DNA of 64,000 nucleotides from Candidatus Sumerlaeota bacterium (GTDB taxonomy: Bacteria; Sumerlaeota; Sumerlaeia; UBA8349), in NCBI GenBank assembly GCA_016931035.1, contig JAFGFN010000026.1, forward strand, positions 21,235 through 85,234, read 5' to 3'. Positions 1 to 64,000 of this stretch are shown here, one piece after another; the first letter of the stretch is position 1, and each line of letters begins with the position of its first letter. The notes beneath the pieces are model-generated. The model made no database searches and was not told the DNA's origin. It worked only from the letters and a program-made list of their open reading frames with translations. The translations under genes and the position numbers were made by a program.

Positions 1-356
1 GCGAACGTCGCGCGCAGCCCGCCGGCACTCTGTCGGGAGGCGAACAACAGATGTTGGCGATCGGCCGCGCGTTGATGTCCAGACCCTCGCTTCTCTTGCT
101 CGACGAGCCGTCGATGGGTCTGGCGCCGCGCATCGCCCAAGATATTTTCGCCACGCTGTCCGATCTCAAGCGCTCCGACACAAGCATGCTGCTTGTCGAG
201 CAGAACGCCCACCTCGCCCTTCGCGCCGCCGACCGGGGATACGTGATCGAAACGGGACAGATCGTCCTGGAGGGCGACAGCGAGTCGTTGCGCTCGAACC
301 GCGACGTCCAACGCGCCTATCTCGGTCGCGGATACCAGGAAGCGTGGGACGCATAG
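1..356 (+). CDS. livF: Branched-chain amino acid ABC transporter ATP-binding protein, C-terminal fragment (gene begins upstream of the window)
   Basis: Frame 3 reads ...LSGGEQQMLAIGRALMSRPSLLLLDEPSMGLAP..., i.e. ABC signature plus Walker B. The C-terminus 'RDVQRAYLG' is typical of LivF. Stop at 354-356. Confidence 0.8.
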   Translation, partial: ERRAQPAGTLSGGEQQMLAIGRALMSRPSLLLLDEPSMGLAPRIAQDIFATLSDLKRSDTSMLLVEQNAHLALRAADRGYVIETGQIVLEGDSESLRSNRDVQRAYLGRGYQEAWDA

Positions 357-401
357 CAAGTTCGAAGGTTCCAGGTTGGAAGGTTTGAGGCTCCAGATCC
401 A

Positions 402-1433
402 ATGTCCGCTCTGTCCACCGCGTCCACCCTGACCAGCCGAGAGATCGTCCGGCGGACCCTCGACCGCGAGAACCCGCCGCGCGTGGCCCGGTCCTTCGCC
501 GAATCCGACTTCGTCGGCGCCGGGTGCAGCGTCCGCGGGCGATCTACATCATGGAGCGAGGTCGGCGGCGGACGCTGGGAGCGTCTCGACGAATGGGGCA
601 ACACATGGGCGCGGGTCGATCCCACGTCGAAGGGCGAGGTCGCCCGGGGCGTCCTGCGCGATCTGAACGACCTGGACCGATACGAGTTCCTCGACTACTC
701 GCGCCCGGAGGACTATGAGAACGTGGCGCGAGTCCGCGGCGAGAAGCCCGACAAGTGGCTCATCGCCTGGCTGCCCGGCTTCGCGTTCAACATCGCGCGC
801 AAAATGCGAACGATGGAGCAATACCTGATCGATCTTCTGGTCGAACGAGACCGCATTCGAGCGTTGCACGATCGGATCGACGGGCTGCTCGAAAACATGA
901 TTCGCAACCACGCGCGAGCGGGAGCCGACTCGGTCATGTTTCCCGAAGACTGGGGAACGCAGCAACAGACTCTGATCGCGCCCGCTCTTTGGCGCGAGGA
1001 ATTCTTCCCCCGGTTCCGCAATCTGTGCGCCTTGGCTCACGACCTCGGACTGCGTGTCTTCATGCACTCGTGCGGAGCGGTCGGCGACATCGTGCCGGGC
1101 CTCATCGAGGCCGGGATCGACGTTCTGCAATTCGATCAACCCGACCTGCACGGGATCGACAACTTGGCGCGGCATCAGGAGAACGCGCGGATCGCCTTCT
1201 GGTGCCCGGTGGACATTCAGAAGGTCTTGCCGACGGGGGACGAGCGTCTCATCCGCGCCAAGGCGCGCGAGATGGTCGAGAAACTCTGGCGCGGACGCGG
1301 CGGCTTCATCGCCGGATTCTACGGCGACATGGCCTCGATCGGCGTCCGCCCCGAATGGCAACAGTGGGCGTGCGAAGAGTTCACGCGATGTGGAATACAA
1401 GAGACGAGAGCCGTCAGGTCGAATCTCCGATAA
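402..1433 (+). CDS. Uroporphyrinogen decarboxylase (URO-D) family protein, possibly an MtaA/CmuA-like methyltransferase
   Basis: 343-aa ORF. Its length and (beta/alpha)8-barrel-like pattern (DRIDGLLENMIRNHARAGADSVMF...HSCG) resemble the URO-D superfamily. Assignment by pattern recognition only. Confidence 0.45.
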   Translation: MSALSTASTLTSREIVRRTLDRENPPRVARSFAESDFVGAGCSVRGRSTSWSEVGGGRWERLDEWGNTWARVDPTSKGEVARGVLRDLNDLDRYEFLDYSRPEDYENVARVRGEKPDKWLIAWLPGFAFNIARKMRTMEQYLIDLLVERDRIRALHDRIDGLLENMIRNHARAGADSVMFPEDWGTQQQTLIAPALWREEFFPRFRNLCALAHDLGLRVFMHSCGAVGDIVPGLIEAGIDVLQFDQPDLHGIDNLARHQENARIAFWCPVDIQKVLPTGDERLIRAKAREMVEKLWRGRGGFIAGFYGDMASIGVRPEWQQWACEEFTRCGIQETRAVRSNLR

Positions 1434-1465
1434 GGGGGGAGCGAATCCCCACCGGGAGGAATCCG

Positions 1466-2731
1466 ATGCCCATTCTCGATCCGAAAACAGAAACCGCCAG
1501 TCGCGTCGTCTTGCGACAGGTTCAACTCGAACGCCTTCAGGCGACCGTGAACCGGGCGTACCGACACGTAACCTACTATCGCGAGACGTTCGACCGCGCC
1601 GGCATCCTGCCCGAGAACATTCGGTCGCTCGACGATCTGGCGCGTCTGCCGATCACGACGCGCGACGATCTTCTCGCCCACCAGCCCTACGCCCTCTTCG
1701 CCGTCCCGCTGAGCGACGTCCTGCGCCTCCACCCCGCCGCGGGAGCGGGCGGACCCGTCGTGGTCGGCTACACGCAAAACGACATCGCCACCTGGACCCG
1801 CATGGCGGCGCGCTCGCTCGCTTCGGCCGGGGTCACGCGAGAAGACGTTCTCCAGATCACGCTCGACTACTCGCACGGCTCCGCGGCGATCGGGACGCAA
1901 TCGGGCGCCGAAATCCTCGGCGCCTCGGTCATCCCGTGTTCGGGCCTCTCGCCCGAGCGACAGGCCGAGGTCATGCGACACTACCGCGCAACGGTTCTGG
2001 CCGCGACCCCGTCGCAGGCGCTTCGTCTCGGAAGCGCCCTCGGCGACCTGGACCCCGCCTCGATCACGCTCCGCATCGCGTTCATCGTAGGAGAAGTGTG
2101 GTCCGATGCGCTGCGCGAAGAAATCGAATCCGTTCTGCCGGTCGAGGCGTTCGGCAGCTACGGCCTGTCCGAAATGGCCGTCCCGGGATTGGCCACCGAA
2201 TGCGAATGCCATTGCGGACTCCACGTGAGCGAGGACAACGCCCTGGCCGAAGTGGTGGACCCCGAGACCCGCGCCCTCCTCCCTAACGGCAAGGCGGGCG
2301 AGCTGGTCCTGACCACCCTCACGCGCGAAGCCGTCCCGATGATTCGATACGCCACGGGCGACTTGACCGTCCTCGACGACGCGGTCTGCGCGTGCGGCCG
2401 AACCTATGTCCGGATGTCGCCCACCCACGAACGCACGGACGACATGGTGGTCGTCGGAGGCGGCCGAGTGTCTCCGAAACAAATCGAGACCGTCCTCCAC
2501 GGCATTCTGCCCGACGCCCCGTTCCGAATTCACACGACGGGGGGCGAGGGACTCGAGAACCTGGAGATTCGCGTCGGAATGTCTCCCGAGTGGCTCGACG
2601 GCGAGATGCGACGCGTGCAGGAACTGCGCGACCGGATCGAGACGGCCATTCACGAACACTTGGGCGTGAGCGCCGAAATCCGCCTGGTCGAAACCAGCCG
2701 GATCGACCGTCCGCCCCGCGGAGGAGAATGA
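1466..2731 (+). CDS. Phenylacetate-CoA ligase (PaaK/F390 synthetase)-like adenylate-forming enzyme, divergent paralog
   Basis: ATG at 1466 preceded by 'gggagga'. Collinear with the downstream PaaK (shared LDDLARLPITTRDDL and TREAVPMIRYATGDL motifs), but the P-loop is AAGAGG instead of S/T-GTTG. The longer ORF from 755 is an Arg-rich spurious extension. Confidence 0.65.
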   Translation: MPILDPKTETASRVVLRQVQLERLQATVNRAYRHVTYYRETFDRAGILPENIRSLDDLARLPITTRDDLLAHQPYALFAVPLSDVLRLHPAAGAGGPVVVGYTQNDIATWTRMAARSLASAGVTREDVLQITLDYSHGSAAIGTQSGAEILGASVIPCSGLSPERQAEVMRHYRATVLAATPSQALRLGSALGDLDPASITLRIAFIVGEVWSDALREEIESVLPVEAFGSYGLSEMAVPGLATECECHCGLHVSEDNALAEVVDPETRALLPNGKAGELVLTTLTREAVPMIRYATGDLTVLDDAVCACGRTYVRMSPTHERTDDMVVVGGGRVSPKQIETVLHGILPDAPFRIHTTGGEGLENLEIRVGMSPEWLDGEMRRVQELRDRIETAIHEHLGVSAEIRLVETSRIDRPPRGGE

Positions 2732-2738
2732 AGCGAAG

Positions 2739-4061
2739 ATGAGCTACGAGATCTGGCAACCCGAATTCGAGTGCCTGCCGCGCGAGGAGATGCAGGCGCT
2801 TCAACTCACGCGTCTCAAGGAAACGCTCGCGCGCCTCTGTGAGAACGTCCCCTTCTACCGCGACCGTCTCAAAGAGGCGGGCGTCTCGCCCGATTCGATC
2901 CGCACGCTCGACGACGTGCGGCGCATCCCCTTCACCACGAAGGCCGATCTCCGCCAACACTATCCGTACGGTCTTCTCTCCGTCCCGCTGAAAAATGTGG
3001 CCCGGATCCACGCCTCGACCGGGACAACGGGCCAACCGACCGTGGTCGCCTACACGCGGCGCGATCTCGAGACCTGGGCCGACCTCGTCGCGCGGTTCGT
3101 TGTCGCGGCGGGAGTCCGCCCCGACGACCTGGTGCACATCGCCTTCTCCTACGGTCTCTTCACGGGCGGCTTCGGCCTCCACTACGGCATCGAGCGAATG
3201 GGCGCGGGCATTATCCCCGTCGCCGCGGGCAACACCGAACGCCAGGTCCGGATTCTCAAGGAGATGCGGCCGACCGCGCTGGTCTGCACCCCGAGCTACA
3301 GTCTCCACATCGCCGAGGTCATGGAATCGATGGGGATCACGCCCGAGGACATCGCCTTGCGGATCGGCCTATTCGGCGGCGAATTCTGGAGCGAGAGTCT
3401 GCGCCGCGAAATCGAGATCCGCCTGGGCATCGGCGCCACCGACAACTACGGCCTTTCCGAAGTCATCGGTCCCGGCGTCTCGGGCGAGTGCGTGGTCAAG
3501 AACGGAATGCACCTTCAGGAAGACCATTTTCTCATCGAACACATCGATCCCGAGACCGAACGGCCCGTCGCGCCGGGAGAAGTAGGCGAGCTGGTCATCA
3601 CCCCTCTCTCGCGCGAAGCGTTCTCCGTTCTCCGCTATCGCACCCGCGACCTCTGCACGTTGATCGACGAGCCGTGTTCCTGCGGCCGAACCACCCGACG
3701 GATGACCAAGGTGATCGGCCGCACCGACGACATGCTCATCGTCCGAGGCGTGAACCTGTTCCCCTCGCAGGTCGAGACGGTGCTTCTCGACATGGGGGGC
3801 GCGGAACCTCACTATCAAATCGTCGTGGGTCGCTCGGGAACCCTCGACGAGATGGAGATCCAGGTCGAGATGCCGCCCGAACTCTTCTCGGACGAAATGA
3901 AGGAACTTCACCAATTCGAACGCAATCTCGAAAAGCGGCTTCAGGGCGAACTCGGGGTGTCGTTCAAACTCACTCTCGTCGAGCCCCGCACGCTCGAACG
4001 TTCGATGGGTAAGGCGAAACGCGTCGTGGACCTCCGAGGCGAACAACAAAAGACGACGTGA
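2739..4061 (+). CDS. paaK: Phenylacetate-CoA ligase
   Basis: 440 aa with the canonical PaaK motifs IHASTGTTGQP, YGLSE and YRTRDL. Confidence 0.8.
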   Translation: MSYEIWQPEFECLPREEMQALQLTRLKETLARLCENVPFYRDRLKEAGVSPDSIRTLDDVRRIPFTTKADLRQHYPYGLLSVPLKNVARIHASTGTTGQPTVVAYTRRDLETWADLVARFVVAAGVRPDDLVHIAFSYGLFTGGFGLHYGIERMGAGIIPVAAGNTERQVRILKEMRPTALVCTPSYSLHIAEVMESMGITPEDIALRIGLFGGEFWSESLRREIEIRLGIGATDNYGLSEVIGPGVSGECVVKNGMHLQEDHFLIEHIDPETERPVAPGEVGELVITPLSREAFSVLRYRTRDLCTLIDEPCSCGRTTRRMTKVIGRTDDMLIVRGVNLFPSQVETVLLDMGGAEPHYQIVVGRSGTLDEMEIQVEMPPELFSDEMKELHQFERNLEKRLQGELGVSFKLTLVEPRTLERSMGKAKRVVDLRGEQQKTT

Positions 4062-5776
4062 TCGCCCCCCCTGACCTTCGTCGGTTCCCGGAGCACGCCA
4101 TGCGCTGGAAAGCGCTCCTCTTCCTGGCCGTCTGCGTCTCCGCCGCGGCGGCGTTTCCCGGCCTCTACGGATGGGCGAAGACCCCGCCCAACGCTCTCTA
4201 TCTGTGGAGCGGCGCCCCCTGGGACAACAACGGCTACCTGCTTCTCATGCACCTGGGCTACGACGGCGCGTGGCTCTACGACAACCTCTGGACGACCGAA
4301 CCCCACCCGCGCATTCTTTCCCTCCCCTTCTACATCGCCCTCGGCCACGTCGCGAGAGGGTATGGCTGGTCGTGGGGACGGTTTTCCGGAAATCCCATTC
4401 CCGTCTGGAAGGCGATCCCACCTGTTTACGAGATCGCGCGCGCCGTCGTCACTTTGCTTCTTGTTTTCGCGATCTACGGCATGACGACGCTACTCACCGC
4501 CCGGCGACACCGCCGCCTCTGGATCGTCGCCTACTGCCTCTTCGCCGCGGGAACGACCGGTTTGGGAAAAGACATCACCGGGTTCACCGAGGGGAGCGTG
4601 TTGGCCTCGTGCAGCGCCTATCCGCACTTCACCGCATCTTTGATCCTCTATGTGGGCGCGTGCTCGGCGATGCTTCTCGGGCTGCGACTCGATGAATCCG
4701 CCCACCCGACCGTCCGCGATCCCCGCTTCCGAGCGTGGGCGTGGGTTCTTGCGATTGCGAGCGGGTTGGGACTCGCCTGGGTCCATGCCTTCGACCTCCC
4801 GCCACTCTTCGCGGTCGGCGCGGTCGTCCTCCTGGTGCGATGGCGCCAGGCGCGGCGAATTCCGCGCGTCACGCTGACCGTCTACCTCGCGTTTTGCGCC
4901 GTCGCGGGGGTGTCGGTTCTCTATCAGATGTCGATCATGCGGCGCTGGGAGGTTTTTCGCCTGATGGACAGCAACAACGTGTTGTATTGGTGGAGCCGGT
5001 GGGCGTCGCTCAAGACGATGGACGGCCTCCTGTGGCTTTCCGTCCCCGGCCTGGCGTTTCTCCTACTGACCCGTCGGCGTCGTCCCGAGGCCGTCTTTCT
5101 GGTCGCGTGGGTGGTCACGGCGATCGTCGCGATGCACGCGCCGGTCAAATACCAGCGACGCCTGATCGAGGGACTCCCGATCGCCTTGGCGTGCGTTCTC
5201 CCCTGGACGGTCGAGGGACTCCTCGTCCGCCCCCTGTTGCGCCGAGGCGCGCGGCCGGTCAACGTTCGCGGTCGAATCCGCCTCGTACGTCACGCGGCCT
5301 ATGCGCTGGTCCTCGTCGCGCTCCTGCCGCGCACGATCGCCATTCTCTACGAACGCAGCGTCGGCCGATTCGGCGCCGCGGACGATCTCTACTACGTCGA
5401 CATGAGAGAAGTGGAGGCGGCGGATTGGCTTGCGCGTCACGCGCCCGCCGGATCGACGGTTTGGGCTTCGCGGAGACGAGGCAACCGCATGCCTTTTCTC
5501 GCCGGGCTGCGCGTCTTTTACGGACATCAGATCATGACCGTGCACCCGGAGCGCAAAGCGTTCTTGACCGATTGCCTGTTCTCATTCGTTCTTCCCCTAG
5601 CGGAGTTCCGCCGCATCGTCGAGGAACACGGGATCGACTACGTCTTCTGGACGCGCGCCGACCGGACTCGCGGCCCCTTTCCGGACGGCGACATGGAGAC
5701 CTACGATCCCAAGACGCTCGGGAAACCGGTTTTCGACAACGGTTTCGCCAAGATCTTCGCCGTTCGCAAGGATTGA
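4058..5776 (+). CDS. Polytopic integral membrane protein of unknown function (GT-C-like topology)
   Basis: 572-aa ORF with many hydrophobic helices. ATGA overlap with the paaK stop. An alternative start is at 4100 (MRWKALLFL). Confidence 0.5.
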   Translation: MIAPPDLRRFPEHAMRWKALLFLAVCVSAAAAFPGLYGWAKTPPNALYLWSGAPWDNNGYLLLMHLGYDGAWLYDNLWTTEPHPRILSLPFYIALGHVARGYGWSWGRFSGNPIPVWKAIPPVYEIARAVVTLLLVFAIYGMTTLLTARRHRRLWIVAYCLFAAGTTGLGKDITGFTEGSVLASCSAYPHFTASLILYVGACSAMLLGLRLDESAHPTVRDPRFRAWAWVLAIASGLGLAWVHAFDLPPLFAVGAVVLLVRWRQARRIPRVTLTVYLAFCAVAGVSVLYQMSIMRRWEVFRLMDSNNVLYWWSRWASLKTMDGLLWLSVPGLAFLLLTRRRRPEAVFLVAWVVTAIVAMHAPVKYQRRLIEGLPIALACVLPWTVEGLLVRPLLRRGARPVNVRGRIRLVRHAAYALVLVALLPRTIAILYERSVGRFGAADDLYYVDMREVEAADWLARHAPAGSTVWASRRRGNRMPFLAGLRVFYGHQIMTVHPERKAFLTDCLFSFVLPLAEFRRIVEEHGIDYVFWTRADRTRGPFPDGDMETYDPKTLGKPVFDNGFAKIFAVRKD

Positions 5777-5889
5777 CCCCATGTCCGAAGGGTTCCAACT
5801 GGACGGCGTCCGCACAGATTGATACTCTGTCTCCCTGACCGCACCCGTCGCGGGCGCGGGTTTGAGGCACCGCGCGAAGACGATGGAGG

Positions 5890-7746
5890 ATGGGGTCGAA
5901 CATGACCGAGACCGAGTGGATTCTCGTCTTCCTGACGGCGATCTTCGTCCTGGGAATCGGCGCCCAATGGCTCGCCTGGCGGTTGCGCGTCCCGTCGATT
6001 CTCCTCCTCCTGGCCTTCGGATTACTCGCCGGGCCGGGCCTGGGTTGGATCGATCCCGACGCGTTGTTCGGCAACACGCTCTTCCCCATCGTCTCGTTGT
6101 CGGTCGCGGTAATTCTGTTCGAGGGCGGCCTGAGCCTTCGTCTCCACGAGCTGCACGAGACTCTGGCCGTGATTCGCAATCTGGTCACCGTCGGCGCGCT
6201 GGTCACCTGGGTTTTGGCCTCGCTCGGCGCCTGGCTCATCCTCGGTTTCGACCCCCAGGTCGCCGTCGTCCTGGGCGCGATCCTCGTCGTCACCGGACCG
6301 ACGGTCATCGGCCCTCTCCTCCGCCACATCCATCCTGTGCGCCGCGCCGGGGTCATCTCCAAGTGGGAAGGCATCATCATCGATCCCGTCGGTGCGTCTC
6401 TGGCCGTCCTGGTCTTCGAGGCGACTCAAGCCATCGGTTCCCACGGACTGGGCGAGGCATCGGTCCAGGTCGGCCGGAGCATCCTTCTGACCGTCGCAAC
6501 GGGAGGGGTCATCGGCGCAGCCGTAGCCGGACTCGCCGTTCTCCTCTTGCGCCGCTACTGGATGCCCGACTTTCTCCAAAGCCCGATGCTCCTCATGTTT
6601 GTCGCCGCCGCGTTCACGGCCTCCAACCTGATTCACGAAGACTCGGGATTGTTGACCGTCACCCTGATGGGGATCGTCCTCGCGAACCAGAAGGCCGTGC
6701 CCATCCGCCACATCGTCGAGTTCAAGGAGAATCTCCGCGTCCTCCTGATCTCGACCCTCTTCATCCTGCTCGCCTCTCGCCTCAAGCGCAGCGACTTGGC
6801 GCAGCTCGGGTGGCACAGCGCGGTGTTCGTCGCGTTCCTGATGCTGATCGTACGTCCCGCTTCCGTTCTCCTGTCCACGATCCGCTCGGGCCTGAATTGG
6901 CGCGAGAAAGCGTTTCTCTCGTGGCTCGCGCCGCGCGGCATCGTCGCGGCCGCGGTGGCCTCGGTGTTCGCGCTGCGCTTCGGCGAGGAAGGGACGAGAC
7001 TGGTCCAGGAGACCTTCCTGGTCATCGCGGCCACGGTCGCCATCTACGGCTTGACCACCCCATGGCTCGCGCGCCGCCTCGGCCTGGCGACCCCCAATCC
7101 CCAGGGAATCCTCATCGTCGGCGCCAATTCGGTCGGACTCGCCATCGGCGCCAAGATCCGAGAGGCCGATTATCGCGTCGTCTTCCTCGACACGAACCGC
7201 CGAGCGGTCCGCGAGGCGCGCATGGCGGGTTTCGAGGCGCACTGCGAGAACATCCTGGCCGAGGGCGTGTTCGAGACGATCGACCTGGGAGGCGTCGGGC
7301 GCATCCTGCTCCTGACCCCGAACGATGAGGTCAACGCCCTGGCGGCGCTCCACGTCATGGAGGTGTTCGGCCGCGCTTCCGTCTTCCAGATTCCGCCCCA
7401 ATCCGAAGGCGTGAAGACCAAACCCGAGGCCGTCTCCGGCAAGCGGCGCGGACGCCCGCTTTTCGCGCCGCACTCCAGTTACCTCTACTTCTGGAACCGC
7501 TTGAGAGAGGGCGCTCAGGTCAAGAAGACCCCCCTGAGCGACGAATTCGGCTATGCCGAGTTCCGGGCGAAGTACGGCGACGCGGCGTTGCCCCTCTTCA
7601 TCATCGACAAGGACAAGAACCTGTCCATTTGCACGGCGGACCGCGAGGCCGCGCCCCAGGCGGGAGAATCCCTGATCGCCCTGGTCGACGATCCCGACCC
7701 CGATTCCCCGACCCGCGACTCGGACGAACCATCCTCTTCGTCCTGA
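5890..7746 (+). CDS. Na+/H+ antiporter, CPA1/NhaP type, with a C-terminal TrkA-N-like regulatory domain
   Basis: An N-terminal transmembrane domain of about 400 aa (motif LFEGGLSL) is followed by a soluble Rossmann-like region. An alternative start is at 5902. Confidence 0.8.
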   Translation: MGSNMTETEWILVFLTAIFVLGIGAQWLAWRLRVPSILLLLAFGLLAGPGLGWIDPDALFGNTLFPIVSLSVAVILFEGGLSLRLHELHETLAVIRNLVTVGALVTWVLASLGAWLILGFDPQVAVVLGAILVVTGPTVIGPLLRHIHPVRRAGVISKWEGIIIDPVGASLAVLVFEATQAIGSHGLGEASVQVGRSILLTVATGGVIGAAVAGLAVLLLRRYWMPDFLQSPMLLMFVAAAFTASNLIHEDSGLLTVTLMGIVLANQKAVPIRHIVEFKENLRVLLISTLFILLASRLKRSDLAQLGWHSAVFVAFLMLIVRPASVLLSTIRSGLNWREKAFLSWLAPRGIVAAAVASVFALRFGEEGTRLVQETFLVIAATVAIYGLTTPWLARRLGLATPNPQGILIVGANSVGLAIGAKIREADYRVVFLDTNRRAVREARMAGFEAHCENILAEGVFETIDLGGVGRILLLTPNDEVNALAALHVMEVFGRASVFQIPPQSEGVKTKPEAVSGKRRGRPLFAPHSSYLYFWNRLREGAQVKKTPLSDEFGYAEFRAKYGDAALPLFIIDKDKNLSICTADREAAPQAGESLIALVDDPDPDSPTRDSDEPSSSS

Positions 7747-7889
7747 CTCGACGAGTTCAAACTGGACGAAGCGGGCCGGGCTTGGTAGGCTGCGTAGTCC
7801 GCTGTTCGCGTCGCGACGCAACCCGGAGTGCGCCGTTCGTCTCGCTCTCGATCGAACCGCGAAAAGACTCATCCGGCATCGGAAATCGC

Positions 7890-9335
7890 ATGAAATACGA
7901 AACGATCATCGGCTTTGAAGTTCACGTCGAGCTCTCGACGAATACGAAAGTGTTCTGCGGGTGTTCCACCGTCTTCGGACAACCGCCCAACACACAGGTC
8001 TGTCCCGTATGCCTCGGGCTGCCCGGGTCGCTGCCCGTCCTGAACCGGAAGGCGCTCGATCTCTCGCTCCGCACGGCGGTGGCGCTGAATTGCCGGATCA
8101 ACCGGCAGTGTCAGTTCGAGCGCAAGAACTACTACTATCCCGACCTGCCCAAGAACTATCAGATCTCGCAGCTCCGGCAGAACCTCGGCGTGGACGGCTT
8201 TCTCGACATTCCCATCGGCGACGGTTCCGAACAAAAGCGCATTCGCATCCACAACATCCACCTCGAAGAGGACGCCGGGAAAAACGTGCATCCCGAAAAC
8301 GCGGCGGCCGACTGCAGCCTCGTCGATCTGAACCGCACCGGGACCCCCTTGCTCGAAATCGTCTCCGAGCCCGACATCCGCGGCGCCGACGAGGCGATGG
8401 CCTATATGCAGGCGCTCAAGAACCTCCTGGAATACATCCAGGTCAGCGACTGCAACATGCACGAGGGGCGTCTGCGATTCGAGGTCAACATCTCGCATCG
8501 CCTTGCGGGCGAAACCGAGCTCCCCTCTTTCCGGTCCGAAATCAAAAACCTCGGGTCGATGAAAAGCGCCGTGCGATGCATCGAGTACGAAGCCAAGCGT
8601 CAAACGCGCGCCCTCGATCGAGGCGAAACCCTCGGGCGCGACACTCGTCTCTGGGACGACGAAACCGGTCGCTCCCAGGCGATGCGGTCGAAGGAAAGCG
8701 CGCACGACTACCGTTACTTCCCCGAGCCCGACCTCGTCGAACTCGACATCGAAAACGATTGGATCGAGCGCGTCCGAGCGGAGTTGCCCGAACTCCCCGC
8801 GGCCAAGAAGGCGCGTTTCATCGAACGGTACGGTCTTCCCGAATACGACGCGGGCGTTCTGACCGCCTCGCGTCCCCTGGCGGAATACTACGAGCAGGTC
8901 GTCGCCGCGCACGACAATCCGAAAGCCGCGAGCAATTGGATCATGACCGAGCTCCTGCGCGAACTCAACGAACGCGAAATCGAAGCGCGCGAATCCCCCG
9001 TCGCGCCCGAACATCTGGGAAAGATGATCCGGATGATCGACGCGAAAACGATCTCGGGCAAAATCGCCAAGGACGTGTTCGCCGAAATGCTCGCGGGCGG
9101 AGGCGATCCCGAACGAATCGTCCAGGACAAAGGTTGGGTCCAAGTCACGGACAGCGGTCAGGTCGAAACCTGGGTCGACGAAGCGATCCGGGCCAATCCC
9201 GGACCGGCTAGCGACTACGGCCAAGGCAAGGACCGCGCGATGGGATTCCTGGTGGGCCAGGTGATGCGCCTCAGCCAGGGCAAGGCCAACCCCGGCCTCG
9301 TCAACGAGCTGATCAAGAAACGCCTTCGCCCCTGA
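7890..9335 (+). CDS. gatB: Asp-tRNA(Asn)/Glu-tRNA(Gln) amidotransferase subunit B
   Basis: Starts MKYETIIGFEVHVEL and ends in a YqeY-like tail. The upstream part of the long ORF from 7629 is rejected. Confidence 0.9.
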   Translation: MKYETIIGFEVHVELSTNTKVFCGCSTVFGQPPNTQVCPVCLGLPGSLPVLNRKALDLSLRTAVALNCRINRQCQFERKNYYYPDLPKNYQISQLRQNLGVDGFLDIPIGDGSEQKRIRIHNIHLEEDAGKNVHPENAAADCSLVDLNRTGTPLLEIVSEPDIRGADEAMAYMQALKNLLEYIQVSDCNMHEGRLRFEVNISHRLAGETELPSFRSEIKNLGSMKSAVRCIEYEAKRQTRALDRGETLGRDTRLWDDETGRSQAMRSKESAHDYRYFPEPDLVELDIENDWIERVRAELPELPAAKKARFIERYGLPEYDAGVLTASRPLAEYYEQVVAAHDNPKAASNWIMTELLRELNEREIEARESPVAPEHLGKMIRMIDAKTISGKIAKDVFAEMLAGGGDPERIVQDKGWVQVTDSGQVETWVDEAIRANPGPASDYGQGKDRAMGFLVGQVMRLSQGKANPGLVNELIKKRLRP

Positions 9336-9433
9336 GAGTAAACATCGGACGATGGACGCCGAGAGTCCGCCGCCCGCTGAGCGAAAAAAGCCGTGCAAAC
9401 AAATCGCCGTCGAAGTAAGAATTAGAACCGGCG

Positions 9434-9451
9434 GGACCTGAATTCAGGTCC
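9434..9451. terminator. Perfect 18-nt palindrome ggacctgaattcaggtcc (stem 7, loop aauu) 99 nt after the gatB stop. Possible terminator or protein-binding site.
   Basis: Sequence is its own reverse complement. No T-tract follows it. Confidence 0.3.
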
Positions 9452-9512
9452 ACCCAGTCCTGCGAGTCTATTTCGTCCACTCAACAAAAACCCCGAAAGG
9501 AACCCGAACCCG

Positions 9513-10511
9513 ATGTCCAACCTGATCGACACGCTGCGAGAAAAGGCCCGCGCCCTGGGCAAAACCATCTGCCTGCCCGAGGCCGTCGACGACGCCCGAA
9601 CCGTGAAGGCGGCGCGCCAGTTCGCCGACGAGAAACTCGGCACCCCTCTCATCGTCGGTTCGGAAAAGGCCTTGAAGGAAATGGCTCAGAAAGCCGAGGT
9701 CTCGCTCGACGGCATTCGGACGATCGATCCCGCGCAGTTCGAGAAGATGGACGAAATGGTCGCCCTCTACCAGACGCGCCGCGCCAAGGAAAACCTGACC
9801 GACGATCAGGCGCGCGCCGTCCTGGTCGATCCGCTCTACTTCGGCGCCATGCTGGTCTCGATGGACCTCGCCGACGGCATGACGGCGGGCGCCATCCACA
9901 CCACCGCCGACGTGATCCGCGCGTCGATCAAGTGTATCGGCCCGCGCCAAGGACTCAAGACCGTGTCGTCGGCGTTTCTGATGATCGTTCCCGACGCCTC
10001 GTTCGGCATCGACGGCGCGCTCATCTATTCCGACTGCGGCGTGATCCCGGCGCCCACGCAGGCGCAGCTGGTCGACATCGGCGACGCCGCGGCGCAAACG
10101 TTCCGGCAACTGGTCGGCGGCGAGCCGATCGTCGCCTTCCTCAGCTTCTCGACCAAGGGCAGCGCCGACCACCCCGCCGCGAAGAAGATGGCCGACGCCG
10201 CGGCCGCCTTGGCCGAACGTCGTCCCGATCTCCAGGTGGACGGCGAACTCCAGGGCGACGCCGCCCTGATTCCGTCCGTGGGCAAGAGTAAGGCGCCCGG
10301 CAGCCAGGTGGCGGGCCGCGCCAACACCTTGATCTTCCCCGATCTCGGCGCGGGCAACATCGCCTACAAACTCACCCAGCGCCTGGCCAAAGCCGAAGCG
10401 TTCGGCCCCTTGCTCCAGGGTCTCGCTAAACCGGTCAACGACCTTTCGCGCGGCGCGACCACGGACGACGTGGTCCAGGTAGCCGCGATCACGGCATTGC
10501 AGACGCAGTAA
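9513..10511 (+). CDS. pta: Phosphate acetyltransferase (short single-domain form)
   Basis: 332 aa with the Pta/PtB family motifs (ICLPEA...DAR and C-terminal LSRGATTDDV). Confidence 0.8.
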   Translation: MSNLIDTLREKARALGKTICLPEAVDDARTVKAARQFADEKLGTPLIVGSEKALKEMAQKAEVSLDGIRTIDPAQFEKMDEMVALYQTRRAKENLTDDQARAVLVDPLYFGAMLVSMDLADGMTAGAIHTTADVIRASIKCIGPRQGLKTVSSAFLMIVPDASFGIDGALIYSDCGVIPAPTQAQLVDIGDAAAQTFRQLVGGEPIVAFLSFSTKGSADHPAAKKMADAAAALAERRPDLQVDGELQGDAALIPSVGKSKAPGSQVAGRANTLIFPDLGAGNIAYKLTQRLAKAEAFGPLLQGLAKPVNDLSRGATTDDVVQVAAITALQTQ

Positions 10512-10611
10512 AGCGGTGACAGGTTCGAAGGTTCCAGGTTGAAGGTTGAAGATGGTGGGACGGGAGCGATCGCGGAATGCGGTTGCTCCCGTGTTCTTTT
10601 GCGGCGGCCAG

Positions 10612-13600
10612 CTACTCGGTCGGAGTTCTGGAAGCTTCCGCCGGTGGCTCGACTCGGTACTTGCGTCCGAAGAGTTTCCGGATCGAAGCGCCGGCGTCGT
10701 CGAAAAGCGAATAGGCGACCGGGATCGCCAACAGGGTCAGCGTGAGCGACAGGGTCTGGCCCCCGATGATGACGCTGCTGATCGCGCGGTTCGTCGCCGC
10801 TCCCGAGCTCTCGGAAACGAGCAAAGGCAACATGCCCGCGACAAACGCGGTGGTCGTCATGAGGATCGGGCGCAAGCGGTGGCGATTCGCGATCATGAGG
10901 GCGTCGAATCGCGCCATCCCTTGGGCGCGGAGTTGGTTGGTGTGGTCGATCTGAAGTATCGCGTTTTTCATAACGACGGCGAACAGGACCAGCATCCCAA
11001 GAATCGAGAAGATGTTGAGCGATTGCCTGAAGAGGAGCAGCGACAGAAACGCGAAGGGAAGCGTGAGGGGGAACGCGAGAAGAATCGTAAAGGGATGAAG
11101 CCACGATTCGAACTGCGCCGCCATGACCAGATACGCGAACAGGAACGCGAGAACGAAGACGAAGAAGAAACCGCGGAACGCGCGCGCCATCTCGCGCGAG
11201 CGCCCGATGAGGCCCGTCTTGTACTCGGGTCCCATGTTGAGTTCGGCCGCCTTCTTGTCTAGGGCGTCGATCGCCGTCTGAAGCGAAGCGCCTTCCTCCA
11301 TGTTGGCCGAAAGCGTCACCTGCCGCATTCGGTTCAGACGGTTGATTTCGCTCGGGCCGGTTTGCTTCTCGAATCGAACCACGTCGCTCAGGGGAACGGA
11401 GCCGAGAAGCGACGAAGGGACGGTGGCCTGTTTAAGCTCTTCGGGATCGTTGCGATACAGGTCGTTGGCCTGAAGGAATACGTCGTATTGCTCGCCCCCC
11501 TCGTTGTAGTCCGAGACCTTGCTTCCGGCCACGAGCAACCGAAGGGTCGAGGCGATGTTGGAGACCGAAACGCCGAGCGCGGCGGCCTTGTCGCGATCGA
11601 TCGAGACGCCGAGTTGGGGTTTGCCGACCACGAGAGAAGAGTCGACGTCGGTTACGCCGGGGGTCTGGCGCAGCGCATCCATCAGCGCCTTGGCGTAAGT
11701 CTCCAACTTGGCCATGTCGCGTCCGCCCAGGACGTATTGAAGCGAGGCGGCCGTCATGCCGCCTCCCGAGAAGACCGGCACCTCGGCCAGGCTGACGCGC
11801 AGATTGTCCCTGGCGTGCGCGGGCAAGACGTCGCGTCGAACGTATTCCATCATTTCCATCTGAGAGAACGTGCGTTCGCCCAGATCGACCATGCGGACGT
11901 AGATGCTTCCCTGGTTCGCGATCTTCTGCTCGGTGTCGGCCACGCTGGCAATCGTATAGCGCACGCCCTCGAGTCCCCGAATGTCGGTCGCCAGCCGTTG
12001 CACCATCAGGTTGGTCGCTTCGAGCGAAGTGCCTTCGGGCGCGCGAATCGACACCTGGAACTGCGATTGGTCGTCGTCGGGGATAAAGTTCTTGGGAATG
12101 CGGCGCATGACGCTTGGGATCGTGGCCAGAAGGCCGGCCGAGACCAGGACGACGACCCAGCGATGGCGCAGAACGAAACTCAACGCCCCGCTGTACGCGA
12201 GTTCGATGGAATGATACAGAACGTTGTGCTTGGATTCGCCCTCGCCCGACGCGTCCACGCGGGCGGGCTCCTTCTTCAGCCACCGCGCCGCCAGCATCGG
12301 CGTGAGCGTGAAACTCACAATGAGGCTGACGACGATGGCCGATACGATCGTGACGCCGAAAGAATACAGAAACCGTCCGACGATGCCGCTCATCAGGGCA
12401 ACCGGGATGAAGACCGAGACGAGAGAAAGCGTGATGACCATGACGGCGAGGCCGATTTCGCGGGTCCCTTCTCGCGCGGCCTCGAACGGATCGAGTCCTC
12501 TCTCTTCGTGCAATCGAAAGATGTTTTCCATGACGACGATGGCGTCGTCGATCACGATGCCCACCGCGAGCGTCAGAGCGAGAAGCGTGAGGCTGTTGAG
12601 AGTGAACCCCATCCAATGGACCACGGCAAAGGCGCTGATAATCGAAGTCGGAATAGCCAGCGCCGAGATAGCCGTCATCCGGACGTTAGCCAGAAAGAAG
12701 AAAACCACGATGGCGGCGAAGATCGCCCCCAGAACCAGGTGCTCCTCCACCGCTCTGACCGAGTCCTTAACGAACACCGACTGATCGCGGACAATCTCCA
12801 CGCGATATCCCTTGGGGACGGACTGGGCGATCTCGACCAGACGTTCCTTGATCTTGTCCGCCACGGCAACCGTGTTGGTGCCCGACTGCTTGCGCACCTC
12901 GACCAGGACGGTCGGCGAATCGTCGAACTGCGAAAGGCTTTCCAGTTCCTCGGTGCCGTCGACGACTTTTCCCACGTCGGACACCGTGATCGCGTGGTCC
13001 CCCTCGTATCGAATGGCGATGCGAGAAAGGCCCGGCACGTCGCTCACGCGGCCTAGAGTGCGCACGGTGTAGTCGGTGGCCCCGAACTTCACGTTTCCGC
13101 CCGGCAGCTGGACGTTCTGCGTGGCGACGGCTTGCGCCACTTCCGCGGCGGAAACCCCGTGCGCTTTGAGACGCGAGGGATCGAGCTGAATGTTGATCTG
13201 CCGTTTCTGTCCGCCGATGATTCGCACTTGTCCCACGCCCTGAAGCGATTCCAGGCGGCGCTTGAGCGTCTTGTCGCAATACTCGGTGATGTTGCGGACC
13301 GAGTCGGCGGCCGTCGCGGCCAGCGTAATCACGGGCACGGCGTCGGGATCCATCTTCTCGACGAACGGCTGATCCACGCCCTTGGGAAGGTCGGGAATGA
13401 CGCGGTTGACCTTGTCGCGCACTTCCTGCGACGCGACATCGATGTTCTTTTCCAGGACGAACGAGATATAGACCTGGGAAATGCCTTCGGACGAGACGGA
13501 GCGCAGGTCGTCGATGCCGCTGATGGTGTTGACGGCCTCCTCGATCTTGTCGGTGATTTCTTGTTCGATTTCCTCGGGCGCCGACCCGGGCATGGTGGTC

Positions 13601-13746
13601 GTGACGGTCATGAAGGGGATATCGATCTTCGGGAAACGATCGAGACCCAACTGCGTGTAGCCGTACACGCCGAAGACAACCATGATGATGATCAAGACGG
13701 TGGCGAATACCGGGCGGCGGATGCAGATTTCAGCCAATACGTGCAT
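10612..13746 (-). CDS. RND efflux pump inner-membrane permease (HAE1/AcrB family)
   Basis: 1044 aa with a 12-TM architecture and AcrB-like N-terminus (RRPVFATVLIIIMVVFG). Confidence 0.9.
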   Translation of the reverse strand: MHVLAEICIRRPVFATVLIIIMVVFGVYGYTQLGLDRFPKIDIPFMTVTTTMPGSAPEEIEQEITDKIEEAVNTISGIDDLRSVSSEGISQVYISFVLEKNIDVASQEVRDKVNRVIPDLPKGVDQPFVEKMDPDAVPVITLAATAADSVRNITEYCDKTLKRRLESLQGVGQVRIIGGQKRQINIQLDPSRLKAHGVSAAEVAQAVATQNVQLPGGNVKFGATDYTVRTLGRVSDVPGLSRIAIRYEGDHAITVSDVGKVVDGTEELESLSQFDDSPTVLVEVRKQSGTNTVAVADKIKERLVEIAQSVPKGYRVEIVRDQSVFVKDSVRAVEEHLVLGAIFAAIVVFFFLANVRMTAISALAIPTSIISAFAVVHWMGFTLNSLTLLALTLAVGIVIDDAIVVMENIFRLHEERGLDPFEAAREGTREIGLAVMVITLSLVSVFIPVALMSGIVGRFLYSFGVTIVSAIVVSLIVSFTLTPMLAARWLKKEPARVDASGEGESKHNVLYHSIELAYSGALSFVLRHRWVVVLVSAGLLATIPSVMRRIPKNFIPDDDQSQFQVSIRAPEGTSLEATNLMVQRLATDIRGLEGVRYTIASVADTEQKIANQGSIYVRMVDLGERTFSQMEMMEYVRRDVLPAHARDNLRVSLAEVPVFSGGGMTAASLQYVLGGRDMAKLETYAKALMDALRQTPGVTDVDSSLVVGKPQLGVSIDRDKAAALGVSVSNIASTLRLLVAGSKVSDYNEGGEQYDVFLQANDLYRNDPEELKQATVPSSLLGSVPLSDVVRFEKQTGPSEINRLNRMRQVTLSANMEEGASLQTAIDALDKKAAELNMGPEYKTGLIGRSREMARAFRGFFFVFVLAFLFAYLVMAAQFESWLHPFTILLAFPLTLPFAFLSLLLFRQSLNIFSILGMLVLFAVVMKNAILQIDHTNQLRAQGMARFDALMIANRHRLRPILMTTTAFVAGMLPLLVSESSGAATNRAISSVIIGGQTLSLTLTLLAIPVAYSLFDDAGASIRKLFGRKYRVEPPAEASRTPTE

Positions 13747-13827
13747 GAGGGAATAGGTGCTCCATCGGATTGTGGCGCGGAAGCTTGCCCGTGAGCCACG
13801 GGCGGGACGCCCGTGTCACCCCGAAGG

Positions 13828-15069
13828 CTATCTCACCGGCGCGTTTTCCGCGGCCTGAGCGGGATCGGCGACGACTTCCTCTTTCGCGCGCAGTCCGTCG
13901 AGTATCTCCACCGTCCCGCCTTCGGCCTCGCGAGTGGCGATTACGCGGCGGCGGGCCAAGTCGTTCTCGATCACGTAGACCATCGTGGCGTCGCCCGAGC
14001 GGAACTGCGCCGAAGCGGGCAGGTAGAGGCGTGTGCGCTCGTCGCCCGTGGCGAGTTCGGCCGTCGCGAACATGCCCGGCATAAGACGGCCCTCGCTGTT
14101 GGCGACCAGCGCCTCGACCGTCAAGGCGCGATTCTGGCCCGCCACGGAAGGAGAAATGTACTTCACCAGGCCTTTGAAACGCTCGCCAGGAAAACTGTCG
14201 ACCTGGAACTCGACTTCCTGCCCCTCGCGAATGCTCCTCACGTCCTGTTGGGGCACCGTCAGCGCCAACCGCAAAGGGTCTATCTTGACGAGGGTAATGA
14301 TCTTGGAATCCGATCCCATCGGGTTGGACATAACCTTCTCGCCCAACGAGGCGTAGCGCTCGAGCACTTGAGCGTCGAACGGCGCGACGATCGAGGTGTC
14401 CTCGATCGCTTTGCGCCGGATGTCGAGTTGGGCGAGGGATTGAAGGTAGTTCCGATAGAGCTGACGCGCCTGCACAAGGGCCTGTTCGTATCGTTCGCGT
14501 CCGGCAACGAGTTCCGCGTTGGCCTGGTCGAACTCGGTCTGAGAAATCACGTTCTGCTCGTGGAGATTGTTCAGGCGGCTCCAATTGGCCTCGGACAGCT
14601 TCAGTGCCGCGTAGGCCAGACGCACTTCGGGCTGATTCTTCTCGTCGAATTCCTCGCGGCTGCTCTTCAGGCCCAACCTCACGCGCAAGGCTTCGGCCCC
14701 GGCCGCGGCTTCCGCCAACTTCTGCCGCGCGTCGGTCGAATCGAGCTGAATCAGAAGGTCGCCCTTCTTCACCCGGTCGCCGCGCTCGGCCCGCACCTCG
14801 CGAACGATACCGTCGACGTTACTCGCCACGTCGGCTTTCTCGGCCGCCTCCAGAGTGCCCGTGAGGCGAAGGATGACGCTCTCCTTCTTCGCTTCGACAA
14901 ACACGGTTTTGAGAGGAGAGCGTTTCTCGACGCCCCCTTGCGGAGCGGCGGAGGCGGCGGCCCGGGACCCCAAACTCACCTTGTCTCCTCCTCCGCAACC
15001 GGTCAGCCCCGCGCAGCATACCAGCGCTGTCGAGAAGATGAGAACCTGCGAAAAACGACTCAGAAACAT
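13828..15069 (-). CDS. RND efflux periplasmic adaptor (membrane fusion protein), lipoprotein
   Basis: Lipobox LTGC near the N-terminus. Coiled-coil hairpin plus beta-barrel pattern. Sits directly upstream of the RND permease. Confidence 0.85.
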   Translation of the reverse strand: MFLSRFSQVLIFSTALVCCAGLTGCGGGDKVSLGSRAAASAAPQGGVEKRSPLKTVFVEAKKESVILRLTGTLEAAEKADVASNVDGIVREVRAERGDRVKKGDLLIQLDSTDARQKLAEAAAGAEALRVRLGLKSSREEFDEKNQPEVRLAYAALKLSEANWSRLNNLHEQNVISQTEFDQANAELVAGRERYEQALVQARQLYRNYLQSLAQLDIRRKAIEDTSIVAPFDAQVLERYASLGEKVMSNPMGSDSKIITLVKIDPLRLALTVPQQDVRSIREGQEVEFQVDSFPGERFKGLVKYISPSVAGQNRALTVEALVANSEGRLMPGMFATAELATGDERTRLYLPASAQFRSGDATMVYVIENDLARRRVIATREAEGGTVEILDGLRAKEEVVADPAQAAENAPVR

Positions 15070-15084
15070 ATCGTAACTCCAACC

Positions 15085-15738
15085 CTAGGAGTCTTGGTGC
15101 GCGAGCGACTCGCGACAAGCGGCAATGCCGCCCAATGAAAACCGGGTAATGTGCTCGGCGTGGCGCGGGATGGACCTTTCGTCGAAAGCCGACTCCGGCT
15201 CCATGCGCGAAATGATCGCCCGCGCGTGGCTCAGAAGGAAGCACTGCGCCAGAACGCTCCGGATGCAATCGCTCACCGCTTGAGGCGAAGCTTCGGGGCC
15301 GAGCAACTCCTGCACGATGGCCCTTGCAGGCGCATGCACCACGTTGACCGCCTCCGCAACGAAAAGATCGATGGCGGAGGTAGGATCGAGCAGCTCGTGC
15401 GAGACGATTCGCATAAGGTCGTCGGGCGAACCGGCCCCAAGCATGTGCGTCAGTTGATCCGAGATAAAGTGGAAGAGCCTTTCTTCCGCGGTAACGCCTT
15501 CGTGCAAGGGCTCCCCCACCCATCGGGTCATGTGCCGCGCCAAGGCCTCTTCGAGAGCGCTGTGGTAGAGATGCTGCTTGTCGCGGAAGTGATAGTTGAC
15601 GGCGGCGTTGTTGACTCCCGCCCGCCGACAAATCGCCCGGGTCGTCGAGTTCTTGAAGCCGTTCAGGGCGAATTCCTCGATGGCGGCGTCGAGAATGCGC
15701 TCACGGGTGTCGTGGGTCTGTGACGAGTCATCTGCCAT
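15085..15738 (-). CDS. TetR/AcrR family transcriptional regulator
   Basis: N-terminal HTH (RERILDAAIEEFALNGFKNSTTRAICRRAGVNNAAVNYHF). First gene of the TetR-MFP-RND operon. Confidence 0.85.
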   Translation of the reverse strand: MADDSSQTHDTRERILDAAIEEFALNGFKNSTTRAICRRAGVNNAAVNYHFRDKQHLYHSALEEALARHMTRWVGEPLHEGVTAEERLFHFISDQLTHMLGAGSPDDLMRIVSHELLDPTSAIDLFVAEAVNVVHAPARAIVQELLGPEASPQAVSDCIRSVLAQCFLLSHARAIISRMEPESAFDERSIPRHAEHITRFSLGGIAACRESLAHQDS

Positions 15739-15958
15739 AGCGGAAGATACTAAAGCACCGGCTTCAATCTAGCGCTTCAAGCAAGGGTAACAACCCTCGC
15801 CCCCACTGTCAACGACAATTCCTCACTTCGGATGGTCGAATCGCGCGACGACCGAGGGAGTTCCTCCCGATTCCTCGTTGCTTACGCCCGCGGGTTCTGG
15901 CATGTTAGGCCGTCGAAGAATCGGAGCCGCGTCGAGCGAGAGAGAGGGACCCACCAGG

Positions 15959-17068
15959 ATGCAAATCGCCCTTATCGGGTTCAGCAAATCGGGTAAGACC
16001 ACCGTTTTCAACGCCTTGACCGGGGCCGACGCCGAAGTCTCGGCGTTCGCCGTGGGCAAGGCGAAAACGCACCGCGCCGTCGTCCAGGTGCCCGACGAAC
16101 GGCTTGACCGCTTGTGCGAGTTGTTCCAGTCCAAGAAGCTCGTCCACGCCACCGTCGACTATGTCGATCCCGTCGGCATTCGCCGCGATTTGGCGGGCGA
16201 AGGGGGCAGCCTGGGCGACGAAATGCTCAACACCATCGGCACCGCCGACGCCCTGGCCGCGGTGATTCGCGCCTTCGAAGACGAATCGGGCGTCGAGTGC
16301 GATCCCGTCGGCGATTTCGAGGCGATTCATCTCGAACTCCTCCTCAGCGACCTTAAGAAAGTCGAGAACCGCCTGGAACGCATTCGCGGCCAGATTCAGC
16401 GCGTCGCCGCCGTTCAGAAGAAGACGATGCAGGCCGAGGCGGACGCTTTGGATCGGGTCAAGACGGCCCTCGAAGCCGGACGTCCGATTCGGGCGCTCGA
16501 TCTGGACGCGGAAGAGGACCGGATTCTGCGTGCGTTTCAGTTTCTGACCGTCAAGCCGTTGCTCGTCGTCGTGAATCTCGCCGAAGACCGGATGACCGAG
16601 GGCGAGAAGACGATCGGCCGGATGCGCGACGCCGTCTCCGAAGATCCGGCGGACGCTCAGGCTTGGGAGCGATTCCTCGCTCTGTGCGGTCGCGCCGAGA
16701 TGGACATCGCGCGGCTCGAGCCCGAGGAACGGGCGGCATTCCTCGAGGAGTACGGCATCGAAGAGCCGGGGGCGGCGCGTATGATTCGCCTGTCCTACGA
16801 GGCGCTGGGGCTCATCTCCTTCCTGACGGTCGGCCCGACCGAGGCGCACGCCTGGACCATTCGGCGCGGCGCGACCGCCGTGGAGGCCGCCGGCGAGGTG
16901 CACTCGGACATGGAGCGGGGTTTCATCCGCGCGCAGGTCACGCCCTGGAGAGATCTTCTCGATGCGGAGAGCTTCGCAGAGGCGAAGAAACGCGCCCTCT
17001 TGCGGATCGAGGGGCGCGACTACGTGATTCAAGACGGCGATGTGATCGAGGTGTTATTCAACGTGTAA
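15959..17068 (+). CDS. ychF: Ribosome-binding ATPase YchF (Obg-like GTPase family)
   Basis: G1 motif GFSKSGKTT. C-terminal TGS domain (RDYVIQDGDVIEVLFNV). ATG at 15959. Confidence 0.9.
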   Translation: MQIALIGFSKSGKTTVFNALTGADAEVSAFAVGKAKTHRAVVQVPDERLDRLCELFQSKKLVHATVDYVDPVGIRRDLAGEGGSLGDEMLNTIGTADALAAVIRAFEDESGVECDPVGDFEAIHLELLLSDLKKVENRLERIRGQIQRVAAVQKKTMQAEADALDRVKTALEAGRPIRALDLDAEEDRILRAFQFLTVKPLLVVVNLAEDRMTEGEKTIGRMRDAVSEDPADAQAWERFLALCGRAEMDIARLEPEERAAFLEEYGIEEPGAARMIRLSYEALGLISFLTVGPTEAHAWTIRRGATAVEAAGEVHSDMERGFIRAQVTPWRDLLDAESFAEAKKRALLRIEGRDYVIQDGDVIEVLFNV

Positions 17069-17089
17069 GGCTTATCTCAGGAGGCGCCC

Positions 17090-17524
17090 ATGCGGTTGAA
17101 CCTGGACAAGTGGCAGACCTGGGCGGGAATCGGGGTCGTCGTCCTCCTTGTCTGGTGGCGCATGGCGGCGATCGACCGGAGCATGCCGACGGACAAGATC
17201 GCCGAGGTCATCCGGAATCGCGTGACGCGCGACTTTTCGCCCATGCTGGCTGAGGCGAAAGCGATGCAGGACGCGGGGAAGACGGAGTACGCCGCGGAAA
17301 GGATCGAGGAGTTCCGCAAACAAGTCCGCGGCGTTTCGGTCCAGAATCTCAAGGTGCGCGGGATCGGCCGCTACCGGATCGTGCGCGCCGAGATCCGGGT
17401 GAACGGCGCGCCTCCGCCCAACGGACGAAGCGTTCGCTACTATCGGTTCCGCTACACCTACGTTTCGGGATGGATGTTTAACTGGGAAGTCTCCGCGTGG
17501 CGATACTGGCTCGCCTTGTTCTAG
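17090..17524 (+). CDS. Small membrane-anchored hypothetical protein
   Basis: 144 aa with one N-terminal TM helix. Confidence 0.4.
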   Translation: MRLNLDKWQTWAGIGVVVLLVWWRMAAIDRSMPTDKIAEVIRNRVTRDFSPMLAEAKAMQDAGKTEYAAERIEEFRKQVRGVSVQNLKVRGIGRYRIVRAEIRVNGAPPPNGRSVRYYRFRYTYVSGWMFNWEVSAWRYWLALF

Positions 17525-17575
17525 GCGGCGAACCGCGCGGTTCCATTCGCAAAGCCCAGAGGAACGGACCCCAAG

Positions 17576-19423
17576 ATGAACAGGCCGATCGTTTATCGTT
17601 GCGCCCTCGCTCTCGTGGTTCTCTTCTATGCCGGTTTCGTCTGGTGGACCTGGATGCGGTGGCCCGATCCCGTCGTCGACTTCGGGCGCGAAATCTACAC
17701 CCCCTGGAGACTGAACGAAGGCGACACGCTCTACAAGGACGTCGCCTGGTTCAACGGCCCCTTGTCGGCTTTCTGGAACGCCGCGGTTCTTCGGATCCTG
17801 GGAACGTCCGTTCGGTCTCTGGCGATCTCCAACCTCGCGATTCTGGCCGGGATGCTCCTTCTTCTGAATTCCATTCTGCGAAACATGTACGGCAAGTGGC
17901 CGGCGCTGTGGTGCTTGTTGGTTGTCGCGTGGATCTTCGCTTTCGGTCGTTACCTCTGGTTGGGCAACAACAACTACGTGACCCCCTATTCTCATGAGAT
18001 CACGCACGGACTGTTCTTGTCCCTACTCGCGCTGCACTTCCAGTCCAAGGGGATGGGTTCGCGCAAGGCGGCGCTTCTCTATCACGCCCTGTGCGGCGCG
18101 GCGCTGGCCGGATGCTTTCTCACGAAGGTCGAGATGTTCGTTGCGGCGACGATGGGCGTCGCCGCCGGACAGGTCGCCTTCGCCATCCTCGAAAGACGCC
18201 TCTTCAAACCGTTCCTGGGAGCGGCAACCGGATTCCTTCTTGCGGTCCTGCCCTTCGCGATATGGTCCTGGATTCGTTTGGGTCCCTGGCCGGGTTGGGC
18301 GCAAGGGGTGTTCGGATCGCTGCACTATTCGTTCAATCCGCGCCTGCGCGATCTTCACTTCTACCGCTGGACGATGGGGACCGACTACGCGCTCGCAAAC
18401 GCGCTCTTCATGGTTCGGACGTTCGTTCTCGCGACGCTTCTCGTCGTTCTTGTTTCGGCTTTGTCGTTCAAGACCGCGGGACGACGCCTGTCCGACTCGA
18501 TGACCGTTCTCCTGACGGTCCTCGTCGCCTCGGTACTGTTCGCGTTTCGCAAATGGACCGGCTGGTCTCCGATCACGGCGATGCTTCCGTTCGCCGTTGT
18601 CGCTCAGGCCTTCTGGCTGATTCTCGCGCGCATGAAGGCAAAGGAGCCGAGCGTTTCGACTCGCGATTTCTCGAGCGGCATGGCCTTCCTCTCTTTCGCT
18701 CTGTTCCTGATGCTCAAGATCTTCCTCAAGGTCCGCGTCTATCACTACGGCTTCGTCTTGGCCATGCCCGCCATGCTCGCGACGGTCGGGTTTCTGGTCG
18801 GGACGATTCCGTCCTGGCTCGAGCGGCGCGGCGCCAACGATCGTCTGTTTCGAGCGATCGCCATCGGGGCCGTCATCGCCTTTTCTCTCGTTCATTTCCG
18901 GATCACGGTCGGATGGTACCGAGGGGTGATCATTCCGTTCGGAGAGGAGGGGGACCGGATCTGGATCTCGGATTCCTGGACCGACGCCTCGTCCGGGATT
19001 CACGAGGGACGGGGCAGAGTCCTGTATCATCTTCTCAACTACGACCTGACGAAGCGGATCGGTCCCGATCAGACCCTCCTCGTGCTGCCCGAGGGGGTGG
19101 CGATCAACTACTGGATTCGCCGCCCGAGTCCGACGCGCTACGTCAACTTCATGCCTCCCGAGTGGACGATGTTCGGCGAAGAGGAGATTGTCGGCGCGAT
19201 CCGGGCGCACCCGCCCGACTACGTTCTCCTCCTTCACCGCCCGACACCCGAATACGGCGATTGGGTCTTCGGCAAGGACTCCGGGAAACCGCTGTACGAC
19301 TGGGTCAAGAAAACCTACGTCCCCATCGAGCAATGGGGGACGTGGCCGTTCACCCAAAAGGCGGAGTACGGCGCGGTCCTCTTCAAATCGAAGTCGCTGT
19401 TCAACTCCCAGGCGCTTCCCTGA
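17576..19423 (+). CDS. Polytopic membrane protein with a C-terminal soluble domain (GT-C-like)
   Basis: 615 aa. About 400 aa of TM helices are followed by a roughly 200-aa soluble domain. Confidence 0.5.
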   Translation: MNRPIVYRCALALVVLFYAGFVWWTWMRWPDPVVDFGREIYTPWRLNEGDTLYKDVAWFNGPLSAFWNAAVLRILGTSVRSLAISNLAILAGMLLLLNSILRNMYGKWPALWCLLVVAWIFAFGRYLWLGNNNYVTPYSHEITHGLFLSLLALHFQSKGMGSRKAALLYHALCGAALAGCFLTKVEMFVAATMGVAAGQVAFAILERRLFKPFLGAATGFLLAVLPFAIWSWIRLGPWPGWAQGVFGSLHYSFNPRLRDLHFYRWTMGTDYALANALFMVRTFVLATLLVVLVSALSFKTAGRRLSDSMTVLLTVLVASVLFAFRKWTGWSPITAMLPFAVVAQAFWLILARMKAKEPSVSTRDFSSGMAFLSFALFLMLKIFLKVRVYHYGFVLAMPAMLATVGFLVGTIPSWLERRGANDRLFRAIAIGAVIAFSLVHFRITVGWYRGVIIPFGEEGDRIWISDSWTDASSGIHEGRGRVLYHLLNYDLTKRIGPDQTLLVLPEGVAINYWIRRPSPTRYVNFMPPEWTMFGEEEIVGAIRAHPPDYVLLLHRPTPEYGDWVFGKDSGKPLYDWVKKTYVPIEQWGTWPFTQKAEYGAVLFKSKSLFNSQALP

Positions 19424-21116
19424 CGGGGTGCGCCGCTTCTTGCCTTTCCCTCGACAGGATCGCGTAGGAGCCGCCCGCGGGACTGTAGCCGCAGTGGACG
19501 TTCTTCACCACGCGGAAGCCTTCCCGTTTCAGCGTCTCGACCTGGTCCGCTGCGGCGCTCTCGATGATGAACCAGACCCGCCGGTCGCGCGTTTCCAGCC
19601 GGTCGAGCGCGTCGATGGATTCCGCCGCGACGAGAGCGATCTTCGTGCCGGTGCACCGGATGCGCCACGAGTGCCAGGCCCCGGTCGCCTCGTCGATCTC
19701 CCTTACGATTCGGCGCTTCAACCGATAGGTGCAAGGCGACGAGATTCTCTCGAGTTGGACCTTCCCCTTCTTCGGCGCGTTTGCGTCCAAGTGATAGAGA
19801 AGCGCGTTGTTCGAATACGGAGGATGAGTGAAGACGAGGTCGCCGTCGCGCAGTCGTGCGTGAAGAAACAGCGCGACGGATTTCCAGTCCGGTTTCGACG
19901 AGGTCCGCGCGCGGGCGACCAGCGGGGCGGTCGCCGCGCCGAAACAAACCAGGAAGAGGAGCGCGACGAGAACTCGGCCGCGCGAATGGCCGAGAGAGCG
20001 ACCCATGAGAAGCCCGAGAAGGCGCGTCCACCCGATACCCGACAGGGCGAGAATCAAGGGGAAAACGGGAATCATGTATCGCGCGTCGAAGAAATGGTCG
20101 GGCTTCATGAGGCTGAAGACGAGAACGGGAACCGCGACGACGAGAGCCGCGAAACCCAGAAGACCCCGATTCGCGCGCAACAGCCAGGGAATGGCGGATA
20201 GCACCCCTATGCCGTAGGTCCAAGACAAGGCGGGGTTGTAGAACGTGAAGCTCCCCCAGGTCAGGCGCAGGATCGACCAGACGCTTTCCTGGCCGCCTCG
20301 ATGTCCTTGCAGGAGGTACGTTCCGCCTCCCCACAGGGGGACGATACGGACGAGCGCCACGCTCGACGAGAGCGCGAGAAGCGCCACGCAGACCAGATAA
20401 TCCCGCCGGGCCGGTCTGCCTCTTCGGAACGCGGAGTAGGCGAGAAGGGCAACGTGGCCGACGACGACCACGTAGTTGAACATGCTCGTATAGAGACTCA
20501 GAATCGTCAGGCACAGCCACAAGAGCAGCGCTCGGCTCCCCTTGTCGGGTGCGGAGGGATGGATCGCGCGAAAAGCGTAGTAGGTGGAGACCGTGGCGAG
20601 GCAGGCCATCAGCGCGTACATCCGATACTCTTGGCTGTAGAAAAGATGATAGGGCGAGAGGGCGAGAAGCCCCGCCGCGAGGGTCGCCGCCCATCGGCCC
20701 GCTACGAACCGGGCCATGTGCCAGACATAGACGATGGTCAGGATGCCGAAAAGAGCGGACGGCAATCGCAGCCAGGCGGGATTCTCCGACAGTCTCTGGA
20801 ACGCCGACGCGATCCAGAAGAAAAGCGGGAGAACCCCGGTCTCGAGATTGTGGTGGTAGACCTCGGTGATCGGACCCTCGCTCTGAAAGAGGGTGAATAT
20901 CTCGTCCAGCCAAAGGGGTTGGCGCCCCAACCCCGCCAGCCGGAGCCAAGCGCCGCCCCCCACGACCAGGCAGAACGCGAATGCGTACGGCGCTCTCCGT
21001 CCGTCGCGAAAGACGGCTATCGCGTTGCGGGTAGAGGGGGATAGAGCACCCATCAACATGGTCGAATCCGGTCCGTCCCAGGCGGACACCGTATGCGGGA
21101 ATCCCGGTTCTCTCAA
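19401..21116 (-). CDS. ArnT/PMT-family (GT39/GT83-like) glycosyltransferase
   Basis: Contains the motif LRLPSALFGILTIVYVWHMARF typical of 4-amino-4-deoxy-L-arabinose / protein-O-mannosyl transferase families. Real start is probably at an internal Met (MLMGAL). Confidence 0.65.
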   Translation of the reverse strand: MREPGFPHTVSAWDGPDSTMLMGALSPSTRNAIAVFRDGRRAPYAFAFCLVVGGGAWLRLAGLGRQPLWLDEIFTLFQSEGPITEVYHHNLETGVLPLFFWIASAFQRLSENPAWLRLPSALFGILTIVYVWHMARFVAGRWAATLAAGLLALSPYHLFYSQEYRMYALMACLATVSTYYAFRAIHPSAPDKGSRALLLWLCLTILSLYTSMFNYVVVVGHVALLAYSAFRRGRPARRDYLVCVALLALSSSVALVRIVPLWGGGTYLLQGHRGGQESVWSILRLTWGSFTFYNPALSWTYGIGVLSAIPWLLRANRGLLGFAALVVAVPVLVFSLMKPDHFFDARYMIPVFPLILALSGIGWTRLLGLLMGRSLGHSRGRVLVALLFLVCFGAATAPLVARARTSSKPDWKSVALFLHARLRDGDLVFTHPPYSNNALLYHLDANAPKKGKVQLERISSPCTYRLKRRIVREIDEATGAWHSWRIRCTGTKIALVAAESIDALDRLETRDRRVWFIIESAAADQVETLKREGFRVVKNVHCGYSPAGGSYAILSRERQEAAHPVREAPGS

Positions 21117-21199
21117 GACAAAAACCGGGGAAAACGCTTGAAAACCGCCTCGCTGAAGCGCGATGGTGGGACGGGACGAGATTCACTCGGACGGCGACC

Positions 21200-21817
21200 A
21201 TGACAGAGGCCTCTTCATCGGACATCGACGCACGCGACGGCCAATGGCTTCTCGCTTTGGCCAGGCGCACGCTCGAACGCTTGGCGCCCGACGGCGGGTC
21301 CCAGACTCCCGATGAGGCGCGGGTGATTCCCGACGACGAGATCCCACCGAACGTTCGTCCCAAACGCGGGGTCTTTGTCACGCTCCGGAAGCACGGCGCG
21401 TTGCGCGGGTGCATCGGCTATATCGTATCGCCCGTCCCGCTCTATCGCGCCGTGATCGAGAATGCCGTGAGCGCCGCGCGGCGCGACCCGCGGTTTCCCC
21501 CCGTTTCGTCCAGCGAAGTGCCCGATCTCCACATCGAGATCTCCGTTCTCACCGTCCCGCGCAAGATCCAGACCCTTGACGAGATCGTGGTCGGGCGTCA
21601 TGGACTGATCGCCACTCAAGGGCACATGCGCGGCCTGCTTCTTCCCCAGGTGCCGGGCGAATACGGCTGGGACCGCGATACGTTTCTCGATCACACGTGC
21701 ATGAAGGCGGGACTCGCGCGCGACGCCTGGCGATCGGGCAAGGTGCAATTCGAGGTCTTCTCGGCCACCATCTTTGCCGAGGCCGAACGAGGCGGCGCGC
21801 GCGATCGACTCGTCTGA
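21200..21817 (+). CDS. AMMECR1 domain protein
   Basis: Contains the motif GALRGCIGYI, with the conserved Cys-Gly that is characteristic of AMMECR1. Confidence 0.8.
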   Translation: MTEASSSDIDARDGQWLLALARRTLERLAPDGGSQTPDEARVIPDDEIPPNVRPKRGVFVTLRKHGALRGCIGYIVSPVPLYRAVIENAVSAARRDPRFPPVSSSEVPDLHIEISVLTVPRKIQTLDEIVVGRHGLIATQGHMRGLLLPQVPGEYGWDRDTFLDHTCMKAGLARDAWRSGKVQFEVFSATIFAEAERGGARDRLV

Positions 21818-21891
21818 GCGCGACAAAACCGACGTTCCCAAGAGGAGCGCTCCGCGGCCGCTCCCCCGTGCGCCCCCAGTCGAAGGTTTCG

Positions 21892-22515
21892 ATGGACTCC
21901 ATCACCCACATTCTGAGCGCCGTGATCGTCACCGAGCCGCTGCCCGTCCCCGCGGTCGAGGAGGGTGCAGTCTACGCGCGTTGGCGAGAGCGCTTGGCGA
22001 TCCTCCTCGCGGCCCTGCTGCCCGACGCCGACGGCGTTCTCGGTTGGATCGACCCGGCGCTTTACGCCCGCTATCACCGCGTCGCGACGCATTCCGTTCT
22101 GGGGCTTGTGATCCTCGTCTTTCTTTCGGCTTGGATCGCGCGCGCGTGGCCCGAGACCCTCCTGCCCCCTTTCGTCCGACGGCGATACGCGGGGCAAAAG
22201 ACGATCCCTCCGGCCTTCCGGCGTCTTCTGGCGTTCGCCTCTGTCGCGATTGTGTGCCATTGGCTGGGCGATTGGGTGGCGCGATGGGGGATTTGGCCGC
22301 TTTGGCCGTTCTGGAACGAGGATGTCGCTCTGGGACGCGTCAACTCGCTCGACGGCGTTCTCCTCGCCTTGACCGTGACGGCTTGGGCGATCCAACATCT
22401 CTTTCTCGTTCGGGGCAAGCGCCGCGCGGGTTGGATCGTCGCAGCGACCTGGATTCTCCTTTTCGCCGCGTACGTGTGGCTTCGGCCCTACTGGGGGCCG
22501 CCCGCCTATGTGTGA
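21892..22515 (+). CDS. Membrane-bound metal-dependent hydrolase (YdjM/DUF457 family)
   Basis: Starts MDSITHIL. Four hydrophobic helices, 207 aa. Confidence 0.55.
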   Translation: MDSITHILSAVIVTEPLPVPAVEEGAVYARWRERLAILLAALLPDADGVLGWIDPALYARYHRVATHSVLGLVILVFLSAWIARAWPETLLPPFVRRRYAGQKTIPPAFRRLLAFASVAIVCHWLGDWVARWGIWPLWPFWNEDVALGRVNSLDGVLLALTVTAWAIQHLFLVRGKRRAGWIVAATWILLFAAYVWLRPYWGPPAYV

Positions 22516-22636
22516 CCAGGAGGGCGGATCGAACGATTCGCATCGCAAATCCCTCCTTCTCGCTTTGTGCGCACGCTCGTCTGCGGTTTTTCTCTCCTTG
22601 ACACCCTCGGTGCGGCCTGATACTTCTACTTGAATT

Positions 22637-23821
22637 TTGGGTTGGAGAAAGGACCCGAGGGTGACCGACTTCGGCGAGCTCCGCCGAGCCGAACGACCGA
22701 CAGCGCGGCTGATGCTCGAGGACGGCGTGTGGTTTGAAGGGACTGGCTTTGGGAAACCAGGCGAGACCGTCGGAGAAGTCGTTTTCAATACCTCGATGAC
22801 GGGGTATCAGGAAATCCTGACCGATCCCTCCTATTTCGGTCAGATGGTCACGATGACCTATCCCCTGATCGGCAACTACGGCGCCACCCCCCTCGACGAA
22901 GAATCCGCCCGACCCCAGGCGCGCGCCCTGATCGTCAAGGAACTTTCCCAGACTTACAGCAATTGGCGGGGCGAGGACTCGCTCGACGCCTATCTCCGGC
23001 GGGCGGGCGTCGTAGGTCTGACCGACATCGACACCCGCGCCCTGGTTCTACACCTTCGCAACACGGGGGCGAAAAACGGCGTCCTGAGCACTGAGGACAT
23101 GGACCTGGACTCGCTCCGCGCCAAGGCCCGGGCCGCGCCCAAGATGGCGGGGCTCGACTTGGCTCAGTGCGTGACGTGCGAAGGCAAATACGAATACGAG
23201 GGCGCACGCCGCGGTCTGCCCCAGGACGGACGCCGCATCCTCCACGTGGTCGCCTACGACTTCGGGATGAAACGCAACATTTGCGACCTCATGCGGGCCG
23301 AAGGGTTCCGGGTCACCGTCGTCCCCGCGCGCGCAACCGCCGAAGAGGCGCTCGCGCTCGAACCCGACGGCATCTTCTTGAGCAACGGTCCCGGCGATCC
23401 CGAGCCATGCACCTACGCGATCGAAGCCGCGCGCGAGCTCATCCAAGGGGGAAAGCCGACGTTCGGGATCTGTCTGGGGCACCAAATCATGGGCCTCGCC
23501 CTCGGCGGCAAGACCTACAAGCTCAAGTTCGGCCATCGCGGCGCCAACCACCCGGTGCGCGACGAAGCGACGGGCCGGATCGAGATCACGTCGCAGAACC
23601 ACGGTTTCTGCGTCGATGCCGACAGCCTGGACCCCTCGAAGGTCGAAATCACGCACTGGAACCTCAACGACATGACCGTCGAGGGGCTGCGGCACAAGGA
23701 ATTGCCCGCGTTCTCGGTGCAGTACCACCCCGAGGCCTCGCCCGGGCCGCACGACGCATCGTATCTGTTTCCGAGGTTTCGGAAGATGATCGAAGAGAAT
23801 CTCCTTATAAGGATGAAGTAG
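22637..23821 (+). CDS. carA: Carbamoyl-phosphate synthase small (glutaminase) subunit
   Basis: Glutaminase catalytic motif GICLGHQ. An alternative start is at 22712 ([14 protein letters not shown]). Confidence 0.9.
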
Positions 23822-23852
23822 GAAGGATGAAGGATGAAATAGGAAGGATGAA
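23811..23852. repeat. 2 x 21-bp tandem direct repeat (ggatgaaRtaggaaggatgaa) spanning the carA stop codon
   Basis: The two copies are 20/21 identical. The first copy contains the carA TAG at 23819-23821. Confidence 0.7.
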
Positions 23853-23895
23853 CGACGAGAGACTGAGGGTTTCCTGAAACGAGGTTCTCTTGTGT

Positions 23896-24045
23896 GGAGT
23901 GCGGAACCTTGGTTCCGCTTTCATCGGCGGGAGCTTGCTCCCGACGAACCGGGAGATCGGAGAGTCTATAGTCGACGGCGCAAGCAAGATTGCGCCGCAA
24001 AAAGCGGAGCCCAGTCCGCCTCAGGCGGACAAGGTTCCGCACTCC
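23896..24045. repeat. 16-bp perfect inverted repeat (ggagtgcggaaccttg / caaggttccgcactcc) enclosing 118 bp with nested hairpins. MITE-like element or structured leader RNA.
   Basis: Left arm 23896-23911, right arm 24030-24045. Internal hairpins: gggagcttgctccc, ggcgcaa-gcaaga-ttgcgcc, gtccgcc-tca-ggcggac. Confidence 0.5.
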
Positions 24046-24058
24046 AAAACGGAGAAGA

Positions 24059-24700
24059 ATGCCCGACACGCCGCCCACAACGCTTTTCATCGTCCGTCAC
24101 GGCGAGACCGCCTGGAACGTCGAGCAGCGTCTCCAGGGGCAGTTGGACAGTCCTCTGACCGACCTGGGTCGGCGACAGGCCGAAGCGGTCGCCGAGCGAT
24201 TGGCCGAGGAGAACCTGGACGTTCTCTATAGCAGCGACCTTGGTCGCGCGATGGAAACCGCTCGCGTCATTGCCGACCGCTGCGGCGGTCCGGAGATCGT
24301 TCCGGACGCAGGATTAAGGGAGCGCAACTTCGGCATCTTCAACGGACTGAATTTCGCCGAGGCGCGCGAGCGAGACCCCGAGGCGTACTCGCACTGGATG
24401 GAATACGACTACGTAGTCCCCGGCGGCGAAAGCCCTCGCCAGAAGGCCGAGCGCGGGATCGCGGCGGTCGAAACCGTCGCGCGGCGTCATCCGGGAAGGA
24501 AGATCGGCATCGTGACGCACGGTGGCATTCTGACGAGTCTTCTGCGCCGCGTGATGCACGTCGAGGCCGAGGCGCCGCACGGGTTCCTGACGTACAACGG
24601 CGCGGTCAACGTCTTTCTGATGGAGAACGGCGCGCTGAAACTCTCGACCTGGGGCGACATCCGCCATCTCCGCCGCATCGGGACGAAGGACGATTTCTAG
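24059..24700 (+). CDS. Histidine phosphatase family protein (phosphoglycerate mutase-like)
   Basis: Catalytic RHGET motif at the N-terminus ([12 protein letters not shown]). Confidence 0.8.
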
Positions 24701-24722
24701 CCGAGCGCGAGACACTCATCGA

Positions 24723-27700
24723 ATGCCCAAACGCACCGACATCCACAAGATCCTCATCATCGGCTCCGGCCCGATCGTCATCGGCCAGGCGTGCGAGTTC
24801 GACTATTCCGGCACCCAAGGATGCAAAGCGCTGCGCGAAGACGGCTACGAGGTCGTCCTGGTCAATTCGAATCCCGCCACGATCATGACCGACCCCGAGT
24901 TCGGCGATCGCACCTATATCGAACCGCTTACCGTCGAAACCGTGGCCGAGATCATCGCCGCCGAGCGGCCCGATGCCCTTTTGCCCACCCTGGGCGGCCA
25001 GACGGGCCTGAACCTGGCGATGGACCTCCACCACGCCGGGGTCCTCGACAAGTACAACGTCGAGATGATCGGCGCCAAACCCGACGCGATCGAACGCGCC
25101 GAGGATCGCCTCCACTTCAAGGAGACGATGGAGCGCATCGGGATCGACGTGCCGCGCAGCGTCGTCGTGAAGACCCTGGACGAGGCTCGTCGCGCCGCCG
25201 AATCCCTCGGTTATCCCAACATCGTCCGTCCCTCCTACACCCTCGGCGGCACCGGCGGCGGCGTGGCCTACAATCCCGAGGAGTTCGAAGAAATCGTCAA
25301 GCGCGGCCTCTTTCTCTCTCCGATCACCGAAGTCATGATCGAGGAGTCGGTCCTCGGCTGGAAAGAGTACGAGCTCGAAGTGATGCGCGACATGGCCGAC
25401 AACGTCGTCATCGTCTGCTCGATCGAGAACGTCGACTCGATGGGGGTCCACACCGGCGACTCGATCACCGTCGCCCCAATCCAGACCCTGAGCGACGTCG
25501 AGTACCAGGCGATGCGCGACGAAGCGATTCGCATCATCCGCGCCATCGGAGTCGATACGGGCGGAAGCAACATCCAGTTCGCCGTCCACCCCGAGAACGG
25601 CCGACGCGTCGCCATCGAAATGAACCCGCGCGTGTCGCGTTCGAGCGCGCTCGCCTCGAAGGCGACGGGTTTCCCGATCGCCAAGATCGCGGCGAAACTC
25701 GCCGTCGGATACCGTCTCGACGAGTTGCCCAACGACATCACGCAAAAGACCCCCGCCTGTTTCGAGCCGACCATCGACTACTGCGTCGTCAAGATTCCGC
25801 GGTTCAACTTCGAGAAGTTTCCCGGCGCCGACCCGACCCTCGGCACCCAGATGAAATCGGTCGGCGAGACGATGGCGATCGGCCGCACGTTCAAGGAAGC
25901 GCTCCAGAAGGGTCTTCGCGGACTGGAGATCGGCCGCCACGGTCTCGGCGCCGACGGCAAGTCGGTCCCGCCCGGCTCGGGCAACCCGACGGGGATCGAC
26001 CGCGAGCTACTCGAGGGCAAACTCAAGACACCCAACGCCGACCGGATCTTCTACGTCAAGTACGCCCTCGTGCAGGGGATGTCGATCGACCGGGTCTACG
26101 CGCTCACCGCCATCGATCCCTGGTTCCTGGTCAACATCGCCGACCTGATCGAAATGGAACGCGAGATCGAGAACGAGATCGTCCCGCTCCTGGGCAACCC
26201 GACGCAACACGCCGAGGGCACGCCCCTCGCGCGGCGGATGCGCCGCGCCAAACAGTTCGGCTTCAGCGATTTCCAGATCGCCACGATTGCGAATCGGGTC
26301 CTCGGGCCCATAAGTCCTATAGGTCCTATGTGTCCTATTCTTTCCGAGATGGACATCCGCAAGATCCGTCTCGCCCTCGGCGTCCGCGCGGTCTACAAGT
26401 GCGTCGATACGTGCGCGGGCGAGTTCGAAGCGTACACGCCCTACTTCTACTCGACCTACGACGCCGCGCCTTACCCCTGGGCCAACGAACCGAAACGTTC
26501 GGACAAGAAACGCGTCATCATCCTCGGCGGCGGCCCGAATCGCATCGGCCAGGGGATCGAGTTCGACTATTGCTGCGTCCAGGCGGTCTTCGCCCTTCAG
26601 AAGCTCGGCTGCGAAGCCATCATGGTCAACTCGAATCCCGAGACGGTCTCGACCGACTACGACACCGCCGACAAACTCTACTTCGAGCCGCTGACCGTCG
26701 AGGACGTTCTCAACATCTGCGATCAGGAACAGCCCGACGGCGTGATCGTCCAGTTCGGCGGCCAAACGCCTCTCAATCTCGCGAAGAAACTCGAAGCCGC
26801 GGGCGTCCCCATCGTCGGCACCTCGCCCCGCTCGATCGAACTGGCCGAGGACCGCAAGTTCTTCAGCGAACTCCTCGACTCGCTCGAGATTCCGCAGACG
26901 GAAAGCGGCACCGGGTTCACCTTCGAGGAATGCCGCACGGTCGCGAACCGCATCGGCTATCCCGTCATGGTGCGCCCCTCGTTCGTCCTAGGCGGACGCT
27001 CGATGGAAACCGTGTACGACGACGAGACGCTCGAACGCTACATGGTCGAGGCCGTGAAGGTCTCGCCCGAGCACCCGATCCTGATCGACAAGTTCCTCGA
27101 GGAAGCGATCGAGGTGGACGTCGACGCGGTGGCCGACACAGAGAACGTCGTCATCGCCGCCATCATGGAACACATCGAACTCGCCGGAATCCACTCGGGC
27201 GACTCGGCCTGCGTTATTCCCACCCACACGCTGGCGCCCGAAATCCTCGACACCATACGCGACTACACCCGCGCCCTAGGCAAGGCGCTCGACGTTCGCG
27301 GACTCATGAACATCCAGTACGCCGTTAAGGACGGCCGGGTCTACGTCCTCGAAGTCAACCCGCGCGCCTCGCGCACCGTTCCGTTCGTGAGCAAGGCCAT
27401 CGGCCGCCCCGTGGCCCAGATCGCCACCCGGGTGATGACCGGCATGACGCTCGCCGAAGCGGGCTTCACCCGCGAGGTCGTCATCCCGCATTACGCCGTC
27501 AAGGAAGCGGTTCTCCCGTTCCTCAAGTTCCAGGGCGCGCGCATCGCCCTCGGGCCCGAGATGCGATCGACCGGCGAAGTCATGGGGATCGACATGGATT
27601 TCGGCCTCGCGTTCATTAAGTCGCAACAAGGCGCCATGGGTCACTTCCCCACGAGCGGCGGCGTCTTCGTCTCGGTCTGCGACAAAGACAAGCCCCTCAT

Positions 27701-28061
27701 CGCCCCGATCGCGCGCGAGCTCGTCAAACTCGGGTTCGTGCTCTACGCGACGCGCGGAACGCAGGACTTTCTCGCCGGCCAGGGCGTCCCCGCCAAGAAG
27801 GTTTTCAAGGTCAACGAAGGCCGGCCCAACGTCGTGGACCTGATGATCGACGGCAAGCTCGACCTCATCGTCAACACCCCGCTGGGACGCGCCTCGATGT
27901 ACGACGAAGCGGCGATCCGCGCCAACGCCGTTTCGCGCAACGTCTGCCTTGTGACGACGCTCGCCGCCGCCCGCGCGGTGGTCGAGGGTCTCCAGGCGCT
28001 CCGCGCCCAAAAACCCACCACCAAAGCGCTGCAGGACTATCACCGTGAGATCGCGCGATGA
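24723..28061 (+). CDS. carB: Carbamoyl-phosphate synthase large subunit
   Basis: 1112 aa with duplicated ATP-grasp halves (two copies of FDYSGTQ/FDYCCVQ) and a C-terminal MGS-like domain. Confidence 0.95.
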
Positions 28062-28407
28062 AATCGAACTGATTGAGAAACTCTCTCAAAGGGGGTATTC
28101 CGAACAGGCCGCAGAGCATTTCGCTGGAACCCCGCCGAAGAGAACACAGAGAGGATAGCGACAAGGGCGCGTGTCCACGGATGGATGCAGATGGCCATTT
28201 GTCCGGCGGATTTCCCTGTGGCGAATCGAGTCTCCAGGAAAAACAGGCGCCACCGCCGGGCTGGCTGTGGTAAACTGGTCCTCCAACTATCTGCCGGGAA
28301 CCGTAGCCCGGAATGATTTCCGGCTCGGATTCGGATTAACCCTCAACCGAAAAGCGAGAAAAGTCGATTCAGTCCGAGTACGAACAGCCTCAAGGAGGTG
28401 CTTGCTC

Positions 28408-29790
28408 ATGGGGTCATTGAGATCGCGGGGATTCACGCCTGGACGGCTGTTGGCTGTTGCGTTCGTCGTTTGCCTTCCGATGGCCGAAGCGCGCGCCAAC
28501 GACTGGTTCCAATACAACGGCAATCTGGGAGACCGCGCCTCGACCGAAACGATCGGCACCATCGACTGGTCGGTGTCTTCGCCTCCGCTGCCCGACTGGG
28601 AGATTCCCATTACGAACGGATTCAGCTCGTTCTCCGTCGTGGACGGCAAGATGTATACCACGGTCAGCCGGGTCCACACGGATATGGTCACTCGTGAATT
28701 CTGCGTCGCCTACGACGCCGCCTCCGGCACGGAACTCTGGGCGATGCCGATGAGCCCGGCCTCCTACGCCAGCGGCGCAACCGCGCTTGGAGAGCAGGAC
28801 GGACCACGATCGACGCCGACCTGCGACGGCGAAAGGGTTTATGTCCTCGATAACGACCTGAGACTCTACTGCTTCGACGTCGGCGATGGCCATGTGGTCT
28901 GGAGCAAGAACATCATGACGGAATACAGCGGACGGACGATCGGCTACGACTGCGCGGCTTCGCCTCTGCTCGAAGGCGAGTCGGTCGTTGTACCCGGCGG
29001 CGGCAACGGCCAGGGCTTCCTCGCTTTCAATCGCACCGACGGCGTCCTGGCCTGGGCAAGCAACGTCAATGAGTACATGACTCAGGCCTCGCCCGTCGCC
29101 GCCACCATCCACGGCGTGCGGCAGATCGTCTTCCTTGTCCAGCACAGGTTGATCTCAGTGAACGCCGCCACGGGTGTGGAGCTCTGGCGTTACACCGTCG
29201 GCTACGCCACCGCCGCCGGGGCCTCGCCGGTCGTCTGCAACGGAAATTACGTCTATCACTCGACGTCTTATAGCTCCGGCGAGGGGGGGGTGTGCCGGAT
29301 CGACTGGGACGGCGCCAACTTCTCGGCCGTCGAGATCTGGCGCACGCCGTACCCGACGTTGTCGAATCATTGGAGTACGGCCGTTTACTACGACGGCTAT
29401 ATCTACGGTCTGTATGGCCACGCTGGGCCCACGACCTACAATCTCCCGCTCAAGTGCGTGGATTTGATGACGGGAACCGTGATGTGGTCGCACAGTGACA
29501 GTGGTGTCGGTGATTTCGGTCCGGGCGGCTTGATGCGGGTGGGCGACAAAGTCGTCGTCTTGGCGGCCAACGGCAACGTCGTCGTCGTCCAGGCGACGTC
29601 CACGGCCTACACCGAGATTACGCGGGCGGACATGCTCGACGGGAAATGCTGGTCCAGCCCCGTACTGAGCGACAATCGGCTCTACATACGCAGCATCACG
29701 CAGGGAAAACGATTCCCGTTCTCCACGATCGCGACGCCGACCCCGACGCCGGCGCCGTCGGGCGCGAGACTCCTCGATATCTACGAGTGA
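28408..29790 (+). CDS. Secreted PQQ-like beta-propeller repeat protein (BamB-like fold)
   Basis: RBS aaggagg at 28393-28399. Signal peptide present. Repeated W-containing blades (VVWS, VLAWAS, ELWRY, VMWSH). Confidence 0.7.
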   Translation: MGSLRSRGFTPGRLLAVAFVVCLPMAEARANDWFQYNGNLGDRASTETIGTIDWSVSSPPLPDWEIPITNGFSSFSVVDGKMYTTVSRVHTDMVTREFCVAYDAASGTELWAMPMSPASYASGATALGEQDGPRSTPTCDGERVYVLDNDLRLYCFDVGDGHVVWSKNIMTEYSGRTIGYDCAASPLLEGESVVVPGGGNGQGFLAFNRTDGVLAWASNVNEYMTQASPVAATIHGVRQIVFLVQHRLISVNAATGVELWRYTVGYATAAGASPVVCNGNYVYHSTSYSSGEGGVCRIDWDGANFSAVEIWRTPYPTLSNHWSTAVYYDGYIYGLYGHAGPTTYNLPLKCVDLMTGTVMWSHSDSGVGDFGPGGLMRVGDKVVVLAANGNVVVVQATSTAYTEITRADMLDGKCWSSPVLSDNRLYIRSITQGKRFPFSTIATPTPTPAPSGARLLDIYE

Positions 29791-29802
29791 GTCAGACCGC
29801 CG

Positions 29803-30393
29803 TCAAGGCGCGCTTTTCACGTTGTTGTCGATGATATCCCCGCTCGAAACCGTCCCGTTCGATGGGTCGTAGTACATGTAGTTCTGGCCGGCGAGCAGGT
29901 CTTGCGCGATGGTCCCGACATCGTCGTGCACGTCGACGTCCAGGTCCGGGCCATGGCTCATCAGGAACCACTTGAGGCCCTGGGCCCTCAGCTGCGGGTA
30001 CGTCTCCTCCCACCGAGTCGTATTGTAGTAGCGGTAGTATTTCGCGTCTCCGAACTCGGCGGGATCGAGAGTGAGGTCCTTTCTCGGAAACGACTCGCGC
30101 GGGAAAGACGTCAGAAAGGCCACGGGCGTGGTGAGCTGAGGAATATCGACCAGCGACGTATGCCAGGTGGCCGCGGCCGGGTCGGGGTAATGGTTGAAAT
30201 CCACCATGTACTCCTCCAGGCCCGTGCGAACGGTTCGCATGTCGGCCTTGGCGCGCGAAACTTTGGAGCGTGTCTGCGCTTCCAGGAAATTCGGGACCGC
30301 GATCGCCGCGAGAATGGCGATGATGGCAACCACGATAAGCAATTCGATGAGCGTGAAACCGGGTTGTCCTTCATACCTCGGCGAGGACCGCAT
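29803..30393 (-). CDS. Prepilin-type N-terminal cleavage/methylation domain protein (type II secretion pseudopilin-like)
   Basis: MRSSPRYEGQPGFTLIELLIVVAIIAILAAIAVPNF is a canonical class III signal with conserved Glu at +5. Start at an internal Met of the longer ORF. Confidence 0.75.
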   Translation of the reverse strand: MRSSPRYEGQPGFTLIELLIVVAIIAILAAIAVPNFLEAQTRSKVSRAKADMRTVRTGLEEYMVDFNHYPDPAAATWHTSLVDIPQLTTPVAFLTSFPRESFPRKDLTLDPAEFGDAKYYRYYNTTRWEETYPQLRAQGLKWFLMSHGPDLDVDVHDDVGTIAQDLLAGQNYMYYDPSNGTVSSGDIIDNNVKSAP

Positions 30394-30709
30394 AGGAATT
30401 CCCTTCCTCCGCGTGGGCGGCAATGAGGCATGTAGCCCGGGCTGAACACCTGAGTCGAACGTGTTATTCATATCCGAAATGGGCAGAACTGTCAAGATCG
30501 GAGCGATTCTCGGAGTACTTCACCGATTGGAGCCCCAACGGTTCTCTCTTGGCCGGAGCGGCTTTTTCGCGACGAGAACATATCGCCCTGAAGTCACGGA
30601 CGTTGCATCCGGAACGTCACGCGGATCTCTCCAGGATCGAGACGGTCGAACCAAGACGGGATTTCGACGAGCGCCATGGGGGCGACCATGAATCTTCTCG
30701 CTTTCCGCG

Positions 30710-32197
30710 TCAGGGAGCTTCGGGAATGACGGAGTCCTCGAGATGCGGGCGGCCGATCTCGGGCTCGTCCGTGTCCGAGTCTCTCTTCTCCTGGATTTCT
30801 CGCGCTAACGACTTCAGCACCGCGTGCCCCCATCCAAGACCCGCCAGAGCGGAAAGAACGTCCGCCACCACCCGTCCCCAGAAGAGTCCCGGAATCCCAA
30901 ATGCCCAGGCTCCCGCGAGCGACAAAGGCACCAGCAATCCGACGATCCGCAGGACATTGACTCCCGTAGCGTGCAGCGGCTTGCGCACCCCGTTCAGGAA
31001 GAACCCCGTGTAGCGATGGATCTCCATCATCCCATAGCCGATGGGGACGATTCGGAGATACAAGGTCAGAGTGGCGACCACCTCCGCGTCGCGGCTGAAA
31101 AGTTGCGCGATCGGGTGCGCGAGAAGCGCGAAGGCCAGATAAATCGCGCCGCCCCATATGAAGGCGAACGTGTTGCTGAACAGCCGCCCGCGGATCACCC
31201 GGTCGAGGCGTTTCGCACCGTAGTTCTGCCCGACGAACGGAACCAGCGAGATTCCGAGCGCCATCGGCACCATGAAGGCGAACATCTCGACGCGTCCCGC
31301 CGCGCCGCACGCGGCCACCGCCGCCGCGCCGAACCCGGCGACGATGCGCGTGACGATCGCCCCTGCGATCGGCATCAGGAGATTGGTGAGGCAACAGGGA
31401 AGCCCGATATGCAACACCTCGGCCCACGACGCGCGCAGCTCCCGCCACGTGGGCATGAACAGATGCAGGAGACGATGGCGTCGATGGAGGACCCAGAGAA
31501 TCAGGACACCCGAGACGGCGCGCGACACGATCGTGGCGACGGCCGCTCCGCGAATGCCCCAGCGCGGAAAACCCCAGAGGCCGAATATCATGATGGGGTC
31601 TAGGATGACGTTCAGAACCGAGGCGATCACCATGATCAGGCTGGGCGAGACGGTGTCGCCCGTCGCCCTCACGATGTTGTTCATCATCATCGGCAGGACC
31701 ATGAAGACGACACCCAGGTACCAGACGACCATGTACTGGTGGATCAGAGGCAACGTGCGCTCGTTCGCCCCGAGCATCCGAAACACGGGGTCGATGGTCC
31801 ACAGTCCGCCGATCGACATGAGTACGACGATGACAACCGCGAGGACCAGGGTGTGCGTGGTGAGTCGTTGCGCCTGGACTTGATCGTCTCGGCCCAACGC
31901 GTGAGAGACGACCGCCGTGGCGCCCGTCCCCAGACCCATACTGATGCTGGCGATGATCATGACGACCGGAAAGGTGAATGCCATCGCCGCCAGAGGGATC
32001 GTGCCTAGGCGCGAGACGAAATACGTGTCGGCTAGGTTGAACGCCGTCATGGCGAACGTCCCGCCCAGCATCGGCGCCGCCATCCCGACGAGCGTGCGCC
32101 CCACCGGACGCCCGACCAGGCGCGCGGGCAGTCCGCCCTGGCGGCGGTCGTCGCTCTCGCCCGTGCGAGCGGATTCTGTATCGAACGATTGCTTCAA
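30710..32197 (-). CDS. MATE family efflux transporter
   Basis: 495 aa, 12 TM helices, NorM/DinF-like repeated halves. Confidence 0.85.
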   Translation of the reverse strand: MKQSFDTESARTGESDDRRQGGLPARLVGRPVGRTLVGMAAPMLGGTFAMTAFNLADTYFVSRLGTIPLAAMAFTFPVVMIIASISMGLGTGATAVVSHALGRDDQVQAQRLTTHTLVLAVVIVVLMSIGGLWTIDPVFRMLGANERTLPLIHQYMVVWYLGVVFMVLPMMMNNIVRATGDTVSPSLIMVIASVLNVILDPIMIFGLWGFPRWGIRGAAVATIVSRAVSGVLILWVLHRRHRLLHLFMPTWRELRASWAEVLHIGLPCCLTNLLMPIAGAIVTRIVAGFGAAAVAACGAAGRVEMFAFMVPMALGISLVPFVGQNYGAKRLDRVIRGRLFSNTFAFIWGGAIYLAFALLAHPIAQLFSRDAEVVATLTLYLRIVPIGYGMMEIHRYTGFFLNGVRKPLHATGVNVLRIVGLLVPLSLAGAWAFGIPGLFWGRVVADVLSALAGLGWGHAVLKSLAREIQEKRDSDTDEPEIGRPHLEDSVIPEAP

Positions 32198-32275
32198 GAG
32201 ACGACTTCCTCCGATCGCCGCGGAATCTCTGCCACCACATCCGGGTCTCCTAGGATCCGATACGACACGCCTCTT

Positions 32276-33646
32276 TCAGAACACCCGTCCGGCGAGCTCG
32301 AGGAATTCCGTCACGGGCGCTAGAACAGGGAAGCCCTCGCTTCGCGGGATGTGGCCGTTGACGAACATATAGAGCATCGCCTGGTTCCAGAAGACAAACA
32401 TGGCGGAAAGAATAGCCGCCGAGACGAGCCAGACTCTCCGGCGCGGGAGCGCATCGTAGATCGCACCGAGTCCGAGCGCGAACAGAGCCGTGAACGGGAT
32501 GAACTGGCGCGCGCCGAACGAATACCCCATCCACCAGACCGACCACGAGGCGTAAACGTAGTACATGACCACAGCGTGCACCGTCGCGATCCGGAGCGTC
32601 GCGCTCCGGGTTCGCCGCGCCAGGAACCACACCCACCCGCAGAACCCGACGAAGAGAAGGGGCGACCAGTAGAACAATCCGTGGCGGGTCGAGAAGAGGA
32701 CTTGCCAGAGCGCGGGCGAAGTCCAGTTGAAGCGTTCGCCCGGGTTGTTCATCGCGACGTGAAACCAGGTTCCCCACATCGCGCGCCACGCGAGAATTTG
32801 GGGGAAGAATGCAAGGATAAATCCAACACCCACAAAGATATACACGATGGCAATACGGCGAGGCGAACATCCCCCGGCCCCCTCCTTCGAGCCTCCGAAC
32901 AGGACCAGAAGAATCGGAACAAGGACGAAGAGAACGTTCTCGGTGCGGAGCGCGCCGCCGAGTCCGGCCAACGCCCCGAGCGCCACCCAGTGCCACGCCG
33001 TGGCGCATCCGTCCTCGACCCGGAACGCCGCGAGCAAGAGGAGGTTGTAGACCACGAGCGTCGGCAGCGTCGGGCTGCACCAGAAGGCGATCGTTCCGTG
33101 ACTGAGCGGAGAACAGAGGAACGTCACAAACGTCGCGGCGGACGCGGCGGAGTCGCCGACGAAGCGGCTCAGGATGCGCCGCGTCGTCCAGAAGGCCATT
33201 CCGCCAAACACGAACGCCGCCAAAGGCGGCACGAACTGATAGAGGGGCGTGTAGCCGTCCGCCGCCCAGCTCCACAGACCGCCCAACCGCCCGACCGGCG
33301 TCAACACGTGGGCCAACAGGAAGAACGGCGCGATGAGAATCGAATACCCCACTCCATAACGATTGAAGTAAAGACCCGTGTGGGGCGAACGCGGGAGGAA
33401 ATCGCGCGTCTGGAACCCGTGGCGGTTGTAGTTGTGTTCGTAGAATTCGTTCTCGAAATCCAGATCGCCGTCGATCGCGAGCGAACGAACGAAGGCATAG
33501 TACGCCTGACCGTCGGTGCCCGCGATGCCCGCGTAGCGCGGGTTGTCGGAGTCGACCGCGACCATGTACAGCGATTGGGCGACGACAATGGCGAGATAGA
33601 TCGCCAGAGAGCGGCGCAGGAAGAGGTTTGCGATTCGTTCGAGCAT
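32276..33646 (-). CDS. Polytopic membrane protein, possible GT-C-fold glycosyltransferase
   Basis: 456 aa with many TM helices. Adjacent to a GT4 gene with a 4-nt gap. Confidence 0.45.
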   Translation of the reverse strand: MLERIANLFLRRSLAIYLAIVVAQSLYMVAVDSDNPRYAGIAGTDGQAYYAFVRSLAIDGDLDFENEFYEHNYNRHGFQTRDFLPRSPHTGLYFNRYGVGYSILIAPFFLLAHVLTPVGRLGGLWSWAADGYTPLYQFVPPLAAFVFGGMAFWTTRRILSRFVGDSAASAATFVTFLCSPLSHGTIAFWCSPTLPTLVVYNLLLLAAFRVEDGCATAWHWVALGALAGLGGALRTENVLFVLVPILLVLFGGSKEGAGGCSPRRIAIVYIFVGVGFILAFFPQILAWRAMWGTWFHVAMNNPGERFNWTSPALWQVLFSTRHGLFYWSPLLFVGFCGWVWFLARRTRSATLRIATVHAVVMYYVYASWSVWWMGYSFGARQFIPFTALFALGLGAIYDALPRRRVWLVSAAILSAMFVFWNQAMLYMFVNGHIPRSEGFPVLAPVTEFLELAGRVF

Positions 33647-33650
33647 CGTG

Positions 33651-34814
33651 TCAGCGCCGCGCGGCGGCGCGTCGGAGGATGTCCTTCAGGGCCTCGATTC
33701 TCGAAGGCCAGCGAAACTCGGTCGAGGCGTGTTCGCGCCCTTCCGCGCCCATCCTCCGAGCCGACTCGGGGTCGCGCAAGAGACGGAGAATCGCCCGGGC
33801 CACGCACTCCGGATCGCGTCCGTCGACTCGGAGTCCCGTTTGGCCGTCGAGAATCGATTGGCTCGTCCCGCCCGCGTTGCCTCCGACGACGGGCAGACCG
33901 TGCGCCGACGCCTCGGCAAACGCGATCCCGAACCCTTCGGTGTCGCCGGTGCGCTCGATATCGAAGTTGGGCAGAACGTAGCAGTCGCTCTCGGCAAACG
34001 CTCGCAGAAGGCTCTCGCCGTCCACGCGGCCCTCGAGCCGCACGACCTCGCCGAGACCGAGTTGGGCGGCCTGTTTCGCCAAATCCGCCGCCAAAGGCCC
34101 GGTGCCGACAATGCGGTAGCGCAGACTCGGGAATTCCTTGAGAACCGTCGGGAGCGCTTCGAGAACGGTCGCGTGGCCCTTGCGCTCGACGAGCCGTCCC
34201 ACGCTCAGGAGTCGCGGTCCGCGAGCGGGGTCGCTCAAGGGGCACGCGGCATACCGCGGATCGAAATGTTCGTCCGCGACGGCGGGAAGGAGCACCTCGA
34301 TTCTGTCCGCCGGCGCACGGAGAAGATCCGTCAAGCCCGACCGGGCGTTCTCCGACGCGGCGACGACAACCCGCGCCCGGCAACAAACCCGGCGCGCGAG
34401 ACGAGACTGAATTCGCGTGCGCGAGATCGTCGACGGCTCCTCGGCGTGGGTGAACGCGACGAGCGGCTTGCCCAGCATCGCCGCGACAATCGCGACGGGC
34501 GGCCCCGTCGGCACCAACTCTCCCGTCAGTATGACGTCGGGACGGAACCGCCGGGCCGCTCGAAACGTCTGGAGAAGAAGGTTCGCTCCGAGCGGAACGA
34601 ATTGGAGTCTCAGCGGCCGGAGCCACTCGGCGCGTTCGATCCGGCAGCGCCGGATCTTGTAGGGTTGAGCGGAGTCGAACTCGCGCCAACCCGGGATGCG
34701 GCGGGTCAGGACGAGCGTCTCGAAGCCGTCGAGGCGGCTCAAGAGGTTGTGGTAGTAAACGCGCGACCCGCCGAGGTGAGGAAGATAGTTGTCGGTGACG
34801 AGAAGAATTCGCAT
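33651..34814 (-). CDS. Glycosyltransferase family 4
   Basis: Starts MRILLVTDNY and has the GT4 EX7E region (TEGFGIAFAEASAHGLPVVGG). ATG at 34814. Confidence 0.8.
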   Translation of the reverse strand: MRILLVTDNYLPHLGGSRVYYHNLLSRLDGFETLVLTRRIPGWREFDSAQPYKIRRCRIERAEWLRPLRLQFVPLGANLLLQTFRAARRFRPDVILTGELVPTGPPVAIVAAMLGKPLVAFTHAEEPSTISRTRIQSRLARRVCCRARVVVAASENARSGLTDLLRAPADRIEVLLPAVADEHFDPRYAACPLSDPARGPRLLSVGRLVERKGHATVLEALPTVLKEFPSLRYRIVGTGPLAADLAKQAAQLGLGEVVRLEGRVDGESLLRAFAESDCYVLPNFDIERTGDTEGFGIAFAEASAHGLPVVGGNAGGTSQSILDGQTGLRVDGRDPECVARAILRLLRDPESARRMGAEGREHASTEFRWPSRIEALKDILRRAAARR

Positions 34815-35016
34815 GAGGGCGAAAAACGACCGGCGAGAGAGATCGCGCATCCGGGGAGATCGAGCCCCGCCTCGGGTTCGACCGACATCATAGGTCCATT
34901 CCTCGCGTCCCGTCAAACGGCATATCCACACGGCTCTCCTGGGAATCTTGGGGAAGAACCCGGACACGCGCGCTCGAAAAGGGAGGAGGCTCCTTCTCCG
35001 CGGGGATTTCTTGGGC

Positions 35017-35112
35017 TGTCGTTGACTCCGGCCAACTGAAGTTGGAACAACAAACGAAGAATCGGAATCGGTCAGGCCCGTCTGTTTGTCGTTCCAGCTT
35101 CAGCTGGCCAAC
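35017..35112. repeat. 96-bp palindromic repeat element, copy A (REP/MITE-like)
   Basis: Begins tgtcgttgactccggccaactgaagttggaacaacaaacgaaga, has a central loop, and its right arm is the near reverse complement of the left. The first 44 nt are identical to copy B apart from 2 SNPs. Confidence 0.8.
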
Positions 35113-35787
35113 GGCTCCCTCGTTCCCCGGAAATCCCCAAAGGCCCCCCCACGCTTCCGGAGGGTGAGCGGCGCAGAACGGGCGGCATGTTCCGTTCGCC
35201 TTCCTCTGTGCACGCCAAAGGCGTGCCAGCCTCCGGCCTGGGGTTGGCGCGGCGCGGCCGAGCGCAGCGAAGCCGCGCAACGCGGCTACCCCAGGAACAC
35301 GCGACCCCATTTTCGTTCTTCAACCCGGAACGGGTTGTGGCCTATTGGCCCATTGCGCCACAACCCCGTTGGGGTTGTCTGAATTGGGACGTACGTGACC
35401 CAAGGTAGCGCCTGCCCGGCTCCGCTCCGCTTCGCCGTGCCGGGCGGCGCAACCTTGGGCTGTAGGCTGCGGCCCCGTTGGGGCCGAAAAGAAGAACGGG
35501 CCGAAGAAGTCCAATCCGACGCGTTGTATGGACGTTGTCGTTTGTGCAGCACAGACCGACCCCGAGAGTCCGCAGACTTCGCCGCTTCCCCCATCCCCGT
35601 CGTACACGCACTTCCGGAACCGCAGGAGAATCGGGTTGTGTCGCGCACTCGGGCGGTGATACGATCTCTGCCAGTGTCCAGAGACCCTTCTTCTTCCCGT
35701 CTTTCCGGACACAGACCGCTCGTTCGGACGGACCGAGCGCGCGCATCGCGACGGCCGTCGGACCGACACATCTAGAGAGAAGAAACG

Positions 35788-36927
35788 ATGAAAGTACCCC
35801 TGCTGGATCTGAAAGCGCAGCTGGCGCCGATCGAACGCGAGATCAAGGAGGCCGTCCTCGAGGTCGTGGATTCGACCCGCTACATCATGGGGCCTAAGGT
35901 CGAGGAGTTGGAAACGCGGATCGCCGAGTACGTCGGCGCGGCCCGGGCCGTCGGCGTCTCGTCGGGCACCGACGCCCTCCTAGTCTCCCTGATGGCGCTC
36001 GGCGTCGGCTCGGGCGACATTGTGGTGACGACGCCCTATTCGTTTTTCGCCACGGCGGGCGTCGTTGCGCGTCTCGGCGCGACCGCCGCGTTCGTGGATA
36101 TCGATCCCGACACTTACAACATCTCCCCCGCCGCGCTCGAAGAATGGTTCGAACGCGAGACAACCCGCGTCGGCCAAGTCAAGGCCATCGTTCCGGTGCA
36201 TCTCTACGGCCAGTGCGCCGACATGGACCCGATTCTCGAAATCGCGCGACGCTACGGCGTCCCGGTGGTCGAGGATGCGGCCCAGGCCATCGGGGCGACC
36301 TATCCGTCGAAGTCGGGCGTCAAGAAAGCCGGCGCGATGGGAACCGTCGGGTGCTTCTCGTTCTTCCCGAGCAAGAACCTCGGTTGCCTCGGGGACGGCG
36401 GCATGGTAGCGACCGACGACGCGGCCCTCGCCGACAAGATCGTCCTTCTGCGAAACCACGGGGCCCAACCGAAGTACTACCATTCGCTCGTCGGCGGGAA
36501 TTTCCGGCTCGACGCGATACAGGCCGCCGTCCTTCTGGTCAAGTTGCCGCATCTCGATACCTGGCACGCCGGACGCCGCGCCAACGCCGCGTACTACGAC
36601 CGGCATCTGAACGTTCCCGGCCTCAAGAAGCCCCACGTCGCCTACGGACCCGACTCGCACATCTATAATCAGTACGTCCTGGCGGTCCCCGACGACCGTC
36701 GCGACGCCCTTCGCAAACACCTCGACGCGAACGCCGTCGGCAACGAGGTCTACTATCCCGTCCCGTTCCACGAACAGCAATGCTTCGCCCACCTGGGCTA
36801 CAAGACGGGCGATTTCCCGCACAGCGAGCGCGCGGCGCGCCGCACCATCGCCCTGCCGATCTACGCCGAACTGACCGATGGGATGAAGGATTACGTTATC
36901 GAGAAGATCGAGGCATTCTATGAGTAA
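35788..36927 (+). CDS. DegT/DnrJ/EryC1/StrS family PLP-dependent sugar aminotransferase
   Basis: Starts MKVPLLDL. Contains the PLP-lysine region [10 protein letters not shown]. Confidence 0.85.
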
Positions 36928-38548
36928 GAAAGTCTGCGTCGTCGGGGCCGGACGCTGGGGACGCAACCACATCCAGACGTTGCACACGATGGACTGCCTC
37001 GGGGGCATCGTCGAGGCGAACGACGAGACCCTCGCGCGTCTCGCCCAGTCCTACCCCGAGGCCAAGACCTTCCCGAACGTCCGCGACGCCGTGCGCGAGG
37101 AGTTCGACGGATTCACCGTCGCCACGCCCGCCGCGACGCATTTCGAGATCGCGTCGTTCCTTCTGCGCGACAAGAAACACGTCCTGGTCGAGAAGCCGAT
37201 CGCGCTAAAAGCGTCGGAGGCGAGAGAACTCGACGCCCTGGCCCGGCGGCAGGGCGTCCAGCTGATGGTCGGCCACGTTCTCCTCTTCCATCCCGCCATC
37301 GCCAAGATCAAGGAACTCGTCGACGCCGGCAAGATCGGCAAACTCGAGTATCTTTACAGCAATCGCCTCAACCTCGGCGCGGTGCGAACGGAAGAGAACA
37401 TCCTCTGGAGTTTCGCCCCGCACGACATCTCGATCTTCCAACACCTCATCGGGGCGATGCCGACGCAGGTGACCTCGCGCGGCGGAGCCTTTCTCCAGCC
37501 CCACATCCACGACACCACGATGACGGTCCTCTCCTACCCCGACAACGTGGTCGGACACATCTTCGTCAGCTGGCTCCACCCGTTCAAGGAACACCGCCTC
37601 GTCGCCATCGGTTCCAAAGGGATGCTCTCGTTCGACGATTCGAGCGAGAGTAAGGATCTTCTCTTTCACGAAAAGGGGATCGACTGGGTCCAAGGCGAAC
37701 CGGTCAAGCGCGACGGCGCGACCGAGGCGATCCCCTACGACCGGACTCTCCCTCTGACCAACGAGCTGACCTACTTCGTGGACTGCCTGGGCGGCAACCC
37801 CGTCGAACTCGCGGACGGACGCAGCGCCGTCGAGGTCCTCGAAATCCTCGAACAAGCCACCGTGAGTCTCCTCGCCGGGTCGCCCGTCGCGCCTCAACCT
37901 TCGAAGGACTACTTCGTTCACAAGAGCGCCTACGTGGACGAAGGCGCCGAGGTGGGCGCGGGAACGAAGATCTGGCATTTCTCTCACGTCATGAAGGGCG
38001 CCCGGATCGGCGAGCGCTGCATTCTCGGCCAGAACTGCAACGTGGACGGGGGCGCGCTCATCGGCAACAACGTCAAGGTCCAAAACAACGTGTCGATCTA
38101 CGCCGGGGCCGTCATCGAAGACGATGTCTTCCTCGGACCGTCGTGCGTTCTGACCAACGTCACGAACCCGCGCTCCCAAGTCGTACGGCATTCGCTCTAC
38201 GAGAAGACGACGATCCGGCGCGGCGCGTCGATCGGGGCGAACGCCACCATCGTTTGCGGCGTGGAGATCGGACGCTACGCCTTCATCGCCGCCGGCGCCG
38301 TCGTTGCGAAGAACGTCCCCGACTATGCGTTGATGGTCGGGGTCCCGGCGCGGCAAACGGGATGGATGAGCCGCCACGGGCTGCCGCTCCAGAATCCCGA
38401 CGCCGAAGGCGTGATGACCTGTCCCGAGAGCGGGTATCGCTACAAAGAAGCGGTCCCGGGCGTCCTGCGATGTCTCGATCTGGACGAAGAAGCTCCTCTG
38501 CCCGAGGACTTGGCGATAGGGAAACGCCCCTACGACAGTTTCAAGTAG
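36920..38548 (+). CDS. Bifunctional Gfo/Idh/MocA-type sugar-nucleotide dehydrogenase / hexapeptide-repeat N-acetyltransferase fusion
   Basis: Residues 1-330 carry the Rossmann motif [11 protein letters not shown] and an oxidoreductase C-terminal domain. Residues 340-542 carry left-handed beta-helix hexapeptide repeats ([49 protein letters not shown]). Confidence 0.8.
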
Positions 38549-38615
38549 AGCGCCCGCGGTCGCGGCAGGCCGAAGCCTGAACGTTGAACGTCGTCTCGGA
38601 AGGACTCGCGAGCGG

Positions 38616-40511
38616 ATGGCGAGGAATTCGCGACACAGGAAGGAGACGGAGCTCGATTCCCGACTCGGGAATCGGGTCGAGTCGAGACATTTCGCCCACA
38701 TTTGGTGGCTCCTGATTCTTCTCGGAGTCTTCGTCCAAGTCTCCGACGTTCTTTCGAGCAATTACCTCCCCAAAACAGTGTGGAGCGCCGTCTTTCTCGC
38801 CCTTGCGTTTCTGTTCACGCGGCGCGGATCGGATCGCCCGTTCGGTCTCACCCCGCTGGGCGCGATCTGGCTCGCTTTCGGGCTCTGGGGACTCGCTTCG
38901 GCAATCTGGGCGCCCAGTCCCCGCGTGACGGTCGAGCGATGGATCGCCCTGTTCTTCTTCCCCTCGATGGCCTATCTCGTCGCGCAACGCACTCGTTTCT
39001 GGGAATCGGAAACGTTCTGGACGGCCTATTGCGTTCTCTTCTCGGTCGTCTGCCTTATCGGATGTCTGCAGTTCATCCTCCCGATCGAGTGTCTCAAGCC
39101 GTGGTTCCCGAAGCAGGACTTCCTTGGGTGGATCGAGAGCACCGGTCTCCCCTCTTCGACACTCGGCAACCGAAACTACGCGGGCGAATACCTCGCCGCG
39201 ACGTTTCCTCTCGTCCTGTGGCGTTTCCTCAAGGCCGACGGCCGGGCGATGGTTGTCCCGTTCGTCGCGCTTGGGCTCGGCGCGGCGTTCCTTCTCTTCA
39301 CCCGGACGCGAAGCGCGTGGCTGGCCCTCGCCCTCGCCTTCGCGCTGATCGCCGCCTTCGGAGGCGCGCGGAGAGCGCTTCGCCGCAAACGCAGTCTCCC
39401 GATCCTGGTCGCGACGGCGTGCGTGGTTCTCGCGGCGGGCCTCGTCGTGCGCCCCTCGTCGCGCGTCAAGACGCAGGGTCGCGGCGACGGCTACGGCGGG
39501 ATGCCGGTCTATAAGGACACCCTTCTCCAGTCCTTCCGGTCCACCCTTTCCGATCTCAAAACGAACAAACGCCTGGCGATGTGGCGGCTCGCCTTGAGCG
39601 TCGGGACGAACCCTCTCCTCGGCTGTGGATGGGGAAACTACCCGATCGTCGCGACGCCGTACAACCCCGAAGACAAGATCTTCACGCTCAATTACGAGAT
39701 TCACAGCGACGTTCTTCAGTGCTACGTCGATCTGGGGGTCGTCGGACTCGGAATCGTCCTGGCCTTCGCCGTCCATCTCGCAACCCTCGTCTACAGGCAA
39801 CGCCAAGACGAAAGCCTGATTCTCGCGTCGGGCGCCGCCGTCTTTGCGCTCACGCTCATGCTGTCCGTCACGTTCCTTTCGGAAAAGGTATCGACCCAGA
39901 TTTGGACTGCGGGTATAATCGCCGTCATCAACGACCGGAACGCCCGCCATCCCTGGAAGCGGTTCGACCTGAACCGTTGGGCGCGGGGCGCTCTCCGTTT
40001 CACGGCAGTGGTCGGACTCGCCGCGCTTGCGGTCGCCGCGGGCATGACGGTATGGGGCGATTTCCAGTTCTGGAAGGAGACCGTACGAAACCCTCGGATC
40101 GGCCTGAGTCCGGACTACGACCGTTTGGCGCGTGACGTGCTACCCTGGATGCAGTTCGAGCCGAACGTGATTCACATTCTGACAAACCAGACGTCGAGCA
40201 CGGCGCTTCGCGCGGGGCGTCTCGACGCCACCGAGACGTTCGCCCGCAAAGCCGTGTCGCTTCACTCCAACGATGCCGTCGCGTTGGGCAATCTGGTCGC
40301 CGTCGCGCTCAAGAGGTCGGATTTGGAAACGGCGGCGCGATACCTCGAAGAAATCGTGCGCCTGGGACCGCGATTCGCGACCTTCGACGTTTGGAGGATG
40401 CTGGCGAACTGCTACGCCCGCCTAGGCAAGGAAGACCGGGCGAAGGAATGTCTCGACAAGGCGCTTTCGCTCTTGGCGAGGGACCGCCCCGCCGCGGGGC
40501 GGGCGCCATAA
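38616..40511 (+). CDS. O-antigen ligase (Wzy_C/WaaL) family membrane protein with C-terminal TPR repeats
   Basis: Wzy_C hallmarks (SAWLALALAF and LLGCGWGNY). The roughly 150-aa C-terminus is TPR-like. Confidence 0.65.
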   Translation: MARNSRHRKETELDSRLGNRVESRHFAHIWWLLILLGVFVQVSDVLSSNYLPKTVWSAVFLALAFLFTRRGSDRPFGLTPLGAIWLAFGLWGLASAIWAPSPRVTVERWIALFFFPSMAYLVAQRTRFWESETFWTAYCVLFSVVCLIGCLQFILPIECLKPWFPKQDFLGWIESTGLPSSTLGNRNYAGEYLAATFPLVLWRFLKADGRAMVVPFVALGLGAAFLLFTRTRSAWLALALAFALIAAFGGARRALRRKRSLPILVATACVVLAAGLVVRPSSRVKTQGRGDGYGGMPVYKDTLLQSFRSTLSDLKTNKRLAMWRLALSVGTNPLLGCGWGNYPIVATPYNPEDKIFTLNYEIHSDVLQCYVDLGVVGLGIVLAFAVHLATLVYRQRQDESLILASGAAVFALTLMLSVTFLSEKVSTQIWTAGIIAVINDRNARHPWKRFDLNRWARGALRFTAVVGLAALAVAAGMTVWGDFQFWKETVRNPRIGLSPDYDRLARDVLPWMQFEPNVIHILTNQTSSTALRAGRLDATETFARKAVSLHSNDAVALGNLVAVALKRSDLETAARYLEEIVRLGPRFATFDVWRMLANCYARLGKEDRAKECLDKALSLLARDRPAAGRAP

Positions 40512-40678
40512 GAGGCAGGCTGAAGCCTGTACCGAGAAAGGCTCGCGGTCTGCCCCACCGGAGTAAACGGACCATTGCCGCGGTATGGGAAATTCAAGTC
40601 GGCCTGCTTCAGCAGGCTCCCCGTTTGCCCCGTGCTTTAGCGCGGGGTAAGCGAGACAAAAAGACCAAGGGCGGGCGC

Positions 40679-40704
40679 GTTTCCTGCCGCTTCTCGCAGG
40701 AAAC
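40679..40704. terminator. Hairpin gtttcctgc-cgcttctc-gcaggaaac (perfect 9-bp stem) in the ligase-to-PGT intergenic region
   Basis: Perfect inverted repeat with no T-tract. One of four hairpins between 40514 and 40704. Confidence 0.3.
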
Positions 40705-40750
40705 GTGACAGCCGACATTACTCCCGGGGCGGTACACTAGGGCAACAGGC

Positions 40751-42712
40751 TTGCGACTCATGATTCGCGCTTTCGACATCGCTTTCTCCCTCGTCGCGCT
40801 CGTGCTGCTCGCTCCGCTTGCGCTCTTGATCGCCTTATTGATCAAGATCGATTCGAGCGGCCCCGTCCTCTTTCTCCAAAAACGCGTCGGGCGCGGCGGC
40901 GTTCCGTTCACGATGTTCAAGTTCCGCAAGATGCGCGAGGGGCTCGCCAACCAAGGGCCCGCCGTCACGTCGCGCTACGACAGCCGCCTCACCGTCGTCG
41001 GACGCTGGCTCGAACGAACGAAGCTCGACGAGCTCCCCCAACTCCTCAACGTCCTCAAGGGCGACATGGCCGTCGTTGGCCCTCGACCCGAACTCGAGGA
41101 GTTCACGCGCTTCTATCCCGAGAAATGGAAGGACGTCCTTTCCGTCCGGCCCGGCTTGATCGGCCCCAGCCAGGTCCTCCATCGCAACGAGTCCGAGCTC
41201 TATCCGCCCGACTGTCGCGACCGCGAGGATTTCTACGTCCGCCGTATCCTGCCCGACAAACTCGATTGCGACATCCGGTACATCGAGAACGCTTCGCTTC
41301 TCTACAACCTCACCATCCTGATGCGAGCGCTCTTTCGCACGCTAATCGGGACGATCACACGCGATTCGACGATCTCGACGGCCCGGAGCCTCTATCTGCT
41401 CGTCTCCTATACGCTAGTCTCCATCCTGAGTCTCTACGCCGCCTACCGGCTCCGGTATCCGGACGCCATGCCGGTGACCGACGCGCGGATCTTCAGACTC
41501 AGCTTCCCCATTCCGATCGTTGTGTATCCGCTCGTGTTCCTGTCGCTGCGCGTCCATCGCCGCATGTTCGGGAGCCTGACGCTCGAAGACGTGACGGCGT
41601 TCTTCAAGAGCTGCGTCGTCGGGTCGTTCCTGATGATCCTGGTCCTTCTGATCCTCGACGCCCGGGAGTTCTCGAGACTGGTCTACAGCATCGACTTCGT
41701 TTTCCGTTTTCTCGGCCTGACGCTCCTGGCCTACGTCGAGTATCAATACACTCAAAAACGCAAGCTCCTGACCGGCCGCGACATCGTCCGAGCGGTCGTC
41801 TTCGAGGCGGTCGCCGTCGCCTTTTTGGTCCTGTGCTCGATTCTTCTCATCGCCTTCGCCGTCCCTCGCCCGTCCGAAGCCGCCGCCGACTTCGCGCGAA
41901 CGATCTGGGCCGTCGCCGCGCTCGCCGTCGCCGCGCCGCTCATCTACATGGCGACCTTCCAGGAAGTCCCAAGACGACTCGTCTACTATCTCAAGGTCAA
42001 GATGAAGCAAACCGCCATCATGCTCGCCCAAGGCGCGTTGTTCCTCGTGGTCGTCTCGCTCCTCCTCGACGTGCGCGACTACTCGCGCCCCGCCGTCCTC
42101 CTCTCGATCGTCGTCCTGACCGCGTCGCTCATGGCGTTCTTCGTTCTCACTTGGTGGTTGCGCTGGCGCTCGCTTCCCGAGGTCCGGCGCGACCGCGTGC
42201 TCCTGATCGGTCTCGCGCCCGACCTCGACCTGTTCATCACCGCGCTGCAACGCAGCCACGTCGACTACTCGATCGTCGGCATCATCAGCGACGAGACACG
42301 GGATCGGTTCTATACCGTCTCGAAGATCGAGATTCTGGGGACGCTCAACGAGCTCGAAGACGTCCTCAACGTATACCGCGTGGATACGTTCGTCGTCTCG
42401 TCCGAACGCCTCGGCCCCCACGAGATGGCCTGGGTGCGGCAAATCGCCCGCGCGCACAACGTCGCGGTCCGATACATCACCGGGGTCGATCGGTTCATGC
42501 GGCTGGATGCGGAGCGAGAGGAATCCGCACTGGAACGGTCGGCAGTGGAAGAAATCGCGAAGCCTTCACTCCCCGTCACCCCTCCCGCGGAAAAAGCGGA
42601 AGCGGCAAACGGCGAAAGGAAACGGAAGCGTTCATCTCGTTCGCGCCGCGCCGCCGCGTCTCGACCGAAGGAACCGCCACGCGCCGCAGAGACTTCCGAA
42701 TCCGTAGGATAG
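40751..42712 (+). CDS. Polyprenyl-phosphate sugar phosphotransferase (Bac_transf/WbaP catalytic domain) with permuted domain order
   Basis: The N-terminal 200 aa form the complete sugar-transferase catalytic domain (KRVGRGGVPFTMFKFRKM ... DELPQLLNVLKGDMAVVGPRPE). They are followed by a multi-TM segment, a Rossmann-like CoA_binding_3-like region (VLLIGLAPD...VDTFVV) and a basic low-complexity tail. Confidence 0.75.
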   Translation: MRLMIRAFDIAFSLVALVLLAPLALLIALLIKIDSSGPVLFLQKRVGRGGVPFTMFKFRKMREGLANQGPAVTSRYDSRLTVVGRWLERTKLDELPQLLNVLKGDMAVVGPRPELEEFTRFYPEKWKDVLSVRPGLIGPSQVLHRNESELYPPDCRDREDFYVRRILPDKLDCDIRYIENASLLYNLTILMRALFRTLIGTITRDSTISTARSLYLLVSYTLVSILSLYAAYRLRYPDAMPVTDARIFRLSFPIPIVVYPLVFLSLRVHRRMFGSLTLEDVTAFFKSCVVGSFLMILVLLILDAREFSRLVYSIDFVFRFLGLTLLAYVEYQYTQKRKLLTGRDIVRAVVFEAVAVAFLVLCSILLIAFAVPRPSEAAADFARTIWAVAALAVAAPLIYMATFQEVPRRLVYYLKVKMKQTAIMLAQGALFLVVVSLLLDVRDYSRPAVLLSIVVLTASLMAFFVLTWWLRWRSLPEVRRDRVLLIGLAPDLDLFITALQRSHVDYSIVGIISDETRDRFYTVSKIEILGTLNELEDVLNVYRVDTFVVSSERLGPHEMAWVRQIARAHNVAVRYITGVDRFMRLDAEREESALERSAVEEIAKPSLPVTPPAEKAEAANGERKRKRSSRSRRAAASRPKEPPRAAETSESVG

Positions 42713-43732
42713 ATGGAAGATCGGGAAGACGACCGGAAGCGCGACCAGCAGCACCCACCCGTTCCTGGCCGCCGCCTGAATAGACGCCCCCAGAACGCAC
42801 GCGAGATACACCGCCACGCCCGCCGCGAGACACCGCGCGAAAAGGACGTGAACGAACGCCAACGGGATCCCGACAAGAAGCGCGCAGACGAACGCCAGCG
42901 GGACCCAGTGCCGGATCGACGCCGCTCGACCGTGCTTCTGCATCACGCGAATCTTCCAGAACCCGTACTCGAAGTACTGCCGCCAGAGCGACCGAAACGA
43001 ACCGCGCGCCACGTACCACGACCGAATCGCGGGCGATTGCCAAATCTTCTTGTGCGCCCGCGTCAGGCGCAGGTTCATCTCGTCGTCCTGATTTCGCATC
43101 AACTCCTCGTCGAACCAACCGACTTCGTTGAAAAGCGCGTTGCGCCAACACCCGAGATAGACCGTATCGACCCGCCCTTCGTAATCGAGATCGCGACACC
43201 GAGCCCCGCCGACGGCGAACGGATGTTGGAACGCCGCGGCGATGGCGCGCGACAGAACCGACTCGCCGGCTTCAGCGCGCCAGGGTCCGCCGACGTTGTC
43301 GGCCTTCGTCTCGCGCAGGGTCTCGACGCACCGCGCCACGTAGTCGTCGGCGATCCGCGTGTGGGCGTCGACCCGGATGACGATCTCTCCCCGCGCCCGT
43401 TGAATCCCTTCGTTCAATGCCGTCGAGACGATGCGCCGTGGATTGGCGATCAACCGGACCCGCGGATCGCGCCGCGCGATTTCCGCGACGATCTTGTCGG
43501 TCCCGTCGTCGCTTATCCCGTCGCACACGAGGACCTCGAACCCGCCCGGCACGTCCTTCTGAGCCAGAATCGACTCGAGACACGCGCGGATCATGTCGCT
43601 TTCGTTCCGCACCGGAACGACGACGGATACGACCGGTGAGACTTGAGGAGACGAGGGGTCGGGGTTCATACGCTTCGAATCGGCTTGTTGGCGTTTGGCG
43701 AATATGCGATAGTCCGGTAGCGCTTCGGACAT
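42632..43732 (-). CDS. Glycosyltransferase family 2 with C-terminal TM helices
   Basis: GT2 core (VVSVVVPVRNE...DGISDDGT...VDAH). An alternative start is at 43669. Confidence 0.75.
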   Translation of the reverse strand: MSEALPDYRIFAKRQQADSKRMNPDPSSPQVSPVVSVVVPVRNESDMIRACLESILAQKDVPGGFEVLVCDGISDDGTDKIVAEIARRDPRVRLIANPRRIVSTALNEGIQRARGEIVIRVDAHTRIADDYVARCVETLRETKADNVGGPWRAEAGESVLSRAIAAAFQHPFAVGGARCRDLDYEGRVDTVYLGCWRNALFNEVGWFDEELMRNQDDEMNLRLTRAHKKIWQSPAIRSWYVARGSFRSLWRQYFEYGFWKIRVMQKHGRAASIRHWVPLAFVCALLVGIPLAFVHVLFARCLAAGVAVYLACVLGASIQAAARNGWVLLVALPVVFPIFHLSYGFGSLCGAWRFLRSRRGGAARTR

Positions 43733-43790
43733 ATCTCAGAAGAAGTGTAACGCAAAGCCGCCAAGGCGCAAAGAGAAGAAAGCGACAAGG

Positions 43791-44915
43791 GTGACGAAAG
43801 TGAAGATTCTCACCGTCGTCGGCGCGCGGCCCCAATTCATCAAGGCCGCCATGGTGAGCCGCGCCGTCGCCCGACACAACGCCGCCGCCCTCCCCACGGC
43901 CCCACCCGTAGTCGAGGAAATCGTCCACACGGGTCAGCACTACGATCACGGAATGAGCCAGGCCTTCTTCGACGAGATGGAGATCCCCGGTCCCGCCGTC
44001 AATCTCGGCGTCGGGTCGGGCACCCACGGCGAGACAACCGCCGCCATGCTCCGCGGCCTCGAGGCCGAGATCGTCGCGCGCCGTCCCGACTGGGTCCTCG
44101 TCTACGGCGACACGAATTCGACTCTCGCCGGCGCGCTGGCCGCCGCGAAACTCCACGTCCCCGTCGCGCACGTCGAGGCCGGGCTGCGTTCCTTCAACAA
44201 ACGAATGCCCGAGGAGATCAACCGTCTCGTCGCCGACCACGTCTCGACCCTTCTCTTCTGCCCCACCCGCGCGGCGGTCGAGAACCTCGCGAGCGAGGGG
44301 ATCGCCGACGGAGTTCACGCGGTGGGCGACGTGATGTACGACGCCGCGCTCGCCTTCGGAGACCTCGCCCGCCAACACAGCGACGTTCTCGATCGCCTCG
44401 GTCTCGCGCCGAAGGGCTACGCCCTCGCCACCTGTCACCGCGCCGAAAACACCGATAGCGGCGAACGCCTCGCCGCCATTCTCGACGGCCTGGGCCGCGT
44501 CGCCGAGTCCGTGCCGGTCGTTTTGCCGCTCCACCCTCGCACGCGCGAGCGGATCGAACGATTCGGGTTCGCGAAACGCGCCGAGCGTCTCCGCACCGTC
44601 GAGCCCGTCTCGTTTCTCGACATGATCCGGCTCGAGCAGGAGGCGCGCGCGATCCTCACGGACTCCGGCGGCGTTCAGAAGGAGGCCTACTTCCACGGCG
44701 TGCCGTGCGTCACGTTGCGCGACGAGACCGAATGGGTCGAGACTGTCGAGGCCGGATGGAACACCCTGGCGGGCGCCGACGCCGACGCGATCGCCCAGGC
44801 CGCGCGCGACGCCTCCCCCGGCCGCCCGATCGCCGACTACGGCGACGGCCACGCGGCGGACAAGATCCTCTCAATCCTTCTCTGCCCTTCCTCAAACCCC
44901 GAGGAAGAAACCTGA
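43791..44915 (+). CDS. wecB: UDP-N-acetylglucosamine 2-epimerase (non-hydrolysing)
   Basis: Contains the WecB motifs (VGARPQFIKAA and HVEAGLRS). GTG start at 43791 or 43800. Confidence 0.85.
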   Translation: MTKVKILTVVGARPQFIKAAMVSRAVARHNAAALPTAPPVVEEIVHTGQHYDHGMSQAFFDEMEIPGPAVNLGVGSGTHGETTAAMLRGLEAEIVARRPDWVLVYGDTNSTLAGALAAAKLHVPVAHVEAGLRSFNKRMPEEINRLVADHVSTLLFCPTRAAVENLASEGIADGVHAVGDVMYDAALAFGDLARQHSDVLDRLGLAPKGYALATCHRAENTDSGERLAAILDGLGRVAESVPVVLPLHPRTRERIERFGFAKRAERLRTVEPVSFLDMIRLEQEARAILTDSGGVQKEAYFHGVPCVTLRDETEWVETVEAGWNTLAGADADAIAQAARDASPGRPIADYGDGHAADKILSILLCPSSNPEEET

Positions 44916-44966
44916 GGCTTTTCCTGAATGCGGAGAATACCTCTTGCCGACGCCGATCTCTCGAGT

Positions 44967-45062
44967 TGTCGTTGACTCTGGCCAACTGAAGTTGGAACAA
45001 CAAACAAAGAACCCACACGGGCTACGCTTGTCCGTTTGTTGTCCCAACTTCAGTTGGCCAAC
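44967..45062. repeat. 96-bp palindromic repeat element, copy B
   Basis: Same 5' 44 nt as copy A (2 SNPs). Right arm ccgtttgttgtcccaacttcagttggcc is the near-perfect reverse complement of the left arm. Same orientation as copy A. Confidence 0.8.
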
Positions 45063-45101
45063 ACATCCGTCATTCCCGAGAATCCCGGAAGTGTCTTCAT
45101 C

Positions 45102-47012
45102 TCAAACGAACGGTCTACGGTTGTCGAGGAACTGGCGGCAGAAGCTGTTGAGGCAGAGGAAACCCCAGATCTTGCGGCCGAAACTCGGCTCGCTCGGAAG
45201 ACCCCGCCGGATCGCGTCGAAATCGAGAAACTCCCGCGCCGCCTGCGAGGGTTCGCCGAACGCCTTCTCGACGAACTCCTTGAGCGCGTCGCCGTACCAT
45301 TGCACCAGCGGGACCGGGAATCCCATCTTGTCCTTGCGCCCGAGGACGCTCGCGGGCAGGGTGTCGCCGAAGAAGAGTTTGGGCAGACGCTTGAGCTCGC
45401 CCCCCCTGAACTTCACGTTCGCCGGGATCGTCGCCACGAACTCGACCAGCGGATGGTCGAGGAACGGGGTGCGCGACTCGACGCCGTGCGCCATGCTCGT
45501 CCGGTCCTCCACTTGGAGCAGCGCGGGCAGGAGCGTGAGGAAGTCGAAGTGGAGCATGCTGTCGAAGTAGCATCGGCTCCCGATCTCGTTGGAGAAATAC
45601 ACGCGGCGAAACTCTTCGTACACGTCGTAGTCGCGCGGGAAAGCGTCCCACCGCACTTCGTCGCGCACCTCGGCGCTGCGGTCGATCAGGCGGAAGTAAC
45701 GGCGGTCGTAGTCGTCGAACATCCCGGCGCTGAAGAAGTGGCGCATCAGAGGCTCGTATCCGGCGAGCGACTGGAGATTCGGGATGATCGACTCATAGGT
45801 GACGATGAAACGCGGCGAATGGCTCTCGCCCGCCACCGCGCCTTTGAGGCACTGCTCGAAGTAAGCGATCAGGTATCGAACGTACCCGCCGAAGATTTCG
45901 TCCGCGCCCTGTCCCCCTAGGACGACCTTGCGTTTCCCTTTCACGTACTTCGAGACGACGTACTGAGGGAACGAGCCGGGCCCGGCGACCGGGAAGTCCA
46001 TGTGATAGATCAGGCGGTCGAACGCATCGACGAAGTCGTCGCTCGACACCGGGATCTCGCGCAGGTCGATCCCTTCGCGTCGCGCGACGTCGCGCGCGAA
46101 CCCGCTTTCGTCGAACCGTTCGCCGTATCCGCGAAAGACGCCGTGGAACGCCATGAAATCGTCGGCGCCCGTCGCGCGTCGGGCCAGGGCGGCGATGCCG
46201 CTCGAATCGATGCCGCCGCTCAGATAGCCGCTCACGGGAACGTCGCTCACGACGTGCGCGCGGATCGAGTCCTCCATGAGCTCGCGGCATCGCTCGACGA
46301 ACCACGCCTCGCCGTGCTCCATGTCGAGGTCGTACCGTACCTTCCAGTAGGTGTGTGACCGCGTCCCCTCGGAATCGACCGTCCGCCACGTAGCGGGCGC
46401 GACCTCCTCGATGTTCTCGAACAGGGTCTTGCCGCGCAGGCAGAACTGGAAGGTCAGATAATCGCGCAGTCCCGAGCGGTCGATCCGCACGTCGGGAAGG
46501 AACGAAAAGAGCGCCTTGATCTCGGAGGCGAAATAGAGCGTCTCGCCCGACCAGGCGACGTACAACGGCTTGATCCCGAAACGATCGCGCGCGAGGAAGA
46601 GCCGTCGGCGGCGGGCGTCCCAGATCGCGAAGGCGAACATCCCGCGCAGGTACTCGGGACAGGCCTCGCCCCACTCCATATAGGCCTTGAGGATCACCTC
46701 GGTGTCGGACTGCGTCCGAAAGCGGTGCTTGGATTCGAGGCGGGCGCGCAGCTCGCGAAAGTTGTAGATCTCGCCGTTGAAGACGATAGTGAGGTCGGCC
46801 TCGTCTTCGCGCATCGGTTGGCGCGCGCGTTCCGAGAGATCGAGAACGCTGAGCCGAACGTGGCCCATCCCGAGGGCGGCGTCGGGCGCGAGCCAGAGAC
46901 CTTCGTCGTCGGGTCCGCGGTGCTTCTGCAGGGCGTTCATCCGCTCGAGGCGTTCGCCCAGCCGGTCGATCGCCCCGCCTGACGGATTGAAGATTCCCGC
47001 GATCCCGCACAT
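45102..47012 (-). CDS. asnB: Asparagine synthetase B-type glutamine amidotransferase
   Basis: N-terminal MCGIAG nucleophile and the PP-loop SGGIDSS. Confidence 0.85.
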   Translation of the reverse strand: MCGIAGIFNPSGGAIDRLGERLERMNALQKHRGPDDEGLWLAPDAALGMGHVRLSVLDLSERARQPMREDEADLTIVFNGEIYNFRELRARLESKHRFRTQSDTEVILKAYMEWGEACPEYLRGMFAFAIWDARRRRLFLARDRFGIKPLYVAWSGETLYFASEIKALFSFLPDVRIDRSGLRDYLTFQFCLRGKTLFENIEEVAPATWRTVDSEGTRSHTYWKVRYDLDMEHGEAWFVERCRELMEDSIRAHVVSDVPVSGYLSGGIDSSGIAALARRATGADDFMAFHGVFRGYGERFDESGFARDVARREGIDLREIPVSSDDFVDAFDRLIYHMDFPVAGPGSFPQYVVSKYVKGKRKVVLGGQGADEIFGGYVRYLIAYFEQCLKGAVAGESHSPRFIVTYESIIPNLQSLAGYEPLMRHFFSAGMFDDYDRRYFRLIDRSAEVRDEVRWDAFPRDYDVYEEFRRVYFSNEIGSRCYFDSMLHFDFLTLLPALLQVEDRTSMAHGVESRTPFLDHPLVEFVATIPANVKFRGGELKRLPKLFFGDTLPASVLGRKDKMGFPVPLVQWYGDALKEFVEKAFGEPSQAAREFLDFDAIRRGLPSEPSFGRKIWGFLCLNSFCRQFLDNRRPFV

Positions 47013-47014
47013 GG

Positions 47015-48229
47015 CTAGACCCCCAATCGTTCATACCACCGAATCAGATTCGCCGCCTGCGTTTTCCACGAATATCGCTCGCGGGCCCGGTCGAACGATT
47101 CGGGCCGGAACTCGCCGCGGTCGAGCCGCGCGAGGAACGCGTCGAGCGCCGCGGCGATCTCGCGCTCCGACCCCATAGGATACACGTCGCCGATTTCGCC
47201 TTCGCGCACGATCCGGCGCAGCTCGGGCAGGTCGCTCGCGCACACCGCGACGCCCGCCTCGATGAACTCGAAGAGCTTGTTCGGCGTGCAATACAGACTG
47301 TTGAGCATCCCGCTCTCGCGATAGGGGATCACTCCCGCGTCGGCCGCCGCGACAAACGCCATCATGCGCCGGTGCGACGTCCAGGCGCCGAAATGGACGT
47401 TCGAGATTCTCTTGCGGCGACAGAGAGACCGCAAGCGCTCTTTCTCCGTCCCCTCGCCCAGGAAGAAGAGACTCGCCCGTCCCTCGAGATGCCGGAAGGC
47501 GAGCGTCAGGTTCCTCAGGTTCCGATCGGCCGACAGGTTCCCCTGAAAGACGATCTTTCGCCCCGCCGAGGAGGGCGAGCCGAAATGCTTCGCGAAATCC
47601 CCGTTACCCGCGGGTGCCGGACACGGCTCGGCGCAGCTGTTGTAAAGAATCTCGGGAATCGCCGTCCCGTACAAGCCCGCCATCGCCTCGGCGATGGATT
47701 GGTTAACGGCGATGGCGAGATTCACTTCGGATAGACACGCGCGTTCGATCCGCGTCCAATAACGCTGAAAGAACGGATTGATCGTCTGGAAGGGGAAGAA
47801 CTCGTGCGCGTCGTAAATGAGCCGGGCGCGCGGACACTGTCTCTTGCGGACCTCGATCCCCGCGGGCAGGGTTTTCAGGTCGTGACAGTGGATCGCGTCG
47901 AACGTCTCGCCCGCCGGGACGTTGCGCAGAAAGTAAGCCGTGTTGTGAGGCGAAGGGCCGCTCCCGAACAGATACCACAAGCTCTGCGCGAGACCGTAGA
48001 GTCCCGAGGGGAGGCGTCGCGCAACGCGACGCGCGGACGAAGAACTCTCGAACTCGCCACCCGACTCGACCACCGCCCGCACGCGCGGGTCGAGTCCCTC
48101 GGCCTCGATGCGGGTGGGGACGGAAACGAGCGTCGCATCGCGCCCCGATTCGACCAAAGCGTTCGTCTCGCCGACGATTCGCCGGTCGAGCTGCGTTCCG
48201 TGGGCGGAGAGTACGAGGATTCGCGACAT
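47015..48229 (-). CDS. Glycosyltransferase family 4
   Basis: 404 aa with a GT-B C-terminal domain. 2-nt gap to asnB. Confidence 0.75.
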   Translation of the reverse strand: MSRILVLSAHGTQLDRRIVGETNALVESGRDATLVSVPTRIEAEGLDPRVRAVVESGGEFESSSSARRVARRLPSGLYGLAQSLWYLFGSGPSPHNTAYFLRNVPAGETFDAIHCHDLKTLPAGIEVRKRQCPRARLIYDAHEFFPFQTINPFFQRYWTRIERACLSEVNLAIAVNQSIAEAMAGLYGTAIPEILYNSCAEPCPAPAGNGDFAKHFGSPSSAGRKIVFQGNLSADRNLRNLTLAFRHLEGRASLFFLGEGTEKERLRSLCRRKRISNVHFGAWTSHRRMMAFVAAADAGVIPYRESGMLNSLYCTPNKLFEFIEAGVAVCASDLPELRRIVREGEIGDVYPMGSEREIAAALDAFLARLDRGEFRPESFDRARERYSWKTQAANLIRWYERLGV

Positions 48230-48330
48230 ACCGATCCTTCGCCGCGGCGATTCAATGGGTTCGTCTCGCTACAGCACGGTTCTACAGGAGGAAGCGGACG
48301 GACTCCACTGGTTTCTGACAGTCAAAAACG

Positions 48331-48360
48331 TTGACGGGCTAGGACCCCCGAGCCTAATCT
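48331..48360 (+). promoter_or_regulatory. Candidate sigma70-like promoter TTGACG-N18-TAATCT upstream of wzm
   Basis: -35 at 48331-48336, -10 at 48355-48360. ATG at 48383. Confidence 0.25.
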
Positions 48361-48382
48361 GATCCCGGGAGCGAGAACGAAT

Positions 48383-49183
48383 ATGAAGTCCGGCCCTCTG
48401 TGTTTGCTCACCAAGCACCGCGCCATGTTGTGTCGAACAACGTGGAACGAGATCAAGGCGCGTTACGCCGGCTCGATTCTCGGGCTCGCCTGGCTCGTTT
48501 TCTATCCTCTCCTGTTCCTCGGAGTCTACTCGGTCTTCATCTACATCCTGATGGGAAAGCGCGCAGGCGATCTTTCCGATCCCGCCTTGATCGACCAGGT
48601 GCTTCTCGTTTTCTGCGGCCTGATTCCGTTCATCGGTTTCGCCGAAGGGTTGGCGGGCGGCGTGGTCTCGGTCACGCAGAACGCGAACCTGATCAAGAAC
48701 ACCCTGTTCCCCATCGAACTGGTCCCCGTCAAGGCGGTCCTCGTCGGGCAGTGCACCCAGGTGGTCGGTACGGCGATGCTGCTGGTGTGTCTGGCCGTCT
48801 TCGGCAAGTTGACGATCTGGGTTCTCGTTCTGCCGCTCGTCTGGCTGCTGCAAATCGCCCTGTCGGTAGGGGTGGCCTGGATTCTGTCGAGCCTCAACGT
48901 CTATTTCCGCGACCTGCAAAACATCGTCGGCGTCGTCACGTTGATGTTGATGTTGATCAGCCCGATCGCCTGGAAGGCGGTCGACATCCCGGCGAGCGTT
49001 CTGCCGTGGATGATGTTCAACCCCTTGTACTACGTCATCGTCGCGTGTCAGCAATGTCTGTTGCTCGGTCGTTTCCCCGACCCGATCCTTCTCGAAGTGC
49101 TCGGAGTTCTCGCCGTGCTCGTCTTCTTCGGCGGATACGCCTTCTTCCGCAGGATGAAGCGTGTGTTCGCCGACAACGTCTGA
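48383..49183 (+). CDS. wzm: ABC-2 type polysaccharide export permease
   Basis: 266 aa, 6 TM helices, ABC-2 family pattern. Confidence 0.8.
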   Translation: MKSGPLCLLTKHRAMLCRTTWNEIKARYAGSILGLAWLVFYPLLFLGVYSVFIYILMGKRAGDLSDPALIDQVLLVFCGLIPFIGFAEGLAGGVVSVTQNANLIKNTLFPIELVPVKAVLVGQCTQVVGTAMLLVCLAVFGKLTIWVLVLPLVWLLQIALSVGVAWILSSLNVYFRDLQNIVGVVTLMLMLISPIAWKAVDIPASVLPWMMFNPLYYVIVACQQCLLLGRFPDPILLEVLGVLAVLVFFGGYAFFRRMKRVFADNV

Positions 49184-49193
49184 AGGCGTCCAA

Positions 49194-51047
49194 ATGAACG
49201 ATTCGGCCATCCGCCTCAAAGAGCTCGGGAAGATGTACAAACTCTTCCGCCATCCGGCGGACAGGGTGTTCGACGCGTTCGGTCTCCGCCGCCGTCCGTT
49301 CGGACCCAAACTCGTCTTCCAGGAGTTCTGGGCGCTGCGCGGCATCGACCTGCGCGTGACCAAGGGGGAGAGAATCGGCATCATCGGCCAGAACGGCGCG
49401 GGCAAAAGCACCCTGCTCAAGATCGTCACCGGCGTCGCTGCGCCGACCGAAGGGAGCGTCGAGGTCTCGGGACAGATTCAGGCCTTGCTCGAACTCGGGA
49501 CCGGTTTCCACCCGGAATTCACGGGACGCGAGAACATCCGGGCGTCGTTGTCGCTCAACGAATTCTCCTCGTCCGAGATCCGCGAGATGGAGGAGGATAT
49601 CGTCGACTTCGCGGAACTCGGCGATTTCATCGACCACCCTCTCAAGACCTATTCGGCGGGGATGGCGGCCCGATTGGCTTTCTCGACCGCCTCGGCCATT
49701 CGGCCCGAAATCCTCATCATCGACGAGGTCCTGGGCGCGGGCGACGCCTACTTCGCGGGCAAATGCGTCGAACGGATGAAGCAACTCACCCACGAATCGG
49801 GCGCGACGGTCCTCTTCGTCAGCCACGACCTGAACAGCGTCCAGGCCCTGTGCGAGCGCGTCCTCTGGATTCATCGCGGCCAGGTGCATCGCGACGGCGC
49901 GCCGCTCGATACGATCCAGGACTACATGGCGATGGTGCGGCGCGACGAGGAAACGCGGCTCCGCGCGCGCGACCTGAGAGTCCTGAAGAAACAGGCCCTC
50001 TTCCTCGAACGGGACGAGGACGTTTACGAAAAGACCTTGTTCCACTTTGTTTGTCCCGGATCGCCTCCCCCGCCGCCGGGACAGCGCATCTACGGCCTGA
50101 CCCTCTCGGTCGACGAGCAGGAGGCCGCCCGAATCGCGGTCGGGAGCCCGATGGACAATTCGGCCGATCACATGAATTACCTCATGGACACTCCCGGCTA
50201 CATGGACTGGGGACCCGCCGCCAAGGATCGCAACAGTCGGCCCTATCGCGAGTACGGCGACTACAAGGGGCGCTACGGCCACGCCCCCTTCGAGTTCGCC
50301 GTGCCGCGCACTCTGTTGCGCGAGGGCGAGACGCAACGCCTTCAACTCGACATCGAAGCCTCCGTCACTCATGAGGGCATCGCCGTCGAGGCGTACAACG
50401 GCGAGGCCTATGTCCCGATCGGCCCCGTCGCTACGGGCGAAGGCGTGGCGACGCGCCTCGAGTTTTCGAGCGCCCTTCTCCGACCCGGAAAGCAAGCGCT
50501 CGGCGCCGCCGCGCCGTCCGGAGAAACCGCTCTTCTGTCCGCCGCCGAACGTCCGGCCGAGCACGCGCCTCAACAACCCGTCCGCCACGAATACGGCGCG
50601 GGAGGGGCGAAGATTCTCCAGGTGCGAATGCTCAACGCCCAGGGCGAGGACACGCGCGTCTTTCATCCCGACGAACCGATGCGGGTCGAGATCGAATTCC
50701 AAGCCGAGGCCGAGCTGGCCGATCCCGTCTTCGTGTTCTGCGCCTATCTGCCCGACGGCCGGTGCGCCACCCAGTGGATCGTCGATTCGCGGACAATGGG
50801 CTCGCCCCGCGTGCCGCCGGGCAAGGGGCGCGCGACGTTTCGGATCGACCGGCTTGTCTTGGGCAAGTCCGCCTACGTCGCCAGCGCGGCGATCTTCAAG
50901 TTCCTGCGTCCCGACGGGCGGGAACCCGAAAGCTATCACGTCCTCGACCGATGCATCCATTTCCAAGTGGTACAAGGCGTAGAACACGTTTACGAGAAAG
51001 GGTTGTGCGTGCAACCCTTCGAGGCGGAGATCGATCTTGGACGCTGA
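49194..51047 (+). CDS. wzt: Polysaccharide ABC exporter ATP-binding protein with a C-terminal carbohydrate-binding extension
   Basis: Nucleotide-binding domain (GQNGAGKST, LSGG-like, DEVLGAGD) in residues 1-250. About 180-aa unique linker. C-terminal 150-aa Wzt_C-like beta-sandwich (KILQVRMLNAQGE...). Confidence 0.85.
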   Translation: MNDSAIRLKELGKMYKLFRHPADRVFDAFGLRRRPFGPKLVFQEFWALRGIDLRVTKGERIGIIGQNGAGKSTLLKIVTGVAAPTEGSVEVSGQIQALLELGTGFHPEFTGRENIRASLSLNEFSSSEIREMEEDIVDFAELGDFIDHPLKTYSAGMAARLAFSTASAIRPEILIIDEVLGAGDAYFAGKCVERMKQLTHESGATVLFVSHDLNSVQALCERVLWIHRGQVHRDGAPLDTIQDYMAMVRRDEETRLRARDLRVLKKQALFLERDEDVYEKTLFHFVCPGSPPPPPGQRIYGLTLSVDEQEAARIAVGSPMDNSADHMNYLMDTPGYMDWGPAAKDRNSRPYREYGDYKGRYGHAPFEFAVPRTLLREGETQRLQLDIEASVTHEGIAVEAYNGEAYVPIGPVATGEGVATRLEFSSALLRPGKQALGAAAPSGETALLSAAERPAEHAPQQPVRHEYGAGGAKILQVRMLNAQGEDTRVFHPDEPMRVEIEFQAEAELADPVFVFCAYLPDGRCATQWIVDSRTMGSPRVPPGKGRATFRIDRLVLGKSAYVASAAIFKFLRPDGREPESYHVLDRCIHFQVVQGVEHVYEKGLCVQPFEAEIDLGR

Positions 51048-54000
51048 CACCCAATACTTCGATCAGCCCGAAATCTGGGGACAGGCGCCGGAACCGTACC
51101 AGCGCCAGGTCCTGGCGGACGTTCTCAGTCTGTTGCCCGACGACGTCGAGAGCGTCCTGGACGCCGGCTGCGGCGACGGCTACATCGCGAACGCCCTGCC
51201 CGAACGCCTTCGCGTCGTCGGACTCGACGTGAGCGAAACGGCCCTCCAACACGTCCGCCGGGAAACGCGGGTCGGGTCGATCGCGGACCTTCCGTTCCCC
51301 GACGGATCGTTCGATCTCGCGATGGCCAACGACGTGGTCGAACATCTGTCGAAAGAGGATTACCGGCGGGCCCTGGCCGAACTGCGGCGCGTCTCTCGGA
51401 AGTACATCCTTCTCACGGTTCCCCTCAACGAACAACTCGAAGCGAACGAAGCCCGGTGCGCCGATTGCGGGGCGATCTACCACGTGAACCATCATCGGCG
51501 ATCTTTCTCCGAACGGTCCCTCGATCGTCTGTTCGGCGCCAGGTTCAAAGTCGTCGAAACCCGGCTGTCGGGAGACGTGACCGGAAGACCGCGCGACCCG
51601 ACCGCCGCGCTTCGTCGGAACCTGGGTTTCTATCACACATGGGAAAAGGCTATGTGCCCCGAGTGCGGGTCGAAACGCCAAATCCAGCCACCCACTTCTT
51701 CCACCCTGCGCCGGACGCTCGACGCTCTGCGCACGCGACGTTATGCGGAGACTCTCGTGCAACGCGGCCCGTGGAACGATCGTTCGGAAATCGTCGCGCT
51801 GTTCTCGCGTCGCCCGGGGCGGGTCCCTCTCGAAGACCTCTCTCCCGAAACGTTCTCCGTCCCCGCGCTCCGTGTGAATCTCGCCAATGCTCTCCAACGC
51901 GCCGAACCTGGGTTCACGCCGGGCGCGATCCGGCCTCGCTTTCTAACCCGGGGACCGTGGGAAGCGACCCCCAACGGTCTCCAAGCCCGGACGGGCGACG
52001 AACCGTCGCTCGTCCTCATCCGCTTTCCCGTCGAGCCCCGAGAAGGCGATCGACTCATCGTCGAAAGCGAGGGACGCGGTCGGTTGATCGTCTCCTCCCT
52101 CGATCCTCTCCTCGGGCGCGCGTTCGCTCTTCAGGACAAGCGCTACACGCAGGAGGACGCCCGGTTTCTGGAGATTCCCGTTTGCGAGACCTGGTGGCCC
52201 GACCAGGCGGGTTGGGGACTGGAGATTGTCGCCCAAGACGCTCTCGTGCTTCATTCCGTCGAGCTCCGGCCCGCCTCGGACGCCGCTCGGCGAACACTCA
52301 ACGCCGTCCGTCTCGAACCGGGACACCACATCGTGCGACGAACGATCGACGGCGTGGTGCGTTCGTGGGGACTCATGACGGAACACGCAGGATGGCGCCC
52401 GCTGCCGGATCTCGAAGCGTTCTTCTCGAAATCTCGCCCCAAACCCGAATCCCACGACGCCGATTGGGCTGAGTTCGCCGAGACGATCCGGGAGGCGGAC
52501 GACCGACGCCGCCGCGAGATCGATCTCCTCCGACGCGGCTCCGAGTTGACCGAGACGAAGCGCGCGAGGGCCGAAGAAGCGTATTCTCAAGCGCAAGAAC
52601 GGGCCTCGGCGGTGGAGACGGCGCGCGACGAGATGCAGGCGCTTCGAACCCAAGTCGAGACGCTCCGCGCCGCGCTGACTCGCACCGAGGAGGCGCGAGA
52701 CCGGGCCGAGAAGAGCTATATCGCCGCCTGCGAAGAACATCGGGCCTTGAGCGCCGAAACGGAATCGCTGCGCAAGACTCTGGCTCAAACCGAGGAGGGA
52801 TGGAGCCGGGCCGAGAAAACCTACATCGCCGCCTGCGAAGAACACCAGGCGCTTTGCGCCGAGACCCAGTCGTTGCGCGACGGTCTCGCGCGGACGGAAG
52901 AGGCGCGGAATCGAGCGGAGAAGAGCTATATCGCCGCGTGCGAAGAACATCAGGCGATGCGTCGCGGGACGGAGTCTTTGCGCAACGCCCTCACCGAGGC
53001 CGAGAACGCGCTCCGGCGCGCGCAGGAGGACCACGAGACGGACCTGAAGGAGAAAGAGCGTCTCCGCGACGAAGCGCGAGAACTCCGGACGGCCCTGTCT
53101 CAGGCCCAGGAGACCCGCCGGCGCGCCGAAGAATCGTGCGCGGCACTGCGCGACGAGAAGAACGCGCTCCACGACCAGCTCGCGAACGTGCGCGACGCGC
53201 TCGTTCAGGTGGAACAGGCGCGCGACCGCGCCGAGAACGCTCGCGTCGCCCTGTCCGAAGAACGGCTGGCGCTTCGAGTCGACATGGACGCCCTGAGACG
53301 TTCTCTCGCTCAGACCGAGAAAGAACGTCTCAGGATCGAAAGCGCGTCGGCCGCGCTGGAACGTCGAGTGATGAAACTCGAGCAGGCGCTGACCGATGCG
53401 GAACAGGAAATCGCGACCTCGAAACAGGAAGTCGCCTCTCTGCACGATGAGACCGTCCGCGCCGAGGTAGAGATCGACAAGACGCGCAGGCAGCGCGACA
53501 AGGCGGAGAACGCCTGTGTCGTCCTGCGAAAATCCCACGAAGACCTCGAGAAGCGCCTCGCGGCCCTAACCGAAGAATGTCGCTCGATGCGAGGCGTGCG
53601 GGGCGGGACGCGCGAGATTCTCTACGCCGTCAAGAAATGGATCGTCGGGCACCCTCCCGATTCGCCAGACGAGACGTATCCCGCGCGCTGGAAGTCGTTG
53701 CCCGCCGCCCTCGCCGACGGCCGCTCGCCCCGGGTCCTCGTTCTGTCCCACATGTTCCCGCATCCCGATCAACCCGCGCTCGGCTCCTTCATCCTCGAGC
53801 AGGTCCGGGCGCTCCGTCGCGACGCGGGAGTCGACGCCCGCGTCCTTTCGGGCCGACCTTACTGGATGAACCTCTCGCGCCATCCCCGAACGCTGTGGCT
53901 CCGAAACCTCGACTATTCGCGCAAGGCGCTCCCCAACGTCCGCTGGCGTGAACTCGACGGCGTCCCGGTCATGTACGTCCCCTACCGAGTCGTCGCCCGT

Positions 54001-54960
54001 CCGTGGACGCACGGCTGGTCGTATCGCAACGCCATGATGCGCGTGCTCGACCGGGTGCGAGCGGAATTCCGTTTCGACCTGGTCCACGCCCACACCGCCT
54101 ATCTCGACGGGACCGCCGGTCTGGCCATCGCTCGGCGCTTCGGAGTTCCGTTCCTTATCACCGAGCACACCGGCCCGTTCTCTCATTTACTTCGCGGTCC
54201 CATCATGACCCGCCAAACGAAACGCGCGCTCAACGGCGCCGACCGGACGATCGCCGTGTCGAACGACCTGAAACGAAACATGGGCGAAGTCATGAGTCCG
54301 GAGAAGGGCGAAAAGATCGTCGTCCTGCCCAACGGCGTCGACACGGAACTCTTCCGTCTGCCCGACGAACACCGGCCCGATCCGCGAGCGCCGCGCATCT
54401 TCTTCGTCGGCGGACTCGGACCCGTCAAGAACCTGCGTCTTCTCCTTAGGGCGTTCCAGATTATCGCGGGAGAGACTCCCGATGCGACACTGAACCTGAT
54501 CGGGGGCGAGGAAAAGGCCGGCAAGAAGAAGGTTCTCGACGATCTCGCCGGGGAACTCGGCCTGGTCAACCAAGTGCGATTCCTCGGACCCAAGACGCGC
54601 GAGGAAGTGGCGGAGCTCCTTCGCGAGGAGGCGGATCTCCTAGTCCTGTCCAGTCGGACGGAGACTTTCGGTTGCGTTCTTGTCGAGGCGATGGCGTGCG
54701 GCAAACCGGTCGTCGCCACGCGGTGCGGAGGACCCGAAGACATCGTGGCCGACAACCAAGTCGGACGGTTGTGCGAGAACGACAACGTCGAGGACCTGGC
54801 GCGGGCGCTTCGCGAGACGATCGAGAACCTTCCGCGATTCTCGCCGCAAGTCATCCGCCAATTCGCGGTCGAACGCTACGGATACGACGCCCTCACCGAG
54901 AACCTGCGACGGCTCTATGCGGAGCTCGCCGGGGCTGGAAACGGGCTACGCCGGACATGA
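51037..54960 (+). CDS. Tri-domain protein: SAM-dependent methyltransferase, extended coiled coil, glycosyltransferase family 4
   Basis: TTG start overlaps the wzt stop. MT motif I VLDAGCGDGY with Zn-ribbon-like CADC...CPEC. Residues about 480-850 form a heptad-periodic, 35-aa repeat coiled coil. Residues about 900-1307 form a GT4 domain ending in an EX7E region (ETFGCVLVEAMACGKPVVAT). Confidence 0.8.
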   Translation: MDADTQYFDQPEIWGQAPEPYQRQVLADVLSLLPDDVESVLDAGCGDGYIANALPERLRVVGLDVSETALQHVRRETRVGSIADLPFPDGSFDLAMANDVVEHLSKEDYRRALAELRRVSRKYILLTVPLNEQLEANEARCADCGAIYHVNHHRRSFSERSLDRLFGARFKVVETRLSGDVTGRPRDPTAALRRNLGFYHTWEKAMCPECGSKRQIQPPTSSTLRRTLDALRTRRYAETLVQRGPWNDRSEIVALFSRRPGRVPLEDLSPETFSVPALRVNLANALQRAEPGFTPGAIRPRFLTRGPWEATPNGLQARTGDEPSLVLIRFPVEPREGDRLIVESEGRGRLIVSSLDPLLGRAFALQDKRYTQEDARFLEIPVCETWWPDQAGWGLEIVAQDALVLHSVELRPASDAARRTLNAVRLEPGHHIVRRTIDGVVRSWGLMTEHAGWRPLPDLEAFFSKSRPKPESHDADWAEFAETIREADDRRRREIDLLRRGSELTETKRARAEEAYSQAQERASAVETARDEMQALRTQVETLRAALTRTEEARDRAEKSYIAACEEHRALSAETESLRKTLAQTEEGWSRAEKTYIAACEEHQALCAETQSLRDGLARTEEARNRAEKSYIAACEEHQAMRRGTESLRNALTEAENALRRAQEDHETDLKEKERLRDEARELRTALSQAQETRRRAEESCAALRDEKNALHDQLANVRDALVQVEQARDRAENARVALSEERLALRVDMDALRRSLAQTEKERLRIESASAALERRVMKLEQALTDAEQEIATSKQEVASLHDETVRAEVEIDKTRRQRDKAENACVVLRKSHEDLEKRLAALTEECRSMRGVRGGTREILYAVKKWIVGHPPDSPDETYPARWKSLPAALADGRSPRVLVLSHMFPHPDQPALGSFILEQVRALRRDAGVDARVLSGRPYWMNLSRHPRTLWLRNLDYSRKALPNVRWRELDGVPVMYVPYRVVARPWTHGWSYRNAMMRVLDRVRAEFRFDLVHAHTAYLDGTAGLAIARRFGVPFLITEHTGPFSHLLRGPIMTRQTKRALNGADRTIAVSNDLKRNMGEVMSPEKGEKIVVLPNGVDTELFRLPDEHRPDPRAPRIFFVGGLGPVKNLRLLLRAFQIIAGETPDATLNLIGGEEKAGKKKVLDDLAGELGLVNQVRFLGPKTREEVAELLREEADLLVLSSRTETFGCVLVEAMACGKPVVATRCGGPEDIVADNQVGRLCENDNVEDLARALRETIENLPRFSPQVIRQFAVERYGYDALTENLRRLYAELAGAGNGLRRT
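52684..52998 (+). repeat. 3 x 105-bp near-identical in-frame tandem repeats encoding 35-aa coiled-coil units (RAEKSYIAACEEH...)
   Basis: Unit starts at 52684, 52789 and 52894. At least four more diverged 35-aa units follow. Confidence 0.8.
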
Positions 54961-54981
54961 CGCGGCATCCCGTCTTCTCGA

Positions 54982-57534
54982 TCATTCCGAGAGGGGCGTC
55001 GTTCGCCACTCGATGTCGCCGCCTTCGAGCGACGGCGGCGACGGACCGGGATACAGCCCCAGTCCCGTGATACAAACGCAACGCTGCTCGACGCGGCGCG
55101 TGGCCAGCGTCACGGTAGTCGATTCCTCGCTCGCCCACGGCGCGAGCGGAACCCAGTCCCGGACGGCCTTCGCCGACCGGTAGGCAATCTCGAATCGCCG
55201 TCTCCCGATCTCCGCTTCCAAAACGTTCTCCTCGGGGCCGTTCGAGTAGACTTCCAGGAAGAGTCCGCCGCTCGACGATCCGAACAATTCGTTCAGGTTC
55301 CGAGAGGAGAGCCGCACCTTCGCACCGCGAGTCAAGAGCATCGTCCGATTGTTCTCCACGAAATCCGAGGAAGAAACGCCGGTCGAGGGCGCCTCCGAAG
55401 CCGGACGCCATCCCTCCGGATCGAACGCTTCGGTCGCCGGAACGAATCGCGCGACCGCGTTCGGGCTCAACCCGTAGAGCCGTATGACGTAGTCGAAGCT
55501 CGATGTCCGTAGCGTGTCGCGCCTCAGACTCCGCCTCTGCGATACGCCGTCGGCCATTGGACACATGAATGCCGTTGTCTGGAAAAGCGGCGTCATGTGC
55601 CGTCGCAAAACGGCCCCCCACGGGAGGCTCAAAGACAACGTCTCCGACGAATAGGCGGATTCGCAAGCCAGGATTCCGAAACGACGATCGGGCGCAAGCT
55701 CGGAATACAGCGGCTCGACCCGGCCCTGTGGAAGCGGCGCGGGATTGAAGTAACGCAGCGGTATCGCAAGAATCGGGGACACACCGCTTGCCGAACACGC
55801 GCGGCTCGACTCCCCCGCCGCGCGGTAGCGATTCCAGTAGAGGGCGCGATGACGAACGCCCCAGTTTCCCGCCAGGAGTCCAACGCAAACCGCCGCCGCG
55901 ATCCACTTCGCCGCGCTCCTCACGCGGCCGGGTCGGGTTCGCAGCAGTTCCGACGGCGCATACAACAAAGCGACGAAGTAAAGCGTGTAGAGCGCGACGT
56001 AGTTGCGGCGCTCGAAATGGTGTCCGTATTGAAGAATGAGGAGATACGTCAGTGGAAACCACAGAACGGCCAGGATATCCCATCGGCCCGCCTTTCCCCG
56101 GAACGCCCGCGCGAGAAAAAGCAACCACCCGCTCACGACGCACAACGCGCCGATCCCAAAGAGAATCGGTCCCTCGGCGTGCGCCAGCATCCGGAGCGCT
56201 TCCGCGATCTCTCGTTTCTGGTTCGCGGCGGGGTTCGCGTGGACGAGGAGCATCGAGAAGTATCCCGGGCCAAAGAAAGCGTAGAGAAGGTTCGCCGCGG
56301 TGAACACGGCGCCGATCGCGAAACACAGCCATCCGAGCCGCAAAGCCTGACGCCCATGCCGCCGCGACAGAAACAGCAACCCGATGGAAAGGGCGATCGA
56401 GAGAACCGAGAGCGTCACGACGAGATTCCATCGCGCCGCTTCGCTCAGGTTCGTGACGAGCGCGTACCCTTGCGACACATCGGCCTTGTACCAGAAGAGC
56501 GATGGAGCGTTCGGCAGGACGGCGAAGACGCCGAGTCCCACGAGAATCGCTAGTGTCGACAGGCTGCGCCGCAAGACGACGAGCGCGGCAAGACCCTCGA
56601 GAATCGCCAGGACGATCAGCAAGAACATCGTCGTCGGGTAAGCCAGCTGCGACAACGCGAGAAGCGCGCCTCCCGCCGCCGCCCATCCGGCCCCGCCGGA
56701 ACGGCCCGTCGATTCGGACGCCCACAGATACGACGCCAAACCGCCCACGAGCAGGCACGCTTGCACAGTCACCGGAAACCCGGACGGCAGATAACAGGAG
56801 TGCATGAGAGAGAACGTCGGAAGCGCCGCCGCGACGGCGCCCGCGGCCGCCCCGAAACGTCGGGCGAAAAGAACGCCGAAGATCGCCGCCGTGAGCAAAC
56901 CGCAAATCAGATTCGCGCTCACCTGGATCGTCTCGCGCATCGGCAGACCGAGCAGGACCGCAATCGGAGGCAGCGGCACGTGAAACAGAGGCTTGGTGTG
57001 GACGGCCGCCAGGGTCCTGAAGTACGCCCTCGCGGCCTCCGAGCGACGCATCCCATCGAGTCTCTCGACGGAACTGCCGAACGTCGCCGCGGCATTCCGC
57101 CGGAGATCGTCGGCGAGAAGGGGCGAGAGGCTCCCGCGCAACGCAAGACTCAGATACGCCGTCGCCAGCGTGTTCTGCTGCATGTAGAGATTCTCGTCGT
57201 ACATGAAGAAGCCGCTCTTCACGTACTTCCCATGACACGCGGCGAACACGACCAGAAGAACGACGATCCCGATCGCGAGCGACCGAAGCGACGGACCCGC
57301 GCCGCCGTCCCGTCCGTCGTCGTTCGACGCCGCGTCCAAGTGAAACGCCGTCGCCTGTTCTTCCAGGACGGAAAGATCCAAGAACCGGGATTGCGCGACG
57401 TAGCGCGGGCCCGTCTTGGTGCGGACGAACAGCCGCACCAGAATCGCCTTGAGCGCACCCGAGAATCCCGGGACCCATCCGAACGCGATGAGAGCCGATC
57501 GAAAAGCAACGAAACGCGTCGGAGTCATGCGCAT
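54982..57534 (-). CDS. Large polytopic membrane protein, GT-C-like (YDE motif in first loop), with C-terminal soluble domain
   Basis: Start ATG at 57534 (MRMTPTRF) overlaps the upstream gene by 10 nt. About 14 TM helices. The upstream Arg-rich extension of the ORF and the alternative-frame ORF 54893..57478 are rejected. Confidence 0.5.
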   Translation of the reverse strand: MRMTPTRFVAFRSALIAFGWVPGFSGALKAILVRLFVRTKTGPRYVAQSRFLDLSVLEEQATAFHLDAASNDDGRDGGAGPSLRSLAIGIVVLLVVFAACHGKYVKSGFFMYDENLYMQQNTLATAYLSLALRGSLSPLLADDLRRNAAATFGSSVERLDGMRRSEAARAYFRTLAAVHTKPLFHVPLPPIAVLLGLPMRETIQVSANLICGLLTAAIFGVLFARRFGAAAGAVAAALPTFSLMHSCYLPSGFPVTVQACLLVGGLASYLWASESTGRSGGAGWAAAGGALLALSQLAYPTTMFLLIVLAILEGLAALVVLRRSLSTLAILVGLGVFAVLPNAPSLFWYKADVSQGYALVTNLSEAARWNLVVTLSVLSIALSIGLLFLSRRHGRQALRLGWLCFAIGAVFTAANLLYAFFGPGYFSMLLVHANPAANQKREIAEALRMLAHAEGPILFGIGALCVVSGWLLFLARAFRGKAGRWDILAVLWFPLTYLLILQYGHHFERRNYVALYTLYFVALLYAPSELLRTRPGRVRSAAKWIAAAVCVGLLAGNWGVRHRALYWNRYRAAGESSRACSASGVSPILAIPLRYFNPAPLPQGRVEPLYSELAPDRRFGILACESAYSSETLSLSLPWGAVLRRHMTPLFQTTAFMCPMADGVSQRRSLRRDTLRTSSFDYVIRLYGLSPNAVARFVPATEAFDPEGWRPASEAPSTGVSSSDFVENNRTMLLTRGAKVRLSSRNLNELFGSSSGGLFLEVYSNGPEENVLEAEIGRRRFEIAYRSAKAVRDWVPLAPWASEESTTVTLATRRVEQRCVCITGLGLYPGPSPPSLEGGDIEWRTTPLSE

Positions 57535-58475
57535 GGCTCGACGCCCTCCCGCACGAGATGGGTCAGCAGGTAGTCCGTCGCCATCGGAATCGAATAACGG
57601 TCGTCCATCCAAAGCGGATTGACGATGATATTCTCCTCCAAACCGCGCTCGATCCGTTCGAGCAGGGGGCTCCGCAATCTCGCGAAGGCCGAGGGATAGA
57701 GAAACTGCGTGCGACGACTCGTGTCCGCGTATTCGAACAGTCCGTTCGGCGCCACGCGTTCGCGCAGCCACTCGTCGCATCGCCGCGCCGCTTCCCACGC
57801 GGCTTCCGATCCGGAAGCGGCGGCGTATTGGGTCACAAGGCTCATCGTGATCGAGGCGTAGCCGACGTCCGGGCCGTCGTATTCGAGAAAGCAACCGGTC
57901 GGAAGTTGGTGCGCGATCAGAAGACCGATCTGTTCTTCCGCCGCTCGAGCGAACGTCGCGTCGTCCGCGATGCGCGAGGTGTTCCAGAGCGCCGCGCACG
58001 AGGCGGCGAGCTGGTTCGCCACGTCGGCCCGTGGGTGTCGCGCGAGCCAGCGGGCCGTCGGGCGCAAGTCGATGCCGAAGTCGTCTCCCGCCAGAAGCAT
58101 CGCCGCCGTGATCGCTTGGGCCGACATCGCCGTGGCGCAGAAGCTCCGTTCCCACGGATAGACTTCGTCCACCGAGCCGTCGGAATGGCGCTGGGAACTC
58201 CAGAACCGCGCGGCCGCCCGAATCTGCGGCGCAAAGAGATCGCGCGCACTCGGCAGGCACTGTCCGAGACGCGCAAGGTAGAGCGCACACTCCTGATAGC
58301 GAGCGTTGCAGGTGTCGTGGATGCCGTAGTGCCACCAGGAGCGGTCGAAACAACCGTGCGTCGCCGACTCCGGGTCCATGTCGAGGAAACCAAGGAAACG
58401 CTCACACAGCGCGCGGCCGAAACGGAGGAACTCGCTCGACCGATGCGGAGGCGGTGGGGTGAGATCGATCGTCAT
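57525..58475 (-). CDS. Hypothetical protein (possibly alpha/alpha-toroid fold)
   Basis: Start MTIDLTPP at 58475, ATGA-overlapping the upstream gene. Trp/aromatic-rich. Confidence 0.4.
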   Translation of the reverse strand: MTIDLTPPPPHRSSEFLRFGRALCERFLGFLDMDPESATHGCFDRSWWHYGIHDTCNARYQECALYLARLGQCLPSARDLFAPQIRAAARFWSSQRHSDGSVDEVYPWERSFCATAMSAQAITAAMLLAGDDFGIDLRPTARWLARHPRADVANQLAASCAALWNTSRIADDATFARAAEEQIGLLIAHQLPTGCFLEYDGPDVGYASITMSLVTQYAAASGSEAAWEAARRCDEWLRERVAPNGLFEYADTSRRTQFLYPSAFARLRSPLLERIERGLEENIIVNPLWMDDRYSIPMATDYLLTHLVREGVEPCA

Positions 58476-59320
58476 GAGGCTTTTTGCCCACTCTTGCGCG
58501 CCGCCAGGGTCAGTGTCAGGTTGAGATCCACCGAGGGAATCCATCCGAACGGGAAGAACCGCCGCCGCTCGACCTGGAAGGAGCGGCGCAGCTCTCGAAC
58601 CACGCCTCGCGCCGAGTTGCAGTGCTCGATCGCGATCGCCTGCGCGTAGTCCAGACCGTATCGCTTGGAAAGCGTCCGTTGCGAAGTGAATCGTCGCCCC
58701 AGATTCCAGGCCCATCCTCCTTCGCAGGGAAGTCCGACAAGAAACAAACCGTCATCCGCGAGCACGCGCCGGACTTCCGCGAGTACGTCGCCGAGGAAGA
58801 AGAGATGCTCCAGGGAATAGATCGAGATAATCGTGCCGAATGCGCCGTCGCGAAAGGGAAGGCGGCACGCGTCGGCCTGCATCACTCGGGCTCTCGGAAA
58901 TCGCCGCCTCGCCGATCGTAAGGAATCGAGATTCACGTCCACGCCCACGACGCTCTCGCGTTCAGAGAAGTAAGAGAAGTGAGCGCCCCCTCCGCACCCC
59001 AGGTCGAGAGTCCACGCTTCGGGAGAAGGGGGATACTGCGCCACTCGCTTATGGGCCGAGTGGTGAATCCAGCGGAAAACACCGTTGCCCAATTCGAAGT
59101 ACTCGTCGAGCGACTCGGCGGCCACGCTCTTCCACTTCTGGCAGTGCGGGTTGTCCGCGCCGCGAGTATCGACTCGGGGTTCCGACGGCATCATGACGAG
59201 CACGCCGTCCGTCGATTCGAATTCGCGCCCGCAGGTTTCGCAGCGAGTGTTTTCTCCTTCCATGCGCGCCGCCGTCCGGCAATCGGGACACGCGAGCAGA
59301 CTCTCGAACGGCGCTTTCAT
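58472..59320 (-). CDS. Class I SAM-dependent methyltransferase with an N-terminal Zn-ribbon
   Basis: CPDC...CETC zinc ribbon, then LDLGCGGG (motif I) and VDVNLD. Confidence 0.75.
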   Translation of the reverse strand: MKAPFESLLACPDCRTAARMEGENTRCETCGREFESTDGVLVMMPSEPRVDTRGADNPHCQKWKSVAAESLDEYFELGNGVFRWIHHSAHKRVAQYPPSPEAWTLDLGCGGGAHFSYFSERESVVGVDVNLDSLRSARRRFPRARVMQADACRLPFRDGAFGTIISIYSLEHLFFLGDVLAEVRRVLADDGLFLVGLPCEGGWAWNLGRRFTSQRTLSKRYGLDYAQAIAIEHCNSARGVVRELRRSFQVERRRFFPFGWIPSVDLNLTLTLAARKSGQKAS

Positions 59321-60258
59321 CGCGTCGAGTCCTCCTCCGGGCGAGAAGCGGGAGGGCGTCTTCGCGCCAGCTGGCCCAACTCGAGCCGCACCTGGGCGAT
59401 CTGCTCGGCCAAGAGACCGAAGAAGAAGACGAACACGCCCGACAAGATGAGCGCGAGAGACGAGCCAAACACACCTCCCCTAAGAACGATCTGAATCACG
59501 CCCCAGACGCTCCCGACGACGAGCAGGAAAAGCCCCGTGGGCGTGAAGATGCGTTGCGGATTGAAGAGCATTGTCAAACGCAGCAGAATGTGAAGGAAGC
59601 GGAGTCCGTCGCGCAGCGGACGAATCCCGCTGCGCCCCGTGCGGCGGCGTCCGATCGTCTTCAGAGACACGTATCGCACTTCGCGTCCCAGCTTGAGAAA
59701 CGCCATCGTCACCGTCGTCGGATAGGAGTAGTGCCGGGGGAAAAGATGAACGACTTCCAGGAGCGGCTCGCGCCGGACCGCGCGGAATCCCGAAGTGAGG
59801 TCCGCGATCTTCTCCTGCGATAGGAATTCCGCGAATCGGATCAGTCCGCGATTGCCGAACGAACGCAGACGCGAGACGTTCGCTCCGGGCGCGCGAGCCC
59901 CGACCACAAGGTCGCACTCGCCGCAGTGCTCGAGGAGGGCGGGAATCTCTTCGGCCGGGTGCTGCCCGTCGGCGTCGAGCATCACGATCCATTCGCCCCG
60001 TGCCGCCTCGCACCCGGTGCGGACGGCGGCCCCGTTGCCTCGGTTCTTCGAATGCCGCACCACGCGCGCGCCCGCTTCGCGCGCCGCGTCCGCCGTGCCG
60101 TCGGTCGAACCGTCGTCCACGACGACAATCTCGTTCGCTATGTTCAGCGCCGCGATGCGGCGGACGACTTCGCCCACGCTTTCCGCCTCGTTGAAGGCGG
60201 GGATCACCACGCTCACGTCCGGCCGGGTCGCACTCGTCGGGTCGAGACTCGTCATCAT
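59317..60258 (-). CDS. Polyprenyl-phosphate glycosyltransferase (GT2, GtrB/ArnC/DPM1-like)
   Basis: VSVVIPAFNE, DDGSTDGT and DADGQH motifs plus two C-terminal TM helices. Confidence 0.8.
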   Translation of the reverse strand: MMTSLDPTSATRPDVSVVIPAFNEAESVGEVVRRIAALNIANEIVVVDDGSTDGTADAAREAGARVVRHSKNRGNGAAVRTGCEAARGEWIVMLDADGQHPAEEIPALLEHCGECDLVVGARAPGANVSRLRSFGNRGLIRFAEFLSQEKIADLTSGFRAVRREPLLEVVHLFPRHYSYPTTVTMAFLKLGREVRYVSLKTIGRRRTGRSGIRPLRDGLRFLHILLRLTMLFNPQRIFTPTGLFLLVVGSVWGVIQIVLRGGVFGSSLALILSGVFVFFFGLLAEQIAQVRLELGQLARRRPPASRPEEDSTR

Positions 60259-61700
60259 TCTCCTCGCGCGGAAAAGTCGAGCACCTGGACGCCCGCGAGC
60301 GTGAAGCGCTTCACGTCGTCGAAGGTGCGCACACGCCGCAGTGTCCTCCAGAAATACCGTGGGCGCAAGTAGAAGCGACGATACGCCCGGCGAACCGCCT
60401 TCTCCAAATACTCCGAAGAGACGTGCGTATAGTGCTCGTTGTAGAGCGCACCGACGTGGAGATTGGCGAGATCCGTCGCGGACCCGTCGCCGATCTCGGG
60501 ATGCCGCGCGGCGACCTCATCGAACAGGGGCGTCCCCGGATACGGTGTGCACAGGCCGAACGTCACCGTCGTCGGATCGATTTCGAGGACGAAGCGGACC
60601 GTCGTCTCGATCGTCTCCTCGGTTTCGCCCGGCATCCCCAACATCACGTGGGCGTGAGTCTCCACGCCCGCCTGCCGCGCCCAACCGAACACCTCGCGCG
60701 TCTGCTCGATGCGCGTCCCCTTGCGGCTGCGGTCGAGAATCTCCTGCACCCCGGATTCCACTCCGAACTTGACCATGTGGCATCCCGATCGCTTCATCGT
60801 CTCGAGCGTCTCGAGATCGAGCGTGTTGACCCGCGCGTTGCAGACCCAGGTCAGGTCGAGATGCGACTCTATCAACTTCCGGCAGAACTCTTGCGTGCGA
60901 GAACGGCTGAAAGTGAACGTCTCGTCGCGGAAGAAGATCTCGCGATACCCCTTCGCGCTCAGCTGCGCGAGCTCGGCGATCACGTTGTCCACGGACCGCG
61001 CCCGAAGACGCGGACCGTAGAAGAACGGCGCCGTGCAGAAGCTGCACAGTCCCGGACAGCCGCGCGAAGTCGAGAGCGTCATATACGGCATCCGCCGCAC
61101 CACGGGGTTGAAGTAGTGCACGCCGCGCGGAAGCATGTCCACGTCCAGAAAGGGAAGATCGTCGAGATTCTCGATGAACGGGTAGTCGGGGTTCAGAATC
61201 GTCCGGCCGTCTTCGCGATATCCGATCCCGGGCACGCCGCGCCAGTCCTCGCCTCGATCGAGCGCCAGCGCCACGTCGCGCACGACGTATTCGGGCTCGC
61301 GCCGAACGACGACGTCTACCCCCTCCTTGGCGAGCGTCGCCTCGGGCAGGAAGGTCGGATGCGAACCGAAAAGGAAGGTCTGCAGGCTCGCGTTGACTCC
61401 CTTCATGCTCCTCAGGGTCTCGGCGTCCTCGTTCACGCTCATCGTGGACGTGGACATGACGACCACGTCGAATTCCGAAGCGCGAGCCACTACGCGAGTC
61501 AGAGGAACCCGTTCGCCGAGCGCGTCCAGGAACTCGACGTCCAGTCCCGCCCGCTTGAGCACCGTCGCGACCCCGAGCAACGCATAGGGCGGGACGCTGG
61601 CCCCACCGATGCGCTTCCCCTTGCACCAACAGCCGTAGAGCACGTCGCGCACAACGTTCTTCGTGAACGCACTGGAAGGATTGAGAACGAGGAAACGCAT
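60255..61700 (-). CDS. B12-binding domain radical SAM protein (class B)
   Basis: N-terminal cobalamin-binding Rossmann fold followed by CPGLCSFC (CxxxCxxC). Start MRFLVLN at 61700. The upstream Arg-rich part of the ORF is rejected. Confidence 0.85.
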   Translation of the reverse strand: MRFLVLNPSSAFTKNVVRDVLYGCWCKGKRIGGASVPPYALLGVATVLKRAGLDVEFLDALGERVPLTRVVARASEFDVVVMSTSTMSVNEDAETLRSMKGVNASLQTFLFGSHPTFLPEATLAKEGVDVVVRREPEYVVRDVALALDRGEDWRGVPGIGYREDGRTILNPDYPFIENLDDLPFLDVDMLPRGVHYFNPVVRRMPYMTLSTSRGCPGLCSFCTAPFFYGPRLRARSVDNVIAELAQLSAKGYREIFFRDETFTFSRSRTQEFCRKLIESHLDLTWVCNARVNTLDLETLETMKRSGCHMVKFGVESGVQEILDRSRKGTRIEQTREVFGWARQAGVETHAHVMLGMPGETEETIETTVRFVLEIDPTTVTFGLCTPYPGTPLFDEVAARHPEIGDGSATDLANLHVGALYNEHYTHVSSEYLEKAVRRAYRRFYLRPRYFWRTLRRVRTFDDVKRFTLAGVQVLDFSARGE

Positions 61701-61717
61701 GACGGAGATCTGCCCTT

Positions 61718-63658
61718 CTAAGCCGCGACGGGCACGGCGCGCATCGCCTCGCGCCACATCATGAGAATAACGAGGCTCATCCTCTGTTTGCCATGCAGAA
61801 GATCGAGCCGTCCGGTCCCGTCGCGAAGACGACGCACGGCGTCCGGATCGAGCCATTCCTGCCCGCGCAAACGCTCGTCGCCGAGCCATTCCTCCTCGAG
61901 TCGCGCGAGCGCTTCGCCGTAGGCTTCTTCGAGCGGGACGTGGAACGCCTGTTTCCGTCCGCCGCCGGCGTAGCCCGGAATCCAGCGCTCGGCGCAGGTC
62001 CGCAAAATCCGCTTGTTCGTCCCGCGACGAATCTTCCACCCGATCGGAAGCGCCGTCGCGAGCTCGACCAGGCGCGGGTCGAGAAACGGCACCCGGCCTT
62101 CGAGCGACGCCCCCATCGTCATCTTGTCCATCTTGAGCAGAATGTTGTCGGGAAGCCAGAATCGGCACTCCTGCTCCAAGAGCGCGTCGAAAAGGCCTTG
62201 CGCGCCCCGCTCGCGCGAGCGCGCCAGGTCCGCCGCGAGATCGCCGGTCACGTCGCGGACGTCGTCGTGTCCGTCGCGCCACTCGGGACGAAGGAGCCCG
62301 TCGAGCGCCGCGTCGTCGAAAAGCGAAACGTGCGCCATGTACATCGCCTCGGGATGCCCCATCGCCGCGAGCATCGCCGCCAAACGCTCGCGACCCGACA
62401 CGCCGAGCGACGATGGATAGTCGAAGAACCGATCGAGCCAAGCGACCGGCGTACGACTCACCGCCCACCCCGCCGCGCGTCCGACGGCGCGAGCGAGCGG
62501 CCCGAGCCGCCGCGAGGCTCCGAACAGGCGCAACAGGTTCTTCTGATGGAGGTAGCCGCCGAGCAACTCGTCCGCCCCTTCGCCCGTCAGGACCACTTTG
62601 ACCTCGCGCGCCGCGGCCCGGGACAGAAGATAGAGTGGCAGAATGATCGCGTCGCCCAACGGCTCGTCCATCAGGCGCACGGCGTCGGGAAGGAGCCGCA
62701 TGTCGTCGGGACGCATCCGAATCGAGGTGTGCCGCGCGCCGATCCGCCGCGCCAGAGACTCCGCCGCCGCCGTTTCGTCGCGTGCCGTGCCGAAACCCAT
62801 CGAAAACGTTCGCACCGGTTCGTCCGTGTGGCGCGCCATCAGACTCACGATGCTTCCCGAGTCCACTCCCCCGCTCAGGAAGGCCCCCACGGGCACGTCG
62901 GCCATCATCTGCATCCGAACGGCGTCTTCGGCGAGAGAGGCGAACTCGTCAATCGCGTCTTCCTCGCGCTTCCACCGCTCTTCGCCCCGGAAACGCGTTT
63001 GCCAATAGGGCTTGGTACACACCGCGCCGTTCTCGATCGTCATCCGATGCCCCGGCGGAAAACGCCGTATGGAACGCCACATCGTATGAGGACCCGGAAC
63101 GTAGCGAAGCCGCAGATAGAGCCGCAGCGCCGCGGGATCCACGTCGCGCCGAACCCACGGCAGCGTCAGGAGCGACTTGACCTCCGAGGCGAATACGAAG
63201 CTCTCCGGCGTCTCGGCATAAAACAAGGGTTTGACGCCCATCGGGTCGCGCGCAAGAACCAGACGGCGGCGTGGGGCGTCCCACAACCCGAACGCGAAAA
63301 TGCCATTGAGGCGTCTCACCATCTCCTCGCCCCATTCGGCGTAGGCGTGGAGAAGCGTTTCCGTGTCGCACCGCGTGCGAAAGACCCGCCCGCGCGACTC
63401 CAGCTCGCGACGCAAGTCCATGAAGTTGTATATCTCGCCGTTGTAGACGACGACCAGGCCGCCGTCGGCGCTCGCCATCGGCTGCGCGCCGCCTTCGAGA
63501 TCGACGATGCTCAACCGCTGGTGCCCCAAACCGATCATGCCGTCCGGCGCGAGATAGACCCCTTCTCCGTCCGGACCCCGGTGCGCCATCTGCGCGCGCA
63601 TCGCGTCGAGGCGCTCGCGCGTCGCGCCCGGGCCGAGAATCCCACAAATGCCGCACAT
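61718..63658 (-). CDS. asnB: Asparagine synthetase B-type glutamine amidotransferase, second paralog
   Basis: MCGICGI nucleophile and SGGVDS PP-loop. Confidence 0.85.
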   Translation of the reverse strand: MCGICGILGPGATRERLDAMRAQMAHRGPDGEGVYLAPDGMIGLGHQRLSIVDLEGGAQPMASADGGLVVVYNGEIYNFMDLRRELESRGRVFRTRCDTETLLHAYAEWGEEMVRRLNGIFAFGLWDAPRRRLVLARDPMGVKPLFYAETPESFVFASEVKSLLTLPWVRRDVDPAALRLYLRLRYVPGPHTMWRSIRRFPPGHRMTIENGAVCTKPYWQTRFRGEERWKREEDAIDEFASLAEDAVRMQMMADVPVGAFLSGGVDSGSIVSLMARHTDEPVRTFSMGFGTARDETAAAESLARRIGARHTSIRMRPDDMRLLPDAVRLMDEPLGDAIILPLYLLSRAAAREVKVVLTGEGADELLGGYLHQKNLLRLFGASRRLGPLARAVGRAAGWAVSRTPVAWLDRFFDYPSSLGVSGRERLAAMLAAMGHPEAMYMAHVSLFDDAALDGLLRPEWRDGHDDVRDVTGDLAADLARSRERGAQGLFDALLEQECRFWLPDNILLKMDKMTMGASLEGRVPFLDPRLVELATALPIGWKIRRGTNKRILRTCAERWIPGYAGGGRKQAFHVPLEEAYGEALARLEEEWLGDERLRGQEWLDPDAVRRLRDGTGRLDLLHGKQRMSLVILMMWREAMRAVPVAA

Positions 63659-63682
63659 TGGCGTCCCGTTCTTCCCGCGTTC

Positions 63683-64000
63683 TCAGAAGTCGATGTAGTC
63701 CGGCAACAGCTCGTCCATCGGAAGCGGCAGTCGTTCGCGATACTGAACGTGCTTGGCGACCTGGAACCCCATCCAGATCGCGTCGTCCACGTTGGCATAG
63801 CAGAAGAGCCCCTGCCTGCCGAACGTCGTGACGTTCGACAGGCTCGACAGGTGATCGACGATGGCTCGGATCTTTTCCTGATAGCCGACCCGAAATCGCG
63901 GATACGCATGGCGCAGACGCCGCGTGTGATAACTCTCGACGCGCCGGCGCGCGAGAAGACCGTTCGCTTCGAGCGGCCCCATCACCCGTTCGAACAACGT
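63683..64000 (-). CDS. C-terminal part of a putative FAD/NAD(P)-dependent oxidoreductase (gene continues beyond the window)
   Basis: C-terminal ...TFGRQGLFCYANVDDAIWMGFQVAKH is amine-oxidase/UDP-galactopyranose-mutase-like. Partial. Confidence 0.35.
   Translation of the reverse strand, partial: TLFERVMGPLEANGLLARRRVESYHTRRLRHAYPRFRVGYQEKIRAIVDHLSSLSNVTTFGRQGLFCYANVDDAIWMGFQVAKHVQYRERLPLPMDELLPDYIDF

Follow-up and report, generated by a model that had tools for sequence, protein, structure and literature searches.

Gtr/Arn-like systems use a three-component logic for periplasmic glycosylation, and auxiliary enzymes working on lipid-linked donors have precedent in three-component systems (PMC11127046). 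Some GT-C enzymes also bear C-terminal carbohydrate-binding modules (PMC11127046). HpnJ was proposed to rearrange lipid-linked glucosamine, and both HpnJ and calditol synthase were proposed to contract lipid-linked hexoses (PMC13459092). In this study we analysed a 64,000-nt stretch of DNA from a Candidatus Sumerlaeota bacterium (the window), which contains an operon that appears to share the logic of the Gtr/Arn-like systems and does not itself encode a flippase. In our reading, favoured by a modest margin and not supported by any biochemical data, the operon is a self-contained module that would add a tailored sugar, carried by polyprenyl phosphate, to a surface glycan as a decoration. It would thereby represent a new form of the Gtr/Arn-like periplasmic glycosylation logic, again without biochemical data and with the sugar chemistry unidentified.

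Operon layout and gene content

Seven minus-strand genes were identified at 54982-64000 by listing the ORFs and reading their junctions directly, the outermost gene being truncated at the end of the window.

63683 to beyond 64000, minus strand: G7, partial oxidoreductase (stop codon 63683-63685; the window cuts the gene, C-terminal 105 aa present)
61718-63658, minus strand: G6, AsnB-type glutamine-hydrolysing amidotransferase, 646 aa
60255-61700, minus strand: G5, B12-binding-domain radical SAM (rSAM) enzyme of an HpnJ/AprD4-like subfamily, 481 aa
59317-60258, minus strand: G4, GT2 polyprenyl-phosphate glycosyltransferase of the DPMS/ArnC/GtrB type, 313 aa
58472-59320, minus strand: G3, class I SAM methyltransferase carrying a Trm112-like zinc ribbon with four Cys at its N-terminus, 282 aa
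57525-58475, minus strand: G2, cytoplasmic protein with a predicted (alpha/alpha)6-barrel, undescribed family, 316 aa
54982-57534, minus strand: G1, membrane protein, 850 aa plus stop

Start and stop codons overlap as ATGA at 58472-58475, 59317-59320 and 60255-60258, and G2 and G1 overlap by 10 nt (57525-57534). No overlap was found between the G7 stop (63683) and the asnB start (63658), which are separated by a 24-nt gap, or between asnB and the rSAM gene, whose ATG at 61700 lies 17 nt on from the asnB stop codon (61718-61720). Upstream of most starts there are purine-rich stretches that resemble Shine-Dalgarno sequences (GGAGGAGG, GAGGAG, GGGAGGG, GAAGGG). No sigma-70-like promoter was found by consensus scan, and terminator-like hairpins were fewer than in shuffled sequence. 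All six complete genes recur in identical order, with 39-72% protein identity, on a sister metagenomic contig (L087), therefore the arrangement is not due to chance. The G6 orthologues are 62% and the G3 orthologues 56% identical, the L087 copy of G3 giving a weak Trm112p match, and an LPG_synthase_TM protein is encoded at the flippase position of the L087 operon. We concluded that the tightly packed operon is real, its co-transcription being inferred from the overlaps and the synteny.

G4 matched Pfam Glycos_transf_2 with 110.8 bits. Its best NCBIfam models were AglJ (139 bits), PpgS (97), Dol-P-hexose transferase (84) and ArnC (78), all under equivalog cut-offs, and the nearest solved structures were DPMS (5mlz, E 9e-20), ArnC (9bhc/8vxh, 6e-18, residues 13-282) and GtrB (5ekp). 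The protein contains a DAD motif at residues 95-97 and two predicted C-terminal hydrophobic helices (241-259 and 266-284).

Both Pfam B12-binding (53.8 bits) and Radical_SAM (91.3 bits) were matched by G5 over the gathering score, and its CxxxCxxC motif reads CPGLCSFC (residues 215-222). The best NCBIfam model was HpnJ, aligned over the full length at 293 bits and under the cut-off of 577.6, with BchE at 185 and AprD4 at 150 bits; AprD4 was also the best PDB match (6fd2, E 4e-34). More than 3,000 homologues were found at E<1e-30, and no functional name was found among the top 120 (approx. 482 aa, 51-72% identical). HpnJ and AprD4, the closest to G5, are non-methylating enzymes, and because this holds for all of the nearest relatives (HpnJ, BchE, AprD4), C-methylation by G5 is not favoured.

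G3 matched Pfam Methyltransf_11 (69 bits) and carries Cys at positions 11, 14, 27 and 30. G6 matched Pfam Asn_synthase (283 bits) and GATase_7, and exceeded the cut-off of TIGR01536 (463 bits vs 267), while scoring 463 on the XrtA/PEP-CTERM EPS amidotransferase model, under the cut-off of 817; its N-terminus, MCGI, provides the Cys2 nucleophile. For G7 the best matches were NCBIfam PRK07208-type models (E 1.5e-10), under cut-off because the protein is partial, and we assigned it as the C-terminal part of a FAD/NAD(P)-type oxidoreductase.

A sequence-only reading that preceded this analysis had given these gene coordinates, the three ATGA overlaps, the 10-nt overlap and the 24-nt gap, and all of them held; the asnB/rSAM junction was absent from it. 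Its seven gene annotations were likewise upheld by Pfam and NCBIfam, among them the amidotransferase (Asn_synthase, GATase_7, TIGR01536), the SAM methyltransferase with an N-terminal zinc ribbon (Methyltransf_11 and the four Cys), the B12 radical SAM enzyme and the GtrB/ArnC-like GT2, whose closest solved relatives are polyprenyl-phosphate glycosyltransferases. Lack of C-terminal TM helices in the GT2 would have refuted that reading, and two are predicted. The suggested C-methylation by the radical SAM enzyme is disfavoured by its nearest relatives. The claim of one operon agrees with the overlapping genes and their conserved order, an inference made without transcript data.

The divergent membrane protein G1

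The membrane protein could be divided into three parts.

57370-57534, minus strand: residues 1-55, fused small-protein domain, aligning with free-standing 55-77-aa proteins
55855-57297, minus strand: residues approx. 80-560, polytopic GT-C (PMT_2-like) core, from hydropathy, HMMER and hhalign
54982-55854, minus strand: residues 561-850 plus stop, C-terminal soluble domain, partly beta-rich

G1 is an orphan, since its family comprised only two members among 1.84 billion representative proteins, P0002 being the sole homologue. No direct sequence match of G1 was found in Pfam, NCBIfam or PDB, the AF2 model was unusable (pLDDT 35.5), and the GT-C assignment depends on profile comparisons with this two-sequence family. 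By hydropathy the core has a GT-C-like layout, with TM1, a first loop of approx. 90 residues and then about 11 further hydrophobic segments. The first loop contains the invariant Y112-D113-E114 (57193-57201 in the window). When the two-member profile was searched against the same 1.84 billion representative proteins, just three long non-self matches were obtained, with E-values, corrected for the whole library, of 1.4e-5 to 5.3e-4. Two of the three exceed the Pfam PMT/PMT_2 gathering thresholds and the third, P0126, is marginally under (PMT_2 25.1 bits vs 26.1). Comparison of the G1 family with these three proteins by hhalign gave 98.2% and E 3.7e-14, the YDE pairing with their 'QDEATY' loop-1 motif, and comparison with a 10-sequence PMT_2-type alignment gave 97.1% and E 6.1e-11. 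A single-sequence hhalign comparison between G1 and the PMT_2 protein of the window itself (19401-21116) was not significant. We concluded that G1 is a very divergent PMT_2-like GT-C, supported by homology at the level of enzyme class and without biochemical data.

No hydrophobic segments were found by hydropathy beyond residue approx. 556. The C-terminal domain is conserved in P0002, e.g. as RVEQRC, and its beta-rich secondary structure was taken from the low-confidence model alone. By analogy with the GT-C enzymes that bear C-terminal carbohydrate-binding modules (PMC11127046), this 290-aa domain was inferred to be a periplasmic acceptor-binding domain.

The sequence-only reading had described an 851-aa protein, which is 850 aa plus stop, as GT-C-like with a YDE acidic motif in the first loop. 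The GT-C claim held through the HMMER matches and the two hhalign comparisons, and the motif aligns with the PMT/PMT_2 loop-1 DE motif. The small-protein domain at the N-terminus was overlooked.

The G2 family and the recurring cassette

The G2 structure was predicted as an (alpha/alpha)6-barrel (AF2 pLDDT 95.8). The family is new and previously undescribed and was found at 588 or more loci in Bacteria and Archaea, where it recurs beside ArnC/DPMS-like GT2s, G5-subfamily radical SAM enzymes, AsnB, flippase candidates and GT-C proteins. Among 82 G2-related loci, a G4-type GT2 (≥140 bits) was present in 24, a G5-type rSAM (≥400 bits) in 20 and AsnB (≥350 bits) in 18, G3 orthologues (>230 bits) being found in just 3. 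All three loci sampled from the rSAM side have both G2 and GT2. The GT-C neighbours are of the PMT_2, PMT, STT3 or YfhO type, and the flippase candidates adjoining the cassette are LPG_synthase_TM or Wzx-type. One locus (L091) shows a full row of rSAM-G2-GT2-LPG_synthase_TM-MT-PMT_2, and Dictyoglomota have an LPG_synthase_TM-PMT_2 fusion near the cassette. For some G2 loci the surrounding 10 kb yielded neither a GT-C nor a GT2, although many of these contigs are short. The Gtr-like three-component logic put forward in the sequence-only reading is supported by these recurring neighbours. That reading left the 316-aa protein as uncharacterised and missed that no other part of the system is as widespread or as diagnostic.

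The small domain of G1 follows the consensus MxMTPxKL..R..F..TFGR.P.FS.LLK...YVASSRFF, with a hydrophobic segment at residues 15-33. The free-standing homologues (55-77 aa) are encoded directly downstream of G2 homologues; the small protein always follows G2 homologues or is fused to them, forming the C-terminus of approx. 540-aa G2 forms in 27/82 loci and a separate ORF in 24/82. At one locus (L009) it is found at the N-terminus of a Pfam-positive PMT_2 protein. The domain is probably a monotopic anchor of the helix-break-helix type, inserted into the membrane from the cytoplasmic side. Because some lineages have it joined to G2 and others to the GT-C, we inferred that the GT-C may form one complex with the cytoplasmic tailoring enzyme.

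Proposed pathway and rival readings

The operon sits in a 30-kb glycan locus with a convergent set of neighbours.

48383-54960, plus strand: Wzm, Wzt (bearing Wzt_C, which binds carbohydrate) and a 1307-aa protein, from Pfam

Wzm and Wzt matched ABC2_membrane and ABC_tran plus Wzt_C, respectively. The 1307-aa methyltransferase/coiled-coil/GT4 protein matched Methyltransf_11 plus Glycos_transf_1, and 21 nt separate the end of its gene (54960) from the stop of G1. These neighbours form an ABC-transporter-dependent glycan pathway that is the candidate acceptor of the decoration, the link to the operon being inferred. No flippase gene was found within the operon; a MATE/MurJ-like gene is present in the window at 30710-32197.

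In the pathway we propose, G4, anchored by its two C-terminal helices, would move the sugar of a nucleotide sugar onto polyprenyl phosphate at the cytoplasmic face, a step supported by homology. It is inferred that the sugar would then be remodelled while lipid-linked. G5 would act on the sugar ring by hydrogen abstraction, leading more probably to deoxygenation or rearrangement than to methylation, and G2, held at the membrane by the small domain that is here fused to the G1 N-terminus, would act as an epimerase, isomerase, lyase or hydrolase, which could not be distinguished. Further tailoring may be added by G3, G6 and G7, e.g. conversion of a carboxylate to a carboxamide by G6. The product would be flipped across the membrane, also an inference, though not by an operon-encoded flippase. 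On the periplasmic side G1 would transfer the sugar via Asp113/Glu114 of loop 1, for which the enzyme class is supported by homology; the acceptor, by inference, would be the polymer exported by the adjacent Wzm/Wzt, bound by the C-terminal domain of G1. The order may also be different, with the soluble enzymes acting on nucleotide sugars ahead of G4 and not on the lipid-linked sugar.

A related but unlikely alternative to our lipid-linked pathway is that G5, G2, G3, G6 and G7 build an unusual NDP-sugar in the cytoplasm, which G4 merely loads for G1. G5, G3, G6 and G7 indeed lack membrane segments, the substrate of AprD4, to which G5 is closest among solved structures, is a soluble aminoglycoside, and related loci are rich in NDP-sugar enzymes (DegT, epimerases, NeuB). 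However, these NDP-sugar genes vary while the rSAM-GT2-G2 triad is kept together, HpnJ, the closest named G5 family, was proposed to act on a lipid-linked sugar (PMC13459092), and G2 is consistently tethered or fused to the hydrophobic small domain, itself fused to GT-C in two lineages, so that a soluble substrate is hard to explain. We regard as very unlikely that the operon makes a membrane glycolipid head group, HpnI/HpnK/HpnJ-like or calditol-like, in which the GT2 would glycosylate a lipid, the radical SAM enzyme contract the sugar to a cyclitol and G1 be structural or a transporter. HpnJ is the top-scoring named family for G5, aligned over its full length at 293 bits, and the hexose contraction proposed for HpnJ and calditol synthase (PMC13459092) would agree with this. 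Yet the score is only about half of the HpnJ cut-off (577.6), the ORFs of the window that were scanned (not all of them) include neither a squalene-hopene cyclase nor any other hpn gene, and G4 resembles DPMS, ArnC and AglJ, with HpnI absent from its match list. Moreover, GT-C proteins and flippase candidates recur adjoining the cassette, and a cyclitol phosphate would be no glycosyl donor for a GT-C.

It is also very improbable that G1 is a polymerase, ligase or transporter resembling PMT solely in hydrophobic composition. The lack of a direct database match, the failed single-sequence comparison with the PMT_2 protein of the window and the unusable structure model would allow it. Against it, all three long matches are PMT-type (two over the Pfam thresholds, one just under), two independent profile-profile comparisons exceeded 97%, an invariant pair of acidic residues falls on the catalytic DE motif in the alignment, and the Pfam-positive PMT_2 protein of L009 bears this small domain at its N-terminus as well. 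A RiPP-like cluster, in which the 55-77-aa ORF would encode the precursor peptide and the radical SAM enzymes, the methyltransferase, the glycosyltransferase and an AsnB-like cyclase would modify it, can be all but excluded. A short conserved ORF does lie beside radical SAM genes, a SPASM radical SAM gene overlaps the G2 start in three loci (L004, L005, L008), and AsnB homologues include lasso-peptide cyclases, on whose model G6 scored 237 bits, under the cut-off of 525. But we saw no gene for a protease, an exporter or an RRE, the small sequence is hydrophobic and conserved over its whole length, and in dozens of genomes, archaea among them, it occurs as a fusion with 800-aa GT-C proteins and with the G2 C-terminus; G6, moreover, passes the asparagine synthase model and not the cyclase model.

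Gene layout and enzyme classes

Reading of the ORFs and their junctions revealed seven co-directional genes on the minus strand of the window, which derives from a Candidatus Sumerlaeota MAG and has a GC content of approx. 64%:

63683 to beyond 64000, minus strand: oxidoreductase, partial (G7)
61718-63658, minus strand: AsnB (G6)
60255-61700, minus strand: B12-radical SAM protein (G5)
59317-60258, minus strand: GT2 (G4)
58472-59320, minus strand: Zn-ribbon methyltransferase (G3)
57525-58475, minus strand: 316-aa protein (G2)
54982-57534, minus strand: 850-aa membrane protein (G1)

The sequence-only reading had described three ATGA overlaps, one 10-nt overlap and one 24-nt gap between these genes, and all of them held exactly. 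The asnB/radical SAM junction, absent from that reading, is a gap of 17 nt, with the radical SAM start at 61700. Most starts in the operon are preceded by Shine-Dalgarno-like purine runs, and a promoter/terminator scan detected nothing within the operon block. This silence is compatible with one transcription unit, which is an inference from sequence alone and not a proof. Rfam, tRNA and promoter/terminator scans of the region gave nothing informative.

The domain annotations of the earlier reading were all confirmed by Pfam and NCBIfam where models exist. G1 (identical to NCBI JW916_02205) and G2 matched no curated family in either collection, even at E≤10, and neither did a two-sequence profile of G1 and its homologue. 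By homology G6 is an AsnB-type amidotransferase. Its N-terminus MCGI provides the Cys2 nucleophile; it also has a GATase domain, and its synthetase domain passed the curated cut-off (NCBIfam TIGR01536, asparagine synthase, 463 bits versus a cut-off of 267). Its substrate might be free aspartate or the carboxylate of a sugar or glycan; the two were not distinguished. G3 was shown by homology and motif reading (Pfam/NCBIfam) to be a class I methyltransferase with a four-Cys ribbon ahead of it. G7 matched PRK07208-type FAD oxidoreductases, weakly because the gene is only partly contained in the window.

Homology also showed G4 to belong to the polyprenyl-phosphate GT2 synthases; its activity is inferred. 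The GT-A domain scored 110.8 bits against Glycos_transf_2 (Pfam) and carries DAD at 95-97. Hydropathy placed two hydrophobic C-terminal helices at 241-259 and 266-284, so that the absence of such helices, which would have refuted the sequence-only reading, was not found. The closest characterised PDB matches were polyprenyl-phosphate glycosyltransferases (DPMS 5mlz; ArnC 9bhc, 9hwj and 8vxh; GtrB 5ekp), and the four best NCBIfam models were AglJ, PpgS, Dol-P-hexose transferase and ArnC. Because G4 stayed under every specific NCBIfam equivalog cut-off (best AglJ, 139 bits versus 325), its sugar remains unnamed.

G5 was shown by homology to be a cobalamin-domain (class B-like) radical SAM protein. 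PF02310 (53.8 bits) and PF04055 (91.3 bits) both exceeded their gathering scores, and the motif C215-x3-C219-x2-C222 is present. Cobalamin binding is inferred from the domain; the closest solved structure belongs to AprD4, a sugar diol dehydratase that reportedly works without cobalamin. G5 sits in a large, tight and unnamed subfamily, and its homologues at E<1e-30 number more than 3,000. The best named NCBIfam models were HpnJ (293 bits; TIGR03471 cut-off 577.6), BchE (185) and AprD4 (150), with PhpK-like methylases lower.

Relationship of the 850-aa membrane protein to GT-C enzymes

A word-indexed search of 5.8 billion proteins returned G1 itself and one relative (P0002), 37% identical. When the two-sequence profile was run by exhaustive HMMER against 1.84 billion cluster representatives, the same two were the only full-length matches. 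Further matches were approx. twenty free-standing 55-77-aa proteins and a 158-aa protein, each to G1 positions 1-55, and three longer proteins, to G1 approx. 129-350 (E-values, with correction for library size, 1.4e-5, 3.6e-5 and 5.3e-4). Two of these three pass the Pfam PMT/PMT_2 gathering thresholds and the third lies just under. When the G1 pair was aligned by hhalign with the three proteins, a match of 98.2% probability and E 3.7e-14 was obtained. Its 242 columns start at TM1 and pass through Y112-D113-E114, an acidic motif of the DE/DxD kind at the start of loop 1 that is invariant in both family members and stands opposite 'QDEATY' of PMT-type relatives. A 10-sequence PMT_2-type alignment, most members of which are Pfam-validated, gave 97.1% probability and E 6.1e-11 over the PMT_2 core.

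Hydropathy of G1 showed TM1 at approx. 85-100, a loop of approx. 90 residues, approx. 11 further hydrophobic segments up to 556 and a soluble tail of 290 residues. This is the layout of a GT-C, a polytopic core of approx. 8-13 TM helices with a long first loop; the extracytoplasmic placement of that loop is inferred. An N-in orientation was inferred, since other genomes join the N-terminal domain to G2, which is cytoplasmic.

The GT-C signal was obtained by hhalign only with multi-sequence profiles as target. With single sequences, the membrane part of the G1 profile gave no significant alignment to the PMT_2 protein of the window, the L031 membrane protein or the L009 protein. Searches of PDB sequences with G1 and its two-sequence profile found no match, and an AF2 model of G1, based on the two-sequence alignment only, was too poor for a fold search (pLDDT 35.5, pTM 0.27). 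We concluded, on profile homology within a two-member family, that G1 is likely a very divergent PMT_2-like GT-C, its activity being inferred. The GT-C nature of this protein was the main refutable point of the sequence-only reading, and it held through the profile comparisons, the motif and the layout. That G1 uses a polyprenyl-phosphate-linked donor is inferred solely from a genomic association, namely the DPMS/ArnC-type GT2 gene two genes upstream.

The 316-aa family, its small partner and the recurring cassette

G2 has no predicted signal peptide or TM segment. Its homologues form 106 clusters, all annotated as hypothetical, and occur in at least 588 loci among GTDB species representatives, spread over many bacterial phyla and archaea. 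The AF2 model, built on 77 sequences, reached a pLDDT of 95.8, and weak Pfam matches within the family (Pec_lyase in 20/77, SQHop_cyclase_C in 7/77, also Ulvan_lyase_N) all point to the same superfold. The predicted fold, an (alpha/alpha)6 barrel, is that of a carbohydrate- or isoprenoid-binding enzyme and does not by itself settle the reaction. Against PDB sequences the G2 profile gave only insignificant matches, with AprG (E 0.3) on top and SHC at E 0.6.

The sequence of G1 1-55 recurs next to G2. ORFs of 60-72 aa that follow the G2 homologue in Fundidesulfovibrio, a Latescibacterota genome and Vampirovibrio are clearly homologous to it. Among 82 loci, 24 carry the small sequence as an ORF of its own immediately behind G2, and 27 carry it within a G2 fusion protein of approx. 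540 aa; it was undetected in the remaining 31/82, many of which are short contigs or divergent. In L009 (a Planctomycetales MAG) it heads a different membrane protein, which passes the Pfam PMT_2 threshold. The fusions of G2, small domain and GT-C and the recurrence of the cassette were thus shown by comparative genomics. Since G2 in some genomes and a GT-C in others is the fusion partner of the small domain (a Rosetta-stone relationship), we argue that the three act together, and the fusion predicts a complex of a cytoplasmic enzyme with the GT-C. The small domain consists of two short helices split by a conserved G-x-x-P, a basic stretch and a conserved YVASSRFF, from which we infer a monotopic anchor on the cytoplasmic side.

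Two side observations concern these genes. In L042 (Desulfobacteraceae, 10874-11614) the small domain shares one open frame with a YdjM-family inner-membrane protein (PF04307, 70 bits), which might represent yet another, third type of fusion, unless two frames were wrongly joined in a stop-to-stop ORF. In L004 (8920-10017), L005 (9001-10017) and L008 the start of the G2 homologue is overlapped by a SPASM-type radical SAM gene, which has no counterpart in the window.

Orthologues of G4 and G5 (52-56% identity) adjoin G2 in L004 and L006. A G4-type GT2 (≥140 bits) was present in 24/82 loci and a weaker GT2 in 32 more, a G5-type radical SAM protein (≥400 bits) in 20/82, AsnB (≥350 bits) in 18/82 and a G3 orthologue in 3/82. 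Conversely, three G5 subfamily members picked arbitrarily from long contigs each adjoined a homologue of G2 (E 1e-103 to 1e-139) as well as a G4-type GT2. Large polytopic ORFs flanking G2 were scanned (n=21). Seven pass Pfam GT-C thresholds (PMT_2, PMT, STT3 or YfhO), four further ones match PMT or PMT_2 under threshold, and two are Wzx-type. Three are LPG_synthase_TM proteins, one of which, PMT_2-fused and from Dictyoglomota, is also counted among the seven.

The locus of the full-length G1 homologue (L001/L087) is the sister of the window operon: AsnB-rSAM-GT2-Trm112-MT-LPG_synthase_TM-(MT, opposite strand)-G2-G1. Compared with the window, identity is 62% for AsnB, 72% for the radical SAM protein, 65% for GT2, 56% for Trm112-MT, 63% for G2 (a 327-aa gene that precedes and overlaps the G1 homologue) and 39% for G1. 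L091 has a complete row, rSAM-G2-GT2-LPG_synthase_TM-MT-PMT_2. LPG_synthase_TM proteins occur in L087, L019, L049, L085 and L091; the gene is missing from the window operon and no homologue was found in the window. In Dictyoglomota (L049 2489-4780, also L051, L052, L061 and L071) a protein of approx. 760 aa joins an LPG_synthase_TM (MprF-flippase-like) and a PMT_2 domain, and its gene comes after the G2-small fusion. It may be a flippase-transferase fusion.

The operon ends 21 nt from a convergent gene within a larger glycan locus, which comprises an initiating phosphoglycosyltransferase, GT2s, GT4s, a DegT aminotransferase, UDP-GlcNAc 2-epimerase, a Wzy_C/TPR protein and the first five of the following features of the window:

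51037-54960, plus strand: 1307-aa protein (the convergent gene) with an N-terminal SAM methyltransferase, a coiled coil of approx. 400 residues (SMC model match) and a C-terminal GT4
48383-51047, plus strand: Wzm and Wzt (with a Wzt_C carbohydrate-binding domain), directly before the 1307-aa gene
45102-47012, minus strand: second AsnB-type amidotransferase, 636 aa, adjoining a GT4
36920-38548, plus strand: GFO/IDH/MocA oxidoreductase-hexapeptide acyltransferase fusion, adjoining the DegT aminotransferase
30710-32197, minus strand: MatE/MurJ-like polytopic protein (family match)
19401-21116, minus strand: second GT-C, 571 aa (Pfam PMT_2, 45 bits), without detectable relation to G1 in a single-sequence comparison

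By analogy, the architecture of the 1307-aa protein resembles the WbdD/WbbB-type chain terminators or molecular rulers of ABC-transporter-dependent O antigens. The second AsnB is only approx. 34% identical to a G6 orthologue, so the glycan locus holds two amidotransferases. The oxidoreductase-acyltransferase fusion and DegT are inferred to be the usual N-acylated amino sugar set, with oxidoreductase and acyltransferase here in one polypeptide.

Proposed pathway, alternatives and related systems

In the pathway we propose, G4 would make a polyprenyl-phosphate sugar, which G5, G2 with the small domain, G3, G6 and G7 would tailor at the cytoplasmic face. The tailored lipid-linked sugar would be flipped across the membrane and transferred by G1 on the periplasmic side via Asp113/Glu114, the C-terminal domain binding the acceptor. 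The level at which tailoring takes place, its chemistry, the flippase and the acceptor are all inferred. The operon contains both synthase and GT-C but no flippase gene, and because of this absence the MatE/MurJ-like protein is raised as a possible flippase for the lipid-linked donor or a repeat unit. Because the operon lies beside Wzm/Wzt, an ABC-transporter-dependent polymer is the most plausible acceptor.

The main rival holds that tailoring takes place on a nucleotide sugar instead of the lipid-linked sugar, and we regard it as unlikely. That G1 is a transporter is ruled against by the profile homology and the DE motif. A RiPP cluster with the small ORF as precursor would call for a short free-standing peptide whose core varies; it was rejected, as the small sequence shows conservation along its entire length, is hydrophobic and in many genomes forms one protein with a large enzyme. 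The hopanoid HpnIJK pathway, in which HpnJ has been proposed, not shown, to contract lipid-linked glucosamine to a cyclitol (PMC13459092), was down-weighted since G5 stays under the HpnJ cut-off and the gene context is absent: neither hpn nor shc turned up in those window ORFs that were scanned, or in the called genes of those related loci that were looked up. The sequence-only reading had offered C-methylation or another radical modification for the radical SAM protein. C-methylation is down-weighted by the NCBIfam ranking and the AprD4 structure match, because the nearest families and the closest structure are non-methylating, and the other radical modification stays. Hydrogen abstraction on the sugar ring is accordingly preferred, as a tentative assignment held with low confidence.

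A bolder reading of the lipid-linked pathway is that radical SAM protein, GT2, G2 and small domain form an undescribed and widespread branch of lipid-carrier glycosylation in Bacteria and Archaea, in which the radical SAM protein and a membrane-tethered (alpha/alpha)6 enzyme would rebuild a polyprenyl-phosphate-linked monosaccharide ahead of the GT-C, for example into a deoxy, rearranged or branched sugar. Taken as a whole, this reading seems to us more apt to fail than to hold. If true, radical SAM chemistry on a sugar bound to a carrier lipid would be seen here for the first time, and G2/small would act as a fourth component, a physical link between tailoring in the cytoplasm and the transferase that faces the periplasm. 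Three-component systems of the Gtr/Arn type contribute greatly to the diversity of surface glycans, to serotype conversion and to resistance against antimicrobial peptides; to our knowledge none changes the carrier-bound sugar beyond simple steps, and it is otherwise left as it is. The operon and hundreds of related loci point to more elaborate tailoring ahead of GT-C transfer, which would combine a radical SAM protein, the uncharacterised (alpha/alpha)6 family with its small anchor partner, amidation and methylation. Three unannotated families thereby gain functional context: the 316-aa family, the 55-77-aa small protein and the radical SAM subfamily. Carriers of the cassette include the cultured organisms Fundidesulfovibrio agrisoli SG106 (L031, with the row AsnB-rSAM-GT2-G2-small-membrane protein), F. 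magnetotacticus (L004), Solidesulfovibrio alcoholivorans and Thalassospira lucentensis Mv1 (L033), so the prediction is testable there. In practice, what would be gained is a sugar structure and a type of radical SAM reaction, both new.

The overall logic is already known from the Gtr, Arn, PpgS and GT136 systems. Apparently new are four features: G2/small, which forms a conserved additional component, the presence of a radical SAM protein within such a system, a cytoplasmic adaptor domain fused to a GT-C, and an orphan two-member GT-C family. In the literature searched, the coverage of which was incomplete so that an earlier description elsewhere is possible, no system combining radical SAM, undecaprenyl phosphate and GT-C was found.

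In the Arn system (ArnC, ArnD, ArnE/F, ArnT), the GT2 ArnC loads undecaprenyl phosphate, and G4 aligns with ArnC structures over residues 13-282. ArnD tailors the lipid-linked sugar at the cytoplasmic face before flipping, and a PMT_2-type GT-C performs the periplasmic transfer of lipid A aminoarabinose. Here, in contrast, the tailoring genes encode a radical SAM protein, a predicted (alpha/alpha)6 barrel with anchor domain, a methyltransferase and AsnB, without a deformylase. An ArnE/F-type flippase is absent, no orthology of G1 to ArnT was detectable, and G4 reaches 78 bits versus an ArnC cut-off of 529. Gtr systems (GtrA/GtrB/GtrC, O-antigen glucosylation) share the GT2 with two C-terminal TM helices that makes a polyprenyl-P-sugar, for which G4 matches the GtrB structure 5ekp, and the polytopic periplasm-acting enzyme that uses it. 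Unlike them, the operon lacks a GtrA-like flippase and has four or five extra enzymes, and its transferase G1 has a fused N-terminal cytoplasmic domain and a 290-aa C-terminal domain.

The mycobacterial PpgS/Rv3632/Rv3779 system consists of a GT2 polyprenyl-P-sugar synthase, a small membrane partner and a GT-C. It places galactosamine on arabinogalactan, and PpgS is the second-best NCBIfam model of G4 (97 bits). G4 is nevertheless far under the PpgS cut-off of 370, and that system lacks both a radical SAM and an (alpha/alpha)6 protein. The pentofuranose three-component systems (Kelly et al. 2024, PMC11127046) comprise PPPRS, a MATE flippase, a GT136 GT-C and an auxiliary epimerase; they decorate ABC-transporter-dependent O antigens with a donor made from PRPP via a UbiA-type synthase. 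Similar to our proposal are the periplasmic decoration after polymerisation next to a Wzm/Wzt-type pathway, the C-terminal carbohydrate-binding domain of the GT-C and the auxiliary enzymes that diversify the lipid-linked donor. They differ in having a UbiA-type donor synthase instead of a GT2 and no radical SAM protein, AsnB or (alpha/alpha)6 protein, and G1 was not shown to be a GT136.

HpnI/HpnK/HpnJ and the archaeal calditol synthase resemble the operon in having a B12-domain radical SAM protein downstream of a GT2 and, by inference for the operon, a lipid-anchored sugar as its substrate (PMC13459092). The hopanoid system differs in the G5 score (293 versus 577.6), the lack of hopanoid genes nearby, the GT-C that follows here and the lipid, inferred to be polyprenyl phosphate. 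Two enzymes of the apramycin pathway, the radical SAM diol dehydratase AprD4 and the (alpha/alpha)6 transaldolase AprG, differ in that their substrates are soluble aminoglycosides; the similarity of AprG to G2 is at fold level only (12-16% identity), a lead and not membership. The closest solved relative of G5 and the top, non-significant match of the G2 profile both belong to apramycin octose biosynthesis, a pairing that may be coincidence or possibly a hint of C-C or deoxy sugar chemistry.
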